From an uncultured bacterium (GTDB lineage Bacteria > Cyanobacteriota > Vampirovibrionia > Gastranaerophilales > Gastranaerophilaceae), in NCBI GenBank assembly GCA_902780525.1, contig CACZFL010000006.1, forward strand, positions 96,650 to 160,649: DNA of 64,000 nt, given 5' to 3'. Position 1 is the first letter of the stretch. Every line of letters starts with the position of its first letter. The position numbers and the translations under genes are program-made. Positions 1 through 64,000 of this stretch are shown in pieces. The notes under the pieces are model-generated. The model had not been told where the DNA came from, made no database searches, and saw only the letters and a program-made list of their open reading frames with translations.

Positions 1-53
1 TGTTCGGCTAAACTCATGTCTTTGATATCGCATTTTAATTGTGTCATAGTCAT
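1..53 (-). CDS. 5' end of a CDS leaving the window; N-terminus resembles adenosylhomocysteinase
   Basis: Minus-strand ATG at 53 (alternative 47) with GAAGG a few nt upstream. It reads MTMTQLKCDIKDMSLAE. The DIKDxSLAE stretch resembles the conserved AhcY N-terminus, but only 17 codons are visible. Confidence 0.3.
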   Translation of the reverse strand, partial: MTMTQLKCDIKDMSLAE

Positions 54-64
54 AATTTACCTTC

Positions 65-229
65 TTATTCCTTAAAATTCGCAACACTTACCTTTAATAT
101 TTTATCACTAACAAAAACAACAGCCCATCTTAGCGGATTAATGTTGAGTTTTGTTAACTCTTTTTCTATATATTCGGTCGTTGGCTGACCGTTATTTTTT
201 ATTTCGACTAACTCCGATACTACCTGCAT
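65..229 (-). CDS. possible small ORF (54 aa), hypothetical
   Basis: Below the 60-aa cutoff of the ORF track. Minus-strand ATG at 229 to TAA at 65, MQVVSELVEIKNNGQPTTEYIEKELTKLNINPLRWAVVFVSDKILKVSVANFKE. It fills the gap between two minus-strand genes but has no clear SD. Confidence 0.2.
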   Translation of the reverse strand: MQVVSELVEIKNNGQPTTEYIEKELTKLNINPLRWAVVFVSDKILKVSVANFKE

Positions 230-252
230 ATTTATAAGAATACCACAAACAT

Positions 253-1164
253 TTATTTTTTGTCAGATAAACTGTTAACAATATTTATATCTTTTTCAAA
301 CTCGCGACGAATATAATTTCTGACAGCTTTTGGGGATAAGTAGTGTTCATACAAAGCATTGAGTTCCTTAAAGGGATTTATTTTTCGGTAATTTTTTTCT
401 TTCAATGAGTCAAATACGTTAAACCAAAACAATTTTCGCAGCCCTTTTGTTATATTCCCCTGATATTCTTTGACTCTTTCGGGTGAACATTGATTATAGA
501 CATCTTCAAGGTTATCAACATGTAATCTCCCGACGTATGAAAAATTTTTAAATCTGTTAAATTTAAAAAGTGCTCTGAATTGTTTTGTGTCGTAATCCTC
601 TCCCAGTATATCGTTTATCCGCATTGAAACCAGGTTTGGTGCGTTGCCTAGCATCTCATTTTTTTTCAGAAGTTCTTCAGTTTTGTCAAGTGTTCGTCCG
701 TAGTAGGCATAATCTATTAGGACATATTTTTTATTTTTATTTTTGCTCAAATCACTTTTGCTTAAACCTTTCTGAACCAAAAATGATTTATAGGTGTCAA
801 GACTCTTTTTTGGTATATCATTAACTTCCCGCCTTCTTAAACCTGATAACGGAATTATTTTAGTATCAACTCCCATATACCCGAGTGTTTCTGCTATTGT
901 AGAAACCGAACGTCCGATTGCGATAAGAACATAATTATCTTTTCCGTACAGTTCATCAAGTTCATTTTTTACTTTTTCTGCCGCAAAGCAATTCATTTGT
1001 GCAAGCTCTTTTAATCTGGCAGGAGTTACTTTTCGTATGTACTTACGGGTTGCTCTATCGGTTTGAGCAACACTTTGAATCGTTATTTTACCGATTTTAT
1101 TTAATCTGTTATGACATTCGGATATTAAATTGGTATTTGATATTTTAGAAATTGCTGCGCTCAT
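253..1164 (-). CDS. hypothetical protein with degenerate phosphoribosyltransferase-like motifs
   Basis: 303-aa ORF. DNYVLIAIGRSVSTIAETLGYMG and KKYVLIDYAYYGRTLDKTEELL line up with the two core strands of type I PRTases (compare apt in this window: VDYVAGIESRGFIFGAALAYKLG and GDRVVVIDDLLATGGTAIAACNLI). The acidic PRPP motif is not conserved. Confidence 0.55.
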   Translation of the reverse strand: MSAAISKISNTNLISECHNRLNKIGKITIQSVAQTDRATRKYIRKVTPARLKELAQMNCFAAEKVKNELDELYGKDNYVLIAIGRSVSTIAETLGYMGVDTKIIPLSGLRRREVNDIPKKSLDTYKSFLVQKGLSKSDLSKNKNKKYVLIDYAYYGRTLDKTEELLKKNEMLGNAPNLVSMRINDILGEDYDTKQFRALFKFNRFKNFSYVGRLHVDNLEDVYNQCSPERVKEYQGNITKGLRKLFWFNVFDSLKEKNYRKINPFKELNALYEHYLSPKAVRNYIRREFEKDINIVNSLSDKK

Positions 1165-1204
1165 ATTTTTTCTAAAACGCGAACAGAATATTTTTTGCCA
1201 GTAA

Positions 1205-1801
1205 TCAAGAAAAAGAAAAATCCTGCGGTATTAGATTATGTACTTTTTTGTACATTTCCGTTCCCGGAGTATTGGCTTCCTCCTGCATTATTATATTTTG
1301 GAAGTAATCGAATTCTTCTCTTGAAAACTTAGAGTCCGGAAATTCTTTTTTTATACGTTCGGCGATTTTAACATATTCATCAAAATATGCACGGCTTTTT
1401 GGATTACGAATTTTGTTTGCTAATTGCTTTAGTTTTTCTGTATCTTTTTCATTGTTTAAATGTTTTCTGATGATAAGTTTAAATAAATCAATTTCTCCGC
1501 TGCCAAAAATCCTTGAACATTCGTTTATAAGAGTTTTTGCAATATTCCCGGATATTTTTATTTTTGAGCTGTGCTGATATTTTATATCAGGAAAACTATT
1601 ATTGCTGAATATAAAAATCCTGTTCCTGTTAATATCTACAACCGTTTCTTTATCAACATTAGATTCAAAAGTATCTTCAAAGAGCTGAATATATTTTTCA
1701 ACTCTTGTTTTATTGCCGCAGAATTCTTTATTTACTCTTTTTAGAACGTTTTTCCCGAGTTTTGCACGAAAAGAAATATCATTATTTATAGTTAAATCCA
1801 T
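1205..1801 (-). CDS. hypothetical protein (orphan)
   Basis: The track ORF extends to a TTG at 1810. The first ATG is at 1801 and gives MDLTINNDISFRAKLGK. No recognisable domain. It lies 40 nt downstream of glmS on the same strand. Confidence 0.6.
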   Translation of the reverse strand: MDLTINNDISFRAKLGKNVLKRVNKEFCGNKTRVEKYIQLFEDTFESNVDKETVVDINRNRIFIFSNNSFPDIKYQHSSKIKISGNIAKTLINECSRIFGSGEIDLFKLIIRKHLNNEKDTEKLKQLANKIRNPKSRAYFDEYVKIAERIKKEFPDSKFSREEFDYFQNIIMQEEANTPGTEMYKKVHNLIPQDFSFS

Positions 1802-1841
1802 AATGAACAAAAACTTGTAAATAATATTTTTGCTATGAACC

Positions 1842-3686
1842 CTATTCTACAGTTACAGATTTTGCCAAGTTTCTCGGCTGGTCAACGTCTTTTCCTAAGA
1901 ACTCTGCTATATAGTATGCAAGTAGTTGCAGAGGAACAATCGAGAGTGCCGGAGAAAGAAGTTCAGATATCTCAGGAACTCTTATTACATCCTCAAACAG
2001 TTCATCAAGCTTGTGATCATCTGAATCAGTTAACGCTATCATTCTTGCATTACGGGCTTTTGCTTCTTCGGCGTTAGATAAAATCTTTTCGTAAACTTTG
2101 CCTTTCATCAAGATTGCAAGAACAGGCATGGAATCGTCTAACATAGCGATAGGACCGTGTTTAAGTTCGCCTGCAGAATATCCGGTTGCATTAATATAAC
2201 TTATTTCTTTAAGTTTTAAAGCTCCTTCTAATGCAGTTGGGAAGTTTATACCACGTGCAACAAAAATGAAGTCTTTAAAAGAAGAGAATTTTCTTGCAAT
2301 TTTCTGTATATCATCTTTACTATTTAAAACTTTATCAATTTTCTGAGGAAGAAGAATAAGTTCGTGTTTTAAATCTAAGATTTCTTCTTTTGAAATAGAA
2401 CCTTTAACTTCTGCCATATAAATTGCAAGCAGGTAGAAAGATATTAGTTGCGCCATATATGATTTAGTAGCGGCAACGGATACTTCAATACCTGCGTTAA
2501 CAGGAACAAGGCTGTCAGCTTCACGAGCCATAGTTGAATCAGGTCTGTTCGTTACGATAAGAATATGTGAACCTTTTTTCTTGGCAAGTCTTATTGCTGT
2601 AATTGTATCAGCAGTTTCACCTGACTGAGAAACACCAATTACAAGAGTGTTTTTATCCGTAATTGTTTTTCTGTAAATATATTCGCTTGATGCTTCAACT
2701 TCAACGGGAATTCCGCAGAAATCTTCAATAATATATTTGCCTACCATTGCTGCGTGTAGAGAAGTTCCGCAGGCAACAATCTGTATTCTGTTTAAATCTT
2801 TTAATGTCGCTTTATCCAAAGTAACTTCGTCTAAAGAAATCGGCTCATCAATAGTTTTAAGTTTTCCTGAGAGAACGTTTCTTACAATATCAGGTTGTTC
2901 GTGAATTTCTTTAAGCATGAAGTGTTTGTAACCCATTTTGCTTAAAGCAACAGGTTCCCAGGGGAGTGTTTCTATCTTCAGTGGGATTTCATTTTTTTCA
3001 ACATCAATAACCTTGGCGCTTGTTGGTGTCAGAGTAACAATTTGGTTATCATCAAGATACATTGCTTTTTTAGTATATTGGATTAATGCCGGAATATCAG
3101 AAGCAACAAAGTTTTCACCTTCTCCAAAACCGATAACGAGCGGCGCATTTCTTCTTGTTGCAACGATGGTATCTTTAACATCCTGATGTATAACAGCAAG
3201 AGCATAAGCTCCTTCAATTTCTAATGTTGCAAGTCTTACAGCTTCTGTTAAGTCATGCGTTTGGGCATATTTTGATGCAACAAGGTGTGCAACGGTTTCA
3301 GTATCTGTCTGCGAACGGAATGTGCAGCCCTGAGCTTCAAGTTTTACTCTGAGTTCTTTATAGTTTTCTATAATACCGTTATGAACTATAGCAACGCGAC
3401 CGCAATTACAAGTGTGCGGGTGAGCGTTAGCAACAGATGGAACACCATGGGTTGCCCAACGGATATGTCCGATACCGATTGTGGATTTGGATATTTCAGA
3501 ATAATTTTTTTCAACAATATTTCTTAAGTTTTGAAGCTTGCCCTGAGCTTTAAATAACTGAACTTTTCCGTCAATATTCAAAGCAACACCTGATGAGTCA
3601 TACCCTCTGTATTCCAAGCTGGTTAAACCTTCCAGTAAAATATCAACAGCTGTTTTATTCCCAATATATCCAACGATTCCGCACAT
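1842..3686 (-). CDS. glmS: glutamine--fructose-6-phosphate aminotransferase (isomerizing)
   Basis: 614 aa. N-terminal MCGIVGY catalytic Cys2, two SIS domains, and the characteristic C-terminus LAKSVTVE. Confidence 0.97.
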   Translation of the reverse strand: MCGIVGYIGNKTAVDILLEGLTSLEYRGYDSSGVALNIDGKVQLFKAQGKLQNLRNIVEKNYSEISKSTIGIGHIRWATHGVPSVANAHPHTCNCGRVAIVHNGIIENYKELRVKLEAQGCTFRSQTDTETVAHLVASKYAQTHDLTEAVRLATLEIEGAYALAVIHQDVKDTIVATRRNAPLVIGFGEGENFVASDIPALIQYTKKAMYLDDNQIVTLTPTSAKVIDVEKNEIPLKIETLPWEPVALSKMGYKHFMLKEIHEQPDIVRNVLSGKLKTIDEPISLDEVTLDKATLKDLNRIQIVACGTSLHAAMVGKYIIEDFCGIPVEVEASSEYIYRKTITDKNTLVIGVSQSGETADTITAIRLAKKKGSHILIVTNRPDSTMAREADSLVPVNAGIEVSVAATKSYMAQLISFYLLAIYMAEVKGSISKEEILDLKHELILLPQKIDKVLNSKDDIQKIARKFSSFKDFIFVARGINFPTALEGALKLKEISYINATGYSAGELKHGPIAMLDDSMPVLAILMKGKVYEKILSNAEEAKARNARMIALTDSDDHKLDELFEDVIRVPEISELLSPALSIVPLQLLAYYIAEFLGKDVDQPRNLAKSVTVE

Positions 3687-3833
3687 AAATCTCTCCTACT
3701 CTAACTAGACTATTTTAACATAAATATTTGTATTTCAAATTAAGAATATATAAACATTTGTAAAATTTTTTATAAATTCAGTCAAAGATTAAGAAAAATA
3801 AATCTTTATATAAACAGGAAGGTATGTGTGTAA

Positions 3834-4247
3834 ATGATAAATGCCATTAATAATATAATGAGTTCGGCTCCATACGGATATACTAATTTTCGTTCAAACA
3901 ATGAATCGCTCAAAAGACTGGATTTTCAACCAAGATTGCGCCCCCAGCCTGTTATTGATTTTTTTGAAAAAAGCGGAATAAACGGTTCAGGAAATATAGC
4001 TTCAAAAACCGAAAAGCTTTTTCCTTATGCAGAAATAAAAAAATATGCACCGAGCAAACGTGAAACTGAGCGGAATAAAGTTATAGAAAAGGAAAAAGAA
4101 CATATAGCAAAAACAGTAACCAAACGAACAGAAGAAAGCAAAAGAAAATTGCGAGCAGCAGGAGTAAACGAACGTGAATTATATAAATATATAACCATTG
4201 ACGGTCATATTAACAGCGAGGGGCAGCGTATTATAAGGGGCAATTAA
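3834..4247 (+). CDS. hypothetical basic protein (orphan)
   Basis: 137-aa ORF with AGGAAGG SD-like sequence about 10 nt upstream. Lys/Arg/Glu-rich C-terminal half. No recognisable domain. Confidence 0.6.
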   Translation: MINAINNIMSSAPYGYTNFRSNNESLKRLDFQPRLRPQPVIDFFEKSGINGSGNIASKTEKLFPYAEIKKYAPSKRETERNKVIEKEKEHIAKTVTKRTEESKRKLRAAGVNERELYKYITIDGHINSEGQRIIRGN

Positions 4248-4310
4248 TGTAAATATAAATTGCAACTTCTAATATTGAGGATATAATAATAGAGTGAGGA
4301 AATTAAGAGT

Positions 4311-5303
4311 ATGATAGAATTTTTGTCTGAGCCGAGCTGGATAAATCCGCAAATAGATTTTTTGCTTTTTTTACAGAACCTAAGAATAGGACATTTTGAA
4401 TGTTTTGATAAGTTCTTTTTATCGGTAACAATTTTTGGTGAGTATTGGCTTCCGACATTAATTTGTGCGATTGTATATTGGTGTATAGATTTTAAAGCAG
4501 GAATGTATCTATTTTCGCTTGAAGGGATAAATGTTTTAATCTCTCATTTACTAAAAATGATAGCTTGTGTTTATCGTCCGTGGGTATTGAGTGACAAAAT
4601 CCATCCTTCTGAACTTGCAGTTCCTTTTGCAAAAGGATATTCATGTCCGAGCGGTCACTCGGCTATGAGTTCTTCGGTATTAGGCGGTGTTGCATATCTT
4701 CAAAGGAAAAAAGTTCCGGTTTGCCTGCTTTTTATCTGTCTTTTTTTACTGGTCGGTTTTTCCAGAATGTGGCTCGGTGTTCATACTCCTCAGGATGTTT
4801 TATCCGGATTTGCAATAGGATTAATCCTTATTTTTTCTGTTAACGGAATAATAAACTGGGCTGAGAAAAACATTAACAGGTATTTATATCTTGCAGTGAT
4901 TATCGATATCCTTTCCGTCTTAGCACTTGTATATGTTACTTATTTTAACTCTTACAGAATGGATTATGTGGATGGTCAGCTTCTTGTTGATCCGAAAAAG
5001 TCAATTTATCTGACTTTTGCAGTGTTTTCTTATGTACTTGGTTTAATAAACGGATGCTTTTTATGCAGAAGATTTTTTCCGTTTGATCCGAAGCAATCTT
5101 CTGTAAAATCCCGTATTGTGAGAGGGGTTATCGGCTGCATAGTAACTGTTATAATGTTAAAGTATATAGTCAACCACGTTATATTAGTGGGTGTAGATTT
5201 ATCAATAGCAGTCGCTTCGATGCTTTTTGCTGGCCTCTTGGTAACTCTGATTTATCCGATTATTTTTACAAAAATAGAAAAAATTATAGCAACCAAATCG
5301 TGA
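4311..5303 (+). CDS. PAP2-family membrane phosphatase
   Basis: The three PAP2 motifs are present: KMIACVYRP (Kx6RP), PSGH, and SRMWLGVHTPQD (SRx5Hx3D). Multiple hydrophobic helices. Confidence 0.85.
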   Translation: MIEFLSEPSWINPQIDFLLFLQNLRIGHFECFDKFFLSVTIFGEYWLPTLICAIVYWCIDFKAGMYLFSLEGINVLISHLLKMIACVYRPWVLSDKIHPSELAVPFAKGYSCPSGHSAMSSSVLGGVAYLQRKKVPVCLLFICLFLLVGFSRMWLGVHTPQDVLSGFAIGLILIFSVNGIINWAEKNINRYLYLAVIIDILSVLALVYVTYFNSYRMDYVDGQLLVDPKKSIYLTFAVFSYVLGLINGCFLCRRFFPFDPKQSSVKSRIVRGVIGCIVTVIMLKYIVNHVILVGVDLSIAVASMLFAGLLVTLIYPIIFTKIEKIIATKS

Positions 5304-5423
5304 CGCTCTGTCACTATTTATAGGCTTTTTCTCATATATAAGGTGGGTTGTCACGATTTTTTCTCCATGATATATTATTAATGTGTCTTAATATATTATA
5401 TTCTGGAATGTAGGAGAAAATAA

Positions 5424-5924
5424 ATGACTGAAACAACAAAAGAGAGTATTGATTTCAAGGTCATTGATGACATCTTGAAATCTTTTGAGTACAAAAAATC
5501 GTACTTAATCGCTATGTTGCAAAAGGTTCAGGAAGTTTTTCGTTACCTCCCCGAAGACGCTATGACTTATATAGGGGAACATGTTGAAGGACTTTCACCT
5601 GCAACCGTTTACGGTGTTGCAACATTCTATGCACAATTTTCATTAGAGCCTAAGGGTAAATATGAAATCAGAGTTTGTGACGGTACAGCTTGCCACGTTC
5701 GTGGTTCAATGCCTGTATTAAACGCTATCAGAAACAAACTTAAACTCAAAGAAGGACAGACTACTTGTGATAACGGTTTATTCTCGCTTGAGATAGTAAG
5801 CTGCTTAGGTGCATGCGGTCTTGCCCCTGTTTGCGTAATTAACGATAAAGTTTACCCGCAAATGACCTCTGATGCTATAAGCACAATTCTTGATACACTT
5901 ATGAAAGAGGAGGGCATTGCATAA
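5424..5924 (+). CDS. hydC: [FeFe] hydrogenase NuoE-like 2Fe-2S subunit
   Basis: 166 aa. Thioredoxin-like [2Fe-2S] pattern C..GTAC....C..LGACGLAP typical of NuoE/HndA. Its stop overlaps the start of the next gene. Confidence 0.9.
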   Translation: MTETTKESIDFKVIDDILKSFEYKKSYLIAMLQKVQEVFRYLPEDAMTYIGEHVEGLSPATVYGVATFYAQFSLEPKGKYEIRVCDGTACHVRGSMPVLNAIRNKLKLKEGQTTCDNGLFSLEIVSCLGACGLAPVCVINDKVYPQMTSDAISTILDTLMKEEGIA

Positions 5925-7777
5925 TGACTTTAAATATAGATATTATCGAAGAACAAAAGAAAGCCCAGGAACATATTAAAGAACAAGGACTTCGTGTTCT
6001 GGTTTGTGCAGGTACTGGCTGCGTAGCAAACGGCTCTCTTAAAGTTATTGAAAAATTCAGAGAGTTAGGCGCAAATGTTTCCACTCTTACTGATTATGAC
6101 AAAATGACCATTGTTCCGACCGGTTGCCACGGCTTCTGTGAACAGGGCGTTTTGGTTATTATTCCTGACAAGCACGTTACTTATGTAAAAGTACACGTTG
6201 AAGATGTAGAAGAAATTTTTGAAAGCCATATTAAAGGCGGTCAGCCTGTTGAAAGACTTTTATACAAAGACCCTAAAACAGGTGAAGCAGTTCACAGAAA
6301 CGACGATATTAACTTCTATGCTAAACAAACACGTACGGCTCTTAAAAACTGCGGTAAGATTAACGCTGAGTCAATCGATGAAGCTATCGCAGTAAGAGGA
6401 TACGAAGCTTTAGCTAAAGTTATTACAGAAAATAATCCTGACGCTGTTATTGATACAATTACAAAATCAGGCTTAAGAGGAAGAGGAGGCGGAGGCTTCC
6501 CAACCGGTATGAAATGGAAATTCACAGCTGCAAACAGAGGCGGAAAGTCTTACGTTGTTTGTAACGGTGATGAAGGTGACCCGGGTGCATTTATGGACCG
6601 TTCCGTTATGGAAGGAGACCCTCATAAACTGTTAGAAGGTATGGCAATTGCAGGTTTTGCAATCGGTGCAGACGAAGCTTATATTTATGTTCGTGCTGAA
6701 TATCCGCTTGCAATTAAACGTTTAAGAAAAGCTATTGCTGATGCTGAAGAAAGACACTACTTAGGTCAAAACATCTTAGGCAGTGACTTCTCATTCACAA
6801 TCCATATTAAAGAAGGTGCAGGTGCATTTGTTTGCGGTGAAGAAACAGCTCTTATCGCATCAATCGAAGGTGAAAGAGGTATGCCTCGTCCGAAACCGCC
6901 CTTCCCTGCTAACAAAGGTTTGTTTGGAAGACCTACTTTGATTAATAACGTAGAAACTCTTGCTAACGTACCTTTGATTATCTTAAACGGTGCTGAATGG
7001 TTCTCATCTATGGGTTGTGAAACATCTAAAGGTACAAAAACATTCGCTCTTACAGGTGAAGTAAATAACACTGGTCTTATCGAAGTTCCGATGGGTACAA
7101 CTTTACGACAAATCATTTTTGATATCGGCGGCGGTATCAGAGGCGGTAAGAAGTTCAAAGCCGTACAAATCGGCGGACCTTCTGGCGGCTGTTTAACAGA
7201 AGAACACCTTGATATCTCAATGGATTATGATTCTTTAATCAAAGCAGGTGCAATGGTTGGTTCAGGCGGTCTTGTTGTTATGGCGGAAGACACTTGTATG
7301 GTTGAAGTTGCAAGATTCTTCATGAACTTCACTAAGAACGAATCCTGCGGTAAGTGTGTTCCGTGCCGTGAAGGTACAAAGAACTTACTTAAAATCTTAG
7401 AAAAGATTGTTGCAGGCAAAGGTGAAATGGAAGACCTCGACAGACTGGAGCAGTTAGCTTTGACAGTTAAAGACGGTTCTCTCTGCGGTCTTGGTAAAAC
7501 CGCTCCAAACCCTGTTCTATCAACTTTAAAATACTTTAAAGATGAATATATTGCTCACATTCGCGACCACAAATGTCCGGCCGGCGTTTGTACCGCAATG
7601 AAGAAAATATCTATTGACCCTGAAAAATGTAAAGGTTGTACTAAGTGTGCAAGAACTTGTCCTGTTGGTGCAATTGAAGGAACGGTTAAAAATCCGCACA
7701 AGATTGACCAGTCTAAATGTATTAAGTGCGAAGCTTGTCTGAATGCTTGTCCGTTCAAGGCAATAGGTAAGGAATAG
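5924..7777 (+). CDS. hydB: [FeFe] hydrogenase NuoF-like flavoprotein subunit (FMN/NADH-binding, Fe-S)
   Basis: 617 aa. GRGGGGFPTGMKW FMN/NADH motif, ESCGKCVPCREG 4Fe-4S motif, and a C-terminal 2x[4Fe-4S] ferredoxin domain (CKGCTKCARTCP, CIKCEACLNACP). Confidence 0.93.
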   Translation: MTLNIDIIEEQKKAQEHIKEQGLRVLVCAGTGCVANGSLKVIEKFRELGANVSTLTDYDKMTIVPTGCHGFCEQGVLVIIPDKHVTYVKVHVEDVEEIFESHIKGGQPVERLLYKDPKTGEAVHRNDDINFYAKQTRTALKNCGKINAESIDEAIAVRGYEALAKVITENNPDAVIDTITKSGLRGRGGGGFPTGMKWKFTAANRGGKSYVVCNGDEGDPGAFMDRSVMEGDPHKLLEGMAIAGFAIGADEAYIYVRAEYPLAIKRLRKAIADAEERHYLGQNILGSDFSFTIHIKEGAGAFVCGEETALIASIEGERGMPRPKPPFPANKGLFGRPTLINNVETLANVPLIILNGAEWFSSMGCETSKGTKTFALTGEVNNTGLIEVPMGTTLRQIIFDIGGGIRGGKKFKAVQIGGPSGGCLTEEHLDISMDYDSLIKAGAMVGSGGLVVMAEDTCMVEVARFFMNFTKNESCGKCVPCREGTKNLLKILEKIVAGKGEMEDLDRLEQLALTVKDGSLCGLGKTAPNPVLSTLKYFKDEYIAHIRDHKCPAGVCTAMKKISIDPEKCKGCTKCARTCPVGAIEGTVKNPHKIDQSKCIKCEACLNACPFKAIGKE

Positions 7778-7789
7778 GGGGAAATAGAA

Positions 7790-9568
7790 ATGACAGACGA
7801 AAAGAAAACATTATTTATAGAAGGAAAAGAAGTCGAATTTTCTAATGAACCTAACCTTTTAGAAGTAATTAGAAAAGCAGGCATGAATGTTCCTACATTA
7901 TGTTACAGACCTGACTTAACATCATTTGGTGCTTGCAGAATGTGTGTTGTAGAAGTTGAGTATCCTAACGGAAGAAAAATGATTAACTCTTCTTGTACAA
8001 TGCCTCCTGAAGCAAACATCAAAGTTCATTTGAACACACAAAAAGTCAGAAATATCAGAAAAATGGTACTTGAACTTCTTCTTGCAAATCATGACAGAGA
8101 ATGTACAACTTGTGAAAAATCAGGTGCATGCGAACTTCAAAAATACGCTGAAGAGTACGGTATCAGACATGTAAAACAATACGCTCAGCGTGAAGTTATG
8201 GTTAAAAAAGATGCAAGCTCATGTGCATTAATCCGTGATAATAACAAATGTATCCTTTGCGGAGCTTGTGTAAGAGCTTGTGACGAACACCAAGGCTTAC
8301 AGGTTTTAGGTTTCGCTAACCGCGGAAGCAAAACGGTTGTTGAACCTATGGCAGGCAGAGACCTCGGAAGCAGTGAATGTATTAATTGCGGTCAGTGTGC
8401 GGCAGTATGTCCGACAGGCGCAATTACAATAAACGACGAGCAGCTCGATGGTGTTTGGAGAGCAATCAACAATCCTGAAAAGAAAGTTGTTGCTCAGTTT
8501 GCACCTTCTGTTCGTGTTGCAATAGGTGAAATGTTCGGTTTAGAACCAGGTGAAAACTCAACTAAGAAAATTAATGCGGCATTACGAAGAATCGGTTTTG
8601 ACCTTGTATTTGATACAAACTTCTCCGCAGACTTAACAATTATGGAAGAAGCTCACGAGTTCTTAGGCAGACTTCAAAACGGGGGTAAATTACCGTTATT
8701 TACTTCATGTTGTCCTGGTTGGGTAAGATTCTTGGAAATCCAGCACCCTGATATGCTTGGCCACTTATCAACTTGTAAATCACCTCAAGGTATGTTGGGT
8801 GCAATAATCAGAGAATACGTTCCGCAGTCTCACGAAGGATTTACTTCGGAAAACTTGGTAAGCGTTTCAATTATGCCTTGTACGGCTAAGAAGTACGAAG
8901 CAAAACGTGAACAGTTCAAAATGGCAGACGGCAGACAAGAAATTGACTACGTTCTTACAACTCAGGAACTTGGCAGAATGATTAAAGAAGCAGGTATTGA
9001 CTTTGCTGCTCTCGAAGGTGAAGAACCTGATTCTCCGTTTGGTAAATACACAGGTGCCGGTACAATCTTCGGTGTATCAGGCGGTGTTGCTGAAGCTGCT
9101 GCAAGAACTGCCTACGAAGTTGTAACAGGTGAAACTCTTCAAAATGTCGTTATTGACGATATGAGAGGAACAAAACGTGTTAAAACAGTCGAACTTGATC
9201 TTAAAGGAACTAAGATTAAAGTTAAAATCGTTAACACACTTCGTGAAGCAGAAAAATGCATCAGAGAAATCAAAGAAGGCAAAGCGGATTATCAGCTTCT
9301 TGAAGTTATGGCTTGTCCGGGCGGTTGTATCAACGGCGGCGGTCAGCCACAAAGCTGCAACGATTCTAATATCAAGGAACTTCGTGCTCAAGGCTTGTAC
9401 AAAGATGATGAAACAGGTGAATGGAGAAAATCACACGAAAACCCTGAAATCAAAGAATTGTACGCAACTCGCTTAGAAAAACCAAACTCTCATAAGGCAC
9501 ACGAACTCTTGCATACTACTTATGTGAACAAGAGAACAAACTGCTACATCTCAGTTGGTGAGGGGTAA
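7790..9568 (+). CDS. hydA: [FeFe] hydrogenase catalytic subunit
   Basis: 592 aa. N-terminal 2Fe-2S and 4Fe-4S domains. H-cluster signatures TSCCPGW, MPCTAKKYE and EVMACPGGCINGGGQP. Confidence 0.95.
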   Translation: MTDEKKTLFIEGKEVEFSNEPNLLEVIRKAGMNVPTLCYRPDLTSFGACRMCVVEVEYPNGRKMINSSCTMPPEANIKVHLNTQKVRNIRKMVLELLLANHDRECTTCEKSGACELQKYAEEYGIRHVKQYAQREVMVKKDASSCALIRDNNKCILCGACVRACDEHQGLQVLGFANRGSKTVVEPMAGRDLGSSECINCGQCAAVCPTGAITINDEQLDGVWRAINNPEKKVVAQFAPSVRVAIGEMFGLEPGENSTKKINAALRRIGFDLVFDTNFSADLTIMEEAHEFLGRLQNGGKLPLFTSCCPGWVRFLEIQHPDMLGHLSTCKSPQGMLGAIIREYVPQSHEGFTSENLVSVSIMPCTAKKYEAKREQFKMADGRQEIDYVLTTQELGRMIKEAGIDFAALEGEEPDSPFGKYTGAGTIFGVSGGVAEAAARTAYEVVTGETLQNVVIDDMRGTKRVKTVELDLKGTKIKVKIVNTLREAEKCIREIKEGKADYQLLEVMACPGGCINGGGQPQSCNDSNIKELRAQGLYKDDETGEWRKSHENPEIKELYATRLEKPNSHKAHELLHTTYVNKRTNCYISVGEG

Positions 9569-9630
9569 AGGGGTAAATATATCCCCAATTCCATTTTATA
9601 AGAATATAAGAGGTTTGGCGTGAAGATATT

Positions 9631-9663
9631 AAAAAAGCGGTCTGTCAAAACAGACCGCTTTTT
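9631..9663. terminator. bidirectional intrinsic terminator between hydA and infB
   Basis: A6 run, GCGGTCTG, 6-nt loop, CAGACCGC, T5 run. Perfect 8-bp GC-rich stem flanked by A and T runs. Confidence 0.8.
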
Positions 9664-9684
9664 ATATTAATTAATAATGTTACT

Positions 9685-12234
9685 TTATACCAACTCAGTC
9701 TTTTCTACTTCTTCCGTTGTAGTAAATTTAACTATATCACCTTCTGCAATGTCGTTAAATTTAACGAATGAAAGACCGCATTCAAATCCTTGAGCAACTT
9801 CTTTAACGTCATCTTTGAATCGTTTAAGCTGGTCGATTGCGCCCTTAAAGATTTCAACACCGTCACGGTAAATTGTTGCCGTATCATTTCTGTTAATCTT
9901 GCCTTCCGTAACATAACAGCCGGCAATCTTTTGTGTTTTACCGATTGTGAATATTTGTCTGATTTCAACCTGACCTGTCTGAACTTCCTTAACTTCAGGT
10001 GAAAGAAGTGAAATCATTGTGTGTTCAATATCTTCTAAGATTTGGTAAATGATATCGTATTTTTTGATTGTTACGCCTTCTCTCTCAGCGGCAGCTAAAG
10101 CATTTGAGTCTTCCTTAACAGTAAATCCTAAAATTAAAGCGTTAGATGCTGAAGCCAGCATAACATCTGCTTCTGAGATATCACCAACACCGACGTGAAT
10201 AATCTTTGTAACAATTTCTTTGGACTCAAATTGAGCAATAGCCTGCGATACAGCTTCAGCTGAACCGTGAGTGTTTGCTTTAATGATAAGATTGAGGTGC
10301 GGAACATCATCCTCTGCTGCACCGGCTTCTCTTCTCATATGAGCAGGAAGCATTGCTTCAAGACGTCTGTCACGTTCTTTTTCTTTTCTCTTGTCAACGA
10401 TAGCTTTCATTTCTTTTTCGTTTTGAACTACTTCAAAGTAGTCACCTGCATTCGGAACTTCGGTTAAACCTAAAATCTCAACAGGGGTTGAAGGCTCAGC
10501 CTTAACAATTCTTTCGCCTGAGTCGGAAAGCAGTGCTCGAACTCTTCCGCAAGCCGTACCTACAACTACGCAGTTACCTGCTCTTAAGGTACCGTTTTGT
10601 ACAAGAAGTGTTGCAACAGGACCTTTACCTTTATCTAAGTTTGCTTCAATAACAACACCTGAAGCGTTTGCTTTCGGGTTAGCTTTAAGGTCTTGAACTT
10701 CCGCAACAAGCAAGATGTATTCTAACAACTCATCAATACCGTCGCCCATGAGAGCAGAAACGTTAACGGTAATCGTTTCACCGCCCCATGCTTCCGGAAC
10801 AAGTCCGTGTTCGGTTAATTGCTGTAAAACTCTGTCTGGATTTGCACCCGGTTTATCGCACTTATTAACTGCAACAATAATAGGAACATCAGCGGCTTTT
10901 GCGTGGTTAATTGCTTCTATTGTCTGAGGCATTATGCCATCATCGGCCGCAACTACAAGGATTGCGATATCAGTTGCCTTAGCACCTCTGGCACGCATTT
11001 CCGTAAATGCTTCGTGACCCGGAGTATCAACAAATACAATTTTCTTTTCGTGCTTGTTGTCTAGGTAAACCGTGTAAGCACCGATTGACTGTGTGATACC
11101 GCCAACTTCGGTTGCGACAATTTTGTGTTTTGAAGCACGGATACTGTCTAATAAGGTTGTTTTACCATGGTCAACGTGACCCATAATTGAAACAACAGGA
11201 GCACGTTTTTTAAGAAGTTTTTTATCGACTTCCGTAAGAGCTTTTTGCTTTTGTTCCTTTTCCATTTCTTCTTCAATGAATGCATCAAAGTCTTCTTCAA
11301 GAACTTCAAGCTCGTATTCCGCACAAACTTTTTTGATTGTATCAACGTCAATCAGTTGGTTAACTGTTGCCATAATACCTTGGAACATCAGGAATTTAAC
11401 AATTTCAGCAGGAGTTTTTTGAATTTTGTCAGCAAGCTCCTGAATAGTCATAGCCTGATTTACTACAAGTGATTTTACTTCTTCAACGGCTTCTTCTTTG
11501 TGAGATTTCTTTTTATGTTTTTGAGCGGCTGCCTTTTCAAGAGAAATCATCTCTTGGTCTTCTTTTTTAGAGTTAAAATCTTTCTCTTTTTTCTTTCCGC
11601 CGTCATTACGTCTTTTTGAAGGACCGCCTTTTCCCTCATAAATTTCCTGAGGAATAATTCTGCGTTCTACGACTTTTTTGTCACCTGTTGGTCTGTTAAA
11701 AGGCTTTTTATCACCTTTTTCCTGCGGTCTGTTGTCTTTAGAAGTGGCATTTCTGTCACTATTTGTCGGAGCTTTGCGAACAATTTCTATACGTGACTGA
11801 TTTTTGTACTCAATTTTTGTTCTTTCTATTCTGACCTGAGGTATTTCGGCTTTTTTTATAACAGGTGCTTCTTTGACAGTTTCTTCTGAGCTTTTTTTGT
11901 CGGCTTTTTCGATTGTTTCTATCTTTGGATTTTTCTGAACTCTCTGAACTCTTTCTATTTGAGGTGGTGCGGATTTGGATGTTTTTTTTGTTTCTTCTGT
12001 GGATGGAGTTTCTTCTTGGGTGGCTTTGGATTTTTTTACAATAAATGCTTTTGGTTTTGCGTTAGTTTTTGGAGTTCCGTATCCCAGATGTTCTTTAAGT
12101 TTACGGATTTGAGCAGGTGTAACCGTATTTGAATGAGATTTAACGATTATGTCAATCTCAGCAAATTTTTCAATAATTTCTTTGCTTGTTTTCCCTAGTT
12201 CTTTTGCTAATTCACTAACTCTTAAACTGTCCAT
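9685..12234 (-). CDS. infB: translation initiation factor IF-2
   Basis: 849 aa. GTPase motifs GHVDHGKT, DTPGH and NKCD. Lys/Glu-rich N-terminal region and conserved C-terminal domains. Confidence 0.97.
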   Translation of the reverse strand: MDSLRVSELAKELGKTSKEIIEKFAEIDIIVKSHSNTVTPAQIRKLKEHLGYGTPKTNAKPKAFIVKKSKATQEETPSTEETKKTSKSAPPQIERVQRVQKNPKIETIEKADKKSSEETVKEAPVIKKAEIPQVRIERTKIEYKNQSRIEIVRKAPTNSDRNATSKDNRPQEKGDKKPFNRPTGDKKVVERRIIPQEIYEGKGGPSKRRNDGGKKKEKDFNSKKEDQEMISLEKAAAQKHKKKSHKEEAVEEVKSLVVNQAMTIQELADKIQKTPAEIVKFLMFQGIMATVNQLIDVDTIKKVCAEYELEVLEEDFDAFIEEEMEKEQKQKALTEVDKKLLKKRAPVVSIMGHVDHGKTTLLDSIRASKHKIVATEVGGITQSIGAYTVYLDNKHEKKIVFVDTPGHEAFTEMRARGAKATDIAILVVAADDGIMPQTIEAINHAKAADVPIIVAVNKCDKPGANPDRVLQQLTEHGLVPEAWGGETITVNVSALMGDGIDELLEYILLVAEVQDLKANPKANASGVVIEANLDKGKGPVATLLVQNGTLRAGNCVVVGTACGRVRALLSDSGERIVKAEPSTPVEILGLTEVPNAGDYFEVVQNEKEMKAIVDKRKEKERDRRLEAMLPAHMRREAGAAEDDVPHLNLIIKANTHGSAEAVSQAIAQFESKEIVTKIIHVGVGDISEADVMLASASNALILGFTVKEDSNALAAAEREGVTIKKYDIIYQILEDIEHTMISLLSPEVKEVQTGQVEIRQIFTIGKTQKIAGCYVTEGKINRNDTATIYRDGVEIFKGAIDQLKRFKDDVKEVAQGFECGLSFVKFNDIAEGDIVKFTTTEEVEKTELV

Positions 12235-12308
12235 CCAATAGTCCTTTCAAATCCTCGCGCGATAGATTTTTCTTTTTGCCCTTGTTTTATTCATATTAAT
12301 ACATTTAA

Positions 12309-12336
12309 ATTATAACAAAGACATACAAATCTGCAA
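12309..12336 (-). promoter_or_regulatory. sigma-70-type promoter candidate for infB
   Basis: Minus strand reads TTGCAG-N16-TATAAT with an extended TG (TGTTATAAT), about 65 nt upstream of the infB ATG. Confidence 0.45.
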
Positions 12337-12370
12337 AATTTTTAAGAATTTGAACAAGAAAAATCATTTT

Positions 12371-12613
12371 CTACGATAATTTCGTCAAATCAGACAGTAG
12401 CGATTTGTCAATGTTGGCTTTCAGATTCTTACCCAGTCTGTTTTTTCCAAAGGCTTTTTCTATACACTCCTTGTTTTTGCATATATAAGCGGATCGGCCA
12501 AAAGTTTTTGAATCAGGCTGAAGAATAATTTTTTCACTTGTTTTTGTTATTTTGATTAATTCGCTGCGCAGTTTTATCTCTCCGCAGGATATACATTTTC
12601 TTTTATGTTCCAA
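12371..12613 (-). CDS. ylxR: YlxR/RnpM (DUF448) family RNA-binding protein
   Basis: 80 aa. RKCISCGE..K..LIK.....GRSAYIC pattern and the typical position just upstream of infB. Confidence 0.8.
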   Translation of the reverse strand: MEHKRKCISCGEIKLRSELIKITKTSEKIILQPDSKTFGRSAYICKNKECIEKAFGKNRLGKNLKANIDKSLLSDLTKLS

Positions 12614-12615
12614 TG

Positions 12616-13023
12616 TTATTCCTTAAAAAGAGCTTCTATATCTTTTACTGTTTTTTTACTGTTTTTATAAAACATATCTTCATACTCTTCTTCCGATAAT
12701 CTTGGAAGCGGAGTTTCTTTTACAAGTGTGTTTTTGTGATTTATTGTTGCATCTTCAAGCGCATGAAAAGCCGTAAAATAACGGCGGTCGCTTGTTAATG
12801 GTTTTCCGTCAATACAAATTTGACACCAGTATCCTATTTTATTTAGCTTTGCAAATTTTCCCGGAAGATTTTTTATATATTCAAGCATTGTATAGAGTTT
12901 TGGTAAATCATCAGCATCTTTAAATTCCAACTCTTGTATAAATTGATTTACATCATGCTTGGAAAATTTTGCTTTAAAGTTTTGTTGTCTGTTTTGTATG
13001 TTATTGATTGGTAATATTTTCAT
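12616..13023 (-). CDS. hypothetical protein (orphan)
   Basis: 135-aa ORF packed between prfA and ylxR (gaps of 15 and 2 nt). AAGGG SD-like sequence overlaps the prfA stop region. N-terminus MKILPINNIQNRQQNFKAKFSK. Confidence 0.65.
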   Translation of the reverse strand: MKILPINNIQNRQQNFKAKFSKHDVNQFIQELEFKDADDLPKLYTMLEYIKNLPGKFAKLNKIGYWCQICIDGKPLTSDRRYFTAFHALEDATINHKNTLVKETPLPRLSEEEYEDMFYKNSKKTVKDIEALFKE

Positions 13024-13038
13024 TTCTGCATTTCCCTT

Positions 13039-14121
13039 TTAACCCACTTCTGCGAGTTTTTCCAGTTTAAGTTTTTGGTCATATTCAATAAGCAGATGAA
13101 TAAGTTCATCCAAATCCCCGTCGATAACAGTCCAAACGTTAAGGTTATGGTTAATTCTGTGATCGGTTAGACGTCCCTGCGGAAAGTTATATGTTCTGAT
13201 ACGTTCGCTTCTGTCACCTGTTCCGACCTGCGAACGACGAAGATCTGTGATTTCCTGCATTTGTTTTTGGACCTCCAAATCATACAGTTTAGAACGCAAA
13301 ATCTGCATTGCTCTTTCTTTGTTCTGTAATTGTGAACGCTCTTCCGTACAGAAAATCATTATACCTGTAGGCTTGTGAAAAAGTCTTGCAGCCGTTTCAA
13401 CTTTGTTAACGTTCTGACCGCCTGCACCACCACTTCGTGCCGTTGACATTTCAATATCTTCCGGTCTGATTTCAATTTCTACATCATCTACTTCCGGCAT
13501 AACTGCAACGGTTGCGGTCGAAGTGTGTACTCTGCCCTGAGATTCCGTCTCCGGAACTCTCTGAACTCTGTGAACGCCTGATTCATATTTAAGTTGTGAA
13601 TAAACCGCATCACCCTTTATTGAAATAATAATTTCAGAATATCCTCCGGCTTCACATTCAGTTTTTGATAATATTTGAGTTTGCCAGCCTTGTTTATCTG
13701 CGTATTTAAGATACATTCTTGCCAAATCGCCTGCAAAAATGTTTGCCTCATCACCACCAGCTCCGCCTCTGATTTCAAGCATAATGTCTTTGTCATCCAT
13801 CGGATCGCGGGGAAGAAGCAGAACTTTCATTCTTTCTTCGTATTCAGGAAGCTTTGCTTCGTTTTCTTCCATCTCAGCTTTCAAAAAAGCCTTCATTTCT
13901 TCATCTTTTTCTTCATGAATTAGTTGTTTTGCTTCTTCAATTGCATCTGTTGCTTTTTTCCAGGCGTAATAGAGTTCAACTGTTTCTTCCATTGATTTTC
14001 TTTGTTTTGATAAATCACGGAATTTATTGTAATCAGCTATAACATTCGGATCAGAAAGAGTTTGTCCGAGTTCAACATACCTTTTTTCAATCTGAACGAT
14101 TTTATCTAACATATCCTTCAT
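13039..14121 (-). CDS. prfA: peptide chain release factor 1
   Basis: 360 aa. GGQ motif ([15 protein letters not shown]), RF1-type tripeptide region (PET), and full-length resemblance to RF1. Confidence 0.95.
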
Positions 14122-14206
14122 AATAACAATTCCTTTTATAATCTAATCGATAATTTAAGTATAACAAAAACAGGGGTAAATATAAAAAGAAAAAATCCGA
14201 ATTGTG

Positions 14207-14227
14207 TTTGTAAAGTTTTGTAACAAA
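14207..14227 (+). promoter_or_regulatory. HLR1-like direct-repeat box
   Basis: TTTGTAAAGTTTTGTAACAAA. The reverse complement GTTACAAA-AC-TTTACAAA matches (G/T)TTACA(T/A)(T/A)-N2-(G/T)TTACA(T/A)(T/A). Confidence 0.55.
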
Positions 14228-14238
14228 TGCTAAAAGCG

Positions 14239-14277
14239 ATGAAATTACCTATTTTTTAAATACTTTATATATATAAG
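14239..14277 (+). promoter_or_regulatory. promoter candidate ATGAAA-N16-TACTTT followed by a conserved ATATATATAAG block
   Basis: The same layout recurs at 26941-26981 and on the minus strand at 39795-39835. It ends 28 nt upstream of the ATG at 14305. Confidence 0.5.
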
Positions 14278-14304
14278 ATGGTATTATAAGAAAGTAATTG
14301 AAAA

Positions 14305-15510
14305 ATGGTAGCAGTTAATCAAAATATATTTAGAAATGTCGGATGTACTGTACAAAGTATGTTTGATCCTAATACTTCAACAGAATCAAAAATACAAAGC
14401 GGTATAAACGGATTAACAAGCGTATTTTTTGCATTGGGTGGTGATGATGCCGAAGCAGAAGCAAATGCAGCCGTAAGAGAAAATGAAGAGATAAACAATA
14501 ATTTGAATGCTTCACTTCAAACACAGTCAGAAGCTAATAAAAATGCTATTCAGTCTATTATAGATCAAATTAATGAAAATCAGAAAAAAATTACAGAGAT
14601 TTTGGAACAGATAAACGGCTTAGAAGAAGAAAAAAATAAAATAAACAAAGAAGTTGAATTACATCAGGAAGAAATACAAAAACAAAAAGATACATATGAA
14701 AATGCAACAACCCCGGAAGAAAGACGAAAAGCTCTTGATGCAATAAGCAACGAAAATGCTGCGGTTCAGGAACTTTTAGGCAGAGTTCAAACTCTTAGCA
14801 ATCAACAAACTGAGCTGAATGAACAAACAGAAGAAGCAGAATCAGTAAATGCAGATTTGCAAGTACAAGCAGATGATACAAAAGCAGAAGGTGAGAGCAA
14901 AATACAAACTATACAGCAGCAAGCTGTCGCTAATAAAGCTCAGGTAACCGGAAAACTTGCAGCTCAAGAAACAAAATATGTAGCAAAAGCAGCTGAATAT
15001 ATGGCTAAAGCAATTGCATCAAAAACATCAGGATTTTTCTCCAGTGTATGTACATTTGGCTTGGGCGGTGTAGCAGGAGATATGGCAGCTGAAAAATATA
15101 TGCAGCTTTCACTAAATAATACTGCAGCCGCAGGAATAATCAGCAGTGGAGTTCCGCAAATATTATCTACAATAGGTAATGTTTTTGACGGTACAAATGT
15201 AAATTTAGGTTTTCTGACAAATACATCTTCTTATATTGGAAGTTTAACTTCCGCAGCAAACGGTGATGTAGAAGCATTTTTTGGAATTTCAAATTCACTT
15301 GGCAGTCAACTTGGTGACAGCTTGCAAAGCTGGACGGAAACTTCTGAAAATATTGATAATGCAATTGAAGTAGGTAATCAAGAAGAAACAAATGTAACAG
15401 GCAATGATAATAAAGATGACTCCAATGGCGATGTTACCGTAAGTAACGATAATAATGAAGAAAAGAAAAAATTTAATGCAGAGCCTGATTTTAATGTTCA
15501 AATGGTATAA
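14305..15510 (+). CDS. hypothetical coiled-coil protein with Gly/Ala-rich hydrophobic segments
   Basis: 401 aa. About 170 aa of Gln/Glu/Asn-rich heptad-like sequence, then GFFSSVCTFGLGGVAGDMAA and AAAGIISSGVPQILSTIG hydrophobic stretches, then an acidic Asn/Asp-rich tail. Confidence 0.7.
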   Translation: MVAVNQNIFRNVGCTVQSMFDPNTSTESKIQSGINGLTSVFFALGGDDAEAEANAAVRENEEINNNLNASLQTQSEANKNAIQSIIDQINENQKKITEILEQINGLEEEKNKINKEVELHQEEIQKQKDTYENATTPEERRKALDAISNENAAVQELLGRVQTLSNQQTELNEQTEEAESVNADLQVQADDTKAEGESKIQTIQQQAVANKAQVTGKLAAQETKYVAKAAEYMAKAIASKTSGFFSSVCTFGLGGVAGDMAAEKYMQLSLNNTAAAGIISSGVPQILSTIGNVFDGTNVNLGFLTNTSSYIGSLTSAANGDVEAFFGISNSLGSQLGDSLQSWTETSENIDNAIEVGNQEETNVTGNDNKDDSNGDVTVSNDNNEEKKKFNAEPDFNVQMV

Positions 15511-15539
15511 TAATCTTGAAAATTACCCAAAATCCTTAA

Positions 15540-15568
15540 TTGACAATGCTTTCCATTTATGATGTAAT
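15540..15568 (+). promoter_or_regulatory. sigma-70-type promoter candidate for adhE
   Basis: TTGACA-N17-TGTAAT, about 35 nt upstream of the ATG at 15604. Confidence 0.45.
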
Positions 15569-15603
15569 TGTATGGTTAGTGTTAAAATTGTAGGGGTAAT
15601 ATT

Positions 15604-18255
15604 ATGGCATCAAAAACAAAAAAGGTTGTTGAGTCTTTGGAGAAATCTTTGAAGGCTTCAGAAAGAGTTGAAACTCTTGAACAGTTAGAGGTTTTAATCT
15701 CTAAAGTAAAAAAAGCTCAAAAGATTTATGAAACTTATACTCAGGAGCAGGTTGATAAAATCTTTAAGGCAGCGGCGGCTGCAGCAAACAAAGCTCGTAT
15801 TCCGCTTGCAAAAATGGCTGTTAAAGAAACACAGATGGGTGTTCTTGAAGATAAGATTATTAAAAATCATCTGGCTTCCGAATACATTTATAACAAACAT
15901 AAAAACGCAAAAACTTGTGGAATTATAAGCGAAGATAAAGAAAACGGAATTAAGACAGTTGCAGAGCCTCTGGGTATTTTGGCAGGTATTATTCCTACCA
16001 CAAACCCGACATCAACTGCAATTTTTAAAGCTTTAATAGCATTAAAAACAAGAAACGCAATAATATTTTCACCTCACCCGAGAGCTACAAAATGTACTAT
16101 TGAAGCGGCAAGAATAGTTCTTGATGCGGCGGTAAAAGCCGGAGCTCCGGAAAATATTATAGGCTGGATTGATGTTCCTTCTATTGAACTTTCAAATACG
16201 CTCATGACTCACCCTGAAATTGATTGTATTATTGCAACGGGAGGGCCCGGCATGGTTAAAGCAGCTTATTCATCAGGTAATCCCGCTCTTGGAGTAGGCC
16301 CCGGTAATGTTTCCGCAGTAATTGACGAAACGGCAGATATTAAAATGGCAGTTTCTTCAATTCTTATGTCAAAGACTTTTGATAACGGTATGATTTGCGC
16401 TTCCGAACAATCAGTTGTTGTTGTTGAAGATGTATATGAAGAAGTTAAAAAAGAGTTTATATACAGAGGAGCTTATCTCGTATCAAAAGCAGAGCAAAAG
16501 AAAATGATAGACTTGCCGTTCATTGATCCTAAGAGAGGAACGGCTCACCCTTCAATTGTTGGTCAGCCTGCAAGGAGAATTGCAGATCTTTCAGGGTTTA
16601 AAGCTCCGGAGAATGCTAAAATACTTCTCTGCGAACGACCGAAAGTTGATTGGGACGATCCGTTTAGTCGTGAAAAATTATCGCCGATTTTAACAATGTA
16701 CAAAGCTAAAAATTACGAAGAAGCTTCTAAAATGGCTTACGAGCTTGTTTCAAAAGGCGGAGCAGGTCACTCAGCAGCTTTATATACTGATGCTAGAAAG
16801 CAGGACAGAATTAACGAATATGCTGAGATGATGCCAGCCTGTCGTATAATTATCAATTCACCGTCATCAATGGGCGGTATCGGTGATATCTTTAACTTTA
16901 AACTTGAACCTTCGTTATCACTTGGCTGCGGTTCGTGGGGAGGTAACGCTGTTTCCGGAAATATCGGAGTAGAACATTTATTAAATTATAAAACTGTTGC
17001 TGAAAGGAGAGAAAATATGTTGTGGTTCAAAGTTCCGCCGAAAGTTTACTTCAAGAGAGGAGCTTTAGACCTTGCTCTTAAAGTGCTCAAAGGTAAAAAG
17101 CGTGCGTTTATTGTAACTGATACATATCTCTTTAATTCAGGTGCGGTAGATAAGATTACAAAAGTTTTGCATGAAATTGACGTTGAATATCAAATCTTCT
17201 TTGATGTTAAACCTGATCCGACATTGTCAACAATTAATCAGGCAATGGCTCAGTTAAGACCGTTCCAGCCTGATTTAATTATTGCTCTTGGCGGCGGTTC
17301 TCCTATGGATGCAGCTAAAATTATGTGGCTCATGTACGAGCAGCCCGATGTAAACTTTGAGGACCTTTCTATGAGATTTATGGATATAAGAAAACGTATA
17401 TATCAGATTGATGACTTGGGTCAGAAAGCCACAATGGTTTGTATCCCGACTACATCAGGTACGGGAAGTGAAGTTACTCCGTTCTCAATTATTACAGATG
17501 ATGAAACTCACGTAAAGTATGCAATTGCAGACTATGCGCTTACTCCAAACATTGCTATTATTGATCCGAACTTTGTTGACGGAATGCCAAAAGGTTTAAC
17601 AGCAGCATCAGGTATTGATGCTCTCGTTCACGCAATAGAAGCATACGTTTCCTGTATGGCAACAAACTTTACTAACTCAAATGCGTTAGAGGCAACAAAG
17701 CTGATTTTCAGATATCTGGAAAGGAGTTATAAAAACGGTGCGAGCGACCCGCTTGCAAGAGAAAAAATGCATTATGCGGCAACGATAGCAGGTATGTCAT
17801 TTGCAAACTCATTCCTCGGACTTTGTCACTCTATGGCTCATAAACTAGGTGCTATGTATAACGTACCGCATGGTGTTGCAAATGCGCTTTTAATCAGGCA
17901 AGTTATAAAATATAACTCAACTGACGCCCCGAAAAAACAGGCAATTTTCCCACAATACAAATATCCGAATGCAAAAACAAAATACGGACAAATTGCCGAT
18001 GAACTCAGTTTGGGCGGAAAAAATGATGATGAAAAAGTTGAGTTGTTAATAAAGGCTGTTGATGAGTTAATGGATAAGATAGAACTTCCGAAATCCATAA
18101 AACAATTCGGTGTGGATAAGAAGAAATTTATGGATAATCTTGATGAGTTGGTTGAACTCGCATTTGATGACCAGTGTACAGGAGCAAACCCTGTTTATCC
18201 GCTCTTTGAAGATATCAAAAAAATATACATCGATGCTTATAACGGTGTTGTATAA
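15604..18255 (+). CDS. adhE: bifunctional acetaldehyde-CoA/alcohol dehydrogenase
   Basis: 883 aa. N-terminal aldehyde dehydrogenase domain (catalytic Cys in DNGMICASEQS) fused to a C-terminal iron-type ADH domain (GGGSPMDAAK, His-rich metal site). Confidence 0.97.
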   Translation: MASKTKKVVESLEKSLKASERVETLEQLEVLISKVKKAQKIYETYTQEQVDKIFKAAAAAANKARIPLAKMAVKETQMGVLEDKIIKNHLASEYIYNKHKNAKTCGIISEDKENGIKTVAEPLGILAGIIPTTNPTSTAIFKALIALKTRNAIIFSPHPRATKCTIEAARIVLDAAVKAGAPENIIGWIDVPSIELSNTLMTHPEIDCIIATGGPGMVKAAYSSGNPALGVGPGNVSAVIDETADIKMAVSSILMSKTFDNGMICASEQSVVVVEDVYEEVKKEFIYRGAYLVSKAEQKKMIDLPFIDPKRGTAHPSIVGQPARRIADLSGFKAPENAKILLCERPKVDWDDPFSREKLSPILTMYKAKNYEEASKMAYELVSKGGAGHSAALYTDARKQDRINEYAEMMPACRIIINSPSSMGGIGDIFNFKLEPSLSLGCGSWGGNAVSGNIGVEHLLNYKTVAERRENMLWFKVPPKVYFKRGALDLALKVLKGKKRAFIVTDTYLFNSGAVDKITKVLHEIDVEYQIFFDVKPDPTLSTINQAMAQLRPFQPDLIIALGGGSPMDAAKIMWLMYEQPDVNFEDLSMRFMDIRKRIYQIDDLGQKATMVCIPTTSGTGSEVTPFSIITDDETHVKYAIADYALTPNIAIIDPNFVDGMPKGLTAASGIDALVHAIEAYVSCMATNFTNSNALEATKLIFRYLERSYKNGASDPLAREKMHYAATIAGMSFANSFLGLCHSMAHKLGAMYNVPHGVANALLIRQVIKYNSTDAPKKQAIFPQYKYPNAKTKYGQIADELSLGGKNDDEKVELLIKAVDELMDKIELPKSIKQFGVDKKKFMDNLDELVELAFDDQCTGANPVYPLFEDIKKIYIDAYNGVV

Positions 18256-18270
18256 AACGTTAAAAGATTA

Positions 18271-18305
18271 TGCGGGCGGAACTTAAATATTCCGCCCGCA
18301 TTTTT
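18271..18305 (+). terminator. intrinsic terminator after adhE
   Basis: TGCGGGCGGA, 10-nt loop, TCCGCCCGCA, followed by T5. Confidence 0.85.
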
Positions 18306-18345
18306 GTTAAGTTGGTTTATTGGTTTATATTTTTAGTTTGTATTT

Positions 18346-20514
18346 TTACATCCCTTCAAAATTACCGCCGAGAACTCTTAATGCTTTTTGTTCGGCTCTG
18401 TCTGCTCTGCTTAGTGCTTCCTGAATTCCTGAGTTATCCCAGGTTTTTGAGATGTTTGCACCAAGTTGTGACGGAATATAAGAACGTGTATTTGGATTTG
18501 TTTCCGTATTAGTTTTTATTGTTGAGTTTTGGGAAGGAATATATCTGTAATTATCTTTTGAGCCTTTAGCGATTTCTGATTTTATAGTGTTGTTTTGCGC
18601 AGGAATATATGAATAATTATCAGTTATTGTTTCTTCAGATGTTATATTTTCGCCGTTATTCTGCGGTGCACCATGGTGAGATATTGCATTGTTTTGCTGC
18701 TGCGCAGGTGTCTTCTGTCCTTTATTTACATTATTATTTATTGCTGCTGTCGCAATTTTTTTTCTTTGAGCTTCATACAGTCTGTCAGTTAAATCGTCCT
18801 TAAGGAATTTCTTTTCTTCTTTCTTGGCGTCTTTGATTTCTTCTTCCTTCATTGAGTCGTAAGAGTCACCAAATACTAATTTTATACCCTTATTCAGGAT
18901 TGTATCAAGAACTCCCATTGTTAAGCCCAGGAATAAAATAAATCTTAATGGCACGCCGAACATATTGCGCGGTAAATTACGAAGCTGATTAAATTTAGTT
19001 GTAATAAAGTTACCGGTGTTGTATGCATCAACTTTACCCAAATCCGGAGTAATCCAGCCGGCAATATTTCTTACAGCTTTTGTGTACCATTTTTGGTTTT
19101 TAACTTTGCTGTGCTCTTTTATAAAATCATTTACCAGCTTACGTCTTTCTTTCCAAGTACTGTAATCTTTGATTTTACCTTCTTTGTTATCTTTATTTAA
19201 TTCATTTACTTTATCTCTGATTTTTTGAATTGTATGTTCGTCCATTCCTGCATATTTGGCGCCGCAGATATGGTGCATAATCTGGAGTGCAAACGGGAAT
19301 GTAAATACCCAGGAAATATGATTTACAAGGTTGCTTACTCCGGTTCCGACTTTTTGGTTCGGTTCAGCTTTATGTACATTTATAGCGGTTTCAACAAAAG
19401 CCGGTGCGATAAATAAAAGAACGCCGAGTTTCCCGCCGCCGAAGGTCAGTCCTCTGTGTACCATTTGCATAAATCGGGACATAAATCTTCCTGTTGCCGT
19501 TTTTGCTCCTTCTTTGGTTAAACTGAATAATCTGTTAAAAACATTATCGCAGCTGATTACACGTTTAGTTGGTTCTGTAAGAATACCGATATTAAGTCCG
19601 AATGGCTTAAATTCACCCATTCCGACCCGAACTTTACCGCCTGCTTTTTTGCATGCTTCCTGTACTTCATTTATAATTGTTGTATTTCCGACTGTGTCTT
19701 TGTGTACTGATTTCAGCCAGGCAACATCTTTATTTCCGAATACTTTTAAAATCTCTTTTTTTGTTCTTGCAACACCTCCGTCAGCTGAAGAAATTATTGT
19801 TTTAATCTCTTCTTCTTTTAAACCCAAACGTCTCAGCTGAATATAGCTTGATGCCTTTTCTTCAGAATTAACAACATCTGCCAGGGTTTTTAACAATTTC
19901 CGTTCTTCTTTATCAAGAGCCAGTTTGTTTAGTTTTGCAAAACCTTTTTCATCTTCCAAATGAAGTTCTTTTGTTATAAGGTTAAAATCGTGCAAAATCC
20001 TTTGTCTTTGAGGCAGCATTTCTGATTTAACAATTTCCCATTCGGGCATAGTAGGAGTTTTCCAGATTGCTCTTAAAACGGAATTTTTCTGAATAATATT
20101 TCCACCCTTTTTGCCGCCTTTTTTAAACAGTCCTAAAAGTGACTGCATTGGTTTTGACTGAATAAAAGCTGATTGTTCAATTCTGTCGCCAAAATTGGTA
20201 ACTTTTTTAAGTAAGCTTTTATTATATTCTCCTCCGCAGGAAGAAGTGTACTTATCAAGAAGAAAACCGCATCCGAACCACGTAAGTATAGAAGCAAACG
20301 GGTGTTCTATTAACGGTCCGAAAAATCCTTTTATACCCATTGAATACATTGGATTTTCTTCCAGAATTTCTTTAAATCCTTTTTTTTTATTAGGTTCATA
20401 ATAATCAGGAATACGGATAGCTTGAGGCTGCGGTCTTATCTGAGGTGCAGCCGTTCTGGGAGGCATTCCGTAACCGTTATTTCTGTTATCAAAATTTTGA
20501 ATATTCTGAGTCAC
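18346..20514 (-). CDS. large hypothetical membrane protein with C-terminal YIPxQ repeats
   Basis: 722 aa with an apparent GTG start. Pro-rich N-terminus, several hydrophobic helices, and three C-terminal repeats (NYSYIPAQNNTIKS, NYRYIPSQNSTIKT, TRSYIPSQLGANISK). Confidence 0.75.
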   Translation of the reverse strand: MTQNIQNFDNRNNGYGMPPRTAAPQIRPQPQAIRIPDYYEPNKKKGFKEILEENPMYSMGIKGFFGPLIEHPFASILTWFGCGFLLDKYTSSCGGEYNKSLLKKVTNFGDRIEQSAFIQSKPMQSLLGLFKKGGKKGGNIIQKNSVLRAIWKTPTMPEWEIVKSEMLPQRQRILHDFNLITKELHLEDEKGFAKLNKLALDKEERKLLKTLADVVNSEEKASSYIQLRRLGLKEEEIKTIISSADGGVARTKKEILKVFGNKDVAWLKSVHKDTVGNTTIINEVQEACKKAGGKVRVGMGEFKPFGLNIGILTEPTKRVISCDNVFNRLFSLTKEGAKTATGRFMSRFMQMVHRGLTFGGGKLGVLLFIAPAFVETAINVHKAEPNQKVGTGVSNLVNHISWVFTFPFALQIMHHICGAKYAGMDEHTIQKIRDKVNELNKDNKEGKIKDYSTWKERRKLVNDFIKEHSKVKNQKWYTKAVRNIAGWITPDLGKVDAYNTGNFITTKFNQLRNLPRNMFGVPLRFILFLGLTMGVLDTILNKGIKLVFGDSYDSMKEEEIKDAKKEEKKFLKDDLTDRLYEAQRKKIATAAINNNVNKGQKTPAQQQNNAISHHGAPQNNGENITSEETITDNYSYIPAQNNTIKSEIAKGSKDNYRYIPSQNSTIKTNTETNPNTRSYIPSQLGANISKTWDNSGIQEALSRADRAEQKALRVLGGNFEGM

Positions 20515-20699
20515 GATACAATAAACCTTTATAAACCTAACTAATATATTAAAGTTTTCTTCTCACTTAGAATTGCCATGAAACCATGGTTTTGGATAAA
20601 CTTTTGTAAAAAAACTTAACATAGTTTGTATTGTAAAATATGTTTATTCTGATTGCCCTAAAAACATTTTTATAATATTATGTAATTAAGAGGTGTTAT

Positions 20700-20813
20700 A
20701 TGGAATTTTTCAGAGAACATAAAAAACTTATTATCGGGATTATAACAATATCATTTATAGTATGGACGGTCGGTCTTGGCTTACTGATGTTAATGGCACC
20801 GGTTGGTAATTAA
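20700..20813 (+). CDS. small membrane peptide (37 aa), hypothetical
   Basis: Not in the track (under 60 aa). TAAGAGGTG SD 4-5 nt upstream of the ATG. MEFFREHKKLIIGIITISFIVWTVGLGLLMLMAPVGN has a basic N-terminus and one TM helix. Its stop lies 3 nt before the M23 peptidase ORF. Confidence 0.45.
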   Translation: MEFFREHKKLIIGIITISFIVWTVGLGLLMLMAPVGN

Positions 20814-20816
20814 TCT

Positions 20817-21947
20817 TTGGGGGTCATTTTGAATATAAGAACGGTATTAAATTTAATTATATGTTTATGCTTTATTCTTAATACTGCAGTACAAAATCCT
20901 GTTCAGGCTTCCGATATTGAAAAAGAAAAGAAGGATATTCAGAAAAAGATTAAGCACGTAAAGTGGCTTGAAAATGTTGAGCAGAATAAGCTTTATAAGA
21001 ATCAGCAAAAACTTGAAAATGCAAAAAATACCTTAAACGAATCAAAAACTCAGATTACTACTGCTGAAAAAGAACTTTATAGTATGCAGTATCAGCTTAA
21101 TGCAGCTACTTATGAATACAACTCGCTTAACCACGTTCTGGAGGGCAGAATAAGAAAAGTATTCAAAACTCAGCGCAAAGCTTTCTTTGAACTTTTGATA
21201 ACGGCTGAAGATATAAATATGCTTGTTGACAGAATTTATTTTCAAAAGCTGATACTCAAAGAAGACTATGACAGAATGTCTGTTGCAAGACAAAAAGCCC
21301 GTGAGATTGCTCTTATGAAGTACAACATAGAGGCAAAAAAACGTAACTACGAGCGTTCAATAGCTCTTATGAATACTCAAAAGGCATACATTCAAAGAGC
21401 AATTGCCAGAAATGAAAGCATGATAAATAAGCTTAAAACTGACAGAATAGCTTATGAACGTGCAGAAAGAGAACTCAGTAATCAGTCAAAAAGTATTCAG
21501 CATTATATAAGCAGAAATGCAAAAGACAACAATGCAAATGTTGTAGCATCAGGCTTTATGAAACCTATTCAGGGACGTATAACTTCACCTTTTGGCTGGA
21601 GAATACATCCTATATTTAACAGCAGGACTTTCCATTCAGGTGTTGATATAGGTGGTCCGAATTACGGTGCAATAAAAGCTTCTAACTCAGGTAAAGTTAT
21701 ATATACCGGTTGGTATGGCGGTTACGGAAAGGTTGTAATCATAGAACACGGTATAGTAGGCGGAAAGCCTGTTTCAACACTGTACGCACACATGAGTAGT
21801 GTAAAAGCTGTTAACGGTCAGAACGTTAAAAAAGGTGATGTAATCGGATATGAAGGTACAACCGGATACAGCACGGGACCTCACTGTCACTTTGAAGTCC
21901 GCGAAAACGGTAAACCAAGTAACCCGAACGGTTATGTACAATTATAA
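20817..21947 (+). CDS. M23-family metallopeptidase with N-terminal coiled coil (EnvC-like)
   Basis: 376 aa. Signal/anchor sequence, long coiled coil, and a C-terminal LytM domain with HSGVDI and HCHFE motifs. The start codon is uncertain (TTG at 20817 or 20829). Confidence 0.9.
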   Translation: MGVILNIRTVLNLIICLCFILNTAVQNPVQASDIEKEKKDIQKKIKHVKWLENVEQNKLYKNQQKLENAKNTLNESKTQITTAEKELYSMQYQLNAATYEYNSLNHVLEGRIRKVFKTQRKAFFELLITAEDINMLVDRIYFQKLILKEDYDRMSVARQKAREIALMKYNIEAKKRNYERSIALMNTQKAYIQRAIARNESMINKLKTDRIAYERAERELSNQSKSIQHYISRNAKDNNANVVASGFMKPIQGRITSPFGWRIHPIFNSRTFHSGVDIGGPNYGAIKASNSGKVIYTGWYGGYGKVVIIEHGIVGGKPVSTLYAHMSSVKAVNGQNVKKGDVIGYEGTTGYSTGPHCHFEVRENGKPSNPNGYVQL

Positions 21948-21971
21948 AAAATTAATTTACAGGTAAATAAA

Positions 21972-24185
21972 TTGAAAAATAAAATTCTAACAGCATTAAC
22001 ATTAATAACATTTACGTTTAACGTAGCGTATGCAGATCCGTATTTCAATGAAAAATCATATTATACGGGAGAAACATACTTTACTTCTCCTGCGTACATA
22101 GAAAAGACAGATGTACAGAACTCAGACGAACCTTTGCATTATGAAGATGGTTCGAGAAACAACGAAGCCAAGAATGGAACTATACCTCCCGTCAGAAGGA
22201 TTCGTGAGGCAATACAGAAAAAGAGTGCTGAAAATCAAGCGAAAAGAACGGAGTTGGCTCCTGTAATGCCCGATAATAGCATTTATAACTCTGATACCGA
22301 AACCTCAGATTTTGCTTCAAAAGAACAAAAAGAAGAATTTGATGAAAATATGATGCCGGACGGATTTGAAGCCGATGAACAATCAGTTGAAGATAACAAA
22401 AAAGCAAAACATTTTTTCAAAAACAAAGCAGATAAAAACAAAGCAAAAGCATCTGAAGAAAATACAGAAAATATTATTTTAGATTGTGACAATATGGACT
22501 ATGATACAGAAAATTATTGTCTGTATGCAACAGGTAATGTAAATGTTAAGTTTGTAAAACAGGAAACAACGGTTAAAGCCGATAAAATTACTTATGACAG
22601 AATGAACAATACTATCAAGGCTGAGGGTAATGTTGTTATAATTAAAAACGGACAAAATATATACGGTGATTACATATTTGTAGATATGAATGAAGAAAAT
22701 GCTTTGATTGAAAATCCTATTACGAGTGATGCAGTAATAGAAATCAAAGCAAAAAAAGGTTATGTATATGGTGATAAAATTGTTCAGGAAGAAGGAAGCA
22801 TTGATGTAGAACACTCTTTCCCAATAAAATTCCGTCCGTCAGGCGGCGGGCCTCAAATTTTATCCAAGATGATTGTTCCAAAGGAACAGACTCTTGCAAA
22901 TGATATGGAACAAGGGTTAATTAAAGTTAAGGCAAAAGAGCTGACAATTAAACAAAAAGGCGATCTCGAAGTTATTGCCATAAAGCACGCTGATGTAAAA
23001 AAAGGAAAATATACGCTTCTTAAGATCCCCGCAATCAAAATATATACAAACAAGAACCATGATTATGCGGAAACAAACTTTTGGGAATTAGGTTCTTACA
23101 GAGATTTGGGTACATACATAGGTCCGGGTTTTGTGTTTGAATTACCAAAAGGCAGTGTATTAAAAGCAATACCAATACTGAACTATGACCACAGAATCGG
23201 TGTTGGTGCTATAGGTCGTTTTAGCAGCGGTACAAACCAAACACAAGCTGCTTATGGTACTGCAGACAGCAGGATTCTTGTCAGAGGTATTCAAAAACTG
23301 GATGACCATCTGTTCTTGGAATATGCAATGAACGATTATATGGATGACTGGTTTCTCGGCAGACGCAGACCCAAATACGGTGTAACACTAAGGTATGAAA
23401 ATGATTATTCGAGCAACGGCTTTTTGTTAAAAGATCGTTTATCTATATATAAACATAAGTTAGATTTTGGTTATTACCAAGATATGGACAGAGATAAGCA
23501 TTACCGTAAGTTGCATTCATCAAATATCGGTACAACAAGATTAAGATATATGGGGCAGGCAACTCAAAATCTCTATAAATATAGAAATATAGAAAAGCAA
23601 ACAGCTTTTGACTTTAATATTGTGGGTGCTATAGCTGCATCTGTATATGGTACCGGAGATACTCAGGTAATCGGAAGAATTGGTCCAAACATTCATACAC
23701 AATACAGGAGATGGATGCAGGATATTGGATACTATCAGTCTGTATATAGTGATAATACACCGTTGCCTGTTTACGATGCATACAGATATGGTAAAGGTAA
23801 CTTCTATTTGAGAGAATACTTCAGAATAAATAAATATCTTACTTTATCTTGGTTTTCATCTATGAATTTCACAAACGATTCACCAAGTAACGATATTTTC
23901 CAAGAAAATGCGTTCTGGATATCAATAGGTCCTGATGACGTCAAATTTAATATAGGTTACGATGTTATCCGTCAAAATACATTCTTTACGGTTGAGATGA
24001 TGACAGATGCCAAGGGAACTCATATTGATTATGATAAATTAGTTATAAAACGTGATAAGAAGCCTTCTGAAGAGGCAAAAGAATCCGGCACTACAAAAAA
24101 ATCTAATTTCAAAAATTCAGAGAAAGCACCGGTTCTTCAACATGCTGTCGTCGAAGAAATCAAAGTGGAGGAAGATGTTCTCTAG
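21972..24185 (+). CDS. OstA/LptD-like outer-membrane protein
   Basis: 737 aa with a TTG start. Signal peptide. OstA-like N-terminal beta-jellyroll segment (YATGNVNVKF..TVKADKITYDRMNNTIKAEGNVVIIKNGQNIYGDYIFVDM), followed by an aromatic-rich region compatible with a beta-barrel. Confidence 0.55.
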   Translation: MKNKILTALTLITFTFNVAYADPYFNEKSYYTGETYFTSPAYIEKTDVQNSDEPLHYEDGSRNNEAKNGTIPPVRRIREAIQKKSAENQAKRTELAPVMPDNSIYNSDTETSDFASKEQKEEFDENMMPDGFEADEQSVEDNKKAKHFFKNKADKNKAKASEENTENIILDCDNMDYDTENYCLYATGNVNVKFVKQETTVKADKITYDRMNNTIKAEGNVVIIKNGQNIYGDYIFVDMNEENALIENPITSDAVIEIKAKKGYVYGDKIVQEEGSIDVEHSFPIKFRPSGGGPQILSKMIVPKEQTLANDMEQGLIKVKAKELTIKQKGDLEVIAIKHADVKKGKYTLLKIPAIKIYTNKNHDYAETNFWELGSYRDLGTYIGPGFVFELPKGSVLKAIPILNYDHRIGVGAIGRFSSGTNQTQAAYGTADSRILVRGIQKLDDHLFLEYAMNDYMDDWFLGRRRPKYGVTLRYENDYSSNGFLLKDRLSIYKHKLDFGYYQDMDRDKHYRKLHSSNIGTTRLRYMGQATQNLYKYRNIEKQTAFDFNIVGAIAASVYGTGDTQVIGRIGPNIHTQYRRWMQDIGYYQSVYSDNTPLPVYDAYRYGKGNFYLREYFRINKYLTLSWFSSMNFTNDSPSNDIFQENAFWISIGPDDVKFNIGYDVIRQNTFFTVEMMTDAKGTHIDYDKLVIKRDKKPSEEAKESGTTKKSNFKNSEKAPVLQHAVVEEIKVEEDVL

Positions 24186-24801
24186 AGAATTTTTAACTGA
24201 AGAAATAGTAAAGTGCGGAAAATTATGCGGAGAAAAAGATTTTACTCCGGGATATTCAGGGAATATTTCCGCTAGGTATGAAGAAGGTATGCTTATTACT
24301 GTTTCAGGTTCAGCCAATGGTTATTTGCAAAAAGAAGATGTGGTTTATACAAATTTTTACGGTGAACCTTTAGAGGAAGGCAAAAAACCTTCCAGCGAGA
24401 AGTTTTTGCACATAGAAATATACAAAAAACGCCCTGACATAAACTATATAATACATGTTCATGCTCCGTTTTTGAGCAGTTTTGCATCGGCAGGAAAAGA
24501 TTTAATGAAACCTATTATGGCAGAAAATGTTTTCTATTTTGGCGGCATTCCGCTTGCAAAGTATGCGCTTCCTTCAAGTATGGAACTTGTAAAAAACACA
24601 GTTAAATACTTTAATAAATACGATGCAGTTCTAATGGCAAACCACGGTTTTGTTATCGGTTCAAAAACAATGAGAGATGCATACTTAAAACTTGAGCTGG
24701 CAGAATCATATGCTCAGGTTGTTTTAAATACAGAAATACTGGGTGGTGCAAAAAAGTTAAGCGGAAAACAGGCAAAAGAAATCCTAAAATTAAGAAATTG
24801 A
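24175..24801 (+). CDS. class II aldolase/adducin-family protein
   Basis: The track ORF starts at 24052, but GGAGGAAG plus ATG at 24175 is the plausible start and overlaps the upstream stop by 11 nt. PGYSGNISAR, HVHAP and ANHG motifs are typical of FucA/MtnB-like enzymes. Confidence 0.8.
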   Translation: MFSREFLTEEIVKCGKLCGEKDFTPGYSGNISARYEEGMLITVSGSANGYLQKEDVVYTNFYGEPLEEGKKPSSEKFLHIEIYKKRPDINYIIHVHAPFLSSFASAGKDLMKPIMAENVFYFGGIPLAKYALPSSMELVKNTVKYFNKYDAVLMANHGFVIGSKTMRDAYLKLELAESYAQVVLNTEILGGAKKLSGKQAKEILKLRN

Positions 24802-24810
24802 TAAAATTTA

Positions 24811-24839
24811 TTGTGTATTCATGCCTGTTTTGGTATAAT
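24811..24839 (+). promoter_or_regulatory. sigma-70-type promoter candidate (extended -10)
   Basis: TTGTGT-N17-TATAAT preceded by TGG (TGnTATAAT), 20 nt upstream of the ATG at 24860. Confidence 0.45.
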
Positions 24840-24859
24840 ATTTCAGTATTGGTTGAGAT

Positions 24860-26269
24860 ATGAGAGAAAGATTACTTTTATTTTTTATATTATTTGGTTT
24901 GGGAGTATTTTTGTACATATTCCAGAATCATGTTGACACAACAAAAGGGTTTGTGATTCTTTGTGCGTGTATGATAGTGTATGGGCTATACTCAATTGCT
25001 GCCACAAAATACCAAATGCGTAAGCAAAAGAAATATCCTCCGGTTATCAATGAAGATTATAAGCCTTTTGTTTCTGTAATGATACCTGCTCATAATGAAG
25101 AAGGTGTTATAGCTAATACCGTAGAAAATATTTTAAATATTGATTATCCGAACTTAGAAGTAATCGTAATAGATGACAGAAGCACTGATAACACAGCTTC
25201 AGTAATTAAAAATCTTGCAGATAAGTATGAAAAAGTTGTTGCAATGGTTCGAAACTCAGATGCATTCCCGGGAAAATCAGCCGTTTTAAACGATGCATTA
25301 AAAGTTGCTCACGGTGATGCTATTCTGGTTTTTGATGCTGATGCAACTGTTGAACCGGATTTTTTAAAAAAGCTGTTGCCGAAACTTGAACCTGCAGATG
25401 TAGGTGCCGTTCAGGCAAGGAAAATAATAAGAAATAAAGACGTAAATATTTTAACCAGATGCCAAAATAATGAATATACAATGGATACACAGCTTCAGGT
25501 CGGCAGGGATGCCGTAAAAGGAGCTGTTGAACTCAGAGGAAACGGTGAACTTATTAAAAGAGCAGCTCTTGAAGATATCGGCGGCTGGAATAATGAAACG
25601 ATTACTGACGATTTGGATATGTCTACAAGACTTCATATAAAAGGATGGGACGTTCGTTTTTGCCCTGAGGCATGTGTTTATGAAGAAGGAATAGTGTTTT
25701 TACTTCCTTTATTCAGACAACGCAGAAGATGGCTTGAAGGTACAATCAGAAGATATCTTGAATACTCCTGGCAGGCAATGTGTTCAAAGAAAATGTCCTT
25801 GCGTGCACAGTTTGACATGGCAATGTATATTACGGAATTTATAATGCCCATGTGGTTTATGATGGAGGTTACATTCAGGGTAATAAAATTGTTTACGGAC
25901 AAAATTGATCCGTTTAGTCTGCATAATACTCTTTGGTCATCTCTAATCGTTTCTGCTGTTGTAGGAGCCGGTTTTTATATGACTATCAGATACAGTCTCA
26001 GAAAATTTGATAATTTACCAAGGAAAGAAGCTTTCTTTCAGGCAATGGAAACAACAATCTATTTTCTGATAATTTGGTTTCCAATGGAAATATTTATTTG
26101 CGCAAAAATCTTATTCTGCAAAAAAGATATGAACTGGGGTAAAACAGCTCACGGTTTGGTTCTGGAAGAAAAGAAAAAGATAAAAGAAAGAATAACAAAA
26201 GAATTACAAAGCTTGCAGTCTAAAATTCAGGAAGTTCAGACAAAATTGCAAGATGTATTAAAGATTTAA
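24860..26269 (+). CDS. processive family-2 glycosyltransferase (membrane-embedded)
   Basis: 469 aa. VMIPAHNEE, DDRSTDNT, FDADA, TDDLD and QRRRW motifs, flanked by TM helices. Confidence 0.85.
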   Translation: MRERLLLFFILFGLGVFLYIFQNHVDTTKGFVILCACMIVYGLYSIAATKYQMRKQKKYPPVINEDYKPFVSVMIPAHNEEGVIANTVENILNIDYPNLEVIVIDDRSTDNTASVIKNLADKYEKVVAMVRNSDAFPGKSAVLNDALKVAHGDAILVFDADATVEPDFLKKLLPKLEPADVGAVQARKIIRNKDVNILTRCQNNEYTMDTQLQVGRDAVKGAVELRGNGELIKRAALEDIGGWNNETITDDLDMSTRLHIKGWDVRFCPEACVYEEGIVFLLPLFRQRRRWLEGTIRRYLEYSWQAMCSKKMSLRAQFDMAMYITEFIMPMWFMMEVTFRVIKLFTDKIDPFSLHNTLWSSLIVSAVVGAGFYMTIRYSLRKFDNLPRKEAFFQAMETTIYFLIIWFPMEIFICAKILFCKKDMNWGKTAHGLVLEEKKKIKERITKELQSLQSKIQEVQTKLQDVLKI

Positions 26270-26298
26270 TCACATGAAAACAGAAAGGTAACGAAAAA

Positions 26299-26850
26299 AT
26301 GACAACATTGGCTGAAAATTATAACTATGTAAAAGAACACATAAGAATTGTTCCTGATTTTCCAAAGAAAGGAATAATGTTTTTAGACATAACAACTGCC
26401 TTAAAAGATGCAAAAGCGATGCAGATGATGGTTGATTTTTTATATGAAAAATTTAAGTCTGAAAACGTTGATTATGTTGCAGGTATTGAGTCAAGAGGTT
26501 TTATATTTGGTGCAGCACTCGCATATAAACTGGGGTGCGGATTTGTGACAATTAGAAAGCCTAATAAGCTACCTGCAAAAACAATAAAAGAGGATTATAC
26601 CCTTGAATACGGTACAAACACAATTGAAATACACGAAGATGCAATTAAGTCCGGTGACAGAGTTGTAGTAATAGATGATCTTCTTGCAACAGGAGGAACG
26701 GCAATTGCAGCCTGCAACCTTATTAAACGTGTTGGTGCAGAAGTTGTTTCAACAGCATTTATAATTGAACTTGACCCGTTAAAAGGCAGAGAAAAGATTG
26801 AGTCACAAGGGTATAAAGTAATATCCATGCTGAACTATGATTTAGATTAA
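26299..26850 (+). CDS. apt: adenine phosphoribosyltransferase
   Basis: 183 aa. Typical Apt length and the PRPP motif VVVIDDLLATGGT. Confidence 0.93.
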   Translation: MTTLAENYNYVKEHIRIVPDFPKKGIMFLDITTALKDAKAMQMMVDFLYEKFKSENVDYVAGIESRGFIFGAALAYKLGCGFVTIRKPNKLPAKTIKEDYTLEYGTNTIEIHEDAIKSGDRVVVIDDLLATGGTAIAACNLIKRVGAEVVSTAFIIELDPLKGREKIESQGYKVISMLNYDLD

Positions 26851-26883
26851 AATCAAAATTATTTATTTTCAAAACAACAAAAA

Positions 26884-26906
26884 AGTGTCTTATAAAGGCA
26901 CTTTTT
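26884..26906 (+). terminator. intrinsic terminator after apt
   Basis: AGTGTCT, 5-nt loop, AGGCACT (one G-U pair), followed by T5. Confidence 0.6.
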
Positions 26907-26908
26907 GT

Positions 26909-26929
26909 TTTGTAAATTTTTGTAACAAA
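26909..26929 (+). promoter_or_regulatory. HLR1-like direct-repeat box
   Basis: TTTGTAAATTTTTGTAACAAA. Reverse complement is GTTACAAA-AA-TTTACAAA. Confidence 0.55.
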
Positions 26930-26974
26930 ATTAAAGAGTTTTGAAATTTTAGAGATTAAATATACTTTATATAT

Positions 26975-27098
26975 ATGTAAGACATAAACAAAGAAACATA
27001 ACACAACCTTTCATACAACCTACACACTAACCTTCTACACATGAGGAATTATTAAAAAAAGATTCCAAAACCTAATCACAGAGATTAGGTTTTTTTTT
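26975..27098 (+). ncRNA. candidate small RNA (CA-rich, about 120 nt), no ORF
   Basis: TTGAAA (26941)-N16-TACTTT (26963) promoter module, about 90 nt of G-poor C/A-rich sequence, then a strong terminator AACCTAATC-ACAGA-GATTAGGTT plus T8 (27069-27098). The longest ORF is 4 codons. The 5' end is estimated only. Confidence 0.45.
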
Positions 27099-27182
27099 GC
27101 TCAATCTAAAGTGCTTATAAATGCTTTACTACTGGTATAATTTGTAGTAATATTAGTATAGTGGAGAAAGAGTGCGTAAATT

Positions 27183-28019
27183 ATGGGTTATAAAATATTA
27201 TCAAAAACAGAATTATGTCCTAACCAGTATGAAATAACTGTTGACGCCCCTTATGTTGTGCGTAATGCACGTGCAGGGCAGTTTATTATTTTCAGAGCTG
27301 AAGAAAACGGAGAAAGAGTCCCGCTTACGATAGCTGATGTTGATAAAGAAACAGGTGCTCTTACTCTTGTATTTATGGCTGTCGGATATTCAACAAAAAA
27401 ACTTGCAGAGCTGAATGTCGGCGACGAGCTTGTTGATATAGTAGGTCCTCTGGGACAACCGACACATATCAAAAAATACGGTACGGTTGTTTGCCTTGCA
27501 GGCGGGTACGGTGCTGCTCCGTGTTATTTGATTGCCAAAGCATTCAAAGAAGCCGGCAACAAAGTTTATATGATAATGGGAGCAAGGAATAAAGATTTGA
27601 TTTTCTGGCAGGATAAGATGAAAAATGCCTGCACGGAATTGTTTATAACGACAGATGACGGAACTTTGGGTGAAAAAGGTTTTGTAACTCAGGTTCTTGA
27701 AAGAATTATTAACAATGAAAAAGTAGATTATGCAATAGCGGTTGGTCCTATGCCGATGATGAGAGCCGTTGCAAATCTTACAAAGGATAAAGGAATATAC
27801 ACTGAAGCAAGCATGAATCCGATTATGGTTGACGGAACAGGTATGTGTGGAGCTTGCCGTGTTACCGTTGGCGGAAAAACAAAATTTGCCTGTGTTGACG
27901 GTCCTGATTTTAATGCTCATGAAATTGATTTTGATGAGGTTATAAACCGAACCAAAATATACAAAGATCAGGAGCGCAAACGTGATGAGAATTGTAATTT
28001 GCTGAAAACAGCTAAGTAA
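27183..28019 (+). CDS. PyrK/NfnA/SudB-like FAD and 2Fe-2S oxidoreductase subunit
   Basis: 278 aa. Ferredoxin-reductase-type FAD/NAD fold and a C-terminal cluster motif GMCGACRV....KFACVDGP. Confidence 0.8.
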   Translation: MGYKILSKTELCPNQYEITVDAPYVVRNARAGQFIIFRAEENGERVPLTIADVDKETGALTLVFMAVGYSTKKLAELNVGDELVDIVGPLGQPTHIKKYGTVVCLAGGYGAAPCYLIAKAFKEAGNKVYMIMGARNKDLIFWQDKMKNACTELFITTDDGTLGEKGFVTQVLERIINNEKVDYAIAVGPMPMMRAVANLTKDKGIYTEASMNPIMVDGTGMCGACRVTVGGKTKFACVDGPDFNAHEIDFDEVINRTKIYKDQERKRDENCNLLKTAK

Positions 28020-28035
28020 TAAGGAGATATAACAG

Positions 28036-28227
28036 ATGGCATCAGATGAAAAAGCAATACCTTTATGTCCGCTTATGAGTGTGGGCTCTCAGGTTGAAAT
28101 TGTATGTATGCAGGAAAACTGTGCTTGGTATTTAAAAAATTATAAAATTTGTTCGGTATATATGATGGCTCATAACTCAATGCTGGACGTTCAGGCAAAG
28201 CAAAAAGCAAAACAGGCTCAAAATTAA
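28036..28227 (+). CDS. small Cys-containing hypothetical protein
   Basis: 63 aa. AAGGAG SD 9 nt upstream. Starts 16 nt after the preceding gene and is followed by a terminator. Confidence 0.5.
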   Translation: MASDEKAIPLCPLMSVGSQVEIVCMQENCAWYLKNYKICSVYMMAHNSMLDVQAKQKAKQAQN

Positions 28228-28235
28228 TTTTATAA

Positions 28236-28261
28236 AAGCCGGCTTATTGTACCGGCTTTTT
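28236..28261 (+). terminator. intrinsic terminator
   Basis: AAGCCGG, 9-nt loop, CCGGCTT, T run. Confidence 0.65.
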
Positions 28262-28301
28262 AAATGTTTACAGAAAATGTATTGTCGATAGAGGAGAATA
28301 A

Positions 28302-29579
28302 ATGAAAAATACTGTTGTCATTGGTGCTCAGTGGGGAGATGAAGGTAAAGCAAAAATTACTGATTTGCTGGCACAAAAAGCTGATTTAATAATAAGATAT
28401 CAGGGCGGATGCAACGCCGGTCATACTGTTGTAACAGGCGGACAGACATATAAATTTCACCTCATTCCATCAGGTATTTTGTATGATAAGACCATTTGTT
28501 TTATAGGTGCGGGAACTGTTATTCATCCCGAATCTTTTGAAAAAGAGTATAACGAACTCAAGGCTCAGGGGGTTGATTTTAAGAATCTGAAAATATCTCC
28601 GCTTGCGTCAATTACTATGCCGTATCATATAGAGATTGACGGATATAGTGAAAATACTGCAGGCAAAGGTAAAATTGGTACAACAAAAAGAGGTATTGGG
28701 CCGACTTACACAGATAAAATGCAAAGAATAGGGCTTAAAATCCAGGATTTATATTCTTATGAAGCATTGAGTGAAAAACTTGATATAATACTACCGATAA
28801 AGAATAAGCAGCTTGAAAAAGTGTACGGAATGGAACCATATACAAAAGATTGCATAATATCTTTGTGCGAAAAATATGCAGAGTTATTTAAACCGTACGT
28901 TGCTTTTGACTGGCAGGATTTATTAAACAGATATAAAGACAGAACAATTCTGTTTGAAGGTGCTCAGGGAGTTATGCTGGATGTTGATTATGGAACGTAC
29001 CCATTCGTAACAAGCTCTAACCCGATAGGCGGTGGTGCTGCAACAGGGAGCGGTTATGGTCCGTGTATGATACAGGAAGTTGTAGGTGTTTCAAAAGCTT
29101 ATGTAACACGTGTAGGCGAGGGCCCGTTTGTTACCGAACTTACTGACGAAACAGGGAAAAAGATTCAGGATATCGGACACGAGTTTGGTGTAACGACAGG
29201 CAGACCGAGAAGATGCGGCTGGTTTGATGCGGTTATAATGAAATACGCTGTTCTTGTAGGCGGTATTACAAATGTTGCTCTGACAAAAATCGATGTATTC
29301 GATACTTTCGATGAAATAAATGTTTGTACCGCATACAAAGATTGCAGAAATGACAAAGTTTACACTTCATATCCTACGGATGTGTTTATCCATAAGTATT
29401 TAGAACCTATTTATGAAACACTTCCGGGTTGGAAAACATCTCTGAGCGATATAAGAAAGTATGAAGATTTGCCTGAAAATGCAAAGAAATATATCGCAAG
29501 AGTAGAAGATCTTATTGGTGCTCCGATTGGTATAATATCAGTCGGACCTGACAGAGAACAGACAATATTTATAGATTAA
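28302..29579 (+). CDS. purA: adenylosuccinate synthetase
   Basis: 425 aa. GAQWGDEGKAK P-loop, GTTKRGIGP, and full-length resemblance to PurA. Confidence 0.97.
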   Translation: MKNTVVIGAQWGDEGKAKITDLLAQKADLIIRYQGGCNAGHTVVTGGQTYKFHLIPSGILYDKTICFIGAGTVIHPESFEKEYNELKAQGVDFKNLKISPLASITMPYHIEIDGYSENTAGKGKIGTTKRGIGPTYTDKMQRIGLKIQDLYSYEALSEKLDIILPIKNKQLEKVYGMEPYTKDCIISLCEKYAELFKPYVAFDWQDLLNRYKDRTILFEGAQGVMLDVDYGTYPFVTSSNPIGGGAATGSGYGPCMIQEVVGVSKAYVTRVGEGPFVTELTDETGKKIQDIGHEFGVTTGRPRRCGWFDAVIMKYAVLVGGITNVALTKIDVFDTFDEINVCTAYKDCRNDKVYTSYPTDVFIHKYLEPIYETLPGWKTSLSDIRKYEDLPENAKKYIARVEDLIGAPIGIISVGPDREQTIFID

Positions 29580-29590
29580 TGATTTTCATT

Positions 29591-29631
29591 AAAAAGCGGG
29601 CGGTTTAATAAATCAAACCGCCCGCTTTTTT
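29591..29631. terminator. bidirectional intrinsic terminator
   Basis: A5, GCGGGCGGTTT, 8-nt loop, AAACCGCCCGC, T6. Lies between convergent purA and the sugar transferase gene. Confidence 0.85.
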
Positions 29632-29638
29632 GTTAAAT

Positions 29639-30979
29639 CTATTTACCGCTGTAAGTTTTGCCTATAATAGCTTTCCCTACAAACTCAATAAAGATTGCAA
29701 TTTCCCACAAAAGATTTTGGTGTTTAATGAAGTACAAATCATATCCTACTCTTTGTTCCGGAGCTGGGTCGTTAATTTTTAGCTGCTGCCAGCCGCACCA
29801 GCCCGGACGAACCCAGTTTCTGCATTCCCAGAACGGTATGCTTTCTTTGTTCTCGTAATAGACTTCTTCCCTTACAGGGCGCGGACCTACTATACTCATA
29901 TCACCACGGAGAACGTTTATCATTTGTGGAATTTCGTCCAGATGGAATTTTCTTAAAATTTTACCAAACGGCATCATACGTAAATCATCTGTTGTTATTT
30001 CGTTTACATCATCATCAAAATCGTCTGCTATTTTATCTTGATACATTATTCTGAACTTAATCATCTTAAACGGTTTTCCGAATTTACCGATTCTTGTCTG
30101 TGTGAAGAATATCGGACCTAAATCGGAAAGCTTAATACCTATTGCTGCAATAATTGATATAGGTAACGTTATTAACAATATTGCGATTGAAGCAAAAATA
30201 TCACAAATCCTTTTAAGGTATGCATATAATAAAGCTCTTTTTCTTACACAATCGTAAAAAAGCCAGTTTACAGACATCTTTGAAACAAGAAATTTATGAG
30301 TTATTTTTTCATAAAATCTGTACATTCTCCAGACTTTTACACCTAAAGGAATACCCTTTACCAAATCTGTTAAAATATCCGAATCCATACGGGATTTAAC
30401 AGCTACGATAACGAGTTTTACGTTGTTATCTTTTATAACGGCTTCTGAGTCACAGGTTAGACCGAGAATATTTATTGATGAATCTTCGTCTTCAATATTA
30501 TTCATATTATCATCAAGGAAGCCTACAACATTAAGTTTAAGCTCAGGTCTTTGCTTAATCTCTTCGGCAATAAGTTTGCCGTCCTGACCTGCACCAACGA
30601 TTAAAACATTTTTTGTACGTTTTATGTATCTGGTGAATACTGTGTAACACATTCTTGTTAACATCATTATTAAGCAGATTACAATGGAGTTGAATATTAT
30701 AATCATATATAACAACTGGTCTGCACCTGTCAGAAACATTATAACCGACATTATTGCTCCGGAAACGGCTATCCCTTCAAACAGTGAGTAATAATCTTTA
30801 AATGTCGAAAAATTTTGTTTGTATATTTTCTTGGATATTACACAAGACAGAGTCAATGCCAATATAAATATAACAATCAATGCCAATTTCATAGTGCTGA
30901 TTTCAAAAGCGGAAAACATTGTGTAGTAAACAGCAGAAATAATAATGGCATCTAAAATTCCAAAAATGTAATTATTCAT
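29639..30979 (-). CDS. polyprenyl-phosphate glycosyl-1-phosphate transferase (bacterial sugar transferase family)
   Basis: 446 aa. N-terminal TM helices, a Rossmann-like linker, and a C-terminal domain with GPIFFTQTRIGKFGKPFKMIKFR and DEIPQMINVLRGDMSIVGPRP. Confidence 0.9.
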   Translation of the reverse strand: MNNYIFGILDAIIISAVYYTMFSAFEISTMKLALIVIFILALTLSCVISKKIYKQNFSTFKDYYSLFEGIAVSGAIMSVIMFLTGADQLLYMIIIFNSIVICLIMMLTRMCYTVFTRYIKRTKNVLIVGAGQDGKLIAEEIKQRPELKLNVVGFLDDNMNNIEDEDSSINILGLTCDSEAVIKDNNVKLVIVAVKSRMDSDILTDLVKGIPLGVKVWRMYRFYEKITHKFLVSKMSVNWLFYDCVRKRALLYAYLKRICDIFASIAILLITLPISIIAAIGIKLSDLGPIFFTQTRIGKFGKPFKMIKFRIMYQDKIADDFDDDVNEITTDDLRMMPFGKILRKFHLDEIPQMINVLRGDMSIVGPRPVREEVYYENKESIPFWECRNWVRPGWCGWQQLKINDPAPEQRVGYDLYFIKHQNLLWEIAIFIEFVGKAIIGKTYSGK

Positions 30980-31134
30980 TATTCAGGCTCCTGATAAAAC
31001 AAAGTTCAACCTTGTTAATTATACCACATTACGAGGAGTTTTGCATAAAAAATTTGATTCCGATTCCAAAATAAATTTACAATCTGTTTAAAAGAATTTA
31101 TAATAAAAACATATAATGGAGTTTAGGAGCAAAT

Positions 31135-32367
31135 ATGAATAATTTTGCAGATTTTTCAAAAGTAAAGATGGATGAAAATAATCCCAAATGGGAAAAAGCT
31201 ATATCTCGTGAGCAAGAATTATATAAAAGAGAAGGAGATCTTCGCACACCTTTTGAACGTGATGTTATGAGAATTATGCATTCAAAGGGATACAGAAGAC
31301 TTAAGCATAAAACCCAGGTATTCTTTGCTCCGCAGAATGACCACGTTTGTACAAGGATGGAACACGTACAGCTTGTTGCATCTGTTGCCGAAACAATTGC
31401 AAAATTTTTAAATCTGAATGACGCTCTGGTAAGAGCAATAGCACTAGGACACGATATCGGACATGCACCATTTGGGCACCATGGTGAAACGGTATTGCAG
31501 GAACTGGCAGAGGCAAATAATTTGCATTCTTTTTGGCACGAAAATAACAGTTTGAGGTTTATTGATAAAATAGAAACTTTGACGGACTATAACGGCAATC
31601 AGCAGAATATGAATCTTACTTATGCTGTTCGTGACGGTATAGTTTGTCATTGCGGTGAAGTTGATGAAAGATTTGTTAAACCCAGAGAAGATGCCTGTGA
31701 TTTATATTCAATACAAAAAGGCGGAAAATGCGGTGCAATGACTTATGAAGGCTGTGTCGTAAAAATTTCCGATAAAATAGGTTATATCGGACGTGATATA
31801 GAAGATGGCGTGTCATACGGGATTCTCGGGAAAGAACAAAAAGAAGAATTACTCAAGGTTGTGAGAACTGTCTATCCGGATATAAAAATTAATGAACTTA
31901 ATACTTCGTCATTTACACATTCACTGGTACTCAATCTTTGTTCCAACTCTTCGGTTGAAGACGGACTTTGTTTTTCTGAAGATTGTTTTCAGGTTCTGAA
32001 ACTTGTAAAACAGTTTAATTACAAATACATTTGTAACCATCCAAGAATAGAGAAGTTTAAACGATATGCAACGCTTATCATAGAAACGTTGTTTGAGCAG
32101 TTGGTAGAATATTTGAATGTTAATAATGTCAGAGATGTTATTGCCAAAGAAAAAATCCTGTATCCTAAACTTTATACCACATTTGAAGGCTGGCTGATTA
32201 AATATTCGGATTACAACCTGAAAGAAAAAGAAAACAGATGCTGTAAAAACAAACTTATCTATCATCTTGATGATGAGCAGGAATACAAAAACTGCGTACT
32301 TGATTTTATCTCAGGTATGAGCGATACGTTTGCAATTGATACGTTTAATGAAGTAATTACATTCTGA
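31135..32367 (+). CDS. dGTPase-like HD-domain triphosphohydrolase
   Basis: 410 aa. RTPFERDVMRIMHSKGYRRLKHKTQVF, and an HD motif in ALGHDIGHAPFGH. Confidence 0.85.
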   Translation: MNNFADFSKVKMDENNPKWEKAISREQELYKREGDLRTPFERDVMRIMHSKGYRRLKHKTQVFFAPQNDHVCTRMEHVQLVASVAETIAKFLNLNDALVRAIALGHDIGHAPFGHHGETVLQELAEANNLHSFWHENNSLRFIDKIETLTDYNGNQQNMNLTYAVRDGIVCHCGEVDERFVKPREDACDLYSIQKGGKCGAMTYEGCVVKISDKIGYIGRDIEDGVSYGILGKEQKEELLKVVRTVYPDIKINELNTSSFTHSLVLNLCSNSSVEDGLCFSEDCFQVLKLVKQFNYKYICNHPRIEKFKRYATLIIETLFEQLVEYLNVNNVRDVIAKEKILYPKLYTTFEGWLIKYSDYNLKEKENRCCKNKLIYHLDDEQEYKNCVLDFISGMSDTFAIDTFNEVITF

Positions 32368-32399
32368 TACCATTCATTGAGGTTTTACATATAAAAAAA

Positions 32400-32427
32400 G
32401 AAGACCATTATGGTCTTCTTTTTTTTT
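32400..32427 (+). terminator. intrinsic terminator after the dGTPase-like gene; part of repeat copy 1
   Basis: GAAGACCA-TTA-TGGTCTTC followed by T9 and preceded by A7. Confidence 0.8.
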
Positions 32428-32441
32428 CTTTATGGTACCCC

Positions 32442-32607
32442 TGTCTTGGATTTGCTCCACGCTCGAATAGTCTCGTTTTTAAACCTTACGGTTTAGTAAA
32501 CTCGATATTCTCGCTATCCGAACTAACTCGTCTAAATTGTTACTGCTCGTGTCGTTCGTCCGCAAATCCGCCAAGCAAATAATTGTTCGTTGAGTGCAAA
32601 AATAAAT
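32442..32607. other. unassigned non-coding segment between two copies of a terminator plus tRNA-3'-end repeat
   Basis: No ORF. Long-range pairing CTTGGATTTGC (32446-32456) with GCAAAT-CCG-CCAAG (about 32562-32575). An inner hairpin AAACC-TTAC-GGTTT. Six CTCG tetramers within 110 nt. Confidence 0.3.
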
Positions 32608-32633
32608 AAAAAAAGAAGACCACTAAGGTCTTC
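32608..32633 (-). terminator. intrinsic terminator after tRNA-Glu; part of repeat copy 2
   Basis: Minus strand reads GAAGACC-TTAGT-GGTCTTC followed by T7. Confidence 0.8.
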
Positions 32634-32646
32634 CTTTTTTTATTTA

Positions 32647-32722
32647 TGGTACCCCCAAGCGAATTCGAATCGCTGTCTACACCGTGAAAGGGTGTTGTCC
32701 TAGGCCTCTAGACGATGGGGGC
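32647..32722 (-). tRNA. tRNA-Glu (anticodon UUC), CCA encoded
   Basis: Minus strand GCCCCCATCGTCTAGAGGCCTAGGACAACACCCTTTCACGGTGTAGACAGCGATTCGAATTCGCTTGGGGGTACCA folds into a cloverleaf. The anticodon loop CTTTCAC gives TTC. T-loop is TTCGAAT. G1-U72 pair and A73 discriminator. Confidence 0.95.
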
Positions 32723-32738
32723 TTAACTGACAATACCT

Positions 32739-32766
32739 ATCATAACAAATCAATTTTTATTGTCAA
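32739..32766 (-). promoter_or_regulatory. sigma-70-type promoter candidate for tRNA-Glu
   Basis: Minus strand reads TTGACA-N16-TATGAT, ending about 16 nt upstream of the tRNA 5' end. Confidence 0.5.
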
Positions 32767-32862
32767 GCAACATTAATGCCTAATCTTACCTTTTTAAATA
32801 GTATTTGAAATGATACCGTATTAGTTTTAAAATAAAATTAATAAATAAGGATTAAGAAAATT

Positions 32863-33615
32863 ATGATTAACAGAAAATCTCGTGAAGAAATTAAACGTAT
32901 GCGCCATGCAGGGCATATAGTTGCACTTGTTCATAAAAAAATGAGAGAAGTTGTTGAACCCGGTATCTCAACTCTGGAACTTGATAATATTGCAATGCAG
33001 GTGATAAAAGAAAATAAAGCGATTCCGACATTTCTCGGATATAATGGTTTTCCTGCAAGCATCTGTACATCTATAAACGAAAAAGTCGTACACGGAATCC
33101 CAAGTGAAAAAGAAATACTTAAAGAAGGCGACATAATTGCAATAGATGTTGGTGCAACATATGGCGGTATGGTTGGTGACAGTGCCTGGTCTTATGCCGT
33201 TGGTAAAATCTCTGAAGAAAAACAAAAACTTATGAAAGCAACAGAAGAAGCACTTTTCGCAGGTATATCAAAAATGCGTCCGGGAAATGTTCTTGATGAC
33301 ATATCCGGTGCAGTAGAAGATGTTGCTATATCTTACGGCATGGGAATAGTCCGTAATTACGGCGGACACGGTGTCGGACACCAGATGCACGAAGACCCGT
33401 TCTTGTTTAATTACAGAGTAGGTGATAAAACCCCGATAAAACAGGGGTACGTAATTGCAATTGAACCAATGCTAAACCTCGGCTGCGATGATGTTTTTAC
33501 AGAAGAAGATAACTGGGGTGTGGTAACAAAAGACAGAATGCCCTCTGCTCACTTTGAGCACACAGTCCTTGCAACAGACGACGAACCAATTTTAATGACT
33601 ACTTTAATGGAATAA
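32863..33615 (+). CDS. map: type I methionine aminopeptidase
   Basis: 250 aa. Metal ligands in the conserved contexts D..A.D, GHG.G, EP and the EHT region. Confidence 0.96.
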   Translation: MINRKSREEIKRMRHAGHIVALVHKKMREVVEPGISTLELDNIAMQVIKENKAIPTFLGYNGFPASICTSINEKVVHGIPSEKEILKEGDIIAIDVGATYGGMVGDSAWSYAVGKISEEKQKLMKATEEALFAGISKMRPGNVLDDISGAVEDVAISYGMGIVRNYGGHGVGHQMHEDPFLFNYRVGDKTPIKQGYVIAIEPMLNLGCDDVFTEEDNWGVVTKDRMPSAHFEHTVLATDDEPILMTTLME

Positions 33616-33634
33616 GGTAAAGGTGTAAATATAA

Positions 33635-33670
33635 TAAAAAATAGGCACATTTTCTTGTGCCTGCTTTTTT
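33635..33670. terminator. bidirectional intrinsic terminator
   Basis: A run, AGGCACA, 6-nt loop, TGTGCCT, GC, T6. Lies between the convergent genes map and 33686-34234. Confidence 0.7.
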
Positions 33671-33685
33671 AATATATTAATTTTA

Positions 33686-34234
33686 TTAAAATAAATTACT
33701 AAAGAAATTTACTACTTTTTCACCAAATTTTTCTAAATCGCTTTTTGTATTTTCATGCAATTCTTTTTGTTCCTGAGCTTTTTTGTCTGCATTCTTTTGT
33801 TGTATTCTTTTGCTAACCTCTGCTTCCTGCCTGTCTACTTCTTTTTGAGAAGCTGCAAATTCCTCTTCGCTCATATATGGCACAATAGCTGTTTTATTTG
33901 CAAGTGCTTTAAACGGGTTCCCTCCATTTAATGCTTCTATAGATTTAGAAGAAGCTCCGTTATTTTTGTATTTTGCTGCTAATTCAGTTGTATTATTATA
34001 TATAAAATTATGGTTTTTCTGTATTGTAACAGTATTTGCTGAAGATTGTTTTATATTACTAAAATCAAAATTATACCCTGTTTCTTTTTTTACCAATGAT
34101 TTAAAAAGCTCAATCTCTTTGCCATCAATCATACCATTGTTGTTGCCGCCGTTTTTGGTATCTTGGTCAACTTTTTGTGCATAAGCTCTTAAATTACCTG
34201 TAAACATAGAATGTGTGTAACCAATTTCTGTCAT
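33686..34234 (-). CDS. hypothetical protein (orphan) with an EF-hand-like loop
   Basis: 182 aa. AAGGAG SD upstream. GGNNNGMIDGKE approximates a 12-residue Ca-binding loop. Lys/Glu/Gln-rich C-terminal half. Confidence 0.65.
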   Translation of the reverse strand: MTEIGYTHSMFTGNLRAYAQKVDQDTKNGGNNNGMIDGKEIELFKSLVKKETGYNFDFSNIKQSSANTVTIQKNHNFIYNNTTELAAKYKNNGASSKSIEALNGGNPFKALANKTAIVPYMSEEEFAASQKEVDRQEAEVSKRIQQKNADKKAQEQKELHENTKSDLEKFGEKVVNFFSNLF

Positions 34235-34271
34235 TAGTATTTCTCCTTATAAATATCCTCTATGTATATAT

Positions 34272-34319
34272 AAAGTATTTCACGAAGAAATAATTGACAT
34301 GTTTGTAAAGAAATGTAAC
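34272..34319 (-). promoter_or_regulatory. promoter module (TACTTT -10-like with ATATATA block) plus HLR1-like box
   Basis: Minus strand reads GTTACATT-TC-TTTACAAA (34319-34302), then ATGTCA-N17-TACTTTATATATAC (34300-34264). Confidence 0.45.
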
Positions 34320-34333
34320 AACGCTTTAAAAAA

Positions 34334-36175
34334 TTAGAGTCCCAATGACGGAGCAATAGAGATAAATGTTCTGACTAAATCTGCATCCCATTGTGAACCA
34401 GCCCCTTCTTCCAATATAGATACGGCTTTTTCAATACTCATGCCTTTTCTGTATGGACGATCGCTTGTGAGTGCGTGATAAGTATCTGCAATAGCGACAA
34501 TCTTTGCAGCAAGCGGAATATCTCCGTTTGAAAGACCTTCCGGATAACCTTTTCCGTCAATTCTTTCATGGTGGTATTTTACAATCGGGATTAAATCACG
34601 TAGCGAAGTGTTTGGCATAAGAACTTTTTCGGCACCAATGGTTGGGTGTTGTTTCATAATAACCCATTCTTCATCAGAAAGCGGGCCCTCTTTTTGAAGA
34701 ACGGTTTCTGGGATACCGATTTTTCCTACATCGTGAAGCAGTGCACCTAATCTTATGCGCTCAATTTCTGTTTCCGGCAGATTAATAGCTCTTGCAAGAG
34801 CTTCAGAGTACCTGGAAACACAAGTCGAGTGGTCTTTTGTATATGGGTCTTTCGCATCAATTGCGCCTGCAAGTGAAGATGCGATTTCAAATATTCTGTT
34901 ACTTGGTATTGTTTCGTGGTCAAAATTAAATTTAGCTAAAAGCTCTTCTTCAAAGTTGACACCCAGCTGTGCGTGACGTTTACCGAGAACTTCTGCATAG
35001 GACTTGAGTGCTACATCATCCCAGAAGTTGAAGTCTGCAGAACTTATGATTGCGGACATACCGTCTTTGTATCCTCTTGCTTTAGAAATATACATTGCCT
35101 GTTCCGCAAGAATAAGTAATTTCTCTTTGTTATCTGCACATTTAGGATAAGAAGAAATACCAACTGATACCTTAACAGGTCCGACGTTATCAATATAGAA
35201 ACATGAAAGTGCATATGTCAGATATTCTGCAACGTATTTTGCCTGTTCTACGTTTGTGTTCGGAAGTATTATAGCGAGTTCGTCACCGCCGTATCTTGCA
35301 GCAATATCATTTTCTCTGACATTTTTACGAATACTTTCAGCAACAAGTTTTATTACTTCATCACCTTTTGCGTGTCCCAAATCTCTGTTAATTTTAGTAA
35401 TATTGCAGATGTCGAGCATTATTACCGATAAATTCTGTTTGGATGTTTCTGCCCTTGAAAGCTCATCTGATAAGAGTTCCTGGAAACATCTGTGGTTATA
35501 TAAAAGAGTTAAGTTATCCGTATTAACGTATTTGTCGCTTGTTTCTACCAGCTCCATGTTGTGTGTAACAAGAGCAACGCAATTTGCAATCATTGTATAA
35601 AGTCCGACATTTTGCCTTGCGTAATTGTCGGCAAAAATCATTACCCCTATACATTTATTAACTGATAGTAACGGTAATATAACAATAGGATTATTTTTAA
35701 AGTATGCAAGTTTTAAGAAAGATACATCATCTACAAAAAGCGGCTGCTGAGTGTTAAAAACCTGAATAATAGGGTTATCTTCGTCTTTCATGAAAACTTT
35801 TGTAGTATAGAAATTTCCGAGTTTATCCTGAAGTCTTAAATTTATGCAATTTGATTTTTCTCTGTAAACACCAACCGCACAGAATCCGGAATCTATGTTT
35901 TGAAGGATTATTCCATAAACTTTTGAATAAAAATCATATAAATTTTGAACAGGATACAGATTGTTCAATTCTTCAAGAACGAGTTTGTAATCCAGAGTCT
36001 TTCCTTTTTCTGTTGCAAAAGTTTTTGACCGTGGATTTGTAAGCGAATTTGACTTGTTTCCGTTGATTAATGAGTTAATTTTAGAAACAAGCTTCTTTGC
36101 CGATATAGGTGAAGTTACACCGGTTGTTGTTTCTGTATTGCTGTTGATGTTTGATATAATCTTTTCTTTATTCAC
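34334..36175 (-). CDS. GGDEF diguanylate-cyclase domain plus HD-GYP phosphodiesterase domain protein with N-terminal sensor (GAF-like) region
   Basis: 613 aa with an apparent GTG start. RYGGDELAIILP (GGDEL variant of GGDEF). The C-terminal HD-GYP signature is HDVGKIGIP....HHERIDGKGYP. Confidence 0.85.
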   Translation of the reverse strand: MNKEKIISNINSNTETTTGVTSPISAKKLVSKINSLINGNKSNSLTNPRSKTFATEKGKTLDYKLVLEELNNLYPVQNLYDFYSKVYGIILQNIDSGFCAVGVYREKSNCINLRLQDKLGNFYTTKVFMKDEDNPIIQVFNTQQPLFVDDVSFLKLAYFKNNPIVILPLLSVNKCIGVMIFADNYARQNVGLYTMIANCVALVTHNMELVETSDKYVNTDNLTLLYNHRCFQELLSDELSRAETSKQNLSVIMLDICNITKINRDLGHAKGDEVIKLVAESIRKNVRENDIAARYGGDELAIILPNTNVEQAKYVAEYLTYALSCFYIDNVGPVKVSVGISSYPKCADNKEKLLILAEQAMYISKARGYKDGMSAIISSADFNFWDDVALKSYAEVLGKRHAQLGVNFEEELLAKFNFDHETIPSNRIFEIASSLAGAIDAKDPYTKDHSTCVSRYSEALARAINLPETEIERIRLGALLHDVGKIGIPETVLQKEGPLSDEEWVIMKQHPTIGAEKVLMPNTSLRDLIPIVKYHHERIDGKGYPEGLSNGDIPLAAKIVAIADTYHALTSDRPYRKGMSIEKAVSILEEGAGSQWDADLVRTFISIAPSLGL

Positions 36176-36233
36176 AAACTACACCTTCATATACTATGTA
36201 TAAAAACAGTACAATTTTTAAAATTGTCTTTTT

Positions 36234-36252
36234 GTTACAAAAAATTTACAAA
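36234..36252 (-). promoter_or_regulatory. HLR1-like box with 3-nt spacer
   Basis: GTTACAAA-AAA-TTTACAAA on the plus strand, 59 nt upstream of the GGDEF/HD-GYP gene start. Confidence 0.4.
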
Positions 36253-36409
36253 TCTAATTTTCTTCTAAGTACCCCTATTAATTACATGCTAACATTTTTT
36301 AAGGTTTTTTCCACCCTGAAACTCTTATAATTTTACAAATGTTTATAATTTGTGTAATATGTACACCAATTATTTTAATAAATCTACTCTTTTTTATCCC
36401 TGTTATCGG

Positions 36410-38299
36410 CTATTTCCCTAACATTACCATAAGAACGGATATATCAGCAGGTTTTACTCCGCCTATTCTGGAAGCCTGTGCAAGATTTGTCGGTCTGATT
36501 TTTTCTAATTTTTCCTTTGTTTCGGTTGATATGTGTTTAATCTGTGAGTAATCAATATTTGCAGGGATTCTGTATTTCTCAAGCTTTTCGCTCGTTTCAA
36601 CCTGAGCCAGCTGACGTTTAATGTATCCGTCATATTTAACGAGCACTTCAACCTCATCAGTTATGTCCTGTGACAGATTTAAAGTTCTTGTTTCTTCATC
36701 AACTTCTTTAAAGATATCATATGTGATATTTGGTCGTTTTAAAAGTTCTGCAAGTCTTATACCGTTTTCTATATGTTCTCCGCATCTTGCCAGAACTTCA
36801 TTTACTACTTCTGTTGCAGGTAGTTTAGTTTCCTGAAGCCTTGCAATTTCCCGTTTAATACTTTCCTGTTTATCCAGAAATCTTTGATACTGAGTATCGT
36901 CTATCAAGCCGATTTTATGTCCGAGTTCTGTTAATCTTTCATCAGCGTTATCCTGTCTTAAAAGAAGTCTGTATTCAGAACGCGAAGTCAACATTCTGTA
37001 TGGTTCCTGAATATCTTTTGTGACCAAATCATCAATAAGAGTTCCTGTATAAGAAGATGCTCTTGAAAGTTCAAGAGGCTCAGAACCGTTTATATAATTA
37101 ACTGAGTTAATACCCGCAATCAAACCTTGTGCGGCAGCTTCTTCGTATCCGCTTGTCCCGTTAATTTGACCTGCAAAGAATAAACCTTTTATGTCTTTTG
37201 ACATCAGAGAGTGTAAAGTCTGAACGGCAGGAACATAATCATATTCAACGGCGTAAGCAGGTTTTATAATATGAGCTTTTTCTAACCCCGGAAGTGAGCG
37301 GAGCATTTCCACCTGAACACATGCCGGCAAGCTTGTTGAAAAGCCTTGGATATAAACTTCATAAGTATTTAATCCTTCAGGTTCAATAAAAATATGATGG
37401 GAAGGATTTGATGCAAAACGCACAATTTTATCTTCAATAGACGGACAATATCTTGGTCCTACGCCATGGATTAATCCCTGATACATTGGTGATTTGTCAA
37501 GATTTGCTCTGATAATTGCGTGTGTTTCCTCGTTTGTTCTTGTTAAATAACAGGGATATTGCTGTCTGACGGGGCGATTTGGCTTAAACGAATAAAAACT
37601 CAGCTTGTCATCTCCGGGCTGAACTGTCATTTTAGAATAATCAATCGTTCTTTTATCAACTCTCGCCGGAGTTCCTGTTTTAAGTTTTTTTGTAACTATT
37701 CCGTGCTCACGCAAAGACTGAGATAAACCTATTGCAGCACGTTCTCCGAGTCTGCCGCCGTCATAACTGTTTAGTCCTACCCATAGCTTGCCTTCTAATG
37801 AAGTTCCAGTCGTAAGAATAATAGCTCTGCAAGAATAGTCCAAACCATACTCGTCTATTGCTCCTGTTATTTGCCCCTCTTTAACTTTAATATCAGTTAT
37901 ACAGGTTTGTTTTACCCAGATATTATCGGTACTTTCTATTATGTTCCGCATATAACGGGTGTATTCTTTTTTATCTGACTGAGCCCTTAAAGCTCTGACT
38001 GCAGGTCCTTTTGATGAGTTAAGCGTCTTCATTTGAAGATAAGTAGCGTCTGCAACTTCTCCCATAACTCCGCCCAAGGCATCTATTTCTCTTACCAAAG
38101 TAGATTTTGCAGGACCTCCAATTGCAGGATTACAAGGCTGAAGAGCTATATTATCAACGTTAAGGGTACACAATAGAACATTACACCCCCGGCGTGCAGC
38201 AGATATTGCTGCTTCGCATCCCGCATGCCCTGCACCTACAACAATTACATCAAATTTGTTATTTATATAATCCAGACTAGTCATAAAAACATTATACAA
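36410..38299 (-). CDS. mnmG: tRNA uridine-5-carboxymethylaminomethyl(34) synthesis enzyme MnmG (GidA)
   Basis: 629 aa. N-terminal FAD motif VIVVGAGHAGCEAA and full-length resemblance to GidA. Confidence 0.97.
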   Translation of the reverse strand: MYNVFMTSLDYINNKFDVIVVGAGHAGCEAAISAARRGCNVLLCTLNVDNIALQPCNPAIGGPAKSTLVREIDALGGVMGEVADATYLQMKTLNSSKGPAVRALRAQSDKKEYTRYMRNIIESTDNIWVKQTCITDIKVKEGQITGAIDEYGLDYSCRAIILTTGTSLEGKLWVGLNSYDGGRLGERAAIGLSQSLREHGIVTKKLKTGTPARVDKRTIDYSKMTVQPGDDKLSFYSFKPNRPVRQQYPCYLTRTNEETHAIIRANLDKSPMYQGLIHGVGPRYCPSIEDKIVRFASNPSHHIFIEPEGLNTYEVYIQGFSTSLPACVQVEMLRSLPGLEKAHIIKPAYAVEYDYVPAVQTLHSLMSKDIKGLFFAGQINGTSGYEEAAAQGLIAGINSVNYINGSEPLELSRASSYTGTLIDDLVTKDIQEPYRMLTSRSEYRLLLRQDNADERLTELGHKIGLIDDTQYQRFLDKQESIKREIARLQETKLPATEVVNEVLARCGEHIENGIRLAELLKRPNITYDIFKEVDEETRTLNLSQDITDEVEVLVKYDGYIKRQLAQVETSEKLEKYRIPANIDYSQIKHISTETKEKLEKIRPTNLAQASRIGGVKPADISVLMVMLGK

Positions 38300-38331
38300 C
38301 GGACAAAATTTTTATTTGCCCTTTTGCTCAT

Positions 38332-39351
38332 TTACTCTTCGTCGTCATCTTTTTCCATTGCACGGCGAAGAATATTGTCATCAATTTTTTTCTTGGAATA
38401 CTTTTTCTTTGATGCTTCCATAAGTTTTTCACTGGGGCGTTTTTTTGATTTCTTTTTTTGGGTAGGAAGTTCCTGTTTCGGAAGTCCGTTATTCAGTTCT
38501 TTATACCACATTGACCAGAGAATTGAACGAAGGGGTAATGTATATTGGATTAAAATCTGTGCGAATATTGTCTGAATGGTAAACAATGCCATATCCGAAT
38601 GTTTGATTGAAGTAAGCCCGTACATTGAAAAATCAAGTTCCGGAAGCAAATTGACAAAAGGCATAATCGCATTAGAAAAAGCTATATTTACTCCTGTTGC
38701 ATCAAAACCCTTAATGACAATTTGCGGAATAGCAATATATGTCAGTGTGCCAACGAGAGCGAAAAGCATAAATGTATCTCTAAAATGGCCCTTTACAAGC
38801 ATTAAACTCCTTTTAACGCAACCAAAAGGTGAAAGCTCCGGCTCAAATGTAAATATCTGAAATATCAAAACAAAATATATTGCAAATATTGCACAAATTA
38901 TCCACATAAGAGGACAAATTGCGATAAGTGAAAAAATCCCAAATAAAAGCCATAAACCGATGAATGAGAATGCTCTTCTTTTAATTAGTTCAGTATGAGC
39001 TTCAAAATCATATACTTTTCCTGAACGGAGCATATTTTCTAACATTGAGTTTACTGAACCATATGCTACAAGATATTCCCAAAACGCTTTGCAGAATATT
39101 GCCATTCCCGGAAGTATTACTAAAACAGATATTGTAATCAGTATTCCTAAATCATTTAACTGCGGATACTTGTCAATAAGTTTCGGCATATTAACCGTAT
39201 AAAGATATGTAGTAAAAAATGCAATGATTAGCCCTGCTATTTGTCCTAATACAGGAAATGTCATGTATTTTAAAAATTTATCAAAATTGGAAAAATATAA
39301 ACCTACGGATTCAGTAAAAATTCCCAAAGCGTTTTTTTGTTTTTTTGTCAT
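38332..39351 (-). CDS. polytopic membrane protein with Lys-rich C-terminal tail, function unknown
   Basis: 339 aa. At least six hydrophobic helices and a highly charged C-terminus (KKKSKKRPSEK...KKKYSKKK). Confidence 0.7.
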   Translation of the reverse strand: MTKKQKNALGIFTESVGLYFSNFDKFLKYMTFPVLGQIAGLIIAFFTTYLYTVNMPKLIDKYPQLNDLGILITISVLVILPGMAIFCKAFWEYLVAYGSVNSMLENMLRSGKVYDFEAHTELIKRRAFSFIGLWLLFGIFSLIAICPLMWIICAIFAIYFVLIFQIFTFEPELSPFGCVKRSLMLVKGHFRDTFMLFALVGTLTYIAIPQIVIKGFDATGVNIAFSNAIMPFVNLLPELDFSMYGLTSIKHSDMALFTIQTIFAQILIQYTLPLRSILWSMWYKELNNGLPKQELPTQKKKSKKRPSEKLMEASKKKYSKKKIDDNILRRAMEKDDDEE

Positions 39352-39390
39352 AAATTAAATCTCCCAAAATAATTTTATCATAATTTATGC

Positions 39391-39417
39391 AAAAAAAAGC
39401 CCGATTTTAAATCAGGC
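39391..39417 (-). terminator. intrinsic terminator after the 56-aa ORF
   Basis: Minus strand reads GCCTGAT-TTAAA-ATCGGGC followed by T8. The stem needs a U-G pair that exists only in the minus-strand RNA. Confidence 0.7.
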
Positions 39418-39487
39418 GCTAATAGATAAGTAAGTTTTGGGGAATTAAATTAGTTAAGTAAGATTAAGATTGGTATTATTTAAAAAC

Positions 39488-39658
39488 TTATTTTTTGACT
39501 CGTGAGATAAAAGTTACTCTCGACTTCATATCAATTGCGAATAATCGCATTTCGTCAACCAGAATATGTGACTGATCACCGTTGTCACCATCGATGAAAA
39601 ATTCTTTTGAGATTTGTGTTGCCATAGCATTAATGTTGTACGTGTTTAAAACTGCCAT
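39488..39658 (-). CDS. small ORF (56 aa), hypothetical
   Basis: Not in the track. GTGAGGT SD 5 nt upstream of the ATG at 39658. MAVLNTYNINAMATQISKEFFIDGDNGDQSHILVDEMRLFAIDMKSRVTFISRVKK. It has its own promoter module and terminator. Confidence 0.5.
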   Translation of the reverse strand: MAVLNTYNINAMATQISKEFFIDGDNGDQSHILVDEMRLFAIDMKSRVTFISRVKK

Positions 39659-39794
39659 AATACCTCACTTTACTCTCGGCTTGCCGCCAAAAGTGTTTTT
39701 CTTACTTGTATTTAATTGTTCATTGAAAAACTGACGGGTTGTATTGCCCGTTGTTTTTTGTTTGATTTTTACTCTCTTAAGTTTTTAATTTCGA

Positions 39795-39867
39795 CTTACA
39801 TATATATAAAGTATATATAACTTTTTGAATTTCAAACCTCTCTTGTTTTGTTACAAATCTTAACAAT
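39795..39867 (-). promoter_or_regulatory. HLR1-like box plus TTGAAA-N16-TACTTT-ATATATATGTAAG promoter module
   Basis: Plus strand has GTTACAAA-TC-TTAACAAT at 39850-39867. The minus strand has TTGAAA (39835-39830), TACTTT (39813-39808), then ATATATATGTAAG. Confidence 0.5.
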
Positions 39868-39932
39868 ACCTGCCTTTGATATTGCTGTTTATAGAGGGCA
39901 AAAGCCCAGTAAAATCAGGGGTTTTCAAAATA

Positions 39933-39951
39933 ATTGTAAAGAATTGTAAAT
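39933..39951 (+). promoter_or_regulatory. HLR1-like direct-repeat box
   Basis: ATTGTAAAGAATTGTAAAT. Reverse complement is TTTACAAT-TC-TTTACAAT. Confidence 0.5.
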
Positions 39952-39967
39952 AATATTCAAAAAATCC

Positions 39968-39994
39968 TAAAGTTTTCAGAATTTGTGCCGATAT
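39968..39994 (+). promoter_or_regulatory. sigma-28 (FliA/SigD)-type promoter candidate
   Basis: TAAA-N15-GCCGATAT matches the TAAA-N15-GCCGATAA consensus. It ends 28 nt upstream of the ATG at 40023. Confidence 0.5.
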
Positions 39995-40022
39995 ACATTA
40001 TATATATAAGCAGAGGTGTGTC

Positions 40023-40490
40023 ATGTCTAACTTCACTGTAAACGGAGTATATTCTTATACAAGTGCGAATATCTACTCTTATCTGGGTAGATTACCGACC
40101 AACAATGCTGCTTTAAAAGAAGCATTCAGGGAATTTGGTATTGCTCCTACAGGAAAAGAATCTGACTTAAAAAGACTTGAAAATGCGATGTACCGTGAGT
40201 ATTCAGAGCAGGTAAGAGAGCAAATCGATAACCAAAACTCTGAAAAAAATAATGTACCGTGGGCAGGAATACTTGCGCAGATAGGTATTCAGCCAACAGG
40301 TGATTATGACACGGATTATCAGGCATTTAACAATGCAATTCAGCTTCTGAGTCAGAGTGCAATTGATGGTCAGGCTATGGCATACTTTGCAGGACTGAGA
40401 AGCGAAGCACAAAGTGCTTTTGCTTCTTATTCTCCGTCGGATCAACAGGTACAAACTTTCTTCGATTATAAAGTTCAACATCTTTCATAA
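40023..40490 (+). CDS. hypothetical protein with two GIxPTG repeats (HeH/SAP-like)
   Basis: 155 aa. AGAGGTG SD. Internal repeat FGIAPTGKESDLKRLENAM / IGIQPTGDYDTDYQAFNNAI. Confidence 0.65.
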   Translation: MSNFTVNGVYSYTSANIYSYLGRLPTNNAALKEAFREFGIAPTGKESDLKRLENAMYREYSEQVREQIDNQNSEKNNVPWAGILAQIGIQPTGDYDTDYQAFNNAIQLLSQSAIDGQAMAYFAGLRSEAQSAFASYSPSDQQVQTFFDYKVQHLS

Positions 40491-40520
40491 AATAATTTGA
40501 AAGTGTTGTTAAAATTTGGG

Positions 40521-40545
40521 TGCCGCTATAGAGGTTATAGCGGCA
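40521..40545. terminator. hairpin between convergent genes (weak terminator)
   Basis: TGCCGCTATA-GAGGT-TATAGCGGCA is a perfect 10-bp stem, but it has poor U tracts on both strands. Confidence 0.4.
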
Positions 40546-40570
40546 TCACTGCGTTATTATATAATTTTAT

Positions 40571-42310
40571 TTACAGGGAATGAACAGCTGAGACAACAAT
40601 TTCTGCGGCATCTTCCGGTGTAATGTTGCTGAGCTCTTCACTATCCCTTTGTTTAAACTCAACCAAACCATCTGCAATACCTTTTCCGACGGTTATTCTA
40701 AACGGAAAACCTATTAAATCGGCATCTTTAAATTTAACACCGGCTCTTTCGTCTCTGTCGTCAAGAACTGCTTCAACGCCGTGTTTGTTGAGTGTTTTAT
40801 AAATATCTTCAGCAACTCTCATTTGTTGTTCGTCCTTTATATTAACAGGAATAACAACTGCATGGTAAGGAGCAATAGCTAGCGGCCAGATAATACCATG
40901 GTCATCGTGGTGTGCTTCAACAGCTGCCGCTGCAGTTCTTGTAACGCCGATACCATAACAACCCATTACGTATGGCTGAGTTTTTCCGTTCTGGTCAAGG
41001 AACACTGCATTCATTGGTTTAGAATACTTAGTTCCAAGCTGGAAAATGTTACCAACTTCAATACCTCTTGTAACTTTCAGAGGTTTTCCGCAAACAGGAC
41101 AAATATCTCCGGCTTCAACCAGTCGAATATCAGTAATTATTTCAGGTAAATCAACTTCAACTCCCCAATTGTAACCTACTCCGTGAACATCCTTTTTGTT
41201 TATGCCAATAACGAAGTTTTTCATATTTTTTACGGTTTCATCAGCAACAACTTTGATTTTGTATCCGTTGTATTCCTTCAAACCCTGAGGACCAATAAAC
41301 CCTTTCTCGCTATCGAATCCATTTACCCCCATCATTTCTTCGATTTCGCCTGCGGTTGCGATTCTGATATCAGTACCACCTACTGCATTCATAAGTTTTG
41401 TTTCTTCAACTGCTCTGTCAGCTCTTATCAAAGCTAAAACAGGGGCTTTATCAACGATATAAACTAATGTTTTTACAATAACCGTTGCAGGAATATTCAA
41501 AAACTCTGTAAGTTCTTCTATGGAATGAGTATTCGGAGTATCAACAATTTTTGCTTCTTTCCAGTCGCCTTCGATTTTAGCCTCAGGAAGCTTTGATACT
41601 GCGTGATTTGAGTTTGCCGCATAATCACATTCACAGTAGAATACATCATTTTCGCCTGAGTCCTGATCTGTAATTACCATAAATTCGTGGCTTACGCTTC
41701 CACCTATTGCACCTGAATCTGACTGAACTGCTTTTGTTTCAAGTCCGCAGCGTTTAAAGATTTTTGTATATGCACTCCACATATTCTTATATTCTTTTTC
41801 GAGTCCTTCCTGATCAACATCAAAAGAATAAGCGTCTTTCATAATGAACTCACGGCCTCTTAACAAACCAAAACGAGGGCGTCTTTCATCACGGAATTTA
41901 GACTGGATTTGGTATAAATTAACAGGTAATTGTTTGTATGATTTTAGTCCGTCACGTGCAATAGCTGTAATAATTTCTTCGTGCGTTGGTCCAAGGCACA
42001 TTTCTCTTCCGTGTCTGTCTTTCAGTCTCATGAGTTCACCACCGTATGCACCCCATCTTCCTGATTCTTCCCAAAGTTCTTTTGGCTGAACAAAAGGCAT
42101 AAGAAGTTCCTGTGCACCTGCTTTATCCATTTCTTCACGGATAATATTTTCAACTTTTCTGATTACTCTCCACATAAGAGGCAAATAGTTATATACACCC
42201 ATTGCAAGTTTTCTTATATATCCTGCTCTTACAAGAAGTTTATGCGAAATAACTTCTGCATCAGAAGGGTACTCTCTTAAAGTCTGTACAAACAATTTTG
42301 ACATTTTCAT
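40571..42310 (-). CDS. proS: proline--tRNA ligase (bacterial type with editing domain)
   Basis: 579 aa. Class II motifs, an INS editing insertion and a C-terminal anticodon-binding domain. Full-length resemblance to ProS. Confidence 0.96.
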   Translation of the reverse strand: MKMSKLFVQTLREYPSDAEVISHKLLVRAGYIRKLAMGVYNYLPLMWRVIRKVENIIREEMDKAGAQELLMPFVQPKELWEESGRWGAYGGELMRLKDRHGREMCLGPTHEEIITAIARDGLKSYKQLPVNLYQIQSKFRDERRPRFGLLRGREFIMKDAYSFDVDQEGLEKEYKNMWSAYTKIFKRCGLETKAVQSDSGAIGGSVSHEFMVITDQDSGENDVFYCECDYAANSNHAVSKLPEAKIEGDWKEAKIVDTPNTHSIEELTEFLNIPATVIVKTLVYIVDKAPVLALIRADRAVEETKLMNAVGGTDIRIATAGEIEEMMGVNGFDSEKGFIGPQGLKEYNGYKIKVVADETVKNMKNFVIGINKKDVHGVGYNWGVEVDLPEIITDIRLVEAGDICPVCGKPLKVTRGIEVGNIFQLGTKYSKPMNAVFLDQNGKTQPYVMGCYGIGVTRTAAAAVEAHHDDHGIIWPLAIAPYHAVVIPVNIKDEQQMRVAEDIYKTLNKHGVEAVLDDRDERAGVKFKDADLIGFPFRITVGKGIADGLVEFKQRDSEELSNITPEDAAEIVVSAVHSL

Positions 42311-42418
42311 AATTTATATTCCCTCTAAAATTACCGTTTATGATAGTACAATGTCTATTCTAACACAAAGCAAAAAAAGAAATTTGTTTTTGTTATATAT
42401 TCCTTTTAAAATATTCTT

Positions 42419-43468
42419 ATGAAAACATTATTTGATTGTAAAGATGAGATACACTCATGTTCCAAATGCGGATTATGTCAGTCGGTTTGCCCGATTTATA
42501 AAATTACCGGTAATGACTGTACCGTTTCCCGTGGTCATTTTATAATGCTTCGGGGGTTGATAAAAGGCGAACTCAAAATGTCAAAAACAATAAACCGTTA
42601 TCTGGATTTGTGTCTTAAATGCGGAGCATGTTCGGATTTTTGTCCGAGTGGCATAGATGTTGTTGATATTGTTGCACTTGCAAAGGCTGAATATTTCAAA
42701 CTTCATCCGGCAGAAAAATTTAAGTCCTCTGTTATGAATATGATGATAAAAAGTCTTAAATTTTTGAAAATTTTTCATTTATTTACCCCAAAAAGCAAGT
42801 CTTTTGAAAAAAAAGTTATATACTTTGGCGGCTGCGGTGCAAAAGTTGAAGGGGTTTCAAATATAATAAAAATCTTTAATTCGGTAAATATTGAAGTTAT
42901 TGTTCCTGATTTTGACTGTTGCGGTTTTCCGTTCTTTGTAAAAGGTGATATGGAAAGCTTTAATAAATATATGGAAAGTTTTTATTCTGTTCTCGAACAG
43001 TACGGGGATTACGACATTGTTGTAAACTGCGCGACCTGTGAAAAAACTCTTGAATCTTATCCAAAATGGCACGAGGGTAAAGAGGTCAGAATCAGAAATG
43101 TTTTTGAATATTTAAGAGAGAATAATCTTTCATTAGAACTTACAAAGCCGAAAAAAGTAACTTATCATAAACCCTGTAATCTGAAAAATTTTGATAACGT
43201 TAAATATTTTCTGGAAAATACAAAAAATCTTGAGTATGTTGAAATGAAGGATTTTGATACCTGTTGCGGACTTGAGGGAGTTGGGAATCTGAAAGAACGA
43301 AAAACAATGTCAAAGCTTTTCAGTGCAAAGCATAAAAATATCAAAGATACAGGTGCAAAAATTGTTTTGACATCTTGTCTTGCATGTAAAATTACTCTCG
43401 GTCTGTTTTCCTGGGGCAAATATAAAGTTCAGGATTTTATTGAGTTTCTTGCCAAGAATGTTAAGTAA
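42419..43468 (+). CDS. (Fe-S)-binding protein with two CCG domains (GlcF/HdrD/LutA-like)
   Basis: 349 aa. CSKCGLCQSVCP and CLKCGACSDFCP ferredoxin motifs, followed by two Cys-rich CCG-type domains (FDCCGFP, FDTCCG). Confidence 0.75.
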   Translation: MKTLFDCKDEIHSCSKCGLCQSVCPIYKITGNDCTVSRGHFIMLRGLIKGELKMSKTINRYLDLCLKCGACSDFCPSGIDVVDIVALAKAEYFKLHPAEKFKSSVMNMMIKSLKFLKIFHLFTPKSKSFEKKVIYFGGCGAKVEGVSNIIKIFNSVNIEVIVPDFDCCGFPFFVKGDMESFNKYMESFYSVLEQYGDYDIVVNCATCEKTLESYPKWHEGKEVRIRNVFEYLRENNLSLELTKPKKVTYHKPCNLKNFDNVKYFLENTKNLEYVEMKDFDTCCGLEGVGNLKERKTMSKLFSAKHKNIKDTGAKIVLTSCLACKITLGLFSWGKYKVQDFIEFLAKNVK

Positions 43469-44384
43469 ACTTAATCCCCTGCCGGGAATTCCTTCGCAAA
43501 AATTCTCTGTCTATTCGGTTTAGCGTATCCAGTTTTCTTCCAATCCAGCGGGGCGCAACGAGTTCTGTTCTGAGTCCATTTCCTGCAAGGCGGTGAATAG
43601 TTGTTTTGGGAGGTAAATATTCCAAGAAATCGCAAACGGTTGAAACATATTCATCTTCACTCATAAAATCAATTTCACCGTTTTTATAGAGTTCAGCCAG
43701 TTTTGTGCCCTCTAATGCGCAGAGCATATGAATCTTTACCCCGTCAGGCTCAAGTTTAGCTATCGTTTTTGCTGTTTCCATCATCTCGTCATAAGATTCA
43801 AAAAGGTTAAGAATAACGTGCAGGCAGACGTTTATTCCTTTTTCTTTTGTTTTTGTATAAGCATCTAAAAAGCATTTGTAATCGTGTCCGCGGTTAATTT
43901 TTTTAAGCGTTTTATCGTGAACTGACTGCAAGCCGTACTCAACCCATGTGTAATAATCGGGGGTAAATGAGCTTATGAGATTTAATTTATCCCCGTTAAT
44001 ACAGTCAGGTCGTGTGCCGATAGAAATACCCACGATATCATCTCTGCAAAGAGAAGCTGTGTATATTTTTTCAAGCTCTTCAACAGGCTTATAAGTATTA
44101 GAAAAAGCCTGAAAATAAGACATAAATTTTTGTGCCTTGAATCGGTTTTTTAAGGTTTCAGCACCTGTATTAACCTGCTCTTCTATGCTCAGGCGGTTTG
44201 AATGAGCCTGAGAAAAACTTCCGCCGTCGTCACAAAAAATACAACCGTCTTTTGAGATCGTTCCGTCACGATTAGGACAGGAAAAACCTGCATCAAGAGT
44301 GATTTTATAAACCTTTGCACCGAACTTAAGTTTAAGATGTTCGCTAAATTGATTGTATCTTTTATCAGTTCCGTTAAATTCCAT
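43461..44384 (-). CDS. TIGR01212-family radical SAM protein
   Basis: 307 aa. GFSCPNRDGTISKDGCIFCD cluster motif and the family-typical length and layout. Confidence 0.8.
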   Translation of the reverse strand: MEFNGTDKRYNQFSEHLKLKFGAKVYKITLDAGFSCPNRDGTISKDGCIFCDDGGSFSQAHSNRLSIEEQVNTGAETLKNRFKAQKFMSYFQAFSNTYKPVEELEKIYTASLCRDDIVGISIGTRPDCINGDKLNLISSFTPDYYTWVEYGLQSVHDKTLKKINRGHDYKCFLDAYTKTKEKGINVCLHVILNLFESYDEMMETAKTIAKLEPDGVKIHMLCALEGTKLAELYKNGEIDFMSEDEYVSTVCDFLEYLPPKTTIHRLAGNGLRTELVAPRWIGRKLDTLNRIDREFLRRNSRQGIKFT

Positions 44385-44388
44385 GATT

Positions 44389-45672
44389 TTATTTATTTAA
44401 CTGTTTCTTTACCCAGCCTTCAAGAACTCTGAGTGGTGCTCTTGTTATCGCTAAAGCCCATGCCGGCAAATCTTTTGTAATAACACTCAAAGCTCCTACG
44501 TTTGCGCCTTCTTCGACCTTAACGGGAGCAACAAGAACAGAATTTGAGCCGATTTTTACATTATCTTCAATTATTGTCTTGCTTTTTTCTTTTGTTAAAG
44601 GGTTGTAATTTGCCGTAATTGTGCCTGCTCCGATATTTACGTTAGAGCCTATTTCAGCATCACCAATGTAAGTAAGGTGGCAGGCGTTTGTGTGAGATTT
44701 GATGTGAGCTTTTTTAACTTCAACAAAATTACCTATTTTTACATTGTCATCTAAAATTACTCCGCCTCTCAGGTGCGCAAACGGACCTATTTTACAATTC
44801 TTTCCTATTTTATTAGCTCCTTCAATATAAGTTGAGGGGTAAATAACAGTATCCGGTTCAATCTCTGTTTCAGGGCTAATCCATGTTGATTCAGGGTCAA
44901 TTATTGTAACTCCGTTTGTAAGATGTTTATTAATAACTCTTCTGTTCAAAAACTTTGTTGCTTCTGCAAGGTTAGCTTTTGAGTTAATACCGTAAATCTC
45001 TTCGTTGTTCTTTAAAGTGTAAGCGTTTACGCTGAGTCCCTGCTCATTTCCCCATTTGATAATGTCAGTTAAGTAATATTCGCCTTGTGCATTGTTTGTT
45101 TTTAGTTGAGAGAAAGCAGGTTTAACTTTTTTCCAGTCGAGGCAATAGATTCCTGCATTTATTTCATTTACTCCCTTTTGTTCCGGAGTTGCGTCTTTTT
45201 CTTCAACAATACCTTCTACATGGCCGTTTGAATTTCTTATAATTCTCCCATAGTTTGTCGGGTTATCAAAAATTGCACTCATTACGGTTAAATCAGATTT
45301 ATTGTTTTTATGGTATTCAACAAATTCTTTCAAAGTTTCGGCAGTTATAAGAGGAGTGTCACCGCAAAGAATAACAACTTCACCGTCAAAGTCCTGAAGG
45401 TATGGTAGAACCATGCTTACTGCGTGTCCTGTTCCCAGCTGAGGTGACTGGAGGACTGTTCTTGCGTTTGAATAATTTTCTTTTATATATTCTTCAACTC
45501 TTTCAGCCTGATGACCCACAATAACAAAGTTTTCATCAGCCAAACCCGTTCCGTTAACAGCTTCTATAACATACCCTACCAAAGTTTTATCAAAAATTGT
45601 ATGCAGAACCTTTGGAGTTTCCGATTTCATTCTTGTACCTTTGCCTGCGGCCAAAATAACTGATTTTAACAT
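44389..45672 (-). CDS. glmU: bifunctional UDP-N-acetylglucosamine pyrophosphorylase / glucosamine-1-phosphate N-acetyltransferase
   Basis: 427 aa. LAAGKGTRMKS nucleotidyltransferase motif and a C-terminal left-handed beta-helix with hexapeptide repeats. Confidence 0.88.
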   Translation of the reverse strand: MLKSVILAAGKGTRMKSETPKVLHTIFDKTLVGYVIEAVNGTGLADENFVIVGHQAERVEEYIKENYSNARTVLQSPQLGTGHAVSMVLPYLQDFDGEVVILCGDTPLITAETLKEFVEYHKNNKSDLTVMSAIFDNPTNYGRIIRNSNGHVEGIVEEKDATPEQKGVNEINAGIYCLDWKKVKPAFSQLKTNNAQGEYYLTDIIKWGNEQGLSVNAYTLKNNEEIYGINSKANLAEATKFLNRRVINKHLTNGVTIIDPESTWISPETEIEPDTVIYPSTYIEGANKIGKNCKIGPFAHLRGGVILDDNVKIGNFVEVKKAHIKSHTNACHLTYIGDAEIGSNVNIGAGTITANYNPLTKEKSKTIIEDNVKIGSNSVLVAPVKVEEGANVGALSVITKDLPAWALAITRAPLRVLEGWVKKQLNK

Positions 45673-45754
45673 AACGATTTCCCTCTTAATCTATTTACCC
45701 AATAATTATATCATAGTATAATTAACTTGTTATTTAAAGAAAAAAGAGGGCAAA

Positions 45755-46603
45755 ATGTATAAACTCGGAATTATCGGATATCCTTTAGGACATTCAGTAT
45801 CAGCAGTAATCCAGAAAGCAGGGCTTGAAAGTATTGGCGAACAAGTTCAGTACGATGTTATGGAAACACCTGCAGAAGATTTGGTTGACAGAATCAAATA
45901 TATTAAAACAAACGGATATCAAGGGTTTAACGTTACAATCCCTCTCAAAGTTCCGATGTCATTGTTTCTAACGGATATAGACGATTACGCAAATGTAGCG
46001 GGCTGTGTTAACACCGTAAAAGTGGTTGGTGAAGCAAAAGAACTTTTTGGTTACAACACTGATATATATGGATTTAAAAAAGCCATTCCGTCTGATATTG
46101 ATCTTAACGGAAAAACAGCAGGTATTCTTGGAACAGGTGGTGCCGCAAGAGCAGCGGTTGTAGGACTTGCAGAAAAGGGAATAAAGAATATTGATTTTTA
46201 TACACGAAACATAATCAACTCTCATCAGACAGTTGCATATGTTCGTGCGCAATTCCCGAAAATTACTTTTAACGTATATCAAATACAAAACATGAGAAGC
46301 CTTGCAGATACGGATATTTTGGTTAATGCCACTCCTATCGGAATGAAAGGTTATATAGCAGACCAGATGGCACTTGAACTTAAGGACTTTGATACACTTA
46401 AACCGACAGCTCCTGTTTACGATATTGTGTATAATCCGATAAAAACAGTTCTTATCAAAGAGGCTGAAAAAAGAGGTTTCAGGACAATCAGCGGACTTGA
46501 CATGCTGATTTATCAAGCAGAAAGAGCAATAGAAATCTGGACAGGAAAAACTCCGGATACAAAACTGATGAAAATTGCTGCCCTGGAAGAGTTACACGGA
46601 TAA
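45755..46603 (+). CDS. aroE: shikimate dehydrogenase
   Basis: 282 aa. GYPLGHSVS, NVTIPLK, NTD and GTGGAARA motifs. Confidence 0.9.
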   Translation: MYKLGIIGYPLGHSVSAVIQKAGLESIGEQVQYDVMETPAEDLVDRIKYIKTNGYQGFNVTIPLKVPMSLFLTDIDDYANVAGCVNTVKVVGEAKELFGYNTDIYGFKKAIPSDIDLNGKTAGILGTGGAARAAVVGLAEKGIKNIDFYTRNIINSHQTVAYVRAQFPKITFNVYQIQNMRSLADTDILVNATPIGMKGYIADQMALELKDFDTLKPTAPVYDIVYNPIKTVLIKEAEKRGFRTISGLDMLIYQAERAIEIWTGKTPDTKLMKIAALEELHG

Positions 46604-46613
46604 ATCGATTTTT

Positions 46614-46631
46614 ATTGTAACAAAATGTTAA
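46614..46631 (+). promoter_or_regulatory. HLR1-like box (one mismatch)
   Basis: ATTGTAACAAAATGTTAA. Reverse complement is TTAACATT-TT-GTTACAAT. About 100 nt upstream of speD. Confidence 0.35.
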
Positions 46632-46733
46632 CTTCTCATATAAAAAGTGTAAAAAATACAAATTTTTTGTTTTTTATAGTAAGATATAAAATGTTAAAAA
46701 AATAATTGATGGAAAATTTATCCATCGGTAGAA

Positions 46734-47210
46734 ATGGAGGCACATGAATTGACAATTGTATCATCATCACTCAGAGAGCTTGAGACTCATTCTAATTTAG
46801 ACACTGTTAATTTAGGTCAACACGTTCTTGCAGAATTTTTTGAATGTGATTCTAATATATTAAATAATATAGATAAAGTAGAAAAGTATATGATAGATGC
46901 AGCTTTAGAGTGTGGTGCGACAATCGTTCAAAAATGTTTCCATATGTTTAACCCCTATGGTGTATCAGGTGTGGTAATTATATCGGAAAGCCACTTGGCT
47001 ATTCATACCTGGCCGGAACTCGGTTACGCAGCAGTTGATTTGTTCACCTGCGGTACAAAATGCGACCCGAAGGTTGCTTATGAGTTCCTTAAAAAAGTAT
47101 TTAACTCAAAGAAAGCTTCTTTTACAGAACTTAAACGCGGTATTATCGACCGTGAAACTCTGAAACTTTCAGAACAACCGTTTGAGGTTGCAGAACAATT
47201 TGAAGAATAG
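46734..47210 (+). CDS. speD: S-adenosylmethionine decarboxylase proenzyme (pyruvoyl, SpeD/SpeH type)
   Basis: 158 aa. VSGVVIISESHLAIHTWPE self-processing site and the TCG motif. The N-terminus is about 25 aa longer than I recall for Bacillus SpeD. Confidence 0.88.
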   Translation: MEAHELTIVSSSLRELETHSNLDTVNLGQHVLAEFFECDSNILNNIDKVEKYMIDAALECGATIVQKCFHMFNPYGVSGVVIISESHLAIHTWPELGYAAVDLFTCGTKCDPKVAYEFLKKVFNSKKASFTELKRGIIDRETLKLSEQPFEVAEQFEE

Positions 47211-47229
47211 AATATAAACGGCATAAATT

Positions 47230-48246
47230 ATGAAAACAGCACAGGTCAACGGGGATAAAATTGTTATAAATGAGGTTGACGATATCAGATTAGAGGGTCG
47301 TAAAGGCTCAATAGTAAAAGTGTTGGGTTGTGGGCTCTGCGGTTCTGATATTGTTAAATTCAGAGAAAAAATTGTTGGCGACGGTGCCGTATTGGGACAT
47401 GAAATAGTTGCCGTCATTGATGAAATTGACTCTGATACTCCTTTTAAAAAAGGTGATAAAATCGTAACTTCACACCATATTCCATGCGGTGAATGTGTTT
47501 ACTGTAAACACGGAAATGTATCAATGTGCGAACATTTTAAATCAACAAATATTCGCCCCGGAGGTTTTAGTGAGAAGGTTTTTGTATCAGAGGAGCATCT
47601 TAAAAACGTTGCGCATCTTGTTCCTAAAGAAATGACAGATGAAGAAATATCATTCTATGAACCGTTGGGATGCTGTGTCAGGGCAATTAAGAGATGTAAT
47701 TTAATCGAAGGTGACAAAGTTCTTGTAATCGGTTTGGGTTCAATCGGACTTCTTATGGGTGAAGGAATAAAGGCTATGGGTTACAAGGTATTTGGCTGCG
47801 ATCTTATTGAAGAAAGAATTGCTCTCGGAAACAAACTTGGAATAGAATCTTATAACTCTTTAAATCTTGATGAGTTTGATAAAATTATTCAGGAAAAAAG
47901 CGGGGGTAAATCTGGGGGTATTGATGCCGTATTTATGACCTCAGGTGCAGATAAAGCATTAGATGTTGCATTAAAAGTTGTAAGAAAAGGCGGAAAAATT
48001 CTTGTATTTTCAAGCACGCCAAGGAATACCGGATATCCCAATAACGAAGTTTATTACAAAGAATTGACAGTTTTGGGCAGTTACTCGCCTTCACCTAAGG
48101 ATTTAAAGGATTCTTTTGATTTATTGACTTCACATAAAGTAAATGTAAAACATCTTACAACAGTTTATCCTCTGGAAAGTATTCAACAAGCTTTTGAAGA
48201 CACTGTTGCAAACAAAATTCTGAAAGCATATATTAAAATATCATAA
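47230..48246 (+). CDS. zinc-dependent medium-chain dehydrogenase/reductase
   Basis: 338 aa. GCGLCGSD, GHE, structural-zinc Cys cluster CGECVYCKHGNVSMC, and the Rossmann motif GLGSIG. Confidence 0.85.
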   Translation: MKTAQVNGDKIVINEVDDIRLEGRKGSIVKVLGCGLCGSDIVKFREKIVGDGAVLGHEIVAVIDEIDSDTPFKKGDKIVTSHHIPCGECVYCKHGNVSMCEHFKSTNIRPGGFSEKVFVSEEHLKNVAHLVPKEMTDEEISFYEPLGCCVRAIKRCNLIEGDKVLVIGLGSIGLLMGEGIKAMGYKVFGCDLIEERIALGNKLGIESYNSLNLDEFDKIIQEKSGGKSGGIDAVFMTSGADKALDVALKVVRKGGKILVFSSTPRNTGYPNNEVYYKELTVLGSYSPSPKDLKDSFDLLTSHKVNVKHLTTVYPLESIQQAFEDTVANKILKAYIKIS

Positions 48247-48249
48247 CGC

Positions 48250-48277
48250 TTGACATCAAAGTATGAGCATGTAATAT
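48250..48277 (+). promoter_or_regulatory. sigma-70-type promoter candidate for tRNA-Gly
   Basis: TTGACA-N16-TAATAT, ending 12 nt upstream of the tRNA 5' end. Confidence 0.55.
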
Positions 48278-48289
48278 AGTACTATACCC

Positions 48290-48364
48290 GCGGGGGTAAT
48301 TCAGTGGTAGAATGCCTCCTTGCCAAGGAGGATGTCGCGAGTTCGAGCCTCGTCTCCCGCTCCA
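48290..48364 (+). tRNA. tRNA-Gly (anticodon GCC), CCA encoded
   Basis: GCGGGGGTAATTCAGTGGTAGAATGCCTCCTTGCCAAGGAGGATGTCGCGAGTTCGAGCCTCGTCTCCCGCTCCA folds into a cloverleaf with anticodon loop TTGCCAA. Confidence 0.95.
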
Positions 48365-48400
48365 TTTAAAAATAATAAAGAGATTCATAAATTTAAAACT

Positions 48401-48423
48401 AAGCCAAAAAGCTTGGTTTTTTT
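48401..48423 (+). terminator. weak intrinsic terminator after tRNA-Gly
   Basis: A short AAGC/GCTT (or CCAA/TTGG) stem followed by T7. Confidence 0.35.
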
Positions 48424-48487
48424 ATTAGGGGGTAAATGGATAAAGGGGTAAAGTGGTAAATATTGGAGTCTAAACTCCGGAGAAGGT

Positions 48488-48832
48488 ATGTCAAATCAAT
48501 CAATTGGTCAAAATGGTGAAGAAATCGCAAAAAATTATCTTGAAAAGACGGGATATAAAATATTGGAAACGAATAAACGTTTTTCAAACCTCTGCGAAAT
48601 AGACATTATTGCGCTTGATAAAAAAACGCTTGTTTTTGTCGAAGTCAAAACCCGTAAAACAGATGTGTGCGGTCACCCTCTCGAAGCGATAACAAAGAAC
48701 AAATATAATCACATAAAGCAGGGTATATACCTTTATTTACAGGAAAATCAGCAATACAAAAAATACCGTATTGATGCAATATCAGTCTTGCTAAAACCCG
48801 AATTGAAAATTGAGCATATTAAAAATGTATAA
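48488..48832 (+). CDS. yraN: YraN-family (UPF0102) endonuclease-like protein
   Basis: 114 aa. GEEIAKNYLEKTGYKIL....EIDIIA....LVFVEVKTR pattern. Confidence 0.88.
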   Translation: MSNQSIGQNGEEIAKNYLEKTGYKILETNKRFSNLCEIDIIALDKKTLVFVEVKTRKTDVCGHPLEAITKNKYNHIKQGIYLYLQENQQYKKYRIDAISVLLKPELKIEHIKNV

Positions 48833-48920
48833 AATACCGTTACAAACCTTAATGAATAAGGCAATTTTTAAGTAGTTAAATACTTTATATCTATATATCA
48901 GAAAAACATAAGGAATTATT

Positions 48921-50105
48921 ATGATTAATTTTGACGGCATTTATTCAAATAGAATGACTCAGAATGTGTTTCAGTCCGCTAAAGGTTCTGAAAATGATGA
49001 CAAAAAAGATTTGCAAACCAGTCCGGCAGAAGAGTTATCTAATACAAATGATGTTACTCCGGCAGAAACCTCTAAACCGTATGAAAATATGGGATTAAGA
49101 CTTTCGGGAACACGAAGTGAAGCTACGGCAAAAAGAGAAGTCAGTCCCGAGTTTCAGGAAGCTATTGATTTTTACAATAACAGTATGACCTCGTCCCAGC
49201 GTCATTCTGTTACCAATCAGGCAGAAAATAATATCATAGCTGCATTAAGTAAAATGGAGCAGGATATAAATATGGCATACATTGAATGTGCGGCATATAA
49301 AGACCCTAATATTATGGTAGTCGTTCACTCTCCGTACAGGCATTATATTTACCCGCGCTGGCATGACAGACTTTTAAACTTTGATATTGATGCTCTCAGA
49401 AAACAAACAACAGAAGATATGGATTCCCTGAATGACATAAGGGATAAAATGGAATACATAATGGAAGCGGCAAACGGAGATCCGGAACACTATACTCCTC
49501 CGAAAAAAGAATATGATGTTGATAAGATTGCCGAAGAATACCTGCAAATGAGTTATGAAGATTTTGCAGCAAAATATCCGACAGAGCTTGAAAAATGCAA
49601 ATATGTTACTCTTGCTGATGTAGGAAATATGACTGAAACAGAGGCTTATGTGTACGGAAGAGCAAAAGCCTATGCTGCGGCAATGCTTGATATAACAACA
49701 AATGATGCCCACAATACTCACTGGGATATTCAGGAACGTAAATTGTATGAGGCTCTTGCAGCAAGTGATGCTATATTTGCGTTATCAGAGTTTGAGTATG
49801 ACGGAATTACTCCTGAAGGGCTTGCAAGTATAGAAAGTCCAATTGCATACAATGCTTTTGAAACGGCATTAATAGAAAAATATCAACCTCTGAAGCCGGA
49901 AGAACCAACAACCCCTGATGTTCCGCCACCGGATGATAATAACGATAATCCTGATGACGGAAATGATGATACCGAAACATCAATACAGAATACCGAAACT
50001 TCAAATGTGCAGCAAAAACCTGTAAAACGTGTTGTTAACGGTGCTGTTTTAATTTTTAATCCTGACGGAACGGTATATAATGTGTACGGACAAAGAATTA
50101 AATAG
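48921..50105 (+). CDS. hypothetical protein (orphan) with acidic Pro/Asp/Asn-rich C-terminal linker
   Basis: 394 aa. TAAGGAAT SD-like sequence. No recognisable domain. PEEPTTPDVPPPDDNNDNPDDGNDD linker before the last 40 aa. Confidence 0.7.
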   Translation: MINFDGIYSNRMTQNVFQSAKGSENDDKKDLQTSPAEELSNTNDVTPAETSKPYENMGLRLSGTRSEATAKREVSPEFQEAIDFYNNSMTSSQRHSVTNQAENNIIAALSKMEQDINMAYIECAAYKDPNIMVVVHSPYRHYIYPRWHDRLLNFDIDALRKQTTEDMDSLNDIRDKMEYIMEAANGDPEHYTPPKKEYDVDKIAEEYLQMSYEDFAAKYPTELEKCKYVTLADVGNMTETEAYVYGRAKAYAAAMLDITTNDAHNTHWDIQERKLYEALAASDAIFALSEFEYDGITPEGLASIESPIAYNAFETALIEKYQPLKPEEPTTPDVPPPDDNNDNPDDGNDDTETSIQNTETSNVQQKPVKRVVNGAVLIFNPDGTVYNVYGQRIK

Positions 50106-50124
50106 GTTTTACAGTAAAGAAAAA

Positions 50125-50157
50125 GGCGGTTTTTCAGAATGAAAAACCGCTTTTTTT
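50125..50157 (+). terminator. intrinsic terminator
   Basis: GGCGGTTTTTC-AGAA-TGAAAAACCGC followed by T7. Confidence 0.8.
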
Positions 50158-50208
50158 CATAGCAAATATTTTTTTTAGGAGGTTTTATATAAGAAAAGGC
50201 AGGTAAAA

Positions 50209-50565
50209 ATGAATAATATAACACCCATATCTTCTGTATCATTTAGCGGACTCGCAGTTTACGGCACAGTTTCCGGTAAAAACGTGAAAAAACTTGGCGA
50301 CTTTGCTTCCAGAGTCGAAAATATAAATTTTATAAATGACCTTGAAAAATATTTTGAAGTTGATGCTGTTTTGGATAACGAGATTACCAAAATGAGTTTT
50401 GTACATAAAAAATTCGGAGATTTATCAGGAAGATTCGGATGCAGCTCATATCCTCTTGAAAATGTTTTCAGAGATGTAACTGAAGTTATCAAAGATATCA
50501 AATCAGCCATAAAAAGAGCAGAAAAAAACAGCGATAAATGTGCTGTTGAAAAACGAGGCTGCTAA
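50209..50565 (+). CDS. hypothetical protein (orphan)
   Basis: 118 aa. AGGCAGG SD-like sequence upstream. N-terminus MNNITPISSVSFSGL. Confidence 0.6.
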   Translation: MNNITPISSVSFSGLAVYGTVSGKNVKKLGDFASRVENINFINDLEKYFEVDAVLDNEITKMSFVHKKFGDLSGRFGCSSYPLENVFRDVTEVIKDIKSAIKRAEKNSDKCAVEKRGC

Positions 50566-50621
50566 TTATTTCTATTAAATTTGTTTATGATATTATTAAA
50601 TAAAGAAGTGAGGATATTATT

Positions 50622-52070
50622 ATGACAGATTTAAGAGATAAATACGAAGTCGTTATAGGGCTTGAGGTTCACGCTCAGTTAAAGACAAAATCAAAGATTT
50701 TTGCACCTGATTCAACAGAATTTGGAAGCGAGCAGAACTCTCACACCAGCGCAATTACTTTGGGTATGCCCGGTGTTTTGCCTGTTTTAAATAAAGAATG
50801 TGTTAATATGGGTATTTTGTTAGGTCTTGCACTTAACTGTGAAATTCCTAACAGATGTAAATTTGACAGAAAACAATATTTTTACCCTGATCTTCCGAAA
50901 GGATACCAAATCTCTCAATATGATGAGCCGATTTGTGTAAACGGCTGGCTGAATGTTAAGGGTAAGAGAATCGGTATTACACGTGCGCACTTGGAAGAAG
51001 ATGCAGGTAAACTTGTTCACGTAGGTGCCGCAGGTATTAACGGCGCCACTTATTCTCTTGTTGACTTAAACAGAGCCGGCACTCCGCTTCTTGAAATCGT
51101 GTCAGAACCTGATATGCGCTCAAGTGAAGAAGCACGAAACTATATGGAAGAACTCAGAAACATTGTTCGTTATCTTGGTGTTTGCGATGGTAACCTTGAA
51201 GAAGGTTCAATGAGATGCGACGCTAATATTTCTATTATGCCAAAAGGTTCTGATAAATTTGGAACAAGAGCAGAAATCAAGAACGTAAACAGTTTCTCTG
51301 CACTTCAAAGAGCTATTGAATACGAAATCGACAGACAAATTGAAATCGTTGAAGAAGGCGGCGAAGTTGTTCAGGAAACTCGCCTTTGGGATGACAACCT
51401 AAAAGAAACACGCTCAATGAGAGGCAAAGAAGATGCTCACGATTACAGATATTTCCCTGAACCTGATTTGATGCCATTAGAAATATCAAGAGAATGGGTT
51501 GAAGATATCAGAAAAACAATGCCGGAGCTTCCTGAACAGAAAAGACAAAGATATATGGGTTTGGGTCTGAGCGAATACGATGCAAGTGTTATTGTCGAGC
51601 AAATGGCATCGGCTTTATTCTTTGATAAAGTTCTTGAACTTGGTGCAAATCCTAAGACTGCAGTTAACTTTATGATGGGTGAAATCGCAGCATACTTAAA
51701 AGAAAACAAAGTTGAAATAGATGAAACAAAATTGACTCCTGAAAACTTGGCTGAGTTAATTGCATTAATCGAAAAAGGAACAATATCTAATAACATTGGT
51801 AAACAAATTCTTGTTGAAGAGATGATAGTTAATGGTGAAAAAGCATCTGCTATCGTTGAGAAGAAAGGTTTGAGCCAAATCTCAGACGAAGGTGCAATTA
51901 AAGAGATTGTTGAAAAAGTTGTTAGCGCTCACCCGGCTGAGATTGAATCCTACAAAAACGGTAAAACAAACCTTCTTGGTTTCTTCGTCGGTCAGGTTAT
52001 GAAGGAAACAAAAGGCAGAGCTAACCCGAAAACAGTTAATGAACTGGTTAGAAAAATTCTGGAAGGCTAG
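50622..52070 (+). CDS. gatB: Asp-tRNA(Asn)/Glu-tRNA(Gln) amidotransferase subunit B
   Basis: 482 aa. N-terminal YEVVIGLEVHAQL and full-length resemblance including the C-terminal YqeY-like domain. Confidence 0.96.
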   Translation: MTDLRDKYEVVIGLEVHAQLKTKSKIFAPDSTEFGSEQNSHTSAITLGMPGVLPVLNKECVNMGILLGLALNCEIPNRCKFDRKQYFYPDLPKGYQISQYDEPICVNGWLNVKGKRIGITRAHLEEDAGKLVHVGAAGINGATYSLVDLNRAGTPLLEIVSEPDMRSSEEARNYMEELRNIVRYLGVCDGNLEEGSMRCDANISIMPKGSDKFGTRAEIKNVNSFSALQRAIEYEIDRQIEIVEEGGEVVQETRLWDDNLKETRSMRGKEDAHDYRYFPEPDLMPLEISREWVEDIRKTMPELPEQKRQRYMGLGLSEYDASVIVEQMASALFFDKVLELGANPKTAVNFMMGEIAAYLKENKVEIDETKLTPENLAELIALIEKGTISNNIGKQILVEEMIVNGEKASAIVEKKGLSQISDEGAIKEIVEKVVSAHPAEIESYKNGKTNLLGFFVGQVMKETKGRANPKTVNELVRKILEG

Positions 52071-52086
52071 AGCTAAATATATAATT

Positions 52087-52115
52087 AAAAATCGGGTTGA
52101 TAAAACCCGATTTTT
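52087..52115. terminator. bidirectional intrinsic terminator between gatB and tsaC
   Basis: A4, ATCGGGTT, 5-nt loop, AACCCGAT, T5. Confidence 0.75.
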
Positions 52116-52692
52116 ATACTATTTCAATCTCGCCCTGACGGTAAATAACAGGCATACCCTCTTTGAAACCTGCAACGGTTGAGGCTCTCCCTTGTGCTTC
52201 GTGTCTGCAGCTTTCAATGACTAAATCAACTTTGTCGCCAATATATTTAACTGCTTCTTCGTAAGTTAATGCAGGCGGTTCGCCTGATATATTTGCACTT
52301 GTTGTAGCTAATACGTGACCGTCAATATTTTTGCATATATTTGAGAAGGTTTCATTATCAGGAACTCTTATCCCAACAGTTGAAAGGTTTGAAGTCATAT
52401 AATCGGGTGTGTTTTCAGATTTTTCAAGTACAAGTGTTAATGCTCCGGGAAAATATTTTTTGATTAATCTTTGAGCTTCTTTTTCTATTGGCTGGCATAC
52501 GTAATCAAAAAGCGGGTAAATATCATAACTCATAAGTATAAGCGGTTTTTTTGCTTCTCTGTGTTTTATGTCATATATTTTTTTTACTGCTTTTTCACTG
52601 TTTGGAAGACAGCCCAGCCCCCAAACCGTATCTGTTACAAAAGCAATTACACCGTCATTTTTAAGTATTTCGTTTATTTTTGAATAATCCAT
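52114..52692 (-). CDS. tsaC: L-threonylcarbamoyladenylate synthase (YrdC/TsaC type)
   Basis: 192 aa. TDTVWGLGC, KKPLILM, VGIRVP and TSANISGEP motifs. Confidence 0.9.
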   Translation of the reverse strand: MDYSKINEILKNDGVIAFVTDTVWGLGCLPNSEKAVKKIYDIKHREAKKPLILMSYDIYPLFDYVCQPIEKEAQRLIKKYFPGALTLVLEKSENTPDYMTSNLSTVGIRVPDNETFSNICKNIDGHVLATTSANISGEPPALTYEEAVKYIGDKVDLVIESCRHEAQGRASTVAGFKEGMPVIYRQGEIEIV

Positions 52693-52765
52693 AAATTTAT
52701 ATTACATCCTTTTCCTATTTACCCCTTTATATTATAATACATATGTAAAATATAGGAGATAAAAT

Positions 52766-53026
52766 ATGGTTCAACAGTTTAATAACATCCCTCCGCAAGG
52801 TCCTCAAAAAACAAGACAGGCAGTAATCCTTTTCTTAAAAGGTTCAGCTGCTCCTGTTGTTATGTATTTTGATAATCCTCAGGCGGTATATGCAGAACTT
52901 AAACAACTTATGAAAAGTCCGACTCCGGTTCTGGTTGAAAAAGAACCGATTGGACCTATTAAGAAACTTTGCTTTATTTCAACTCAGATTGCAGGTTTAG
53001 TACTTCAAGAAGAACCATATGTTTAA
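52766..53026 (+). CDS. small hypothetical protein
   Basis: 86 aa. TAGGAG SD. Lies immediately upstream of yceD-rpmF. Confidence 0.55.
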   Translation: MVQQFNNIPPQGPQKTRQAVILFLKGSAAPVVMYFDNPQAVYAELKQLMKSPTPVLVEKEPIGPIKKLCFISTQIAGLVLQEEPYV

Positions 53027-53040
53027 GTAGAAAGTTAAAA

Positions 53041-53535
53041 ATGGAAAACGAAAAGTACAGGTTAAGCATAGCTGATATTGAAGATGAAGAAATTTTAGAG
53101 TTCGATTTTGATGACGATATCAAAGAACTTGAAGATTGTCATGTTTCTGCAGAGCTGGATTTTTACTCTATGGGAGATTTTATTGAGGCAAAAGGACATG
53201 TTGAAGGAAAAGTTACACTTGAATGTGACAGATGCTTGAATAAATTTGTTCAGGATTTGGACTTTGATATAGATGAAACTTTTGCAAAAAAATCTTTGCT
53301 TGATGAATACGGACAAGAGGTAGAACTCTCTAACGGTCAGTTTGTAACTGATTTAGACGGTGCAGAAGAAATTGATGTTTATGACCTTTTGTATCAATCT
53401 GTAATATTAGCTTTACCAAACAAAAAGGTTTGTGGTATAAATTGTAATGAGGGATTATTTGTATCAACTGATGAAATAAAAACTCACGACACCAGAATGG
53501 ATGTTTTCAAAAATATCCAAATAAAGGGAAAGTAA
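53041..53535 (+). CDS. yceD: YceD/DUF177 family protein
   Basis: The track ORF starts at 52969. The ATG at 53041 (MENEKYRL) avoids overlap with the upstream ORF. CDRCL motif, a C-terminal Cys motif, and the classic position upstream of rpmF. Confidence 0.8.
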   Translation: MENEKYRLSIADIEDEEILEFDFDDDIKELEDCHVSAELDFYSMGDFIEAKGHVEGKVTLECDRCLNKFVQDLDFDIDETFAKKSLLDEYGQEVELSNGQFVTDLDGAEEIDVYDLLYQSVILALPNKKVCGINCNEGLFVSTDEIKTHDTRMDVFKNIQIKGK

Positions 53536-53578
53536 TTAACCCGATAATATAAGTAGTAAAAAGAAAGGTATAAGGAAA

Positions 53579-53926
53579 ATGGCAGTACCAAAGAAAAGAA
53601 CAGGGCACAGTGCTCAGGGAAAAAGAAGATCAAATTGGAAGGCTACAAAGCCAACTTTAACAAAATGTCCTAACTGCGGACAGCCGGTTTTGGCTCACAC
53701 AGTTTGTACAGCTTGCGGAACATACAAAGGAAAACCAGTAAGACTTAAAGATCAGACTGCAGCTGCTGCGGCAGAAGTTAAAGAAACAAAGAAACCCAGA
53801 AAATCAACAAAGAAAGCTAAAGCTGAAGCTCCTGAAAAAGAAGCTCCAAAAGCTGAAGAAGCAGTTGTAGAAGAAGCAAAAGCTGAAGAAGTTAAAGAAG
53901 AAACTTCTGAAGAAAAAGCAGAATAA
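53579..53926 (+). CDS. rpmF: 50S ribosomal protein L32 with a long Lys/Ala/Glu-rich C-terminal extension
   Basis: MAVPKKRTGHSAQGKRRSNWK...CPNCGQ...CTACGTYKG is a canonical zinc-ribbon L32 core (about 57 aa). It is followed by about 58 extra residues. Confidence 0.93.
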   Translation: MAVPKKRTGHSAQGKRRSNWKATKPTLTKCPNCGQPVLAHTVCTACGTYKGKPVRLKDQTAAAAAEVKETKKPRKSTKKAKAEAPEKEAPKAEEAVVEEAKAEEVKEETSEEKAE

Positions 53927-53930
53927 TTAA

Positions 53931-53996
53931 TTGTGAATCGTAAATAGTGAGCCGTGAATCGTAGTTATAAACCGATTCACGTTTCACGACTCACGC
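53931..53996. repeat. cluster of direct and inverted CGTGA(A/G)TCG repeats
   Basis: GTGAATCG (53933), GTGAGCCG (53947) and CGTGAATCG (53953) are forward copies. CGATTCACG (53973) and CGACTCACG (53987) are inverted copies. There is no U tract. Confidence 0.6.
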
Positions 53997-54021
53997 ATAA
54001 CGAAAAAGGGGATAGAGTTTA

Positions 54022-55077
54022 ATGACAAGAATAGCTATAGATGCAATGGGAGGAGATCACGCACCTTTTGAAATAGTAGCAGGTGCTGTTTGGGCTGCTG
54101 CAGAATACGGTGTGGCTCTTGAGTTAGTCGGCAAACAAGACCAGATAGAAGAATGTCTTGACAGAATTCAGGAACAAGGATTCTTATCGCCATGCGGAAA
54201 AGCAGGCAGAAGCAGAAGAATAAGAGTTGATGTAAAATCTTTGGACATAAAGATTACTCACGCATCTGAAATTATAGAAATGGGTGAGGCTCCGGGTCAG
54301 GCGATTCGTAAAAAGAAAAATTCTTCCATTGTGCTTACTGTTAACTCAGTTGCAACAGGAAGCTCCGAAGCCCTTGTTGCCGCAGGTTCAACAGGTGCAG
54401 CTATGGCTGCCAGTTTGTTTGGCTTGGGAAGAATTCCGGGAATCGACAGACCTGCTATTGCGGTAACCCTTCCTACTATGAAAAAGCCCGTTGTTGTAAT
54501 CGATGGCGGTGCAAACTCAAATTGTACACCCCAAATGTTAAGACAATTTGCAATTATGGGAAGAATTTTTGCAAAGAACGTATTGGATATTGATAATCCG
54601 AAAACAGGTGTTGTAAATATCGGTGAGGAAGCTGGCAAAGGTAATGAGCTTGCTCAGAACGTTTACACAATGCTTGAAGAAGAAAAAGAAAAATTTAATT
54701 TCATTGGTAATATTGAAGGCAGAGAACTATTCTTAAACCACTGTGACGTTGTTGTTTGCGACGGCTTTGTAGGTAACGTTGTACTTAAGGTTACAGAAGG
54801 CACAGCTTCAATGTTATTCAAGATGATTAAGAGCGAATTTAAAGCAGACTTCTTGGGTATGATTATTGGTTGGTTAGCAAAACCGTTCTTAAGAAGAATT
54901 TATGAAAAAATTAATTATGAAGAATTTGGCGGCATGCTTCTTTTGGGTGTTAAAGGTATTACAGTTATATCCCACGGCAGAAGTAAAGCATACGCAATCA
55001 AAAATGCAGTTCGTGTAGCTAAGGAAGCTGTTGAAACCCAGGTTAACCAAAAAATTGCCGAAAGTATTGAGGGGTAA
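54022..55077 (+). CDS. plsX: phosphate acyltransferase PlsX
   Basis: 351 aa. IAIDAMGGDHAP N-terminus and full-length resemblance to PlsX. Confidence 0.96.
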   Translation: MTRIAIDAMGGDHAPFEIVAGAVWAAAEYGVALELVGKQDQIEECLDRIQEQGFLSPCGKAGRSRRIRVDVKSLDIKITHASEIIEMGEAPGQAIRKKKNSSIVLTVNSVATGSSEALVAAGSTGAAMAASLFGLGRIPGIDRPAIAVTLPTMKKPVVVIDGGANSNCTPQMLRQFAIMGRIFAKNVLDIDNPKTGVVNIGEEAGKGNELAQNVYTMLEEEKEKFNFIGNIEGRELFLNHCDVVVCDGFVGNVVLKVTEGTASMLFKMIKSEFKADFLGMIIGWLAKPFLRRIYEKINYEEFGGMLLLGVKGITVISHGRSKAYAIKNAVRVAKEAVETQVNQKIAESIEG

Positions 55078-55106
55078 ATATTAACATAACCTAAGAATAA
55101 TTTATA

Positions 55107-55143
55107 AAAGAAAGAAGTCTGACAATATTAGACTTCTTTCTTT
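55107..55143 (+). terminator. perfect 14-bp hairpin between plsX and fabH (terminator or attenuator candidate)
   Basis: AAAGAAAGAAGTCT, 9-nt loop, AGACTTCTTTCTTT. The 3' arm is U-rich and is followed by TATGTTAT. An extended -10 TGTTATAAT (55145-55153) follows directly. Confidence 0.45.
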
Positions 55144-55183
55144 ATGTTATAATTAAGAAAAAGATTTTAAGAGGGAAGTATTA

Positions 55184-56197
55184 ATGGGGAATAATTTTAT
55201 ACCGTTAAAAATAGCAGGAATAGGATATTCGGTACCAAAAACGGTAATTACAAATGACGATTTAACAAAATTATATGATACATCTGATGAATGGATTTAT
55301 TCAAGAACAGGTATTAAAGAACGCAGAGTTGTTACAGGAAATGAAACAGCTATTGATTTAGGTTTTGATGCAGCAAAACATGCTGTTGAAAAATCAGGAA
55401 TTGATGTAAATGATATTGACTGTATAATCTCGGCAGCTTCCGTTCCGCCTCAATTGTATCCTACATTAGCTTGTACATTACAGACAAAACTCGGAATAAC
55501 AAAAACTATTCCGGCTTTTGATATGACAGCAGCATGCTCAGGTTTAATTTATGCATTGCAGGTTGCAAGAGGAATGATAGGAACAGGTATTTACAAAAAC
55601 ATTCTTATAGTTGCAGCCGACAATAACTCAAGAATTACAAACTGGGAAGACAGAGGAACATCAATTTTATTTGGTGACGGCGCAGGAGCAATGGTTGTAA
55701 CTGCTTCAGAAGACGGGATTGATGATATTTTATCATTAAATATCAGTGCAGATGGTTCAATAGGACAAATGATTTATACAAACATGCCTGCTCATAACTG
55801 CCCGCTTGTTGAACAGGCTGATACAGTCGGTGACGGTTTAATTCACATGAACGGAAAAGAAGTTTATAAATTTGCTGTTACTACAGTTCCTTCTTACGTT
55901 GTTGATTGTATATCAAAATCAGGCATGACCGCTGATGAAATTGATTATCTTATACCTCATCAGGCTAATCAGAGAATTATTGAGTCTATCCAAAACAGAC
56001 TAAAATATTCTGATGATAAAGTTATTTCAAATATCAAATATTACGGAAATACCTCTGCTGCATCTATTCCGATAGCACTTGTTGAAGGTGTTGAACAAGG
56101 TAAAATAAAACTTCCGTCAACTGCGGTTCTTTGCGGATTTGGTGCAGGCATGACCTGGGGTGCAGCTGTTGTAAGACTTCGTGAAGGTGTTTGTTAA
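55184..56197 (+). CDS. fabH: 3-oxoacyl-ACP synthase III
   Basis: 337 aa. Active-site Cys in DMTAACSG, and His/Asn in the PHQAN and GNTSAAS contexts. Confidence 0.95.
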   Translation: MGNNFIPLKIAGIGYSVPKTVITNDDLTKLYDTSDEWIYSRTGIKERRVVTGNETAIDLGFDAAKHAVEKSGIDVNDIDCIISAASVPPQLYPTLACTLQTKLGITKTIPAFDMTAACSGLIYALQVARGMIGTGIYKNILIVAADNNSRITNWEDRGTSILFGDGAGAMVVTASEDGIDDILSLNISADGSIGQMIYTNMPAHNCPLVEQADTVGDGLIHMNGKEVYKFAVTTVPSYVVDCISKSGMTADEIDYLIPHQANQRIIESIQNRLKYSDDKVISNIKYYGNTSAASIPIALVEGVEQGKIKLPSTAVLCGFGAGMTWGAAVVRLREGVC

Positions 56198-56212
56198 AAA
56201 AGAGGTACTGAC

Positions 56213-56458
56213 ATGCCTATAAGAAATAGAGTAGCATTGTTTGGCGCAGGAAGAATAGGCAGGATGCTGTATGCTGGTGCAGCTGCTTTAAGTGTTGCAG
56301 AAACAAAACAGAAAGAATCTGTTTTTGATTCAGATATGTTGTTAAAAATTCTTGAACCTGCAGACTATACTTCACTTGTAAAAGCATATAGAAACGTACA
56401 AAGAAGATATTATCCCGAAAAAGATTTATTGATTAAAAAAGAAAAAGGAGAATTATAA
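56213..56458 (+). CDS. small hypothetical protein inside the fab cluster
   Basis: 81 aa. AAGAGGT SD 7 nt upstream. The N-terminal FGAGRIG resembles a Rossmann GxGxxG turn, but the protein is far too short for a dehydrogenase. Confidence 0.5.
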   Translation: MPIRNRVALFGAGRIGRMLYAGAAALSVAETKQKESVFDSDMLLKILEPADYTSLVKAYRNVQRRYYPEKDLLIKKEKGEL

Positions 56459-56459
56459 T

Positions 56460-57404
56460 ATGAAGAAAATCGCATTCTTGTTCCCGGGACAGGGTTCACA
56501 ATCAGTCGGTATGGGAAAAGATATTTATGAAAATTACGAAGCTGCAAGAAATATATATGATACTGCAGATAAAACATTGGGTAAAAGCGTAACAAAACTT
56601 TGTTTTGAAGGTCCGGAAGAAGATTTAAAACAGACCGTTAATACTCAACCATGTATTGTTACAACATCAATAGCTTTAATGGAAGCGCTTAGGACTGAGT
56701 TGAATATTTGCCCCGATTATACAGCAGGACATTCTTTGGGTGAATATAGTGCAATGTTTACAGCGGGTGTAATGAGTTTAGAAACAACTCTTAGACTTAT
56801 CCAAAAAAGAGCAGACCTTATGGGAACAACCAAGGGTGGAAGCATGGCTGCAGTTCTTAACGCAAGTGAAGATGTTTTGAAGGCAGGTTTGGAAGAAGGC
56901 TCTAAGGTTGGTTACGTTGATGTTGCCAACTACAACTCTCCTGCCCAGGTAGTAATAACAGGAGATGAAAGTGCAGTTAAAGCTGCAGGCGATTATATTC
57001 TTGCAAACGGTGCAAGAAGAGTTGTTCCGCTTCCTGTTTCCGGAGCATTCCATTCTAAGTTTATGCAGGAGGCAGGTGCAATTTTTGGTGAATATATAGA
57101 AGATGCTGATTTGAACGATTCTTCAATACCTGTTATTACAAATGTTGACGCAGAGCTTACAACAAGCGCAGAAGACTTTAGAGCAAAAATGCCAAAGCAA
57201 ATTTATTCTTCCGTTTACTGGACTCAAACTGTTCAGAAAATGGTTGAAGAAGGCGTTGATACATTTATTGAAATCGGGCCGGGAAAGGTTCTCGCAGGGC
57301 TAAATAAGAAAATTGCTCCGGAAGCAAGTGTTTATAACGTGTTCGATAAAGAATCTTTAGAAAGTACCATTGCTGCTTTAAAAGAACAAATGATTGAAGC
57401 ATAA
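56460..57404 (+). CDS. fabD: ACP S-malonyltransferase
   Basis: 314 aa. FPGQGSQ, GHSLGEYSA and the AFHS region. Confidence 0.96.
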   Translation: MKKIAFLFPGQGSQSVGMGKDIYENYEAARNIYDTADKTLGKSVTKLCFEGPEEDLKQTVNTQPCIVTTSIALMEALRTELNICPDYTAGHSLGEYSAMFTAGVMSLETTLRLIQKRADLMGTTKGGSMAAVLNASEDVLKAGLEEGSKVGYVDVANYNSPAQVVITGDESAVKAAGDYILANGARRVVPLPVSGAFHSKFMQEAGAIFGEYIEDADLNDSSIPVITNVDAELTTSAEDFRAKMPKQIYSSVYWTQTVQKMVEEGVDTFIEIGPGKVLAGLNKKIAPEASVYNVFDKESLESTIAALKEQMIEA

Positions 57405-57432
57405 GGGTAAAATATAAAGGGGTAATATCAGA

Positions 57433-57927
57433 TTGAAAATAAAATTATCCTTAATATCATTGGTATTGATACTTTGTGTGACTTCGGTTTTTGCTGTTAC
57501 ACGAAATAGTTATACGCATTACGGCAAACATATTATGCCGACGTACTTTGACCCGTACTTTATTGATGATTTGGAACACTGTGCTCCAAACTGGTATGTT
57601 GACTGGACAGGAACATACAAATATATAATTGAAGGAAAAGATGATAAAGGAATATGCAAGTACAAAACCCAGTATAATCAATGGTTGTCGAGAAAAGTAA
57701 ACGAATGGCAGGATTATAAAACTTGCGAGTTTGATGAGGCAAAACTCAAAGAACTTTCAAATGCTTTAAGAGAACATTCCGGACAGATTAAATCATACAG
57801 AATGGGGTACATGTACCAAACAACCGGAACAAAAGTTGAATATCTTGTGTATTCTTATGAATACTACGGGGCATGCAAATTTGTCTGGACAGGAAAAAGA
57901 AGAACAAAAATAGACAATTACCCCTAG
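57433..57927 (+). CDS. secreted hypothetical protein inside the fab cluster
   Basis: 164 aa with a TTG start and AAGGGG SD-like sequence 9 nt upstream. Signal peptide MKIKLSLISLVLILCVTSVFA. Aromatic- and Cys-containing mature part. Confidence 0.6.
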   Translation: MKIKLSLISLVLILCVTSVFAVTRNSYTHYGKHIMPTYFDPYFIDDLEHCAPNWYVDWTGTYKYIIEGKDDKGICKYKTQYNQWLSRKVNEWQDYKTCEFDEAKLKELSNALREHSGQIKSYRMGYMYQTTGTKVEYLVYSYEYYGACKFVWTGKRRTKIDNYP

Positions 57928-58044
57928 GGGTGAATATATAAATATTATTTGCCCATCCATAGTTTTATGGTAAAATTAGGGTGTTGGGATAGAGAAATGT
58001 AGATAGGGGATTCCCCTCAATAATAAGAATAAGGAGAAAGATTA

Positions 58045-58776
58045 ATGAGTGAAAGAAAAATTGCTTTGATTACAGGCGGTTCAAGAGGCATTGGCTTCAG
58101 CTGTGCAAAAGAACTTGCAGCTTCAGGATGTGATATCATTATTAACGATATTTGTGACCCTGAAAAAGCTCAGTCGGCTATTGACGAAATCAAAGCTATC
58201 GGAGTAAATGCATGGTTTTATCAATTTGATGTATCAAACGATGAACAGGTTCAGGCTGCTGTTGAAAAAATGATAGCTGAGCATGGCAAAATTGACATCC
58301 TTTTGAACAATGCCGGTATTACAAAAGATTGTTTGTTTGTAAGAATGGATGCTGAACAATGGGAAAGAGTTATCAAGATTAACCTCGGTTCTGCTTACTA
58401 TGTTACTCACGCAGTAATTAAGCACATGATGAAGGCTCGTCAGGGTTCAATTATCAACATGTCTTCTGTTGTAGGTCTTCACGGTAACGCAGGTCAGGCA
58501 AACTATTCTGCTTCAAAAGCAGGTCTTATCGGTTTGACAAAAACTCTTGCAAAAGAATTCGGTTCAAGAAACATTAGAGTAAACGCTGTATGCCCTGGCT
58601 TTATCCAAACGGCCATGACTGCTGATTTGGGTAACACAGACGAATACATGAAGTTAATTCCGATGAGAAGACTCGGAACTCCTGAAGATATTGCTAAAGT
58701 TGTTAAATTCTTAGCTCTTGATACAGACTATGTAACAGGTCAGGCTATCGAAGTATCAGGCGGATTGATTATTTAA
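58045..58776 (+). CDS. fabG: 3-oxoacyl-ACP reductase
   Basis: 243 aa. TGGSRGIG, NNAG, and the Y...K catalytic motif (YSASKAG). Confidence 0.95.
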   Translation: MSERKIALITGGSRGIGFSCAKELAASGCDIIINDICDPEKAQSAIDEIKAIGVNAWFYQFDVSNDEQVQAAVEKMIAEHGKIDILLNNAGITKDCLFVRMDAEQWERVIKINLGSAYYVTHAVIKHMMKARQGSIINMSSVVGLHGNAGQANYSASKAGLIGLTKTLAKEFGSRNIRVNAVCPGFIQTAMTADLGNTDEYMKLIPMRRLGTPEDIAKVVKFLALDTDYVTGQAIEVSGGLII

Positions 58777-58874
58777 CGAACTGTAACAATTTTGTTACTT
58801 TATTGCAAAATATTCTTTAACAAGTATAATTTAAGTTGAAAAGTGTATTACACATAAATAAGAGGATAAAAAAG

Positions 58875-59105
58875 ATGAGTACATTAGACAAAGTAAAAAA
58901 AGTTGTAGTAGATCAATTAAGCTGTGATGAATCATTAGTTACTCCTGAAGCTAGCTTTACTGCTGATTTAGGTGCTGATTCTTTAGATACAGTTGAATTA
59001 GTTATGGCTTTCGAAGAAGAATTCGGTTGTGAAATTCCTGATGAAGAAGCTGAAAAAATTCAAACTGTTCAAGATGCAGTTAACTACATCGAAGCTCACT
59101 CATAA
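58875..59105 (+). CDS. acpP: acyl carrier protein
   Basis: The track ORF begins at a TTG at 58836. AAGAGGA plus ATG at 58875 gives a 76-aa ACP with the phosphopantetheine site [14 protein letters not shown]. Confidence 0.95.
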
Positions 59106-59129
59106 TTGATATTGCGAGTATAAAGTTTT

Positions 59130-59171
59130 AAAGCGGGTGGAGGTGCAACACTTTCACTCGCTTTCATTTTT
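59130..59171 (+). terminator. strand-specific hairpin plus U tract after acpP (terminator or attenuator)
   Basis: AAAGCGGGTGGAGGTG-CAA-CACTTTCACTCGCTTT forms a 16-bp stem that needs three G-U pairs, so it folds only as plus-strand RNA. It is followed by CATTTTT. Confidence 0.6.
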
Positions 59172-59186
59172 AAGAGGTATAAATAG

Positions 59187-60440
59187 ATGACAAAAAGAAG
59201 AGTAGTTATTACAGGCATGGGTGCAGTTACTCCATGCGGTATAGGTTTAAAAAACTTTTGGAATTCAATGATAAATGGTAAAAGCGGTGTTTCAACATTT
59301 GAAGCAATCCCGACAGAAGGTCATGCTGTTACCATTGCGGCTGAAATCAAAGCAAAAGATTTCAATCCTGAAGATTATATTGAACCAAAAGAAGCTAAAA
59401 GAATGGATAGGTTCACTCAGTTTGCAATAGTTGCAGCTGATGAAGCTATTGCTGATTCAGGTATAGATGAAGCAAATATTGACCCATATAGAATCGGTGT
59501 TATTGTTAGTTCGGCAGCAGGCGGTTTTAAAACTTTTGAGCAAAATCACCTGAAAATGATGAACTTTGGTCCTACAAAAGGTTCTCCATTTACTGTTCCT
59601 ATGCTGATTGTTGACATTGCTTCAGGCAGAATCTCTATCAGACACGGATATAAAGGCCTGAACAAAGTTGTATGTTCAGCGTGTGCAACTGGTACACACT
59701 CTGTAGGTGATGCTTTCAGAAGCATTCAGTATGGTGATGCTGATGTTGTGGTAGCAGGCGGTTGTGAAGCTACTATTACAACGCTGGGTGTCGGTGCATT
59801 TACTGCATGCCGTGCTTTATCAAAGAGAAATGATGAACCTGAAAAAGCATCAAGACCTTATGACAAAGACCGTGACGGTTTTGTAATGGGTGAGGGCGCA
59901 GGCGTTCTTGTTCTTGAAGAATATGAGCACGCTAAAGCCAGAGGTGCTAAAATTTATGCAGAAGTAGTAGGATATGGTCAATCAGCAGATGCTCACGATA
60001 TCGTTGCTCCTGACCCGGAAGGAAAAGGTGCATTAAAATCAATGGAATTTGCTCTGAACGATGCAGGTCTTAAACCGGAAGAAATTGATTATATCAATCC
60101 TCACGGAACAAGTACTGGTTTGGGGGATATAGCAGAATCTCAGGCAATTGCTCAAATCTTTGGCGATAAAGAACAAAATCCTAATCTGTTAGTTAGCTCA
60201 ACTAAGAGTATGCATGGTCACATGCTTGGTGCAACAGGTGCTGTTGAAGCTATTGTTTGTGCAAAGGTTATTGAAGAAGGCATTGTTCCTCCTACAATTA
60301 ACCTTGATAATCAGGATGAACATGTTGCTAATCTTGATTATGTTCCGCATAAAGCAAGAAAAGCAGAAGTTAAAGCAGCGCTTTCAAATTCCTTTGGATT
60401 TGGCGGACATAACGCAACATTGATATTCAAGGCAGTATAA
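59187..60440 (+). CDS. fabF: 3-oxoacyl-ACP synthase II
   Basis: 417 aa. Active-site Cys (SACATG), His-His (HGTST, HMLGATG) and the C-terminal GFGGHNATL. Confidence 0.96.
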   Translation: MTKRRVVITGMGAVTPCGIGLKNFWNSMINGKSGVSTFEAIPTEGHAVTIAAEIKAKDFNPEDYIEPKEAKRMDRFTQFAIVAADEAIADSGIDEANIDPYRIGVIVSSAAGGFKTFEQNHLKMMNFGPTKGSPFTVPMLIVDIASGRISIRHGYKGLNKVVCSACATGTHSVGDAFRSIQYGDADVVVAGGCEATITTLGVGAFTACRALSKRNDEPEKASRPYDKDRDGFVMGEGAGVLVLEEYEHAKARGAKIYAEVVGYGQSADAHDIVAPDPEGKGALKSMEFALNDAGLKPEEIDYINPHGTSTGLGDIAESQAIAQIFGDKEQNPNLLVSSTKSMHGHMLGATGAVEAIVCAKVIEEGIVPPTINLDNQDEHVANLDYVPHKARKAEVKAALSNSFGFGGHNATLIFKAV

Positions 60441-60457
60441 AATTAATACTATAATAA

Positions 60458-60491
60458 AGAGGCGGTTTGCAAAACAAACCGCCTCTTTTTA
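60458..60491 (+). terminator. intrinsic terminator after fabF
   Basis: AGAGGCGGTTTG-CAAAA-CAAACCGCCTCT followed by T5. Confidence 0.85.
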
Positions 60492-60571
60492 AATTGTTTT
60501 TATAATATACACATACACATATCTAGCGATATATTTATTATATGTGATAAAACATGTTTGTCAATTCAAAT

Positions 60572-60600
60572 TATACAAAAGGATGTATTAAGGTTATAAT
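60572..60600 (+). promoter_or_regulatory. promoter candidate placing the TSS at or next to the uvrB ATG
   Basis: TATACA-N17-TATAAT. Only 6 nt (AATTGT) separate the -10 from the ATG at 60607, and there is no SD. Confidence 0.4.
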
Positions 60601-60606
60601 AATTGT

Positions 60607-62589
60607 ATGGAAAAAAAGTTTGAGATATGTTCCAAATATAAACCTGCAGGCGACCAGCCAAAGGCAATAGAGCAGCTTGTTGAAGGGGTAAACAGGGGTG
60701 ATGATACGCAAACTCTTTTAGGTATTACAGGCTCAGGGAAAACGTTTACCATTGCCAATGTTATTGAGCGTGTACAAAAACCTACGCTTATTATAGCGCA
60801 CAACAAAACTCTTGCAGCACAGCTTTATAATGAGTTTAAAGAACTTTTTCCGAATAATGCGGTTGAATATTTTATCTCATACTATGACTATTATCAGCCT
60901 GAAGCGTATATTCCAAGAACGGATACTTACATAGAAAAATCGGCAAGCATTAATGACGAAATAGACCGTTTAAGGCATAATACTACCAGAAGTCTTTATG
61001 AAAGAAATGACGTAATTATTGTTGCATCCGTCAGTTGTATTTACGGTTTGGGACTTCCTGAAAGTTATTTTAAAGGCACTATTAAAATCTCAGTCGGCGA
61101 TCAGTTAGAGCGAAACGACTTAATTAAACACCTTGTTATGACTCGTTATACAAGAAATGATCTGGAGCTTGAGCGCTCAACATTCAGAGCCAGAGGTGAC
61201 ATTTTAGAGATAATGCCTGCTTATGAAAAGATTGTTACACGTATTTACTTCTTCGGTGATGAAATTGAAAAAATAGTAAGAATAGATCATCTTACAGGCG
61301 AAATTCTTGAAGCTCCTGAATCTGTTTACATTTATCCCGCAGTTCACTACATAGCGTATGATGAAAACGAAGAAGAAACGCTTGATATGATTAGAACAGA
61401 GCTTCGTAACAGGGTGAATGAACTCGAAGCTGAGAATAAAATACTTGAATCCCAAAGACTCCAGCAGAGAGTTAAGTATGATATGGAAATGATAAAAGAG
61501 ATGGGTTACTGTTCAGGGATTGAAAACTATTCAAGAATAATTGAACGCAGACCCGTCGGTTCAGCTCCTGCAACGCTATTGGATTATTTCAGGGGTGAAT
61601 TCCTTACCGTAATTGATGAATCCCACGTAACACTTCCGCAATTAAACGGAATGTATCATGGTGATGCTTCAAGAAAACAGGTTTTAGTTGATTTCGGGTT
61701 TAGACTTCCTTGTGCAAAGGATAACAGACCGCTTAAATGGGATGAGTTTTTCTCAAAAGTAGGTCAAAAAATTTATATCTCGGCTACTCCAGGAGATTTT
61801 GAAAAAGAAACTTCTTCACAGCTTGTTGAACAAATTATCCGTCCGACCGGACTAGTTGACCCGAAAATATCTGTTCGTCCGATTGAAACTCAAATATCAG
61901 ACCTGAAACAAGAAATCGCAAAACGTGCAAAGAAAGATGAACGTGTACTTATTACAACGCTTACAAAACGTATGGCGGAAGATTTGTGTGATTTCTTCCT
62001 TCAAGAGGGTATTCGTGTGAGATATCTGCACAGTGGAATAAAATCAATTGAACGTGTTGAAATTTTGCGTGATTTGAGATTAGGTGAGTTTGACGTTCTA
62101 ATTGGTGTAAACCTTTTAAGAGAAGGTTTAGACATACCTGAAGTTTCGCTAGTTGCAATTATGGACGCTGATAAAGAAGGATTTTTGCGTTCCGATACAA
62201 GCTTAATCCAGACTATCGGGCGTGCCGCACGTAATGCTTGCGGTGAAGTTATTATGTACGCAGATAAGATAACTGATTCTATGCAAAGAGCCATAGATGA
62301 AACAAACCGCCGTCGAGAAATACAGCTTGAACACAATAAAAAATACGGCATCATTCCGCAAACGATTAAGAAACCAATCGAAAATAATCTGCTCTCACTT
62401 GTTGCAAGCTATCGTGATTTTGAAGATATAGTTGCCGAAGAAATGGTTGATCTTGGTATTGATAAAAAAGATTTGCCTAAACTTATTTCAAAACTGGAAA
62501 AAGATATGCATAAAGCAGCCAAGATTCTTGATTTTGAACGAGCTGCAGAAATCCGCGACCAGCTCAAAAAACTACGAGAAATGGTCTAG
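60607..62589 (+). CDS. uvrB: excinuclease ABC subunit B
   Basis: 660 aa. F.L.S.Y.P.GDQP.AI N-terminus, GITGSGKT Walker A, helicase motifs, and the C-terminal UVR domain ([11 protein letters not shown]). Confidence 0.97.
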
Positions 62590-62610
62590 GGGGGGTAAAT
62601 GTTATTAATC

Positions 62611-62686
62611 GGTTGAACCCCCAAGGAGTTCGGTGTGAGGACAAATGTATTTGGCTGGTTGAACACTCAAGTAGTTTTGCGTGATG
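62611..62686. repeat. two imperfect 30-nt direct repeats in a convergent intergenic region
   Basis: GGTTGAACCCCCAAGGAGTTCGGTGTGAGG (62611) versus GGTTGAACACTCAAGTAGTTTTGCGTGATG (62657). About 23 of 30 positions are identical. Confidence 0.5.
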
Positions 62687-62698
62687 GTGAATATACCC

Positions 62699-63673
62699 CT
62701 ACATTTTGATTAATATCTTAATCGTATCTTTTGCCTTGTTTGCTTCAAACGCTTCAAGAGCTTCATCTATTGAATAAATTTTTGAGATAAACGGTTTAAA
62801 ATCGATTCTGTTGTTTTCAAGGAGTCTTAGAGCCGGCGGGAATTGACCGCAGCGAGAACCGAGGACTGTAATCTCATTAATAACAATAGGAGCTAGATTT
62901 AGTTCTTTTCCTGTTGCAACAGTGCTCTTCAAAACAAGAACTCCTCTCGGTTTAGTTAGTGCCATAGAGGTTTCGAAACCTCCTGCCGTACCTGTTGCTT
63001 CAACTACAACGTCATAGACATTTTCGATTTTTAAATCCTGTAAAAGTTTTGTTTTTACCCCTTGAGCTTCAGCAATATCCAATTTATTTTGGTGTTTGCC
63101 CACTAAAGTAACATCAAGGTTTTGTGCGTGAAGTGTAAGAGCTGTAGTTAAACCTAGTTTTCCGTCACCTAAAACAAGAACTTTTTTCATCGGTTCAATA
63201 TGCAGTTGTTCTGATATTTCGCAAGCTGCAGCAAGCGGTTCAACAAAAACAGCCTGTTCGTCAGGAACATTAGAAGGAACTTCAAAAAGAACATTAACCG
63301 GCATTGTCATATATTCTGCAAAGCAGCCATCCTTATTAACAATACCGAGAGTATGTCTTGCCGGACAATGACGGTAATTTTTTTGAGCGCACCATTCACA
63401 AGAGGGGTCGTCACAACCGTAACTTATCTCAGCAACAACACGCTTTCCAATCCATTTTTTATCATCAGGTTTATCTGAGTTTACATCTTCAACTACTCCG
63501 ACAAATTCGTGTCCGAGGATTCCAACATAACCCATATATCCTTTAGTAATCTCATAATCAGTATTACAAATACCGGCAAGGGTTACTTTTATAAGTGCTT
63601 CACCTTTTTGTGGCTCAGGCTTTTTATAGTTTTTATCAAGTTTAAGTTCATTATCAAAAACAATTGCTTTCAT
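62699..63673 (-). CDS. zinc-dependent medium-chain dehydrogenase/reductase
   Basis: 324 aa. GICNTDYE, GHEFVG, structural-zinc Cys cluster (CDDPSCEWCAQKNYRHC), and the Rossmann motif GDGKLG. Confidence 0.85.
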   Translation of the reverse strand: MKAIVFDNELKLDKNYKKPEPQKGEALIKVTLAGICNTDYEITKGYMGYVGILGHEFVGVVEDVNSDKPDDKKWIGKRVVAEISYGCDDPSCEWCAQKNYRHCPARHTLGIVNKDGCFAEYMTMPVNVLFEVPSNVPDEQAVFVEPLAAACEISEQLHIEPMKKVLVLGDGKLGLTTALTLHAQNLDVTLVGKHQNKLDIAEAQGVKTKLLQDLKIENVYDVVVEATGTAGGFETSMALTKPRGVLVLKSTVATGKELNLAPIVINEITVLGSRCGQFPPALRLLENNRIDFKPFISKIYSIDEALEAFEANKAKDTIKILIKM

Positions 63674-64000
63674 TCTCTCAGCTCCTTTTTATATCCCTGT
63701 TCTTAGTTTATCCGAAACAAAAATGTGTTTCAAATTTTAATTAAAATATAATTGGTTCAAACTCGCTGTGCTATTGTGTTTTGGTACGTTATGTTGTGCT
63801 AAAACCCTTGTCTTTATTGGTCCCTGGGTTTAGATGTAAACAAATTGTTACAATTCGCAGGTGAAAATTTAAAATGTTGTAGTATGTATTTGTACCTGAT
63901 TTTGAAGCAATGTAAAAACAGCGCAGGATAAATCATTCAAGGGTACGGGGCATATTATGCCTGAAATTATATGTATCACAAATCAGATGTAACCTTGTCT

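What the first reader, a model, noticed from the sequence alone, without database searches (positions are those of the whole stretch)
48428..48464. Over-represented GGGGTAAAT(AT) motif at gene boundaries, often in tandem and often containing the stop codon
By eye I found exact GGGGTAAAT at 9570, 14173, 48430, 55071, 62592, on the reverse strand at 52717-52725, and once inside a CDS (47905). My rough estimate of the chance expectation for this 9-mer on both strands of an AT-rich 64-kb window is below one. Close variants occur at 15593 (GGGGTAATATT, directly upstream of the adhE ATG), 57404-57429 (GGGTAAAATATAAAGGGGTAATAT), 33615-33633 (AGGTAAAGGTGTAAATAT), 57927-57940 (GGGGTGAATATAT), reverse strand 62691-62701 (GGGGTATAT) and reverse strand 45693-45701 (TGGGTAAAT). 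Several copies are tandem, for example 9562-9586 (GGGGTAAAGGGGTAAATAT) and 48428-48464 (GGGGGTAAATGGATAAAGGGGTAAAGTGGTAAATAT). In hydA and plsX the motif's own TAA is the stop codon; both genes end GAG GGG TAA. In uvrB, the 57433 ORF and the 62699 dehydrogenase, the motif directly follows a TAG stop. In two cases (adhE and 57433) it sits where an SD is expected. Possible roles are an unusual SD or standby site, a termination-context or ribosome-pausing signal, an RNA-binding-protein site, an uptake-signal-like genomic word, or a G-tract structure.
Basis: seen in the sequence. Interest (0 to 1): 0.65.

Follow-up and report, generated by a model that had tools for sequence, protein, structure and literature searches.

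The report
Clade-specific iterated DNA word GGGGTAAAT
A 9-base word, GGGGTAAAT, is about 25 times too common in this gut or rumen relative of cyanobacteria and its close kin, on both DNA strands inside genes and even more at gene ends, so it looks like a genome-wide "signature word" of the DNA-uptake-sequence or HIP1 kind rather than a ribosome-binding or stop signal.

Summary
GGGGTAAAT occurs 12 times in the window against about 0.5 expected. It is the most over-represented 9-mer in the window, and its 8- and 7-base cores top their size classes.

The window comes from an uncultured Gastranaerophilales (Melainabacteria) bacterium. The excess is clade-specific: 20-26x in the window and its closest relatives, about 10x in a further group, and none in relatives whose marker protein is 64-67% identical.

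Several results point to a DNA-level cause.
- The excess holds inside real genes on both the sense and antisense strands, tested against a synonymous-codon shuffle.
- One-mismatch forms are 2.4x enriched and two-mismatch forms are not.
- Copies differ from motif-free orthologous sites by clustered substitutions.
- Other copies are short tandem duplications. Their periods are 12 or 15 inside genes and 7, 8, 10 or 13 between genes.

Only about 1% of gene starts carry the word in Shine-Dalgarno position. No -35-like partner, RNA structure or replication polarity was found.

The gene-boundary and stop-codon pattern is statistically real (17 of 38 against 5.4 expected). It is best explained by seeding on existing TAA-AT stops and SD-like AGGT-AAA stretches, where constraint is weak.

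The most likely driver is a sequence-specific uptake or recombination bias, as for USS, DUS or HIP1. This is inferred, not shown.

The parts
48428..48463 (+). Four-unit degenerate tandem array: GGGGGTAAAT GGATAAA GGGGTAAA GTGGTAAAT AT. It lies between the tRNA-Gly terminator and the UPF0102/YraN gene (ATG at 48488). This is the flagged locus.
   Evidence: Sequence read; tRNA. The array sits in a stretch of about 55 nt that the orthologous site in L002 lacks; there the terminator T-run is followed by 9 nt and then the ATG. It is identical in six same-species contigs from different samples. No RNA structure (z 0.11).
9562..9582 (+). Two-unit array GGGGTAAA GGGGTAAAT ATAT at the end of hydA. The TAA of the first unit (9566-9568) is the hydA stop codon. 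The downstream gene (infB) is convergent.
   Evidence: Pfam Fe-hydrogenase and IF-2.
55071..55081 (+). GGGGTAAATAT at the plsX end. Its TAA (55075-55077) is the stop codon.
   Evidence: Orthologues read GAATCATAAA (L005) and GAAGCATAAA (L006), with the same stop position. The copy therefore differs from them by four clustered substitutions and not by an insertion.
62589..62600 (+). GGGGGGGTAAAT directly after, and sharing a G with, the uvrB TAG stop. It heads two tandem units of about 48 nt that fill the convergent spacer.
   Evidence: The second unit resembles the element that follows the (GGGGTAA)n array in L040.
62691..62701 (-). GGGGTATAT on the - strand, sharing a G with the TAG stop of the Zn-dehydrogenase 62699-63673. 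With 62589-62600 it forms an inverted pair flanking the convergent spacer.
57405..57428 (+). GGGTAAAATATAAAGGGGTAATAT between the fabD stop (57402-57404) and the TTG start at 57433. The second unit is in SD position.
57916..57935 (.). Back-to-back copies AATTACCCC|TAG|GGGTGAAT around the TAG stop of ORF 57433-57927, forming the palindrome ACCCCTAGGGGT.
15593..15603 (+). GGGGTAATATT in SD position before the adhE ATG at 15604.
   Evidence: Pfam.
14173..14183 (+). GGGGTAAATAT in a divergent spacer, 51 nt from the release-factor gene start and 125 nt before the next start. It is at neither an SD position nor a stop.
52717..52725 (-). GGGGTAAAT 24 nt upstream of the Sua5/YrdC ATG. Weaker forms occur at the same site in L005 (GGGTAAAT) and L006 (GGGTAAAGAGGTAAA).
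47903..47911 (+). In-frame copy inside the Zn-ADH gene. It is part of a 12-nt unit (GGG GGT AAA TCT, Gly-Gly-Lys-Ser) in a 4-residue stretch that 16 listed orthologues lack.
   Evidence: L001 has one unit, L009 has four tandem units (GGKN GGKY GGKY GGKY), and 16 listed relatives read ...SGG-IDAVFM with a 4-residue gap here.
8682..8690 (+). Sense copy inside hydA (N-G-G-K-L).
41321..41329 (-). Sense copy inside proS (M-G-V-N-G). L001 reads GCG instead of GGG at this position.
42781..42789 (-). Antisense copy inside the CCG/4Fe-4S protein gene 42419-43468.
   Evidence: Pfam.
43960..43968 (+). Antisense copy inside the radical-SAM gene 43461-44384.
   Evidence: Pfam.
44836..44844 (+). Antisense copy inside glmU-like gene 44389-45672. 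In L001 a second, inverted copy lies 14 nt away.
   Evidence: Pfam.
33615..33632 (+). Degenerate two-unit array AGGTAAA GGTGTAAAT AT directly after the methionine-aminopeptidase TAA stop.
   Evidence: Pfam.
7775..7785 (+). TAG GGGGAAAT: the stop of the NuoF-like gene, followed by a one-mismatch copy that serves as the SD of hydA (ATG at 7790).
   Evidence: Pfam.

Best explanation
GGGGTAAAT, with the extended consensus A-GGGGTAAAT-R-T-A-T, is a self-contained, clade-specific iterated DNA word of one Gastranaerophilales lineage. It accumulates at the DNA level under a sequence-specific drive. The most likely driver is a bias in DNA uptake or recombination, of the kind known for USS and DUS and now proposed for cyanobacterial HIP1.

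Sites that already resemble the word appear to be pushed to a perfect match by substitutions. Once present, copies are amplified locally by short tandem duplication.

- Gene ends carry ready-made partial matches on the sense strand. These are the dominant TAA stop followed by A/T (TAAAT, TAAAA) and the SD-plus-spacer of the next gene (AGGT/AGGA + AAA).
- Gene ends tolerate change. The four Gs replace the last, weakly constrained codon, or the first bases after the stop.

A copy therefore often supplies or abuts the stop codon, and occasionally doubles as an SD.

Shown: the excess, its clade limits, its presence on both strands inside genes, the mismatch gradient, the substitution and duplication differences from orthologues, and the stop adjacency.

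Inferred: the direction of those changes, the seeding account, and that a drive exists. The nature of the drive (uptake or recombination bias) rests on analogy only.
For: - **Size of the excess.** 12 observed against 0.49 expected. It is the top 9-, 8- and 7-mer of the window. With 20 kb more of the same genome the count is 16 against 0.6.
- **Clade limits.** Intergenic excess is 25x and coding excess 13-20x in the window and in loci with at least 80% marker identity. It is weaker in the 72-79% group and at chance in the 64-67% group. It is the top or second 9-mer in groups A and B1 only. Motif-rich loci cluster in one clade of the marker tree, patchily.
- **DNA level.** Against a synonymous-codon shuffle that keeps proteins and codon usage, sense copies are 15 against 1.47 and antisense copies 5 against 0.68 in the window plus group A. 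There is no excess in group C. The genes involved are real: hydA, proS, CCG/Fer4, radical SAM, glmU and ADH. Further antisense copies lie in portal-like genes next to the window.
- **Graded excess.** Exact copies 26x, one mismatch 2.4x, two mismatches 1.04x. This is the qualitative pattern reported for uptake sequences (PMC1939737, abstract).
- **Differences from orthologues are substitutions.** At the plsX end, GAATCA/GAAGCA-TAAA in relatives corresponds to GAGGGG-TAAAT here. Several sites differ between the window and L001, for example CCGGCAAATC against GGGGGTAAATC. At the end of gene 50622-52070 the window reads TAGAGCTAAATAT, L006 reads TAGGGGTAAATAT and L005 reads TAGAGGGGTAAATAT.
- **Tandem amplification.** Periods inside genes are multiples of three: 12 in ADH (1-4 units), L021 and L008, and 15 in L113. 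Periods between genes are 7, 8, 10 and 13. The orthologous spacer upstream of the ADH gene holds 0-3 copies across 57 loci.
- **Self-contained word.** No conserved flank was found from -50 to +40.
- **Stop adjacency.** 17 of 38 first sense copies lie at -7..+6 from a stop, against 5.4 expected (p<5e-5). Offsets -7 and -1 dominate. TAA makes up 69% of stops, and TAAAA and TAAAT are the commonest stop contexts.
- **Location by spacer type.** Copies are three times denser in spacers that contain a gene 3' end than in divergent spacers.
Against: - Intergenic copies are sense-biased: 28 against 8 in co-directional spacers. A pure DNA-level drive does not predict this. I attribute it to sense-specific seeds (stops and SDs) but did not prove it.
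- Density is about 1 per 5 kb, well below the roughly 1 per kb that I recall for classical USS and DUS.
- Inverted pairs that form terminators, typical of DUS and USS, are rare here. Direct tandem arrays, which are common here, are not a USS or DUS feature.
- No competence machinery, receptor, methyltransferase or recombinase was linked to the word.
- Counts in relatives include orthologous copies, so the effective sample is smaller than the raw numbers suggest.
- Gene models are longest-ORF calls, not a trained gene finder.
- Everything rests on about 1.4 Mb of MAG fragments centred on one locus.
Confidence: 0.45

Rival explanations
1. The word is a functional mRNA element at gene boundaries. 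It could act as an SD-like (GGGGU pairing with the anti-SD through a G-U wobble) standby or re-initiation site, or as a termination-context signal. On this view it is selected on the sense strand, and tandem copies act as extra ribosome landing pads or multi-frame stops.
For: - Intergenic copies are sense-biased, 28:8.
- There is strong adjacency to stop codons, at offsets -7 and -1.
- A few copies are in true SD position: adhE, the ORF at 57433, and L029, L045, L052 and L060.
- The basic short operon junction in relatives is stop + AGGT/AGGA + AAAA + ATG, which resembles the word.
- Unrelated phages use GGGGTAAAGGGGTAAA-N-ATG as an SD.
Against: - GGGGTAA is in SD position at only 2 of 247, 3 of 673 and 1 of 357 predicted starts. 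AGGA, GGAG and GAGG are the norm in all three groups.
- Most intergenic copies are 17-600 nt from a start, or face a convergent gene such as hydA/infB or uvrB/ADH.
- The excess is also present antisense inside genes.
- The word is absent from more distant relatives, whose translation apparatus is presumably much the same (my inference, not tested).
- Orthologous genes stop at the same codon without it.
Confidence: 0.15
2. The word is a very small mobile or templated repeat, like the cyanobacterial small dispersed repeats, or a transposon target-duplication footprint. Some enzyme inserts or copies units of 8-15 nt into spacers, and in frame into genes.
For: - There is insertion polymorphism. 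The 48428 array lies in about 55 nt absent from L002.
- A 12-nt in-frame unit is absent from 16 listed ADH orthologues and present in 1-4 copies in the window, L001 and L009.
- Further in-frame arrays occur in L021, L008 and L113.
- In several relatives the word heads longer tandem units of 48-55 nt: L033, L020, L025 and window 62592-62698.
- Back-to-back and inverted copies are flanked by TA: 57916-57935 and 62589/62701.
Against: - Many copies are not insertions but differ by clustered substitutions at a fixed position.
- One-mismatch forms are also enriched.
- There is no conserved flank, terminal inverted repeat or hairpin.
- Array periods vary (7, 8, 10, 12, 13, 15), so there is no fixed inserted unit.
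- No transposase or reverse transcriptase is nearby in the window.
- The array is invariant among six same-species contigs.
Confidence: 0.15
3. The word is the binding site of an abundant, clade-specific DNA-binding protein, such as a nucleoid-associated protein, a global regulator or a partition or condensin loader. Selection maintains many sites, clustered in spacers.
For: - It is a non-palindromic 9-12-nt word, enriched on both strands and 7x denser in spacers than in genes.
- Direct-repeat clusters occur.
- The site upstream of Sua5 is partly conserved in three genomes.
- Presence is patchy among sister lineages, as expected if a gene for the binder is gained and lost.
Against: - Array periods are not phased with the helix: 7, 8, 10 and 13.
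- Copies are depleted in divergent, promoter-only spacers relative to spacers with 3' ends.
- There is no fixed distance to starts or promoters and no partner half-site.
- Orthologous spacers gain and lose copies freely.
Confidence: 0.15
4. The word is a polar recombination or segregation signal, either Chi for RecBCD/AddAB or a KOPS/SRS-type FtsK guide, over-represented on the leading strand.
For: - It has a G-rich 5' part.
- Its density of about 1 per 5 kb is similar to what I recall for E. coli Chi.
- In the window, 13 of 18 GGGGTAAA copies lie on the strand with positive GC skew.
Against: - Orientation follows the flanking genes, not the skew. Copies inside genes split 7 on + and 6 on -.
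- In the 4 kb block at 66-70 kb, all four copies are on the - strand although GC skew stays positive.
- Chi and KOPS are not concentrated in spacers or in tandem arrays, and 9-12 nt is long for either (my own knowledge).
Confidence: 0.05

Closest known systems
DNA uptake sequences (USS of Pasteurellaceae, DUS of Neisseriaceae)
   Same: It is a 9-12-nt non-palindromic word, strongly over-represented in a narrow clade. It occurs inside genes on both strands and is denser in spacers near gene 3' ends. One-mismatch forms show a graded excess, the qualitative pattern reported in PMC1939737. Copies differ from motif-free orthologues by point substitutions.
   Different: It is about five times sparser. 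It forms direct tandem arrays rather than inverted pairs that act as terminators. Intergenic copies are sense-biased. It occurs in a different phylum. No uptake bias, receptor or competence genes have been shown.
HIP1 (GCGATCGC) of Cyanobacteria
   Same: It is a hyper-abundant short word in the sister lineage. It is found in genes and spacers and, from my own knowledge of the literature, is reported to spread by substitution. Its function was long unknown, and it is now proposed as a transformation or uptake-enhancing sequence (bioRxiv 10.1101/2024.09.10.611283 and 10.64898/2026.06.24.733823).
   Different: HIP1 is a palindromic octamer tied to cognate methyltransferases and is far denser. GGGGTAAAT is not palindromic, forms tandem arrays, and has no known methylase.
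STRR short tandemly repeated repetitive heptamers of heterocystous cyanobacteria (my own knowledge)
   Same: These are G/C-run-plus-three-base units repeated head to tail in spacers. L040 carries (GGGGTAA)x6, and the window has arrays of 2-4 units.
   Different: Most copies here are single. Periods vary from 7 to 15. Copies also lie inside genes. The sequence and the host lineage are different.
Small dispersed repeats of Nostoc (very small mobile repeats, 21-27 nt) and Rickettsia palindromic elements (my own knowledge)
   Same: Some copies appear as insertions relative to orthologues, including in-frame insertions in protein-coding genes.
   Different: This word is much shorter (9-12 nt). It has no inverted repeat or predicted hairpin. 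Many copies differ from orthologues by substitution rather than insertion.
Shine-Dalgarno sequence
   Same: GGGGU can pair with the anti-SD CCUCC through one G-U wobble (general knowledge). A few copies sit 4-7 nt before a start codon.
   Different: About 1% of starts use it. Most copies are not near a start. It is enriched antisense inside genes.

Membership tests
Shine-Dalgarno / standby site | Lies 4-12 nt upstream of a start codon on the sense strand | tested here: not met
   GGGGTAA is in the -18..-4 zone of 2 of 247 starts (window + group A), 3 of 673 (group B) and 1 of 357 (group C). Most of the 84 non-coding copies are 17-600 nt from a start or face a convergent gene.
Shine-Dalgarno / standby site | Complementary to the 3' end of the organism's own 16S rRNA | not testable with these tools
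   No 16S 3' end is present in the window or in any of the 120 loci held. Pairing of GGGGU with CCUCC through a G-U wobble is general knowledge only.
DNA uptake sequence (USS/DUS) | Clade-specific strong over-representation of a 9-12-mer in genes and spacers, on both strands | tested here: met
DNA uptake sequence (USS/DUS) | Graded excess of near-matches, with copies arising by point substitution | tested here: met
   Exact 26x, one mismatch 2.4x, two mismatches 1.04x. Orthologue comparisons.
DNA uptake sequence (USS/DUS) | Frequent inverted pairs forming terminators; density near 1 per kb | tested here: not met
   Direct arrays dominate. The only inverted pairs are 57916/57927, 62592/62691 and L001 7582/7606. 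Density is about 1 per 5 kb.
DNA uptake sequence (USS/DUS) | DNA carrying the word is preferentially taken up; a cognate receptor or competence machinery is present | not testable with these tools
   The organism is uncultured. No competence genes lie in the window. The literature search found nothing for this order.
HIP1-type iterated palindrome | Palindromic octamer with a cognate methyltransferase | tested here: not met
   GGGGTAAAT is not a palindrome. No methyltransferase was examined.
Chi / KOPS polar motif | Orientation biased toward the leading strand, independent of gene strand | tested here: not met
   Copies inside genes split 7:6 between strands. In the block at 66-70 kb, four copies are on the - strand with positive GC skew. 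The sample is small.
REP / MITE / small dispersed repeat | Conserved unit with an inverted repeat or hairpin, present as an insertion relative to empty sites | tested here: inconclusive
   Insertions exist. However, there is no conserved flank and no structure, and many copies differ from orthologues by substitution.
Alternative-sigma promoter (-10 of the GGGTA(A/T) type) | Conserved -35-like partner at fixed spacing; location upstream of genes | tested here: not met
   Information content is at most 0.19 bit at every position from -50 to -2. Copies are depleted in divergent spacers.
Structured RNA / riboswitch | Rfam match or stable conserved fold | tested here: not met
   Rfam finds only two tRNAs. 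Fold z-scores are 0.11, 0.32, -0.96 and 0.61.
STRR-type short tandem repeat | Head-to-tail arrays of a 7-nt unit in spacers | tested here: inconclusive
   L040 has six 7-nt units. Other arrays have 2-4 units with periods of 8-15. Most copies are single.

The most novel reading that the evidence does not exclude
GGGGTAAAT is the specificity sequence of a DNA uptake or homologous-recombination system in a gut and rumen clade of Gastranaerophilales. It would be a non-palindromic counterpart of HIP1 in the non-photosynthetic sister lineage of Cyanobacteria, and to my knowledge the first USS- or DUS-like sequence outside Proteobacteria. Its patchy presence among sister genomes would then mark gain and loss of the receptor, and would allow the receptor to be found by comparative genomics.
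Probability: 0.2. Interest if true: 0.8.

Novelty: new variant of a known kind. Interest (0 to 1): 0.55.

Why it matters
Short words that a genome over-uses by an order of magnitude are rare. Where they are understood (USS, DUS, Chi, KOPS), they report on how a lineage exchanges, repairs or segregates its DNA.

Nothing of this kind turned up for Melainabacteria in the literature searches made here. These bacteria are uncultured, and their genetics is known only from metagenomes.

A clade-specific word has several practical uses.
- It is a marker for binning and for detecting foreign DNA.
- It is a handle for finding the protein that reads it, by comparing motif-rich and motif-poor sister genomes such as L023 and L017.
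- It is a comparison point for the open question of what HIP1 does in cyanobacteria.

There is also a warning for annotation. In this clade, G-rich SD-like words next to stop codons are mostly not ribosome-binding sites. The word can also create short in-frame Gly-Gly-Lys-x or Gly-Val-Asn-x repeats in otherwise conserved enzymes.

Tried and rejected
- **Standard SD.** Rejected by counting.
- **Bipartite promoter for an alternative sigma factor.** A GGGTAA -10 recalls sigma-B or SigF types (from memory). Rejected because there is no upstream partner and copies are depleted in divergent spacers.
- **Structured RNA.** Rejected: Rfam finds only tRNAs and folds are no better than shuffles.
- **End of one longer mobile element.** Rejected because there is no conserved flank. 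Some copies do head longer units of 48-55 nt in relatives.
- **Phage or plasmid iteron.** A scan of viral contigs for GGGGTAAAGGGGTAAA gave 26 hits. By my rough estimate that is about the chance number. The hits have unrelated G+C content and are often ordinary SDs.
- **Chi/KOPS polarity.** Not supported.
- **DnaA box.** TGGATAAA inside the 48428 array resembles part of TGTGGATAA, but the word itself matches the consensus poorly. This was judged by eye only.
- **Derivation from tRNA-Gly.** The tRNA begins GCGGGGGTAATTCAG, so GGGGTAATT is a one-mismatch hit at 48293. That variant is not enriched (2 copies).
- **Strain-level copy-number variation of the flagged array.** None was found in six same-species contigs.
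- **Metatranscriptome and metagenome contigs laid on the hydA 3' end.** The result was too mixed across strains to place transcript ends.
- **Literature.** No paper treats this word. The hits are primers and unrelated sequences. Nothing was found on competence in Gastranaerophilales.
- **GC-skew test of orientation in MAG fragments.** It is confounded with gene strand.
Full report
**1. The observation**

GGGGTAAAT occurs 12 times on the two strands of the window. Dinucleotide-preserving shuffles give 0.49, with a maximum of 2. Two of its coordinates were off by one or two bases. It missed five copies, all inside coding sequence: 8682, 41321-, 42781-, 43960 and 44836.

Allowing one mismatch gives 44 hits against 13.3 expected. 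Under an order-3 Markov model, GGGGTAAAT, GGGGTAAA and GGGGTAA are the most over-represented 9-, 8- and 7-mers of the whole window.

The variants, the tandem arrays (9562-9580 and 48428-48463) and the stop-codon and SD statements all check out against the sequence.

**2. Where the window comes from**

The Zn-dehydrogenase at 47230-48246 finds 80 loci in species-representative genomes. Essentially all are uncultured Gastranaerophilales, Melainabacteria or Vampirovibrio MAGs from rumen and gut. The best match is 93% identical at the protein level.

Pfam confirms ordinary housekeeping genes around the copies: hydA, infB, a release factor, adhE, proS, glmU, plsX, fabH, fabD and uvrB. Rfam finds only two tRNAs.

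**3. The excess is clade-specific and is not limited to spacers**

I split the window and the loci into coding and non-coding sequence using a longest-ORF gene model (about 89% coding). Observed against expected counts under the order-3 Markov model are as follows.

| Set | Marker identity | Spacers (obs/exp) | Coding (obs/exp) |
|---|---|---|---|
| Window | - | 5 / 0.2 | 6 / 0.31 |
| Group A | at least 80% | 13 / 0.56 | 14 / 1.06 |
| Group B | 72-79% | 23 / 1.64 | 13 / 3.5 |
| Group C | 64-67% | 1 / 0.65 | 3 / 2.5 |

The word is first or second among 9-mers in groups A and B1, and is not among the top words of groups B2 or C. On a neighbour-joining tree of the marker protein, motif-rich loci fall in the clade that holds the window. 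They are patchy within it: L023 has 5 copies and its sister L017 has none. The outgroup clade lacks them. This is a single-gene tree and the per-locus counts are small, so the patchiness is only suggestive.

**4. It is a DNA-level phenomenon**

I used a null that shuffles synonymous codons and so keeps every protein and the overall codon usage. Results for the window plus group A, and for group C, are shown here.

| Set | Sense (obs/exp) | Antisense (obs/exp) |
|---|---|---|
| Window + group A | 15 / 1.47 | 5 / 0.68 |
| Group C | 3 / 1.44 | 0 / 1.04 |

The sense copies encode G-V-N or (G/R)-G-K. The antisense copies encode I-Y-P, F-T-P or L-P-P.

Twenty further kilobases of the same genome were recovered through exact-protein look-ups. 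They add four exact copies, all antisense inside two portal-like paralogues.

One-mismatch forms are 2.4x enriched and two-mismatch forms 1.04x. In group C these ratios are 0.8 and 1.0. This steep but graded profile is the pattern described for uptake sequences (PMC1939737).

**5. How copies arise**

Two routes are visible in comparisons with orthologues.

*Route (a): clustered substitutions at a fixed position.*
- At the plsX end, relatives read GAA TCA TAA A (L005) and GAA GCA TAA A (L006). The window reads GAG GGG TAA AT, with the stop codon in the same place.
- Between the window and L001 (85% identical) several sites differ this way, in both directions. Examples are CCGGCAAATC against GGGGGTAAATC, TTAGCTCC against TTTACCCC, and TTTACTCC against TTTACCCC.
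- After the stop of gene 50622-52070 the window reads TAG AGC TAAATAT, L006 reads TAG GGG TAAATAT and L005 reads TAGA GGGG TAAATAT.

*Route (b): short tandem duplication or insertion.*
- Inside the ADH gene, 16 listed orthologues read ...SGG-IDAVFM, with a 4-residue gap where the window has an extra 12-nt unit (GGG GGT AAA TCT). L001 has one unit. L009 has four units in tandem.
- L021 (GVND x2), L008 (GVNE x2) and the portal gene in L113 (a period-15 pair on the antisense strand) are further in-frame arrays.
- Between genes the periods are 7 (L040, six units), 8 (window 9562, L022, L047, L011), 10 (L011, three units) and 13 (L002).

So the period is a multiple of three exactly where the reading frame requires it. 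This is what selection acting on an otherwise unconstrained duplication process would give.

The flagged array at 48428 lies in a stretch of about 55 nt that L002 lacks at the orthologous tRNA-Gly/yraN junction. It is identical in six same-species contigs from different samples, so it is not hypervariable. The spacer upstream of the ADH gene, compared across 57 loci, holds anywhere from 0 to 3 copies in no simple phylogenetic order.

**6. What the word is not**

*It is not the SD.* AGGA, GGAG and GAGG dominate upstream of starts in all three groups. GGGGTAA sits in the SD zone at 2 of 247, 3 of 673 and 1 of 357 starts. Most non-coding copies are far from a start or face a convergent gene. adhE and the ORF at 57433 are genuine but exceptional cases. 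The 16S 3' end could not be read from any held sequence.

*It is not a bipartite promoter or the end of one longer element.* In 55 non-redundant spacer copies, no position from -50 to -2 or beyond +12 carries information. The word is self-contained: A-GGGGTAAAT-R-T-A-T. In some relatives it does head longer tandem units of 48-55 nt. The uvrB/ADH spacer in the window holds two such units, one of which resembles the element after the L040 array.

*It is not a structured RNA*.

*It is not a polar Chi/KOPS-type signal.* Copies inside genes split 7 to 6 between strands. In the block at 66-70 kb, all four copies are on the strand opposite to the positive GC skew. In MAG fragments GC skew is confounded with gene strand, so that test was uninformative.

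*It is not a phage or plasmid iteron*.

**7. Why gene boundaries and stop codons**

The positional bias is real. Of 38 spacers with a sense-strand copy downstream of a gene, the first copy lies within -7..+6 of the stop in 17, against 5.4 expected under uniform placement (p<5e-5). Offset -7 means the word's TAA is the stop codon; there are six such cases. Offset -1 means TAG|GGGTAA; there are five. Copies are about three times denser in spacers that contain a gene 3' end than in divergent spacers.

I propose three reasons.
- TAA makes up 69% of stops, and TAAAA and TAAAT are the commonest stop contexts. Five of the nine bases are therefore often already in place, and only on the sense strand.
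- In tight operon junctions the next gene's SD-plus-spacer (AGGT/AGGA + AAA) lies right after the stop and resembles the word.
- The last codon and the first bases of the 3' UTR are weakly constrained.

Together these account for the stop adjacency and, I infer, for most of the 28:8 sense bias of spacer copies. This inference was not tested formally.

**8. Mechanism**

What is shown is a clade-specific, sequence-specific excess. Copies differ from motif-free orthologues by substitution or duplication, in any DNA that resides in these genomes, including prophage-like genes.

The class of process that I know to produce this pattern is molecular drive from a sequence-specific bias in DNA uptake or recombination, as for USS and DUS. 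The same idea is now being put forward for cyanobacterial HIP1. I therefore rank that first, but only as an analogy. The density is lower, direct arrays replace inverted pairs, and no machinery has been tied to the word.

The rivals are a very small mobile or templated repeat, a site for an abundant DNA-binding protein, and an mRNA-level function. These are not excluded and are scored separately.

**9. Comparison with known systems, and novelty**

The word behaves like USS, DUS or HIP1 in its distribution and mode of origin. It resembles cyanobacterial STRR repeats in its tandem G-run-plus-AT units, and small dispersed repeats in its occasional in-frame insertions. It fails at least one defining feature of each family (see the membership table).

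The literature searches found nothing on this word or on iterated words in Melainabacteria. I class it as a new variant of a known kind, the over-represented genomic signature word. It is of moderate interest now, and would be of high interest if the uptake or recombination reading were confirmed.

**10. Caveats**

- The gene models are crude.
- Relatives share ancestry with the window at the sampled locus, so counts are not independent.
- All comparative data come from about 1.4 Mb around one marker gene.
- The direction of change in pairwise comparisons is inferred from outgroups in only a few cases (plsX and ADH).

Noticed in passing
window 11164, 18670, 20583, 31478, 40895: The palindrome ACCATGGT, which contains CCATGG, occurs at 5 sites against about 0.4 expected. 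It is the second most over-represented 8-mer of the window. Four of the sites are inside genes. It is nearly absent from the related loci.
   Followed up: partly
window, all stop codons; loci L001-L057: TGA is a rare stop codon: 3 of 54 ORFs in the window and 28 of 643 in the window plus relatives. TAA accounts for 69% and TAG for 26%. This is unusually low for a genome of about 36% G+C.
   Followed up: no
L113 1-9650 (sequence immediately right of window position 63673): There is a phage-like block with two SU10-portal-like paralogues and a peptidase M48 gene. It carries six GGGGTAA(A) copies, all antisense to the genes.
   Followed up: partly
loci L016-L036: A different palindromic octamer, GCAATTGC, is strongly over-represented in this group of relatives (78 against 15.7 expected). 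It may be a HIP-like word of that sub-clade.
   Followed up: no
window 48365-48487; L005 4333-5810; L006 11005-12859: The junction downstream of tRNA-Gly(GCC) is an insertion hot spot. L005 and L006 carry about 1.4-1.8 kb between the tRNA and yraN. L002 has 9 nt after the terminator T-run, and the window has about 65 nt.
   Followed up: partly
window 18272-18299 and 29596-29625; also 9637-9662, 52086-52116: Bidirectional intrinsic terminators lie between convergent genes. They reuse the same stem, GCGGGCGG...CCGCCCGC, flanked by A- and T-runs.
   Followed up: no
L011 2470-2520, L052 ~19680, L035 ~9960, L027 ~400, L025 ~5860: Other dispersed repeats occur in relatives' spacers. One is CCCCTCGCCCCTTGTGGGAGAGGGGTAGGGGTGAGGGG-type. 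Another is GTCATTGCGAGGAGCGAAAGCGACGAAGCAATCC-type. They are sometimes directly joined to a GGGGTAAAT copy.
   Followed up: no
L040 9885-9927 (- strand): A telomere-like heptamer array, GGGGTAAA(GGGGTAA)x5GGGGTAAATG, lies upstream of the ADH gene. It is followed by an element that resembles window 62646-62667.
   Followed up: partly
window 58003-58017: A small palindrome, TAGGGGATTCCCCTCA, lies in the spacer before the ketoreductase gene, close to the back-to-back copies at 57916-57935.
   Followed up: no
window 48290-48301: The 5' end of tRNA-Gly (GCGGGGGTAATTCAG) is a one-mismatch hit to the word. It has to be excluded from the counts.
   Followed up: yes
L020 9890-10000, L023 9890-10000, L043 9890-10000: In three relatives a copy sits about 6 nt after a near-consensus promoter (TTGACA-17-TATAAA). 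It is followed by a terminator-like hairpin before the ADH gene. This may be a leader or attenuator whose transcript would begin with the word.
   Followed up: no
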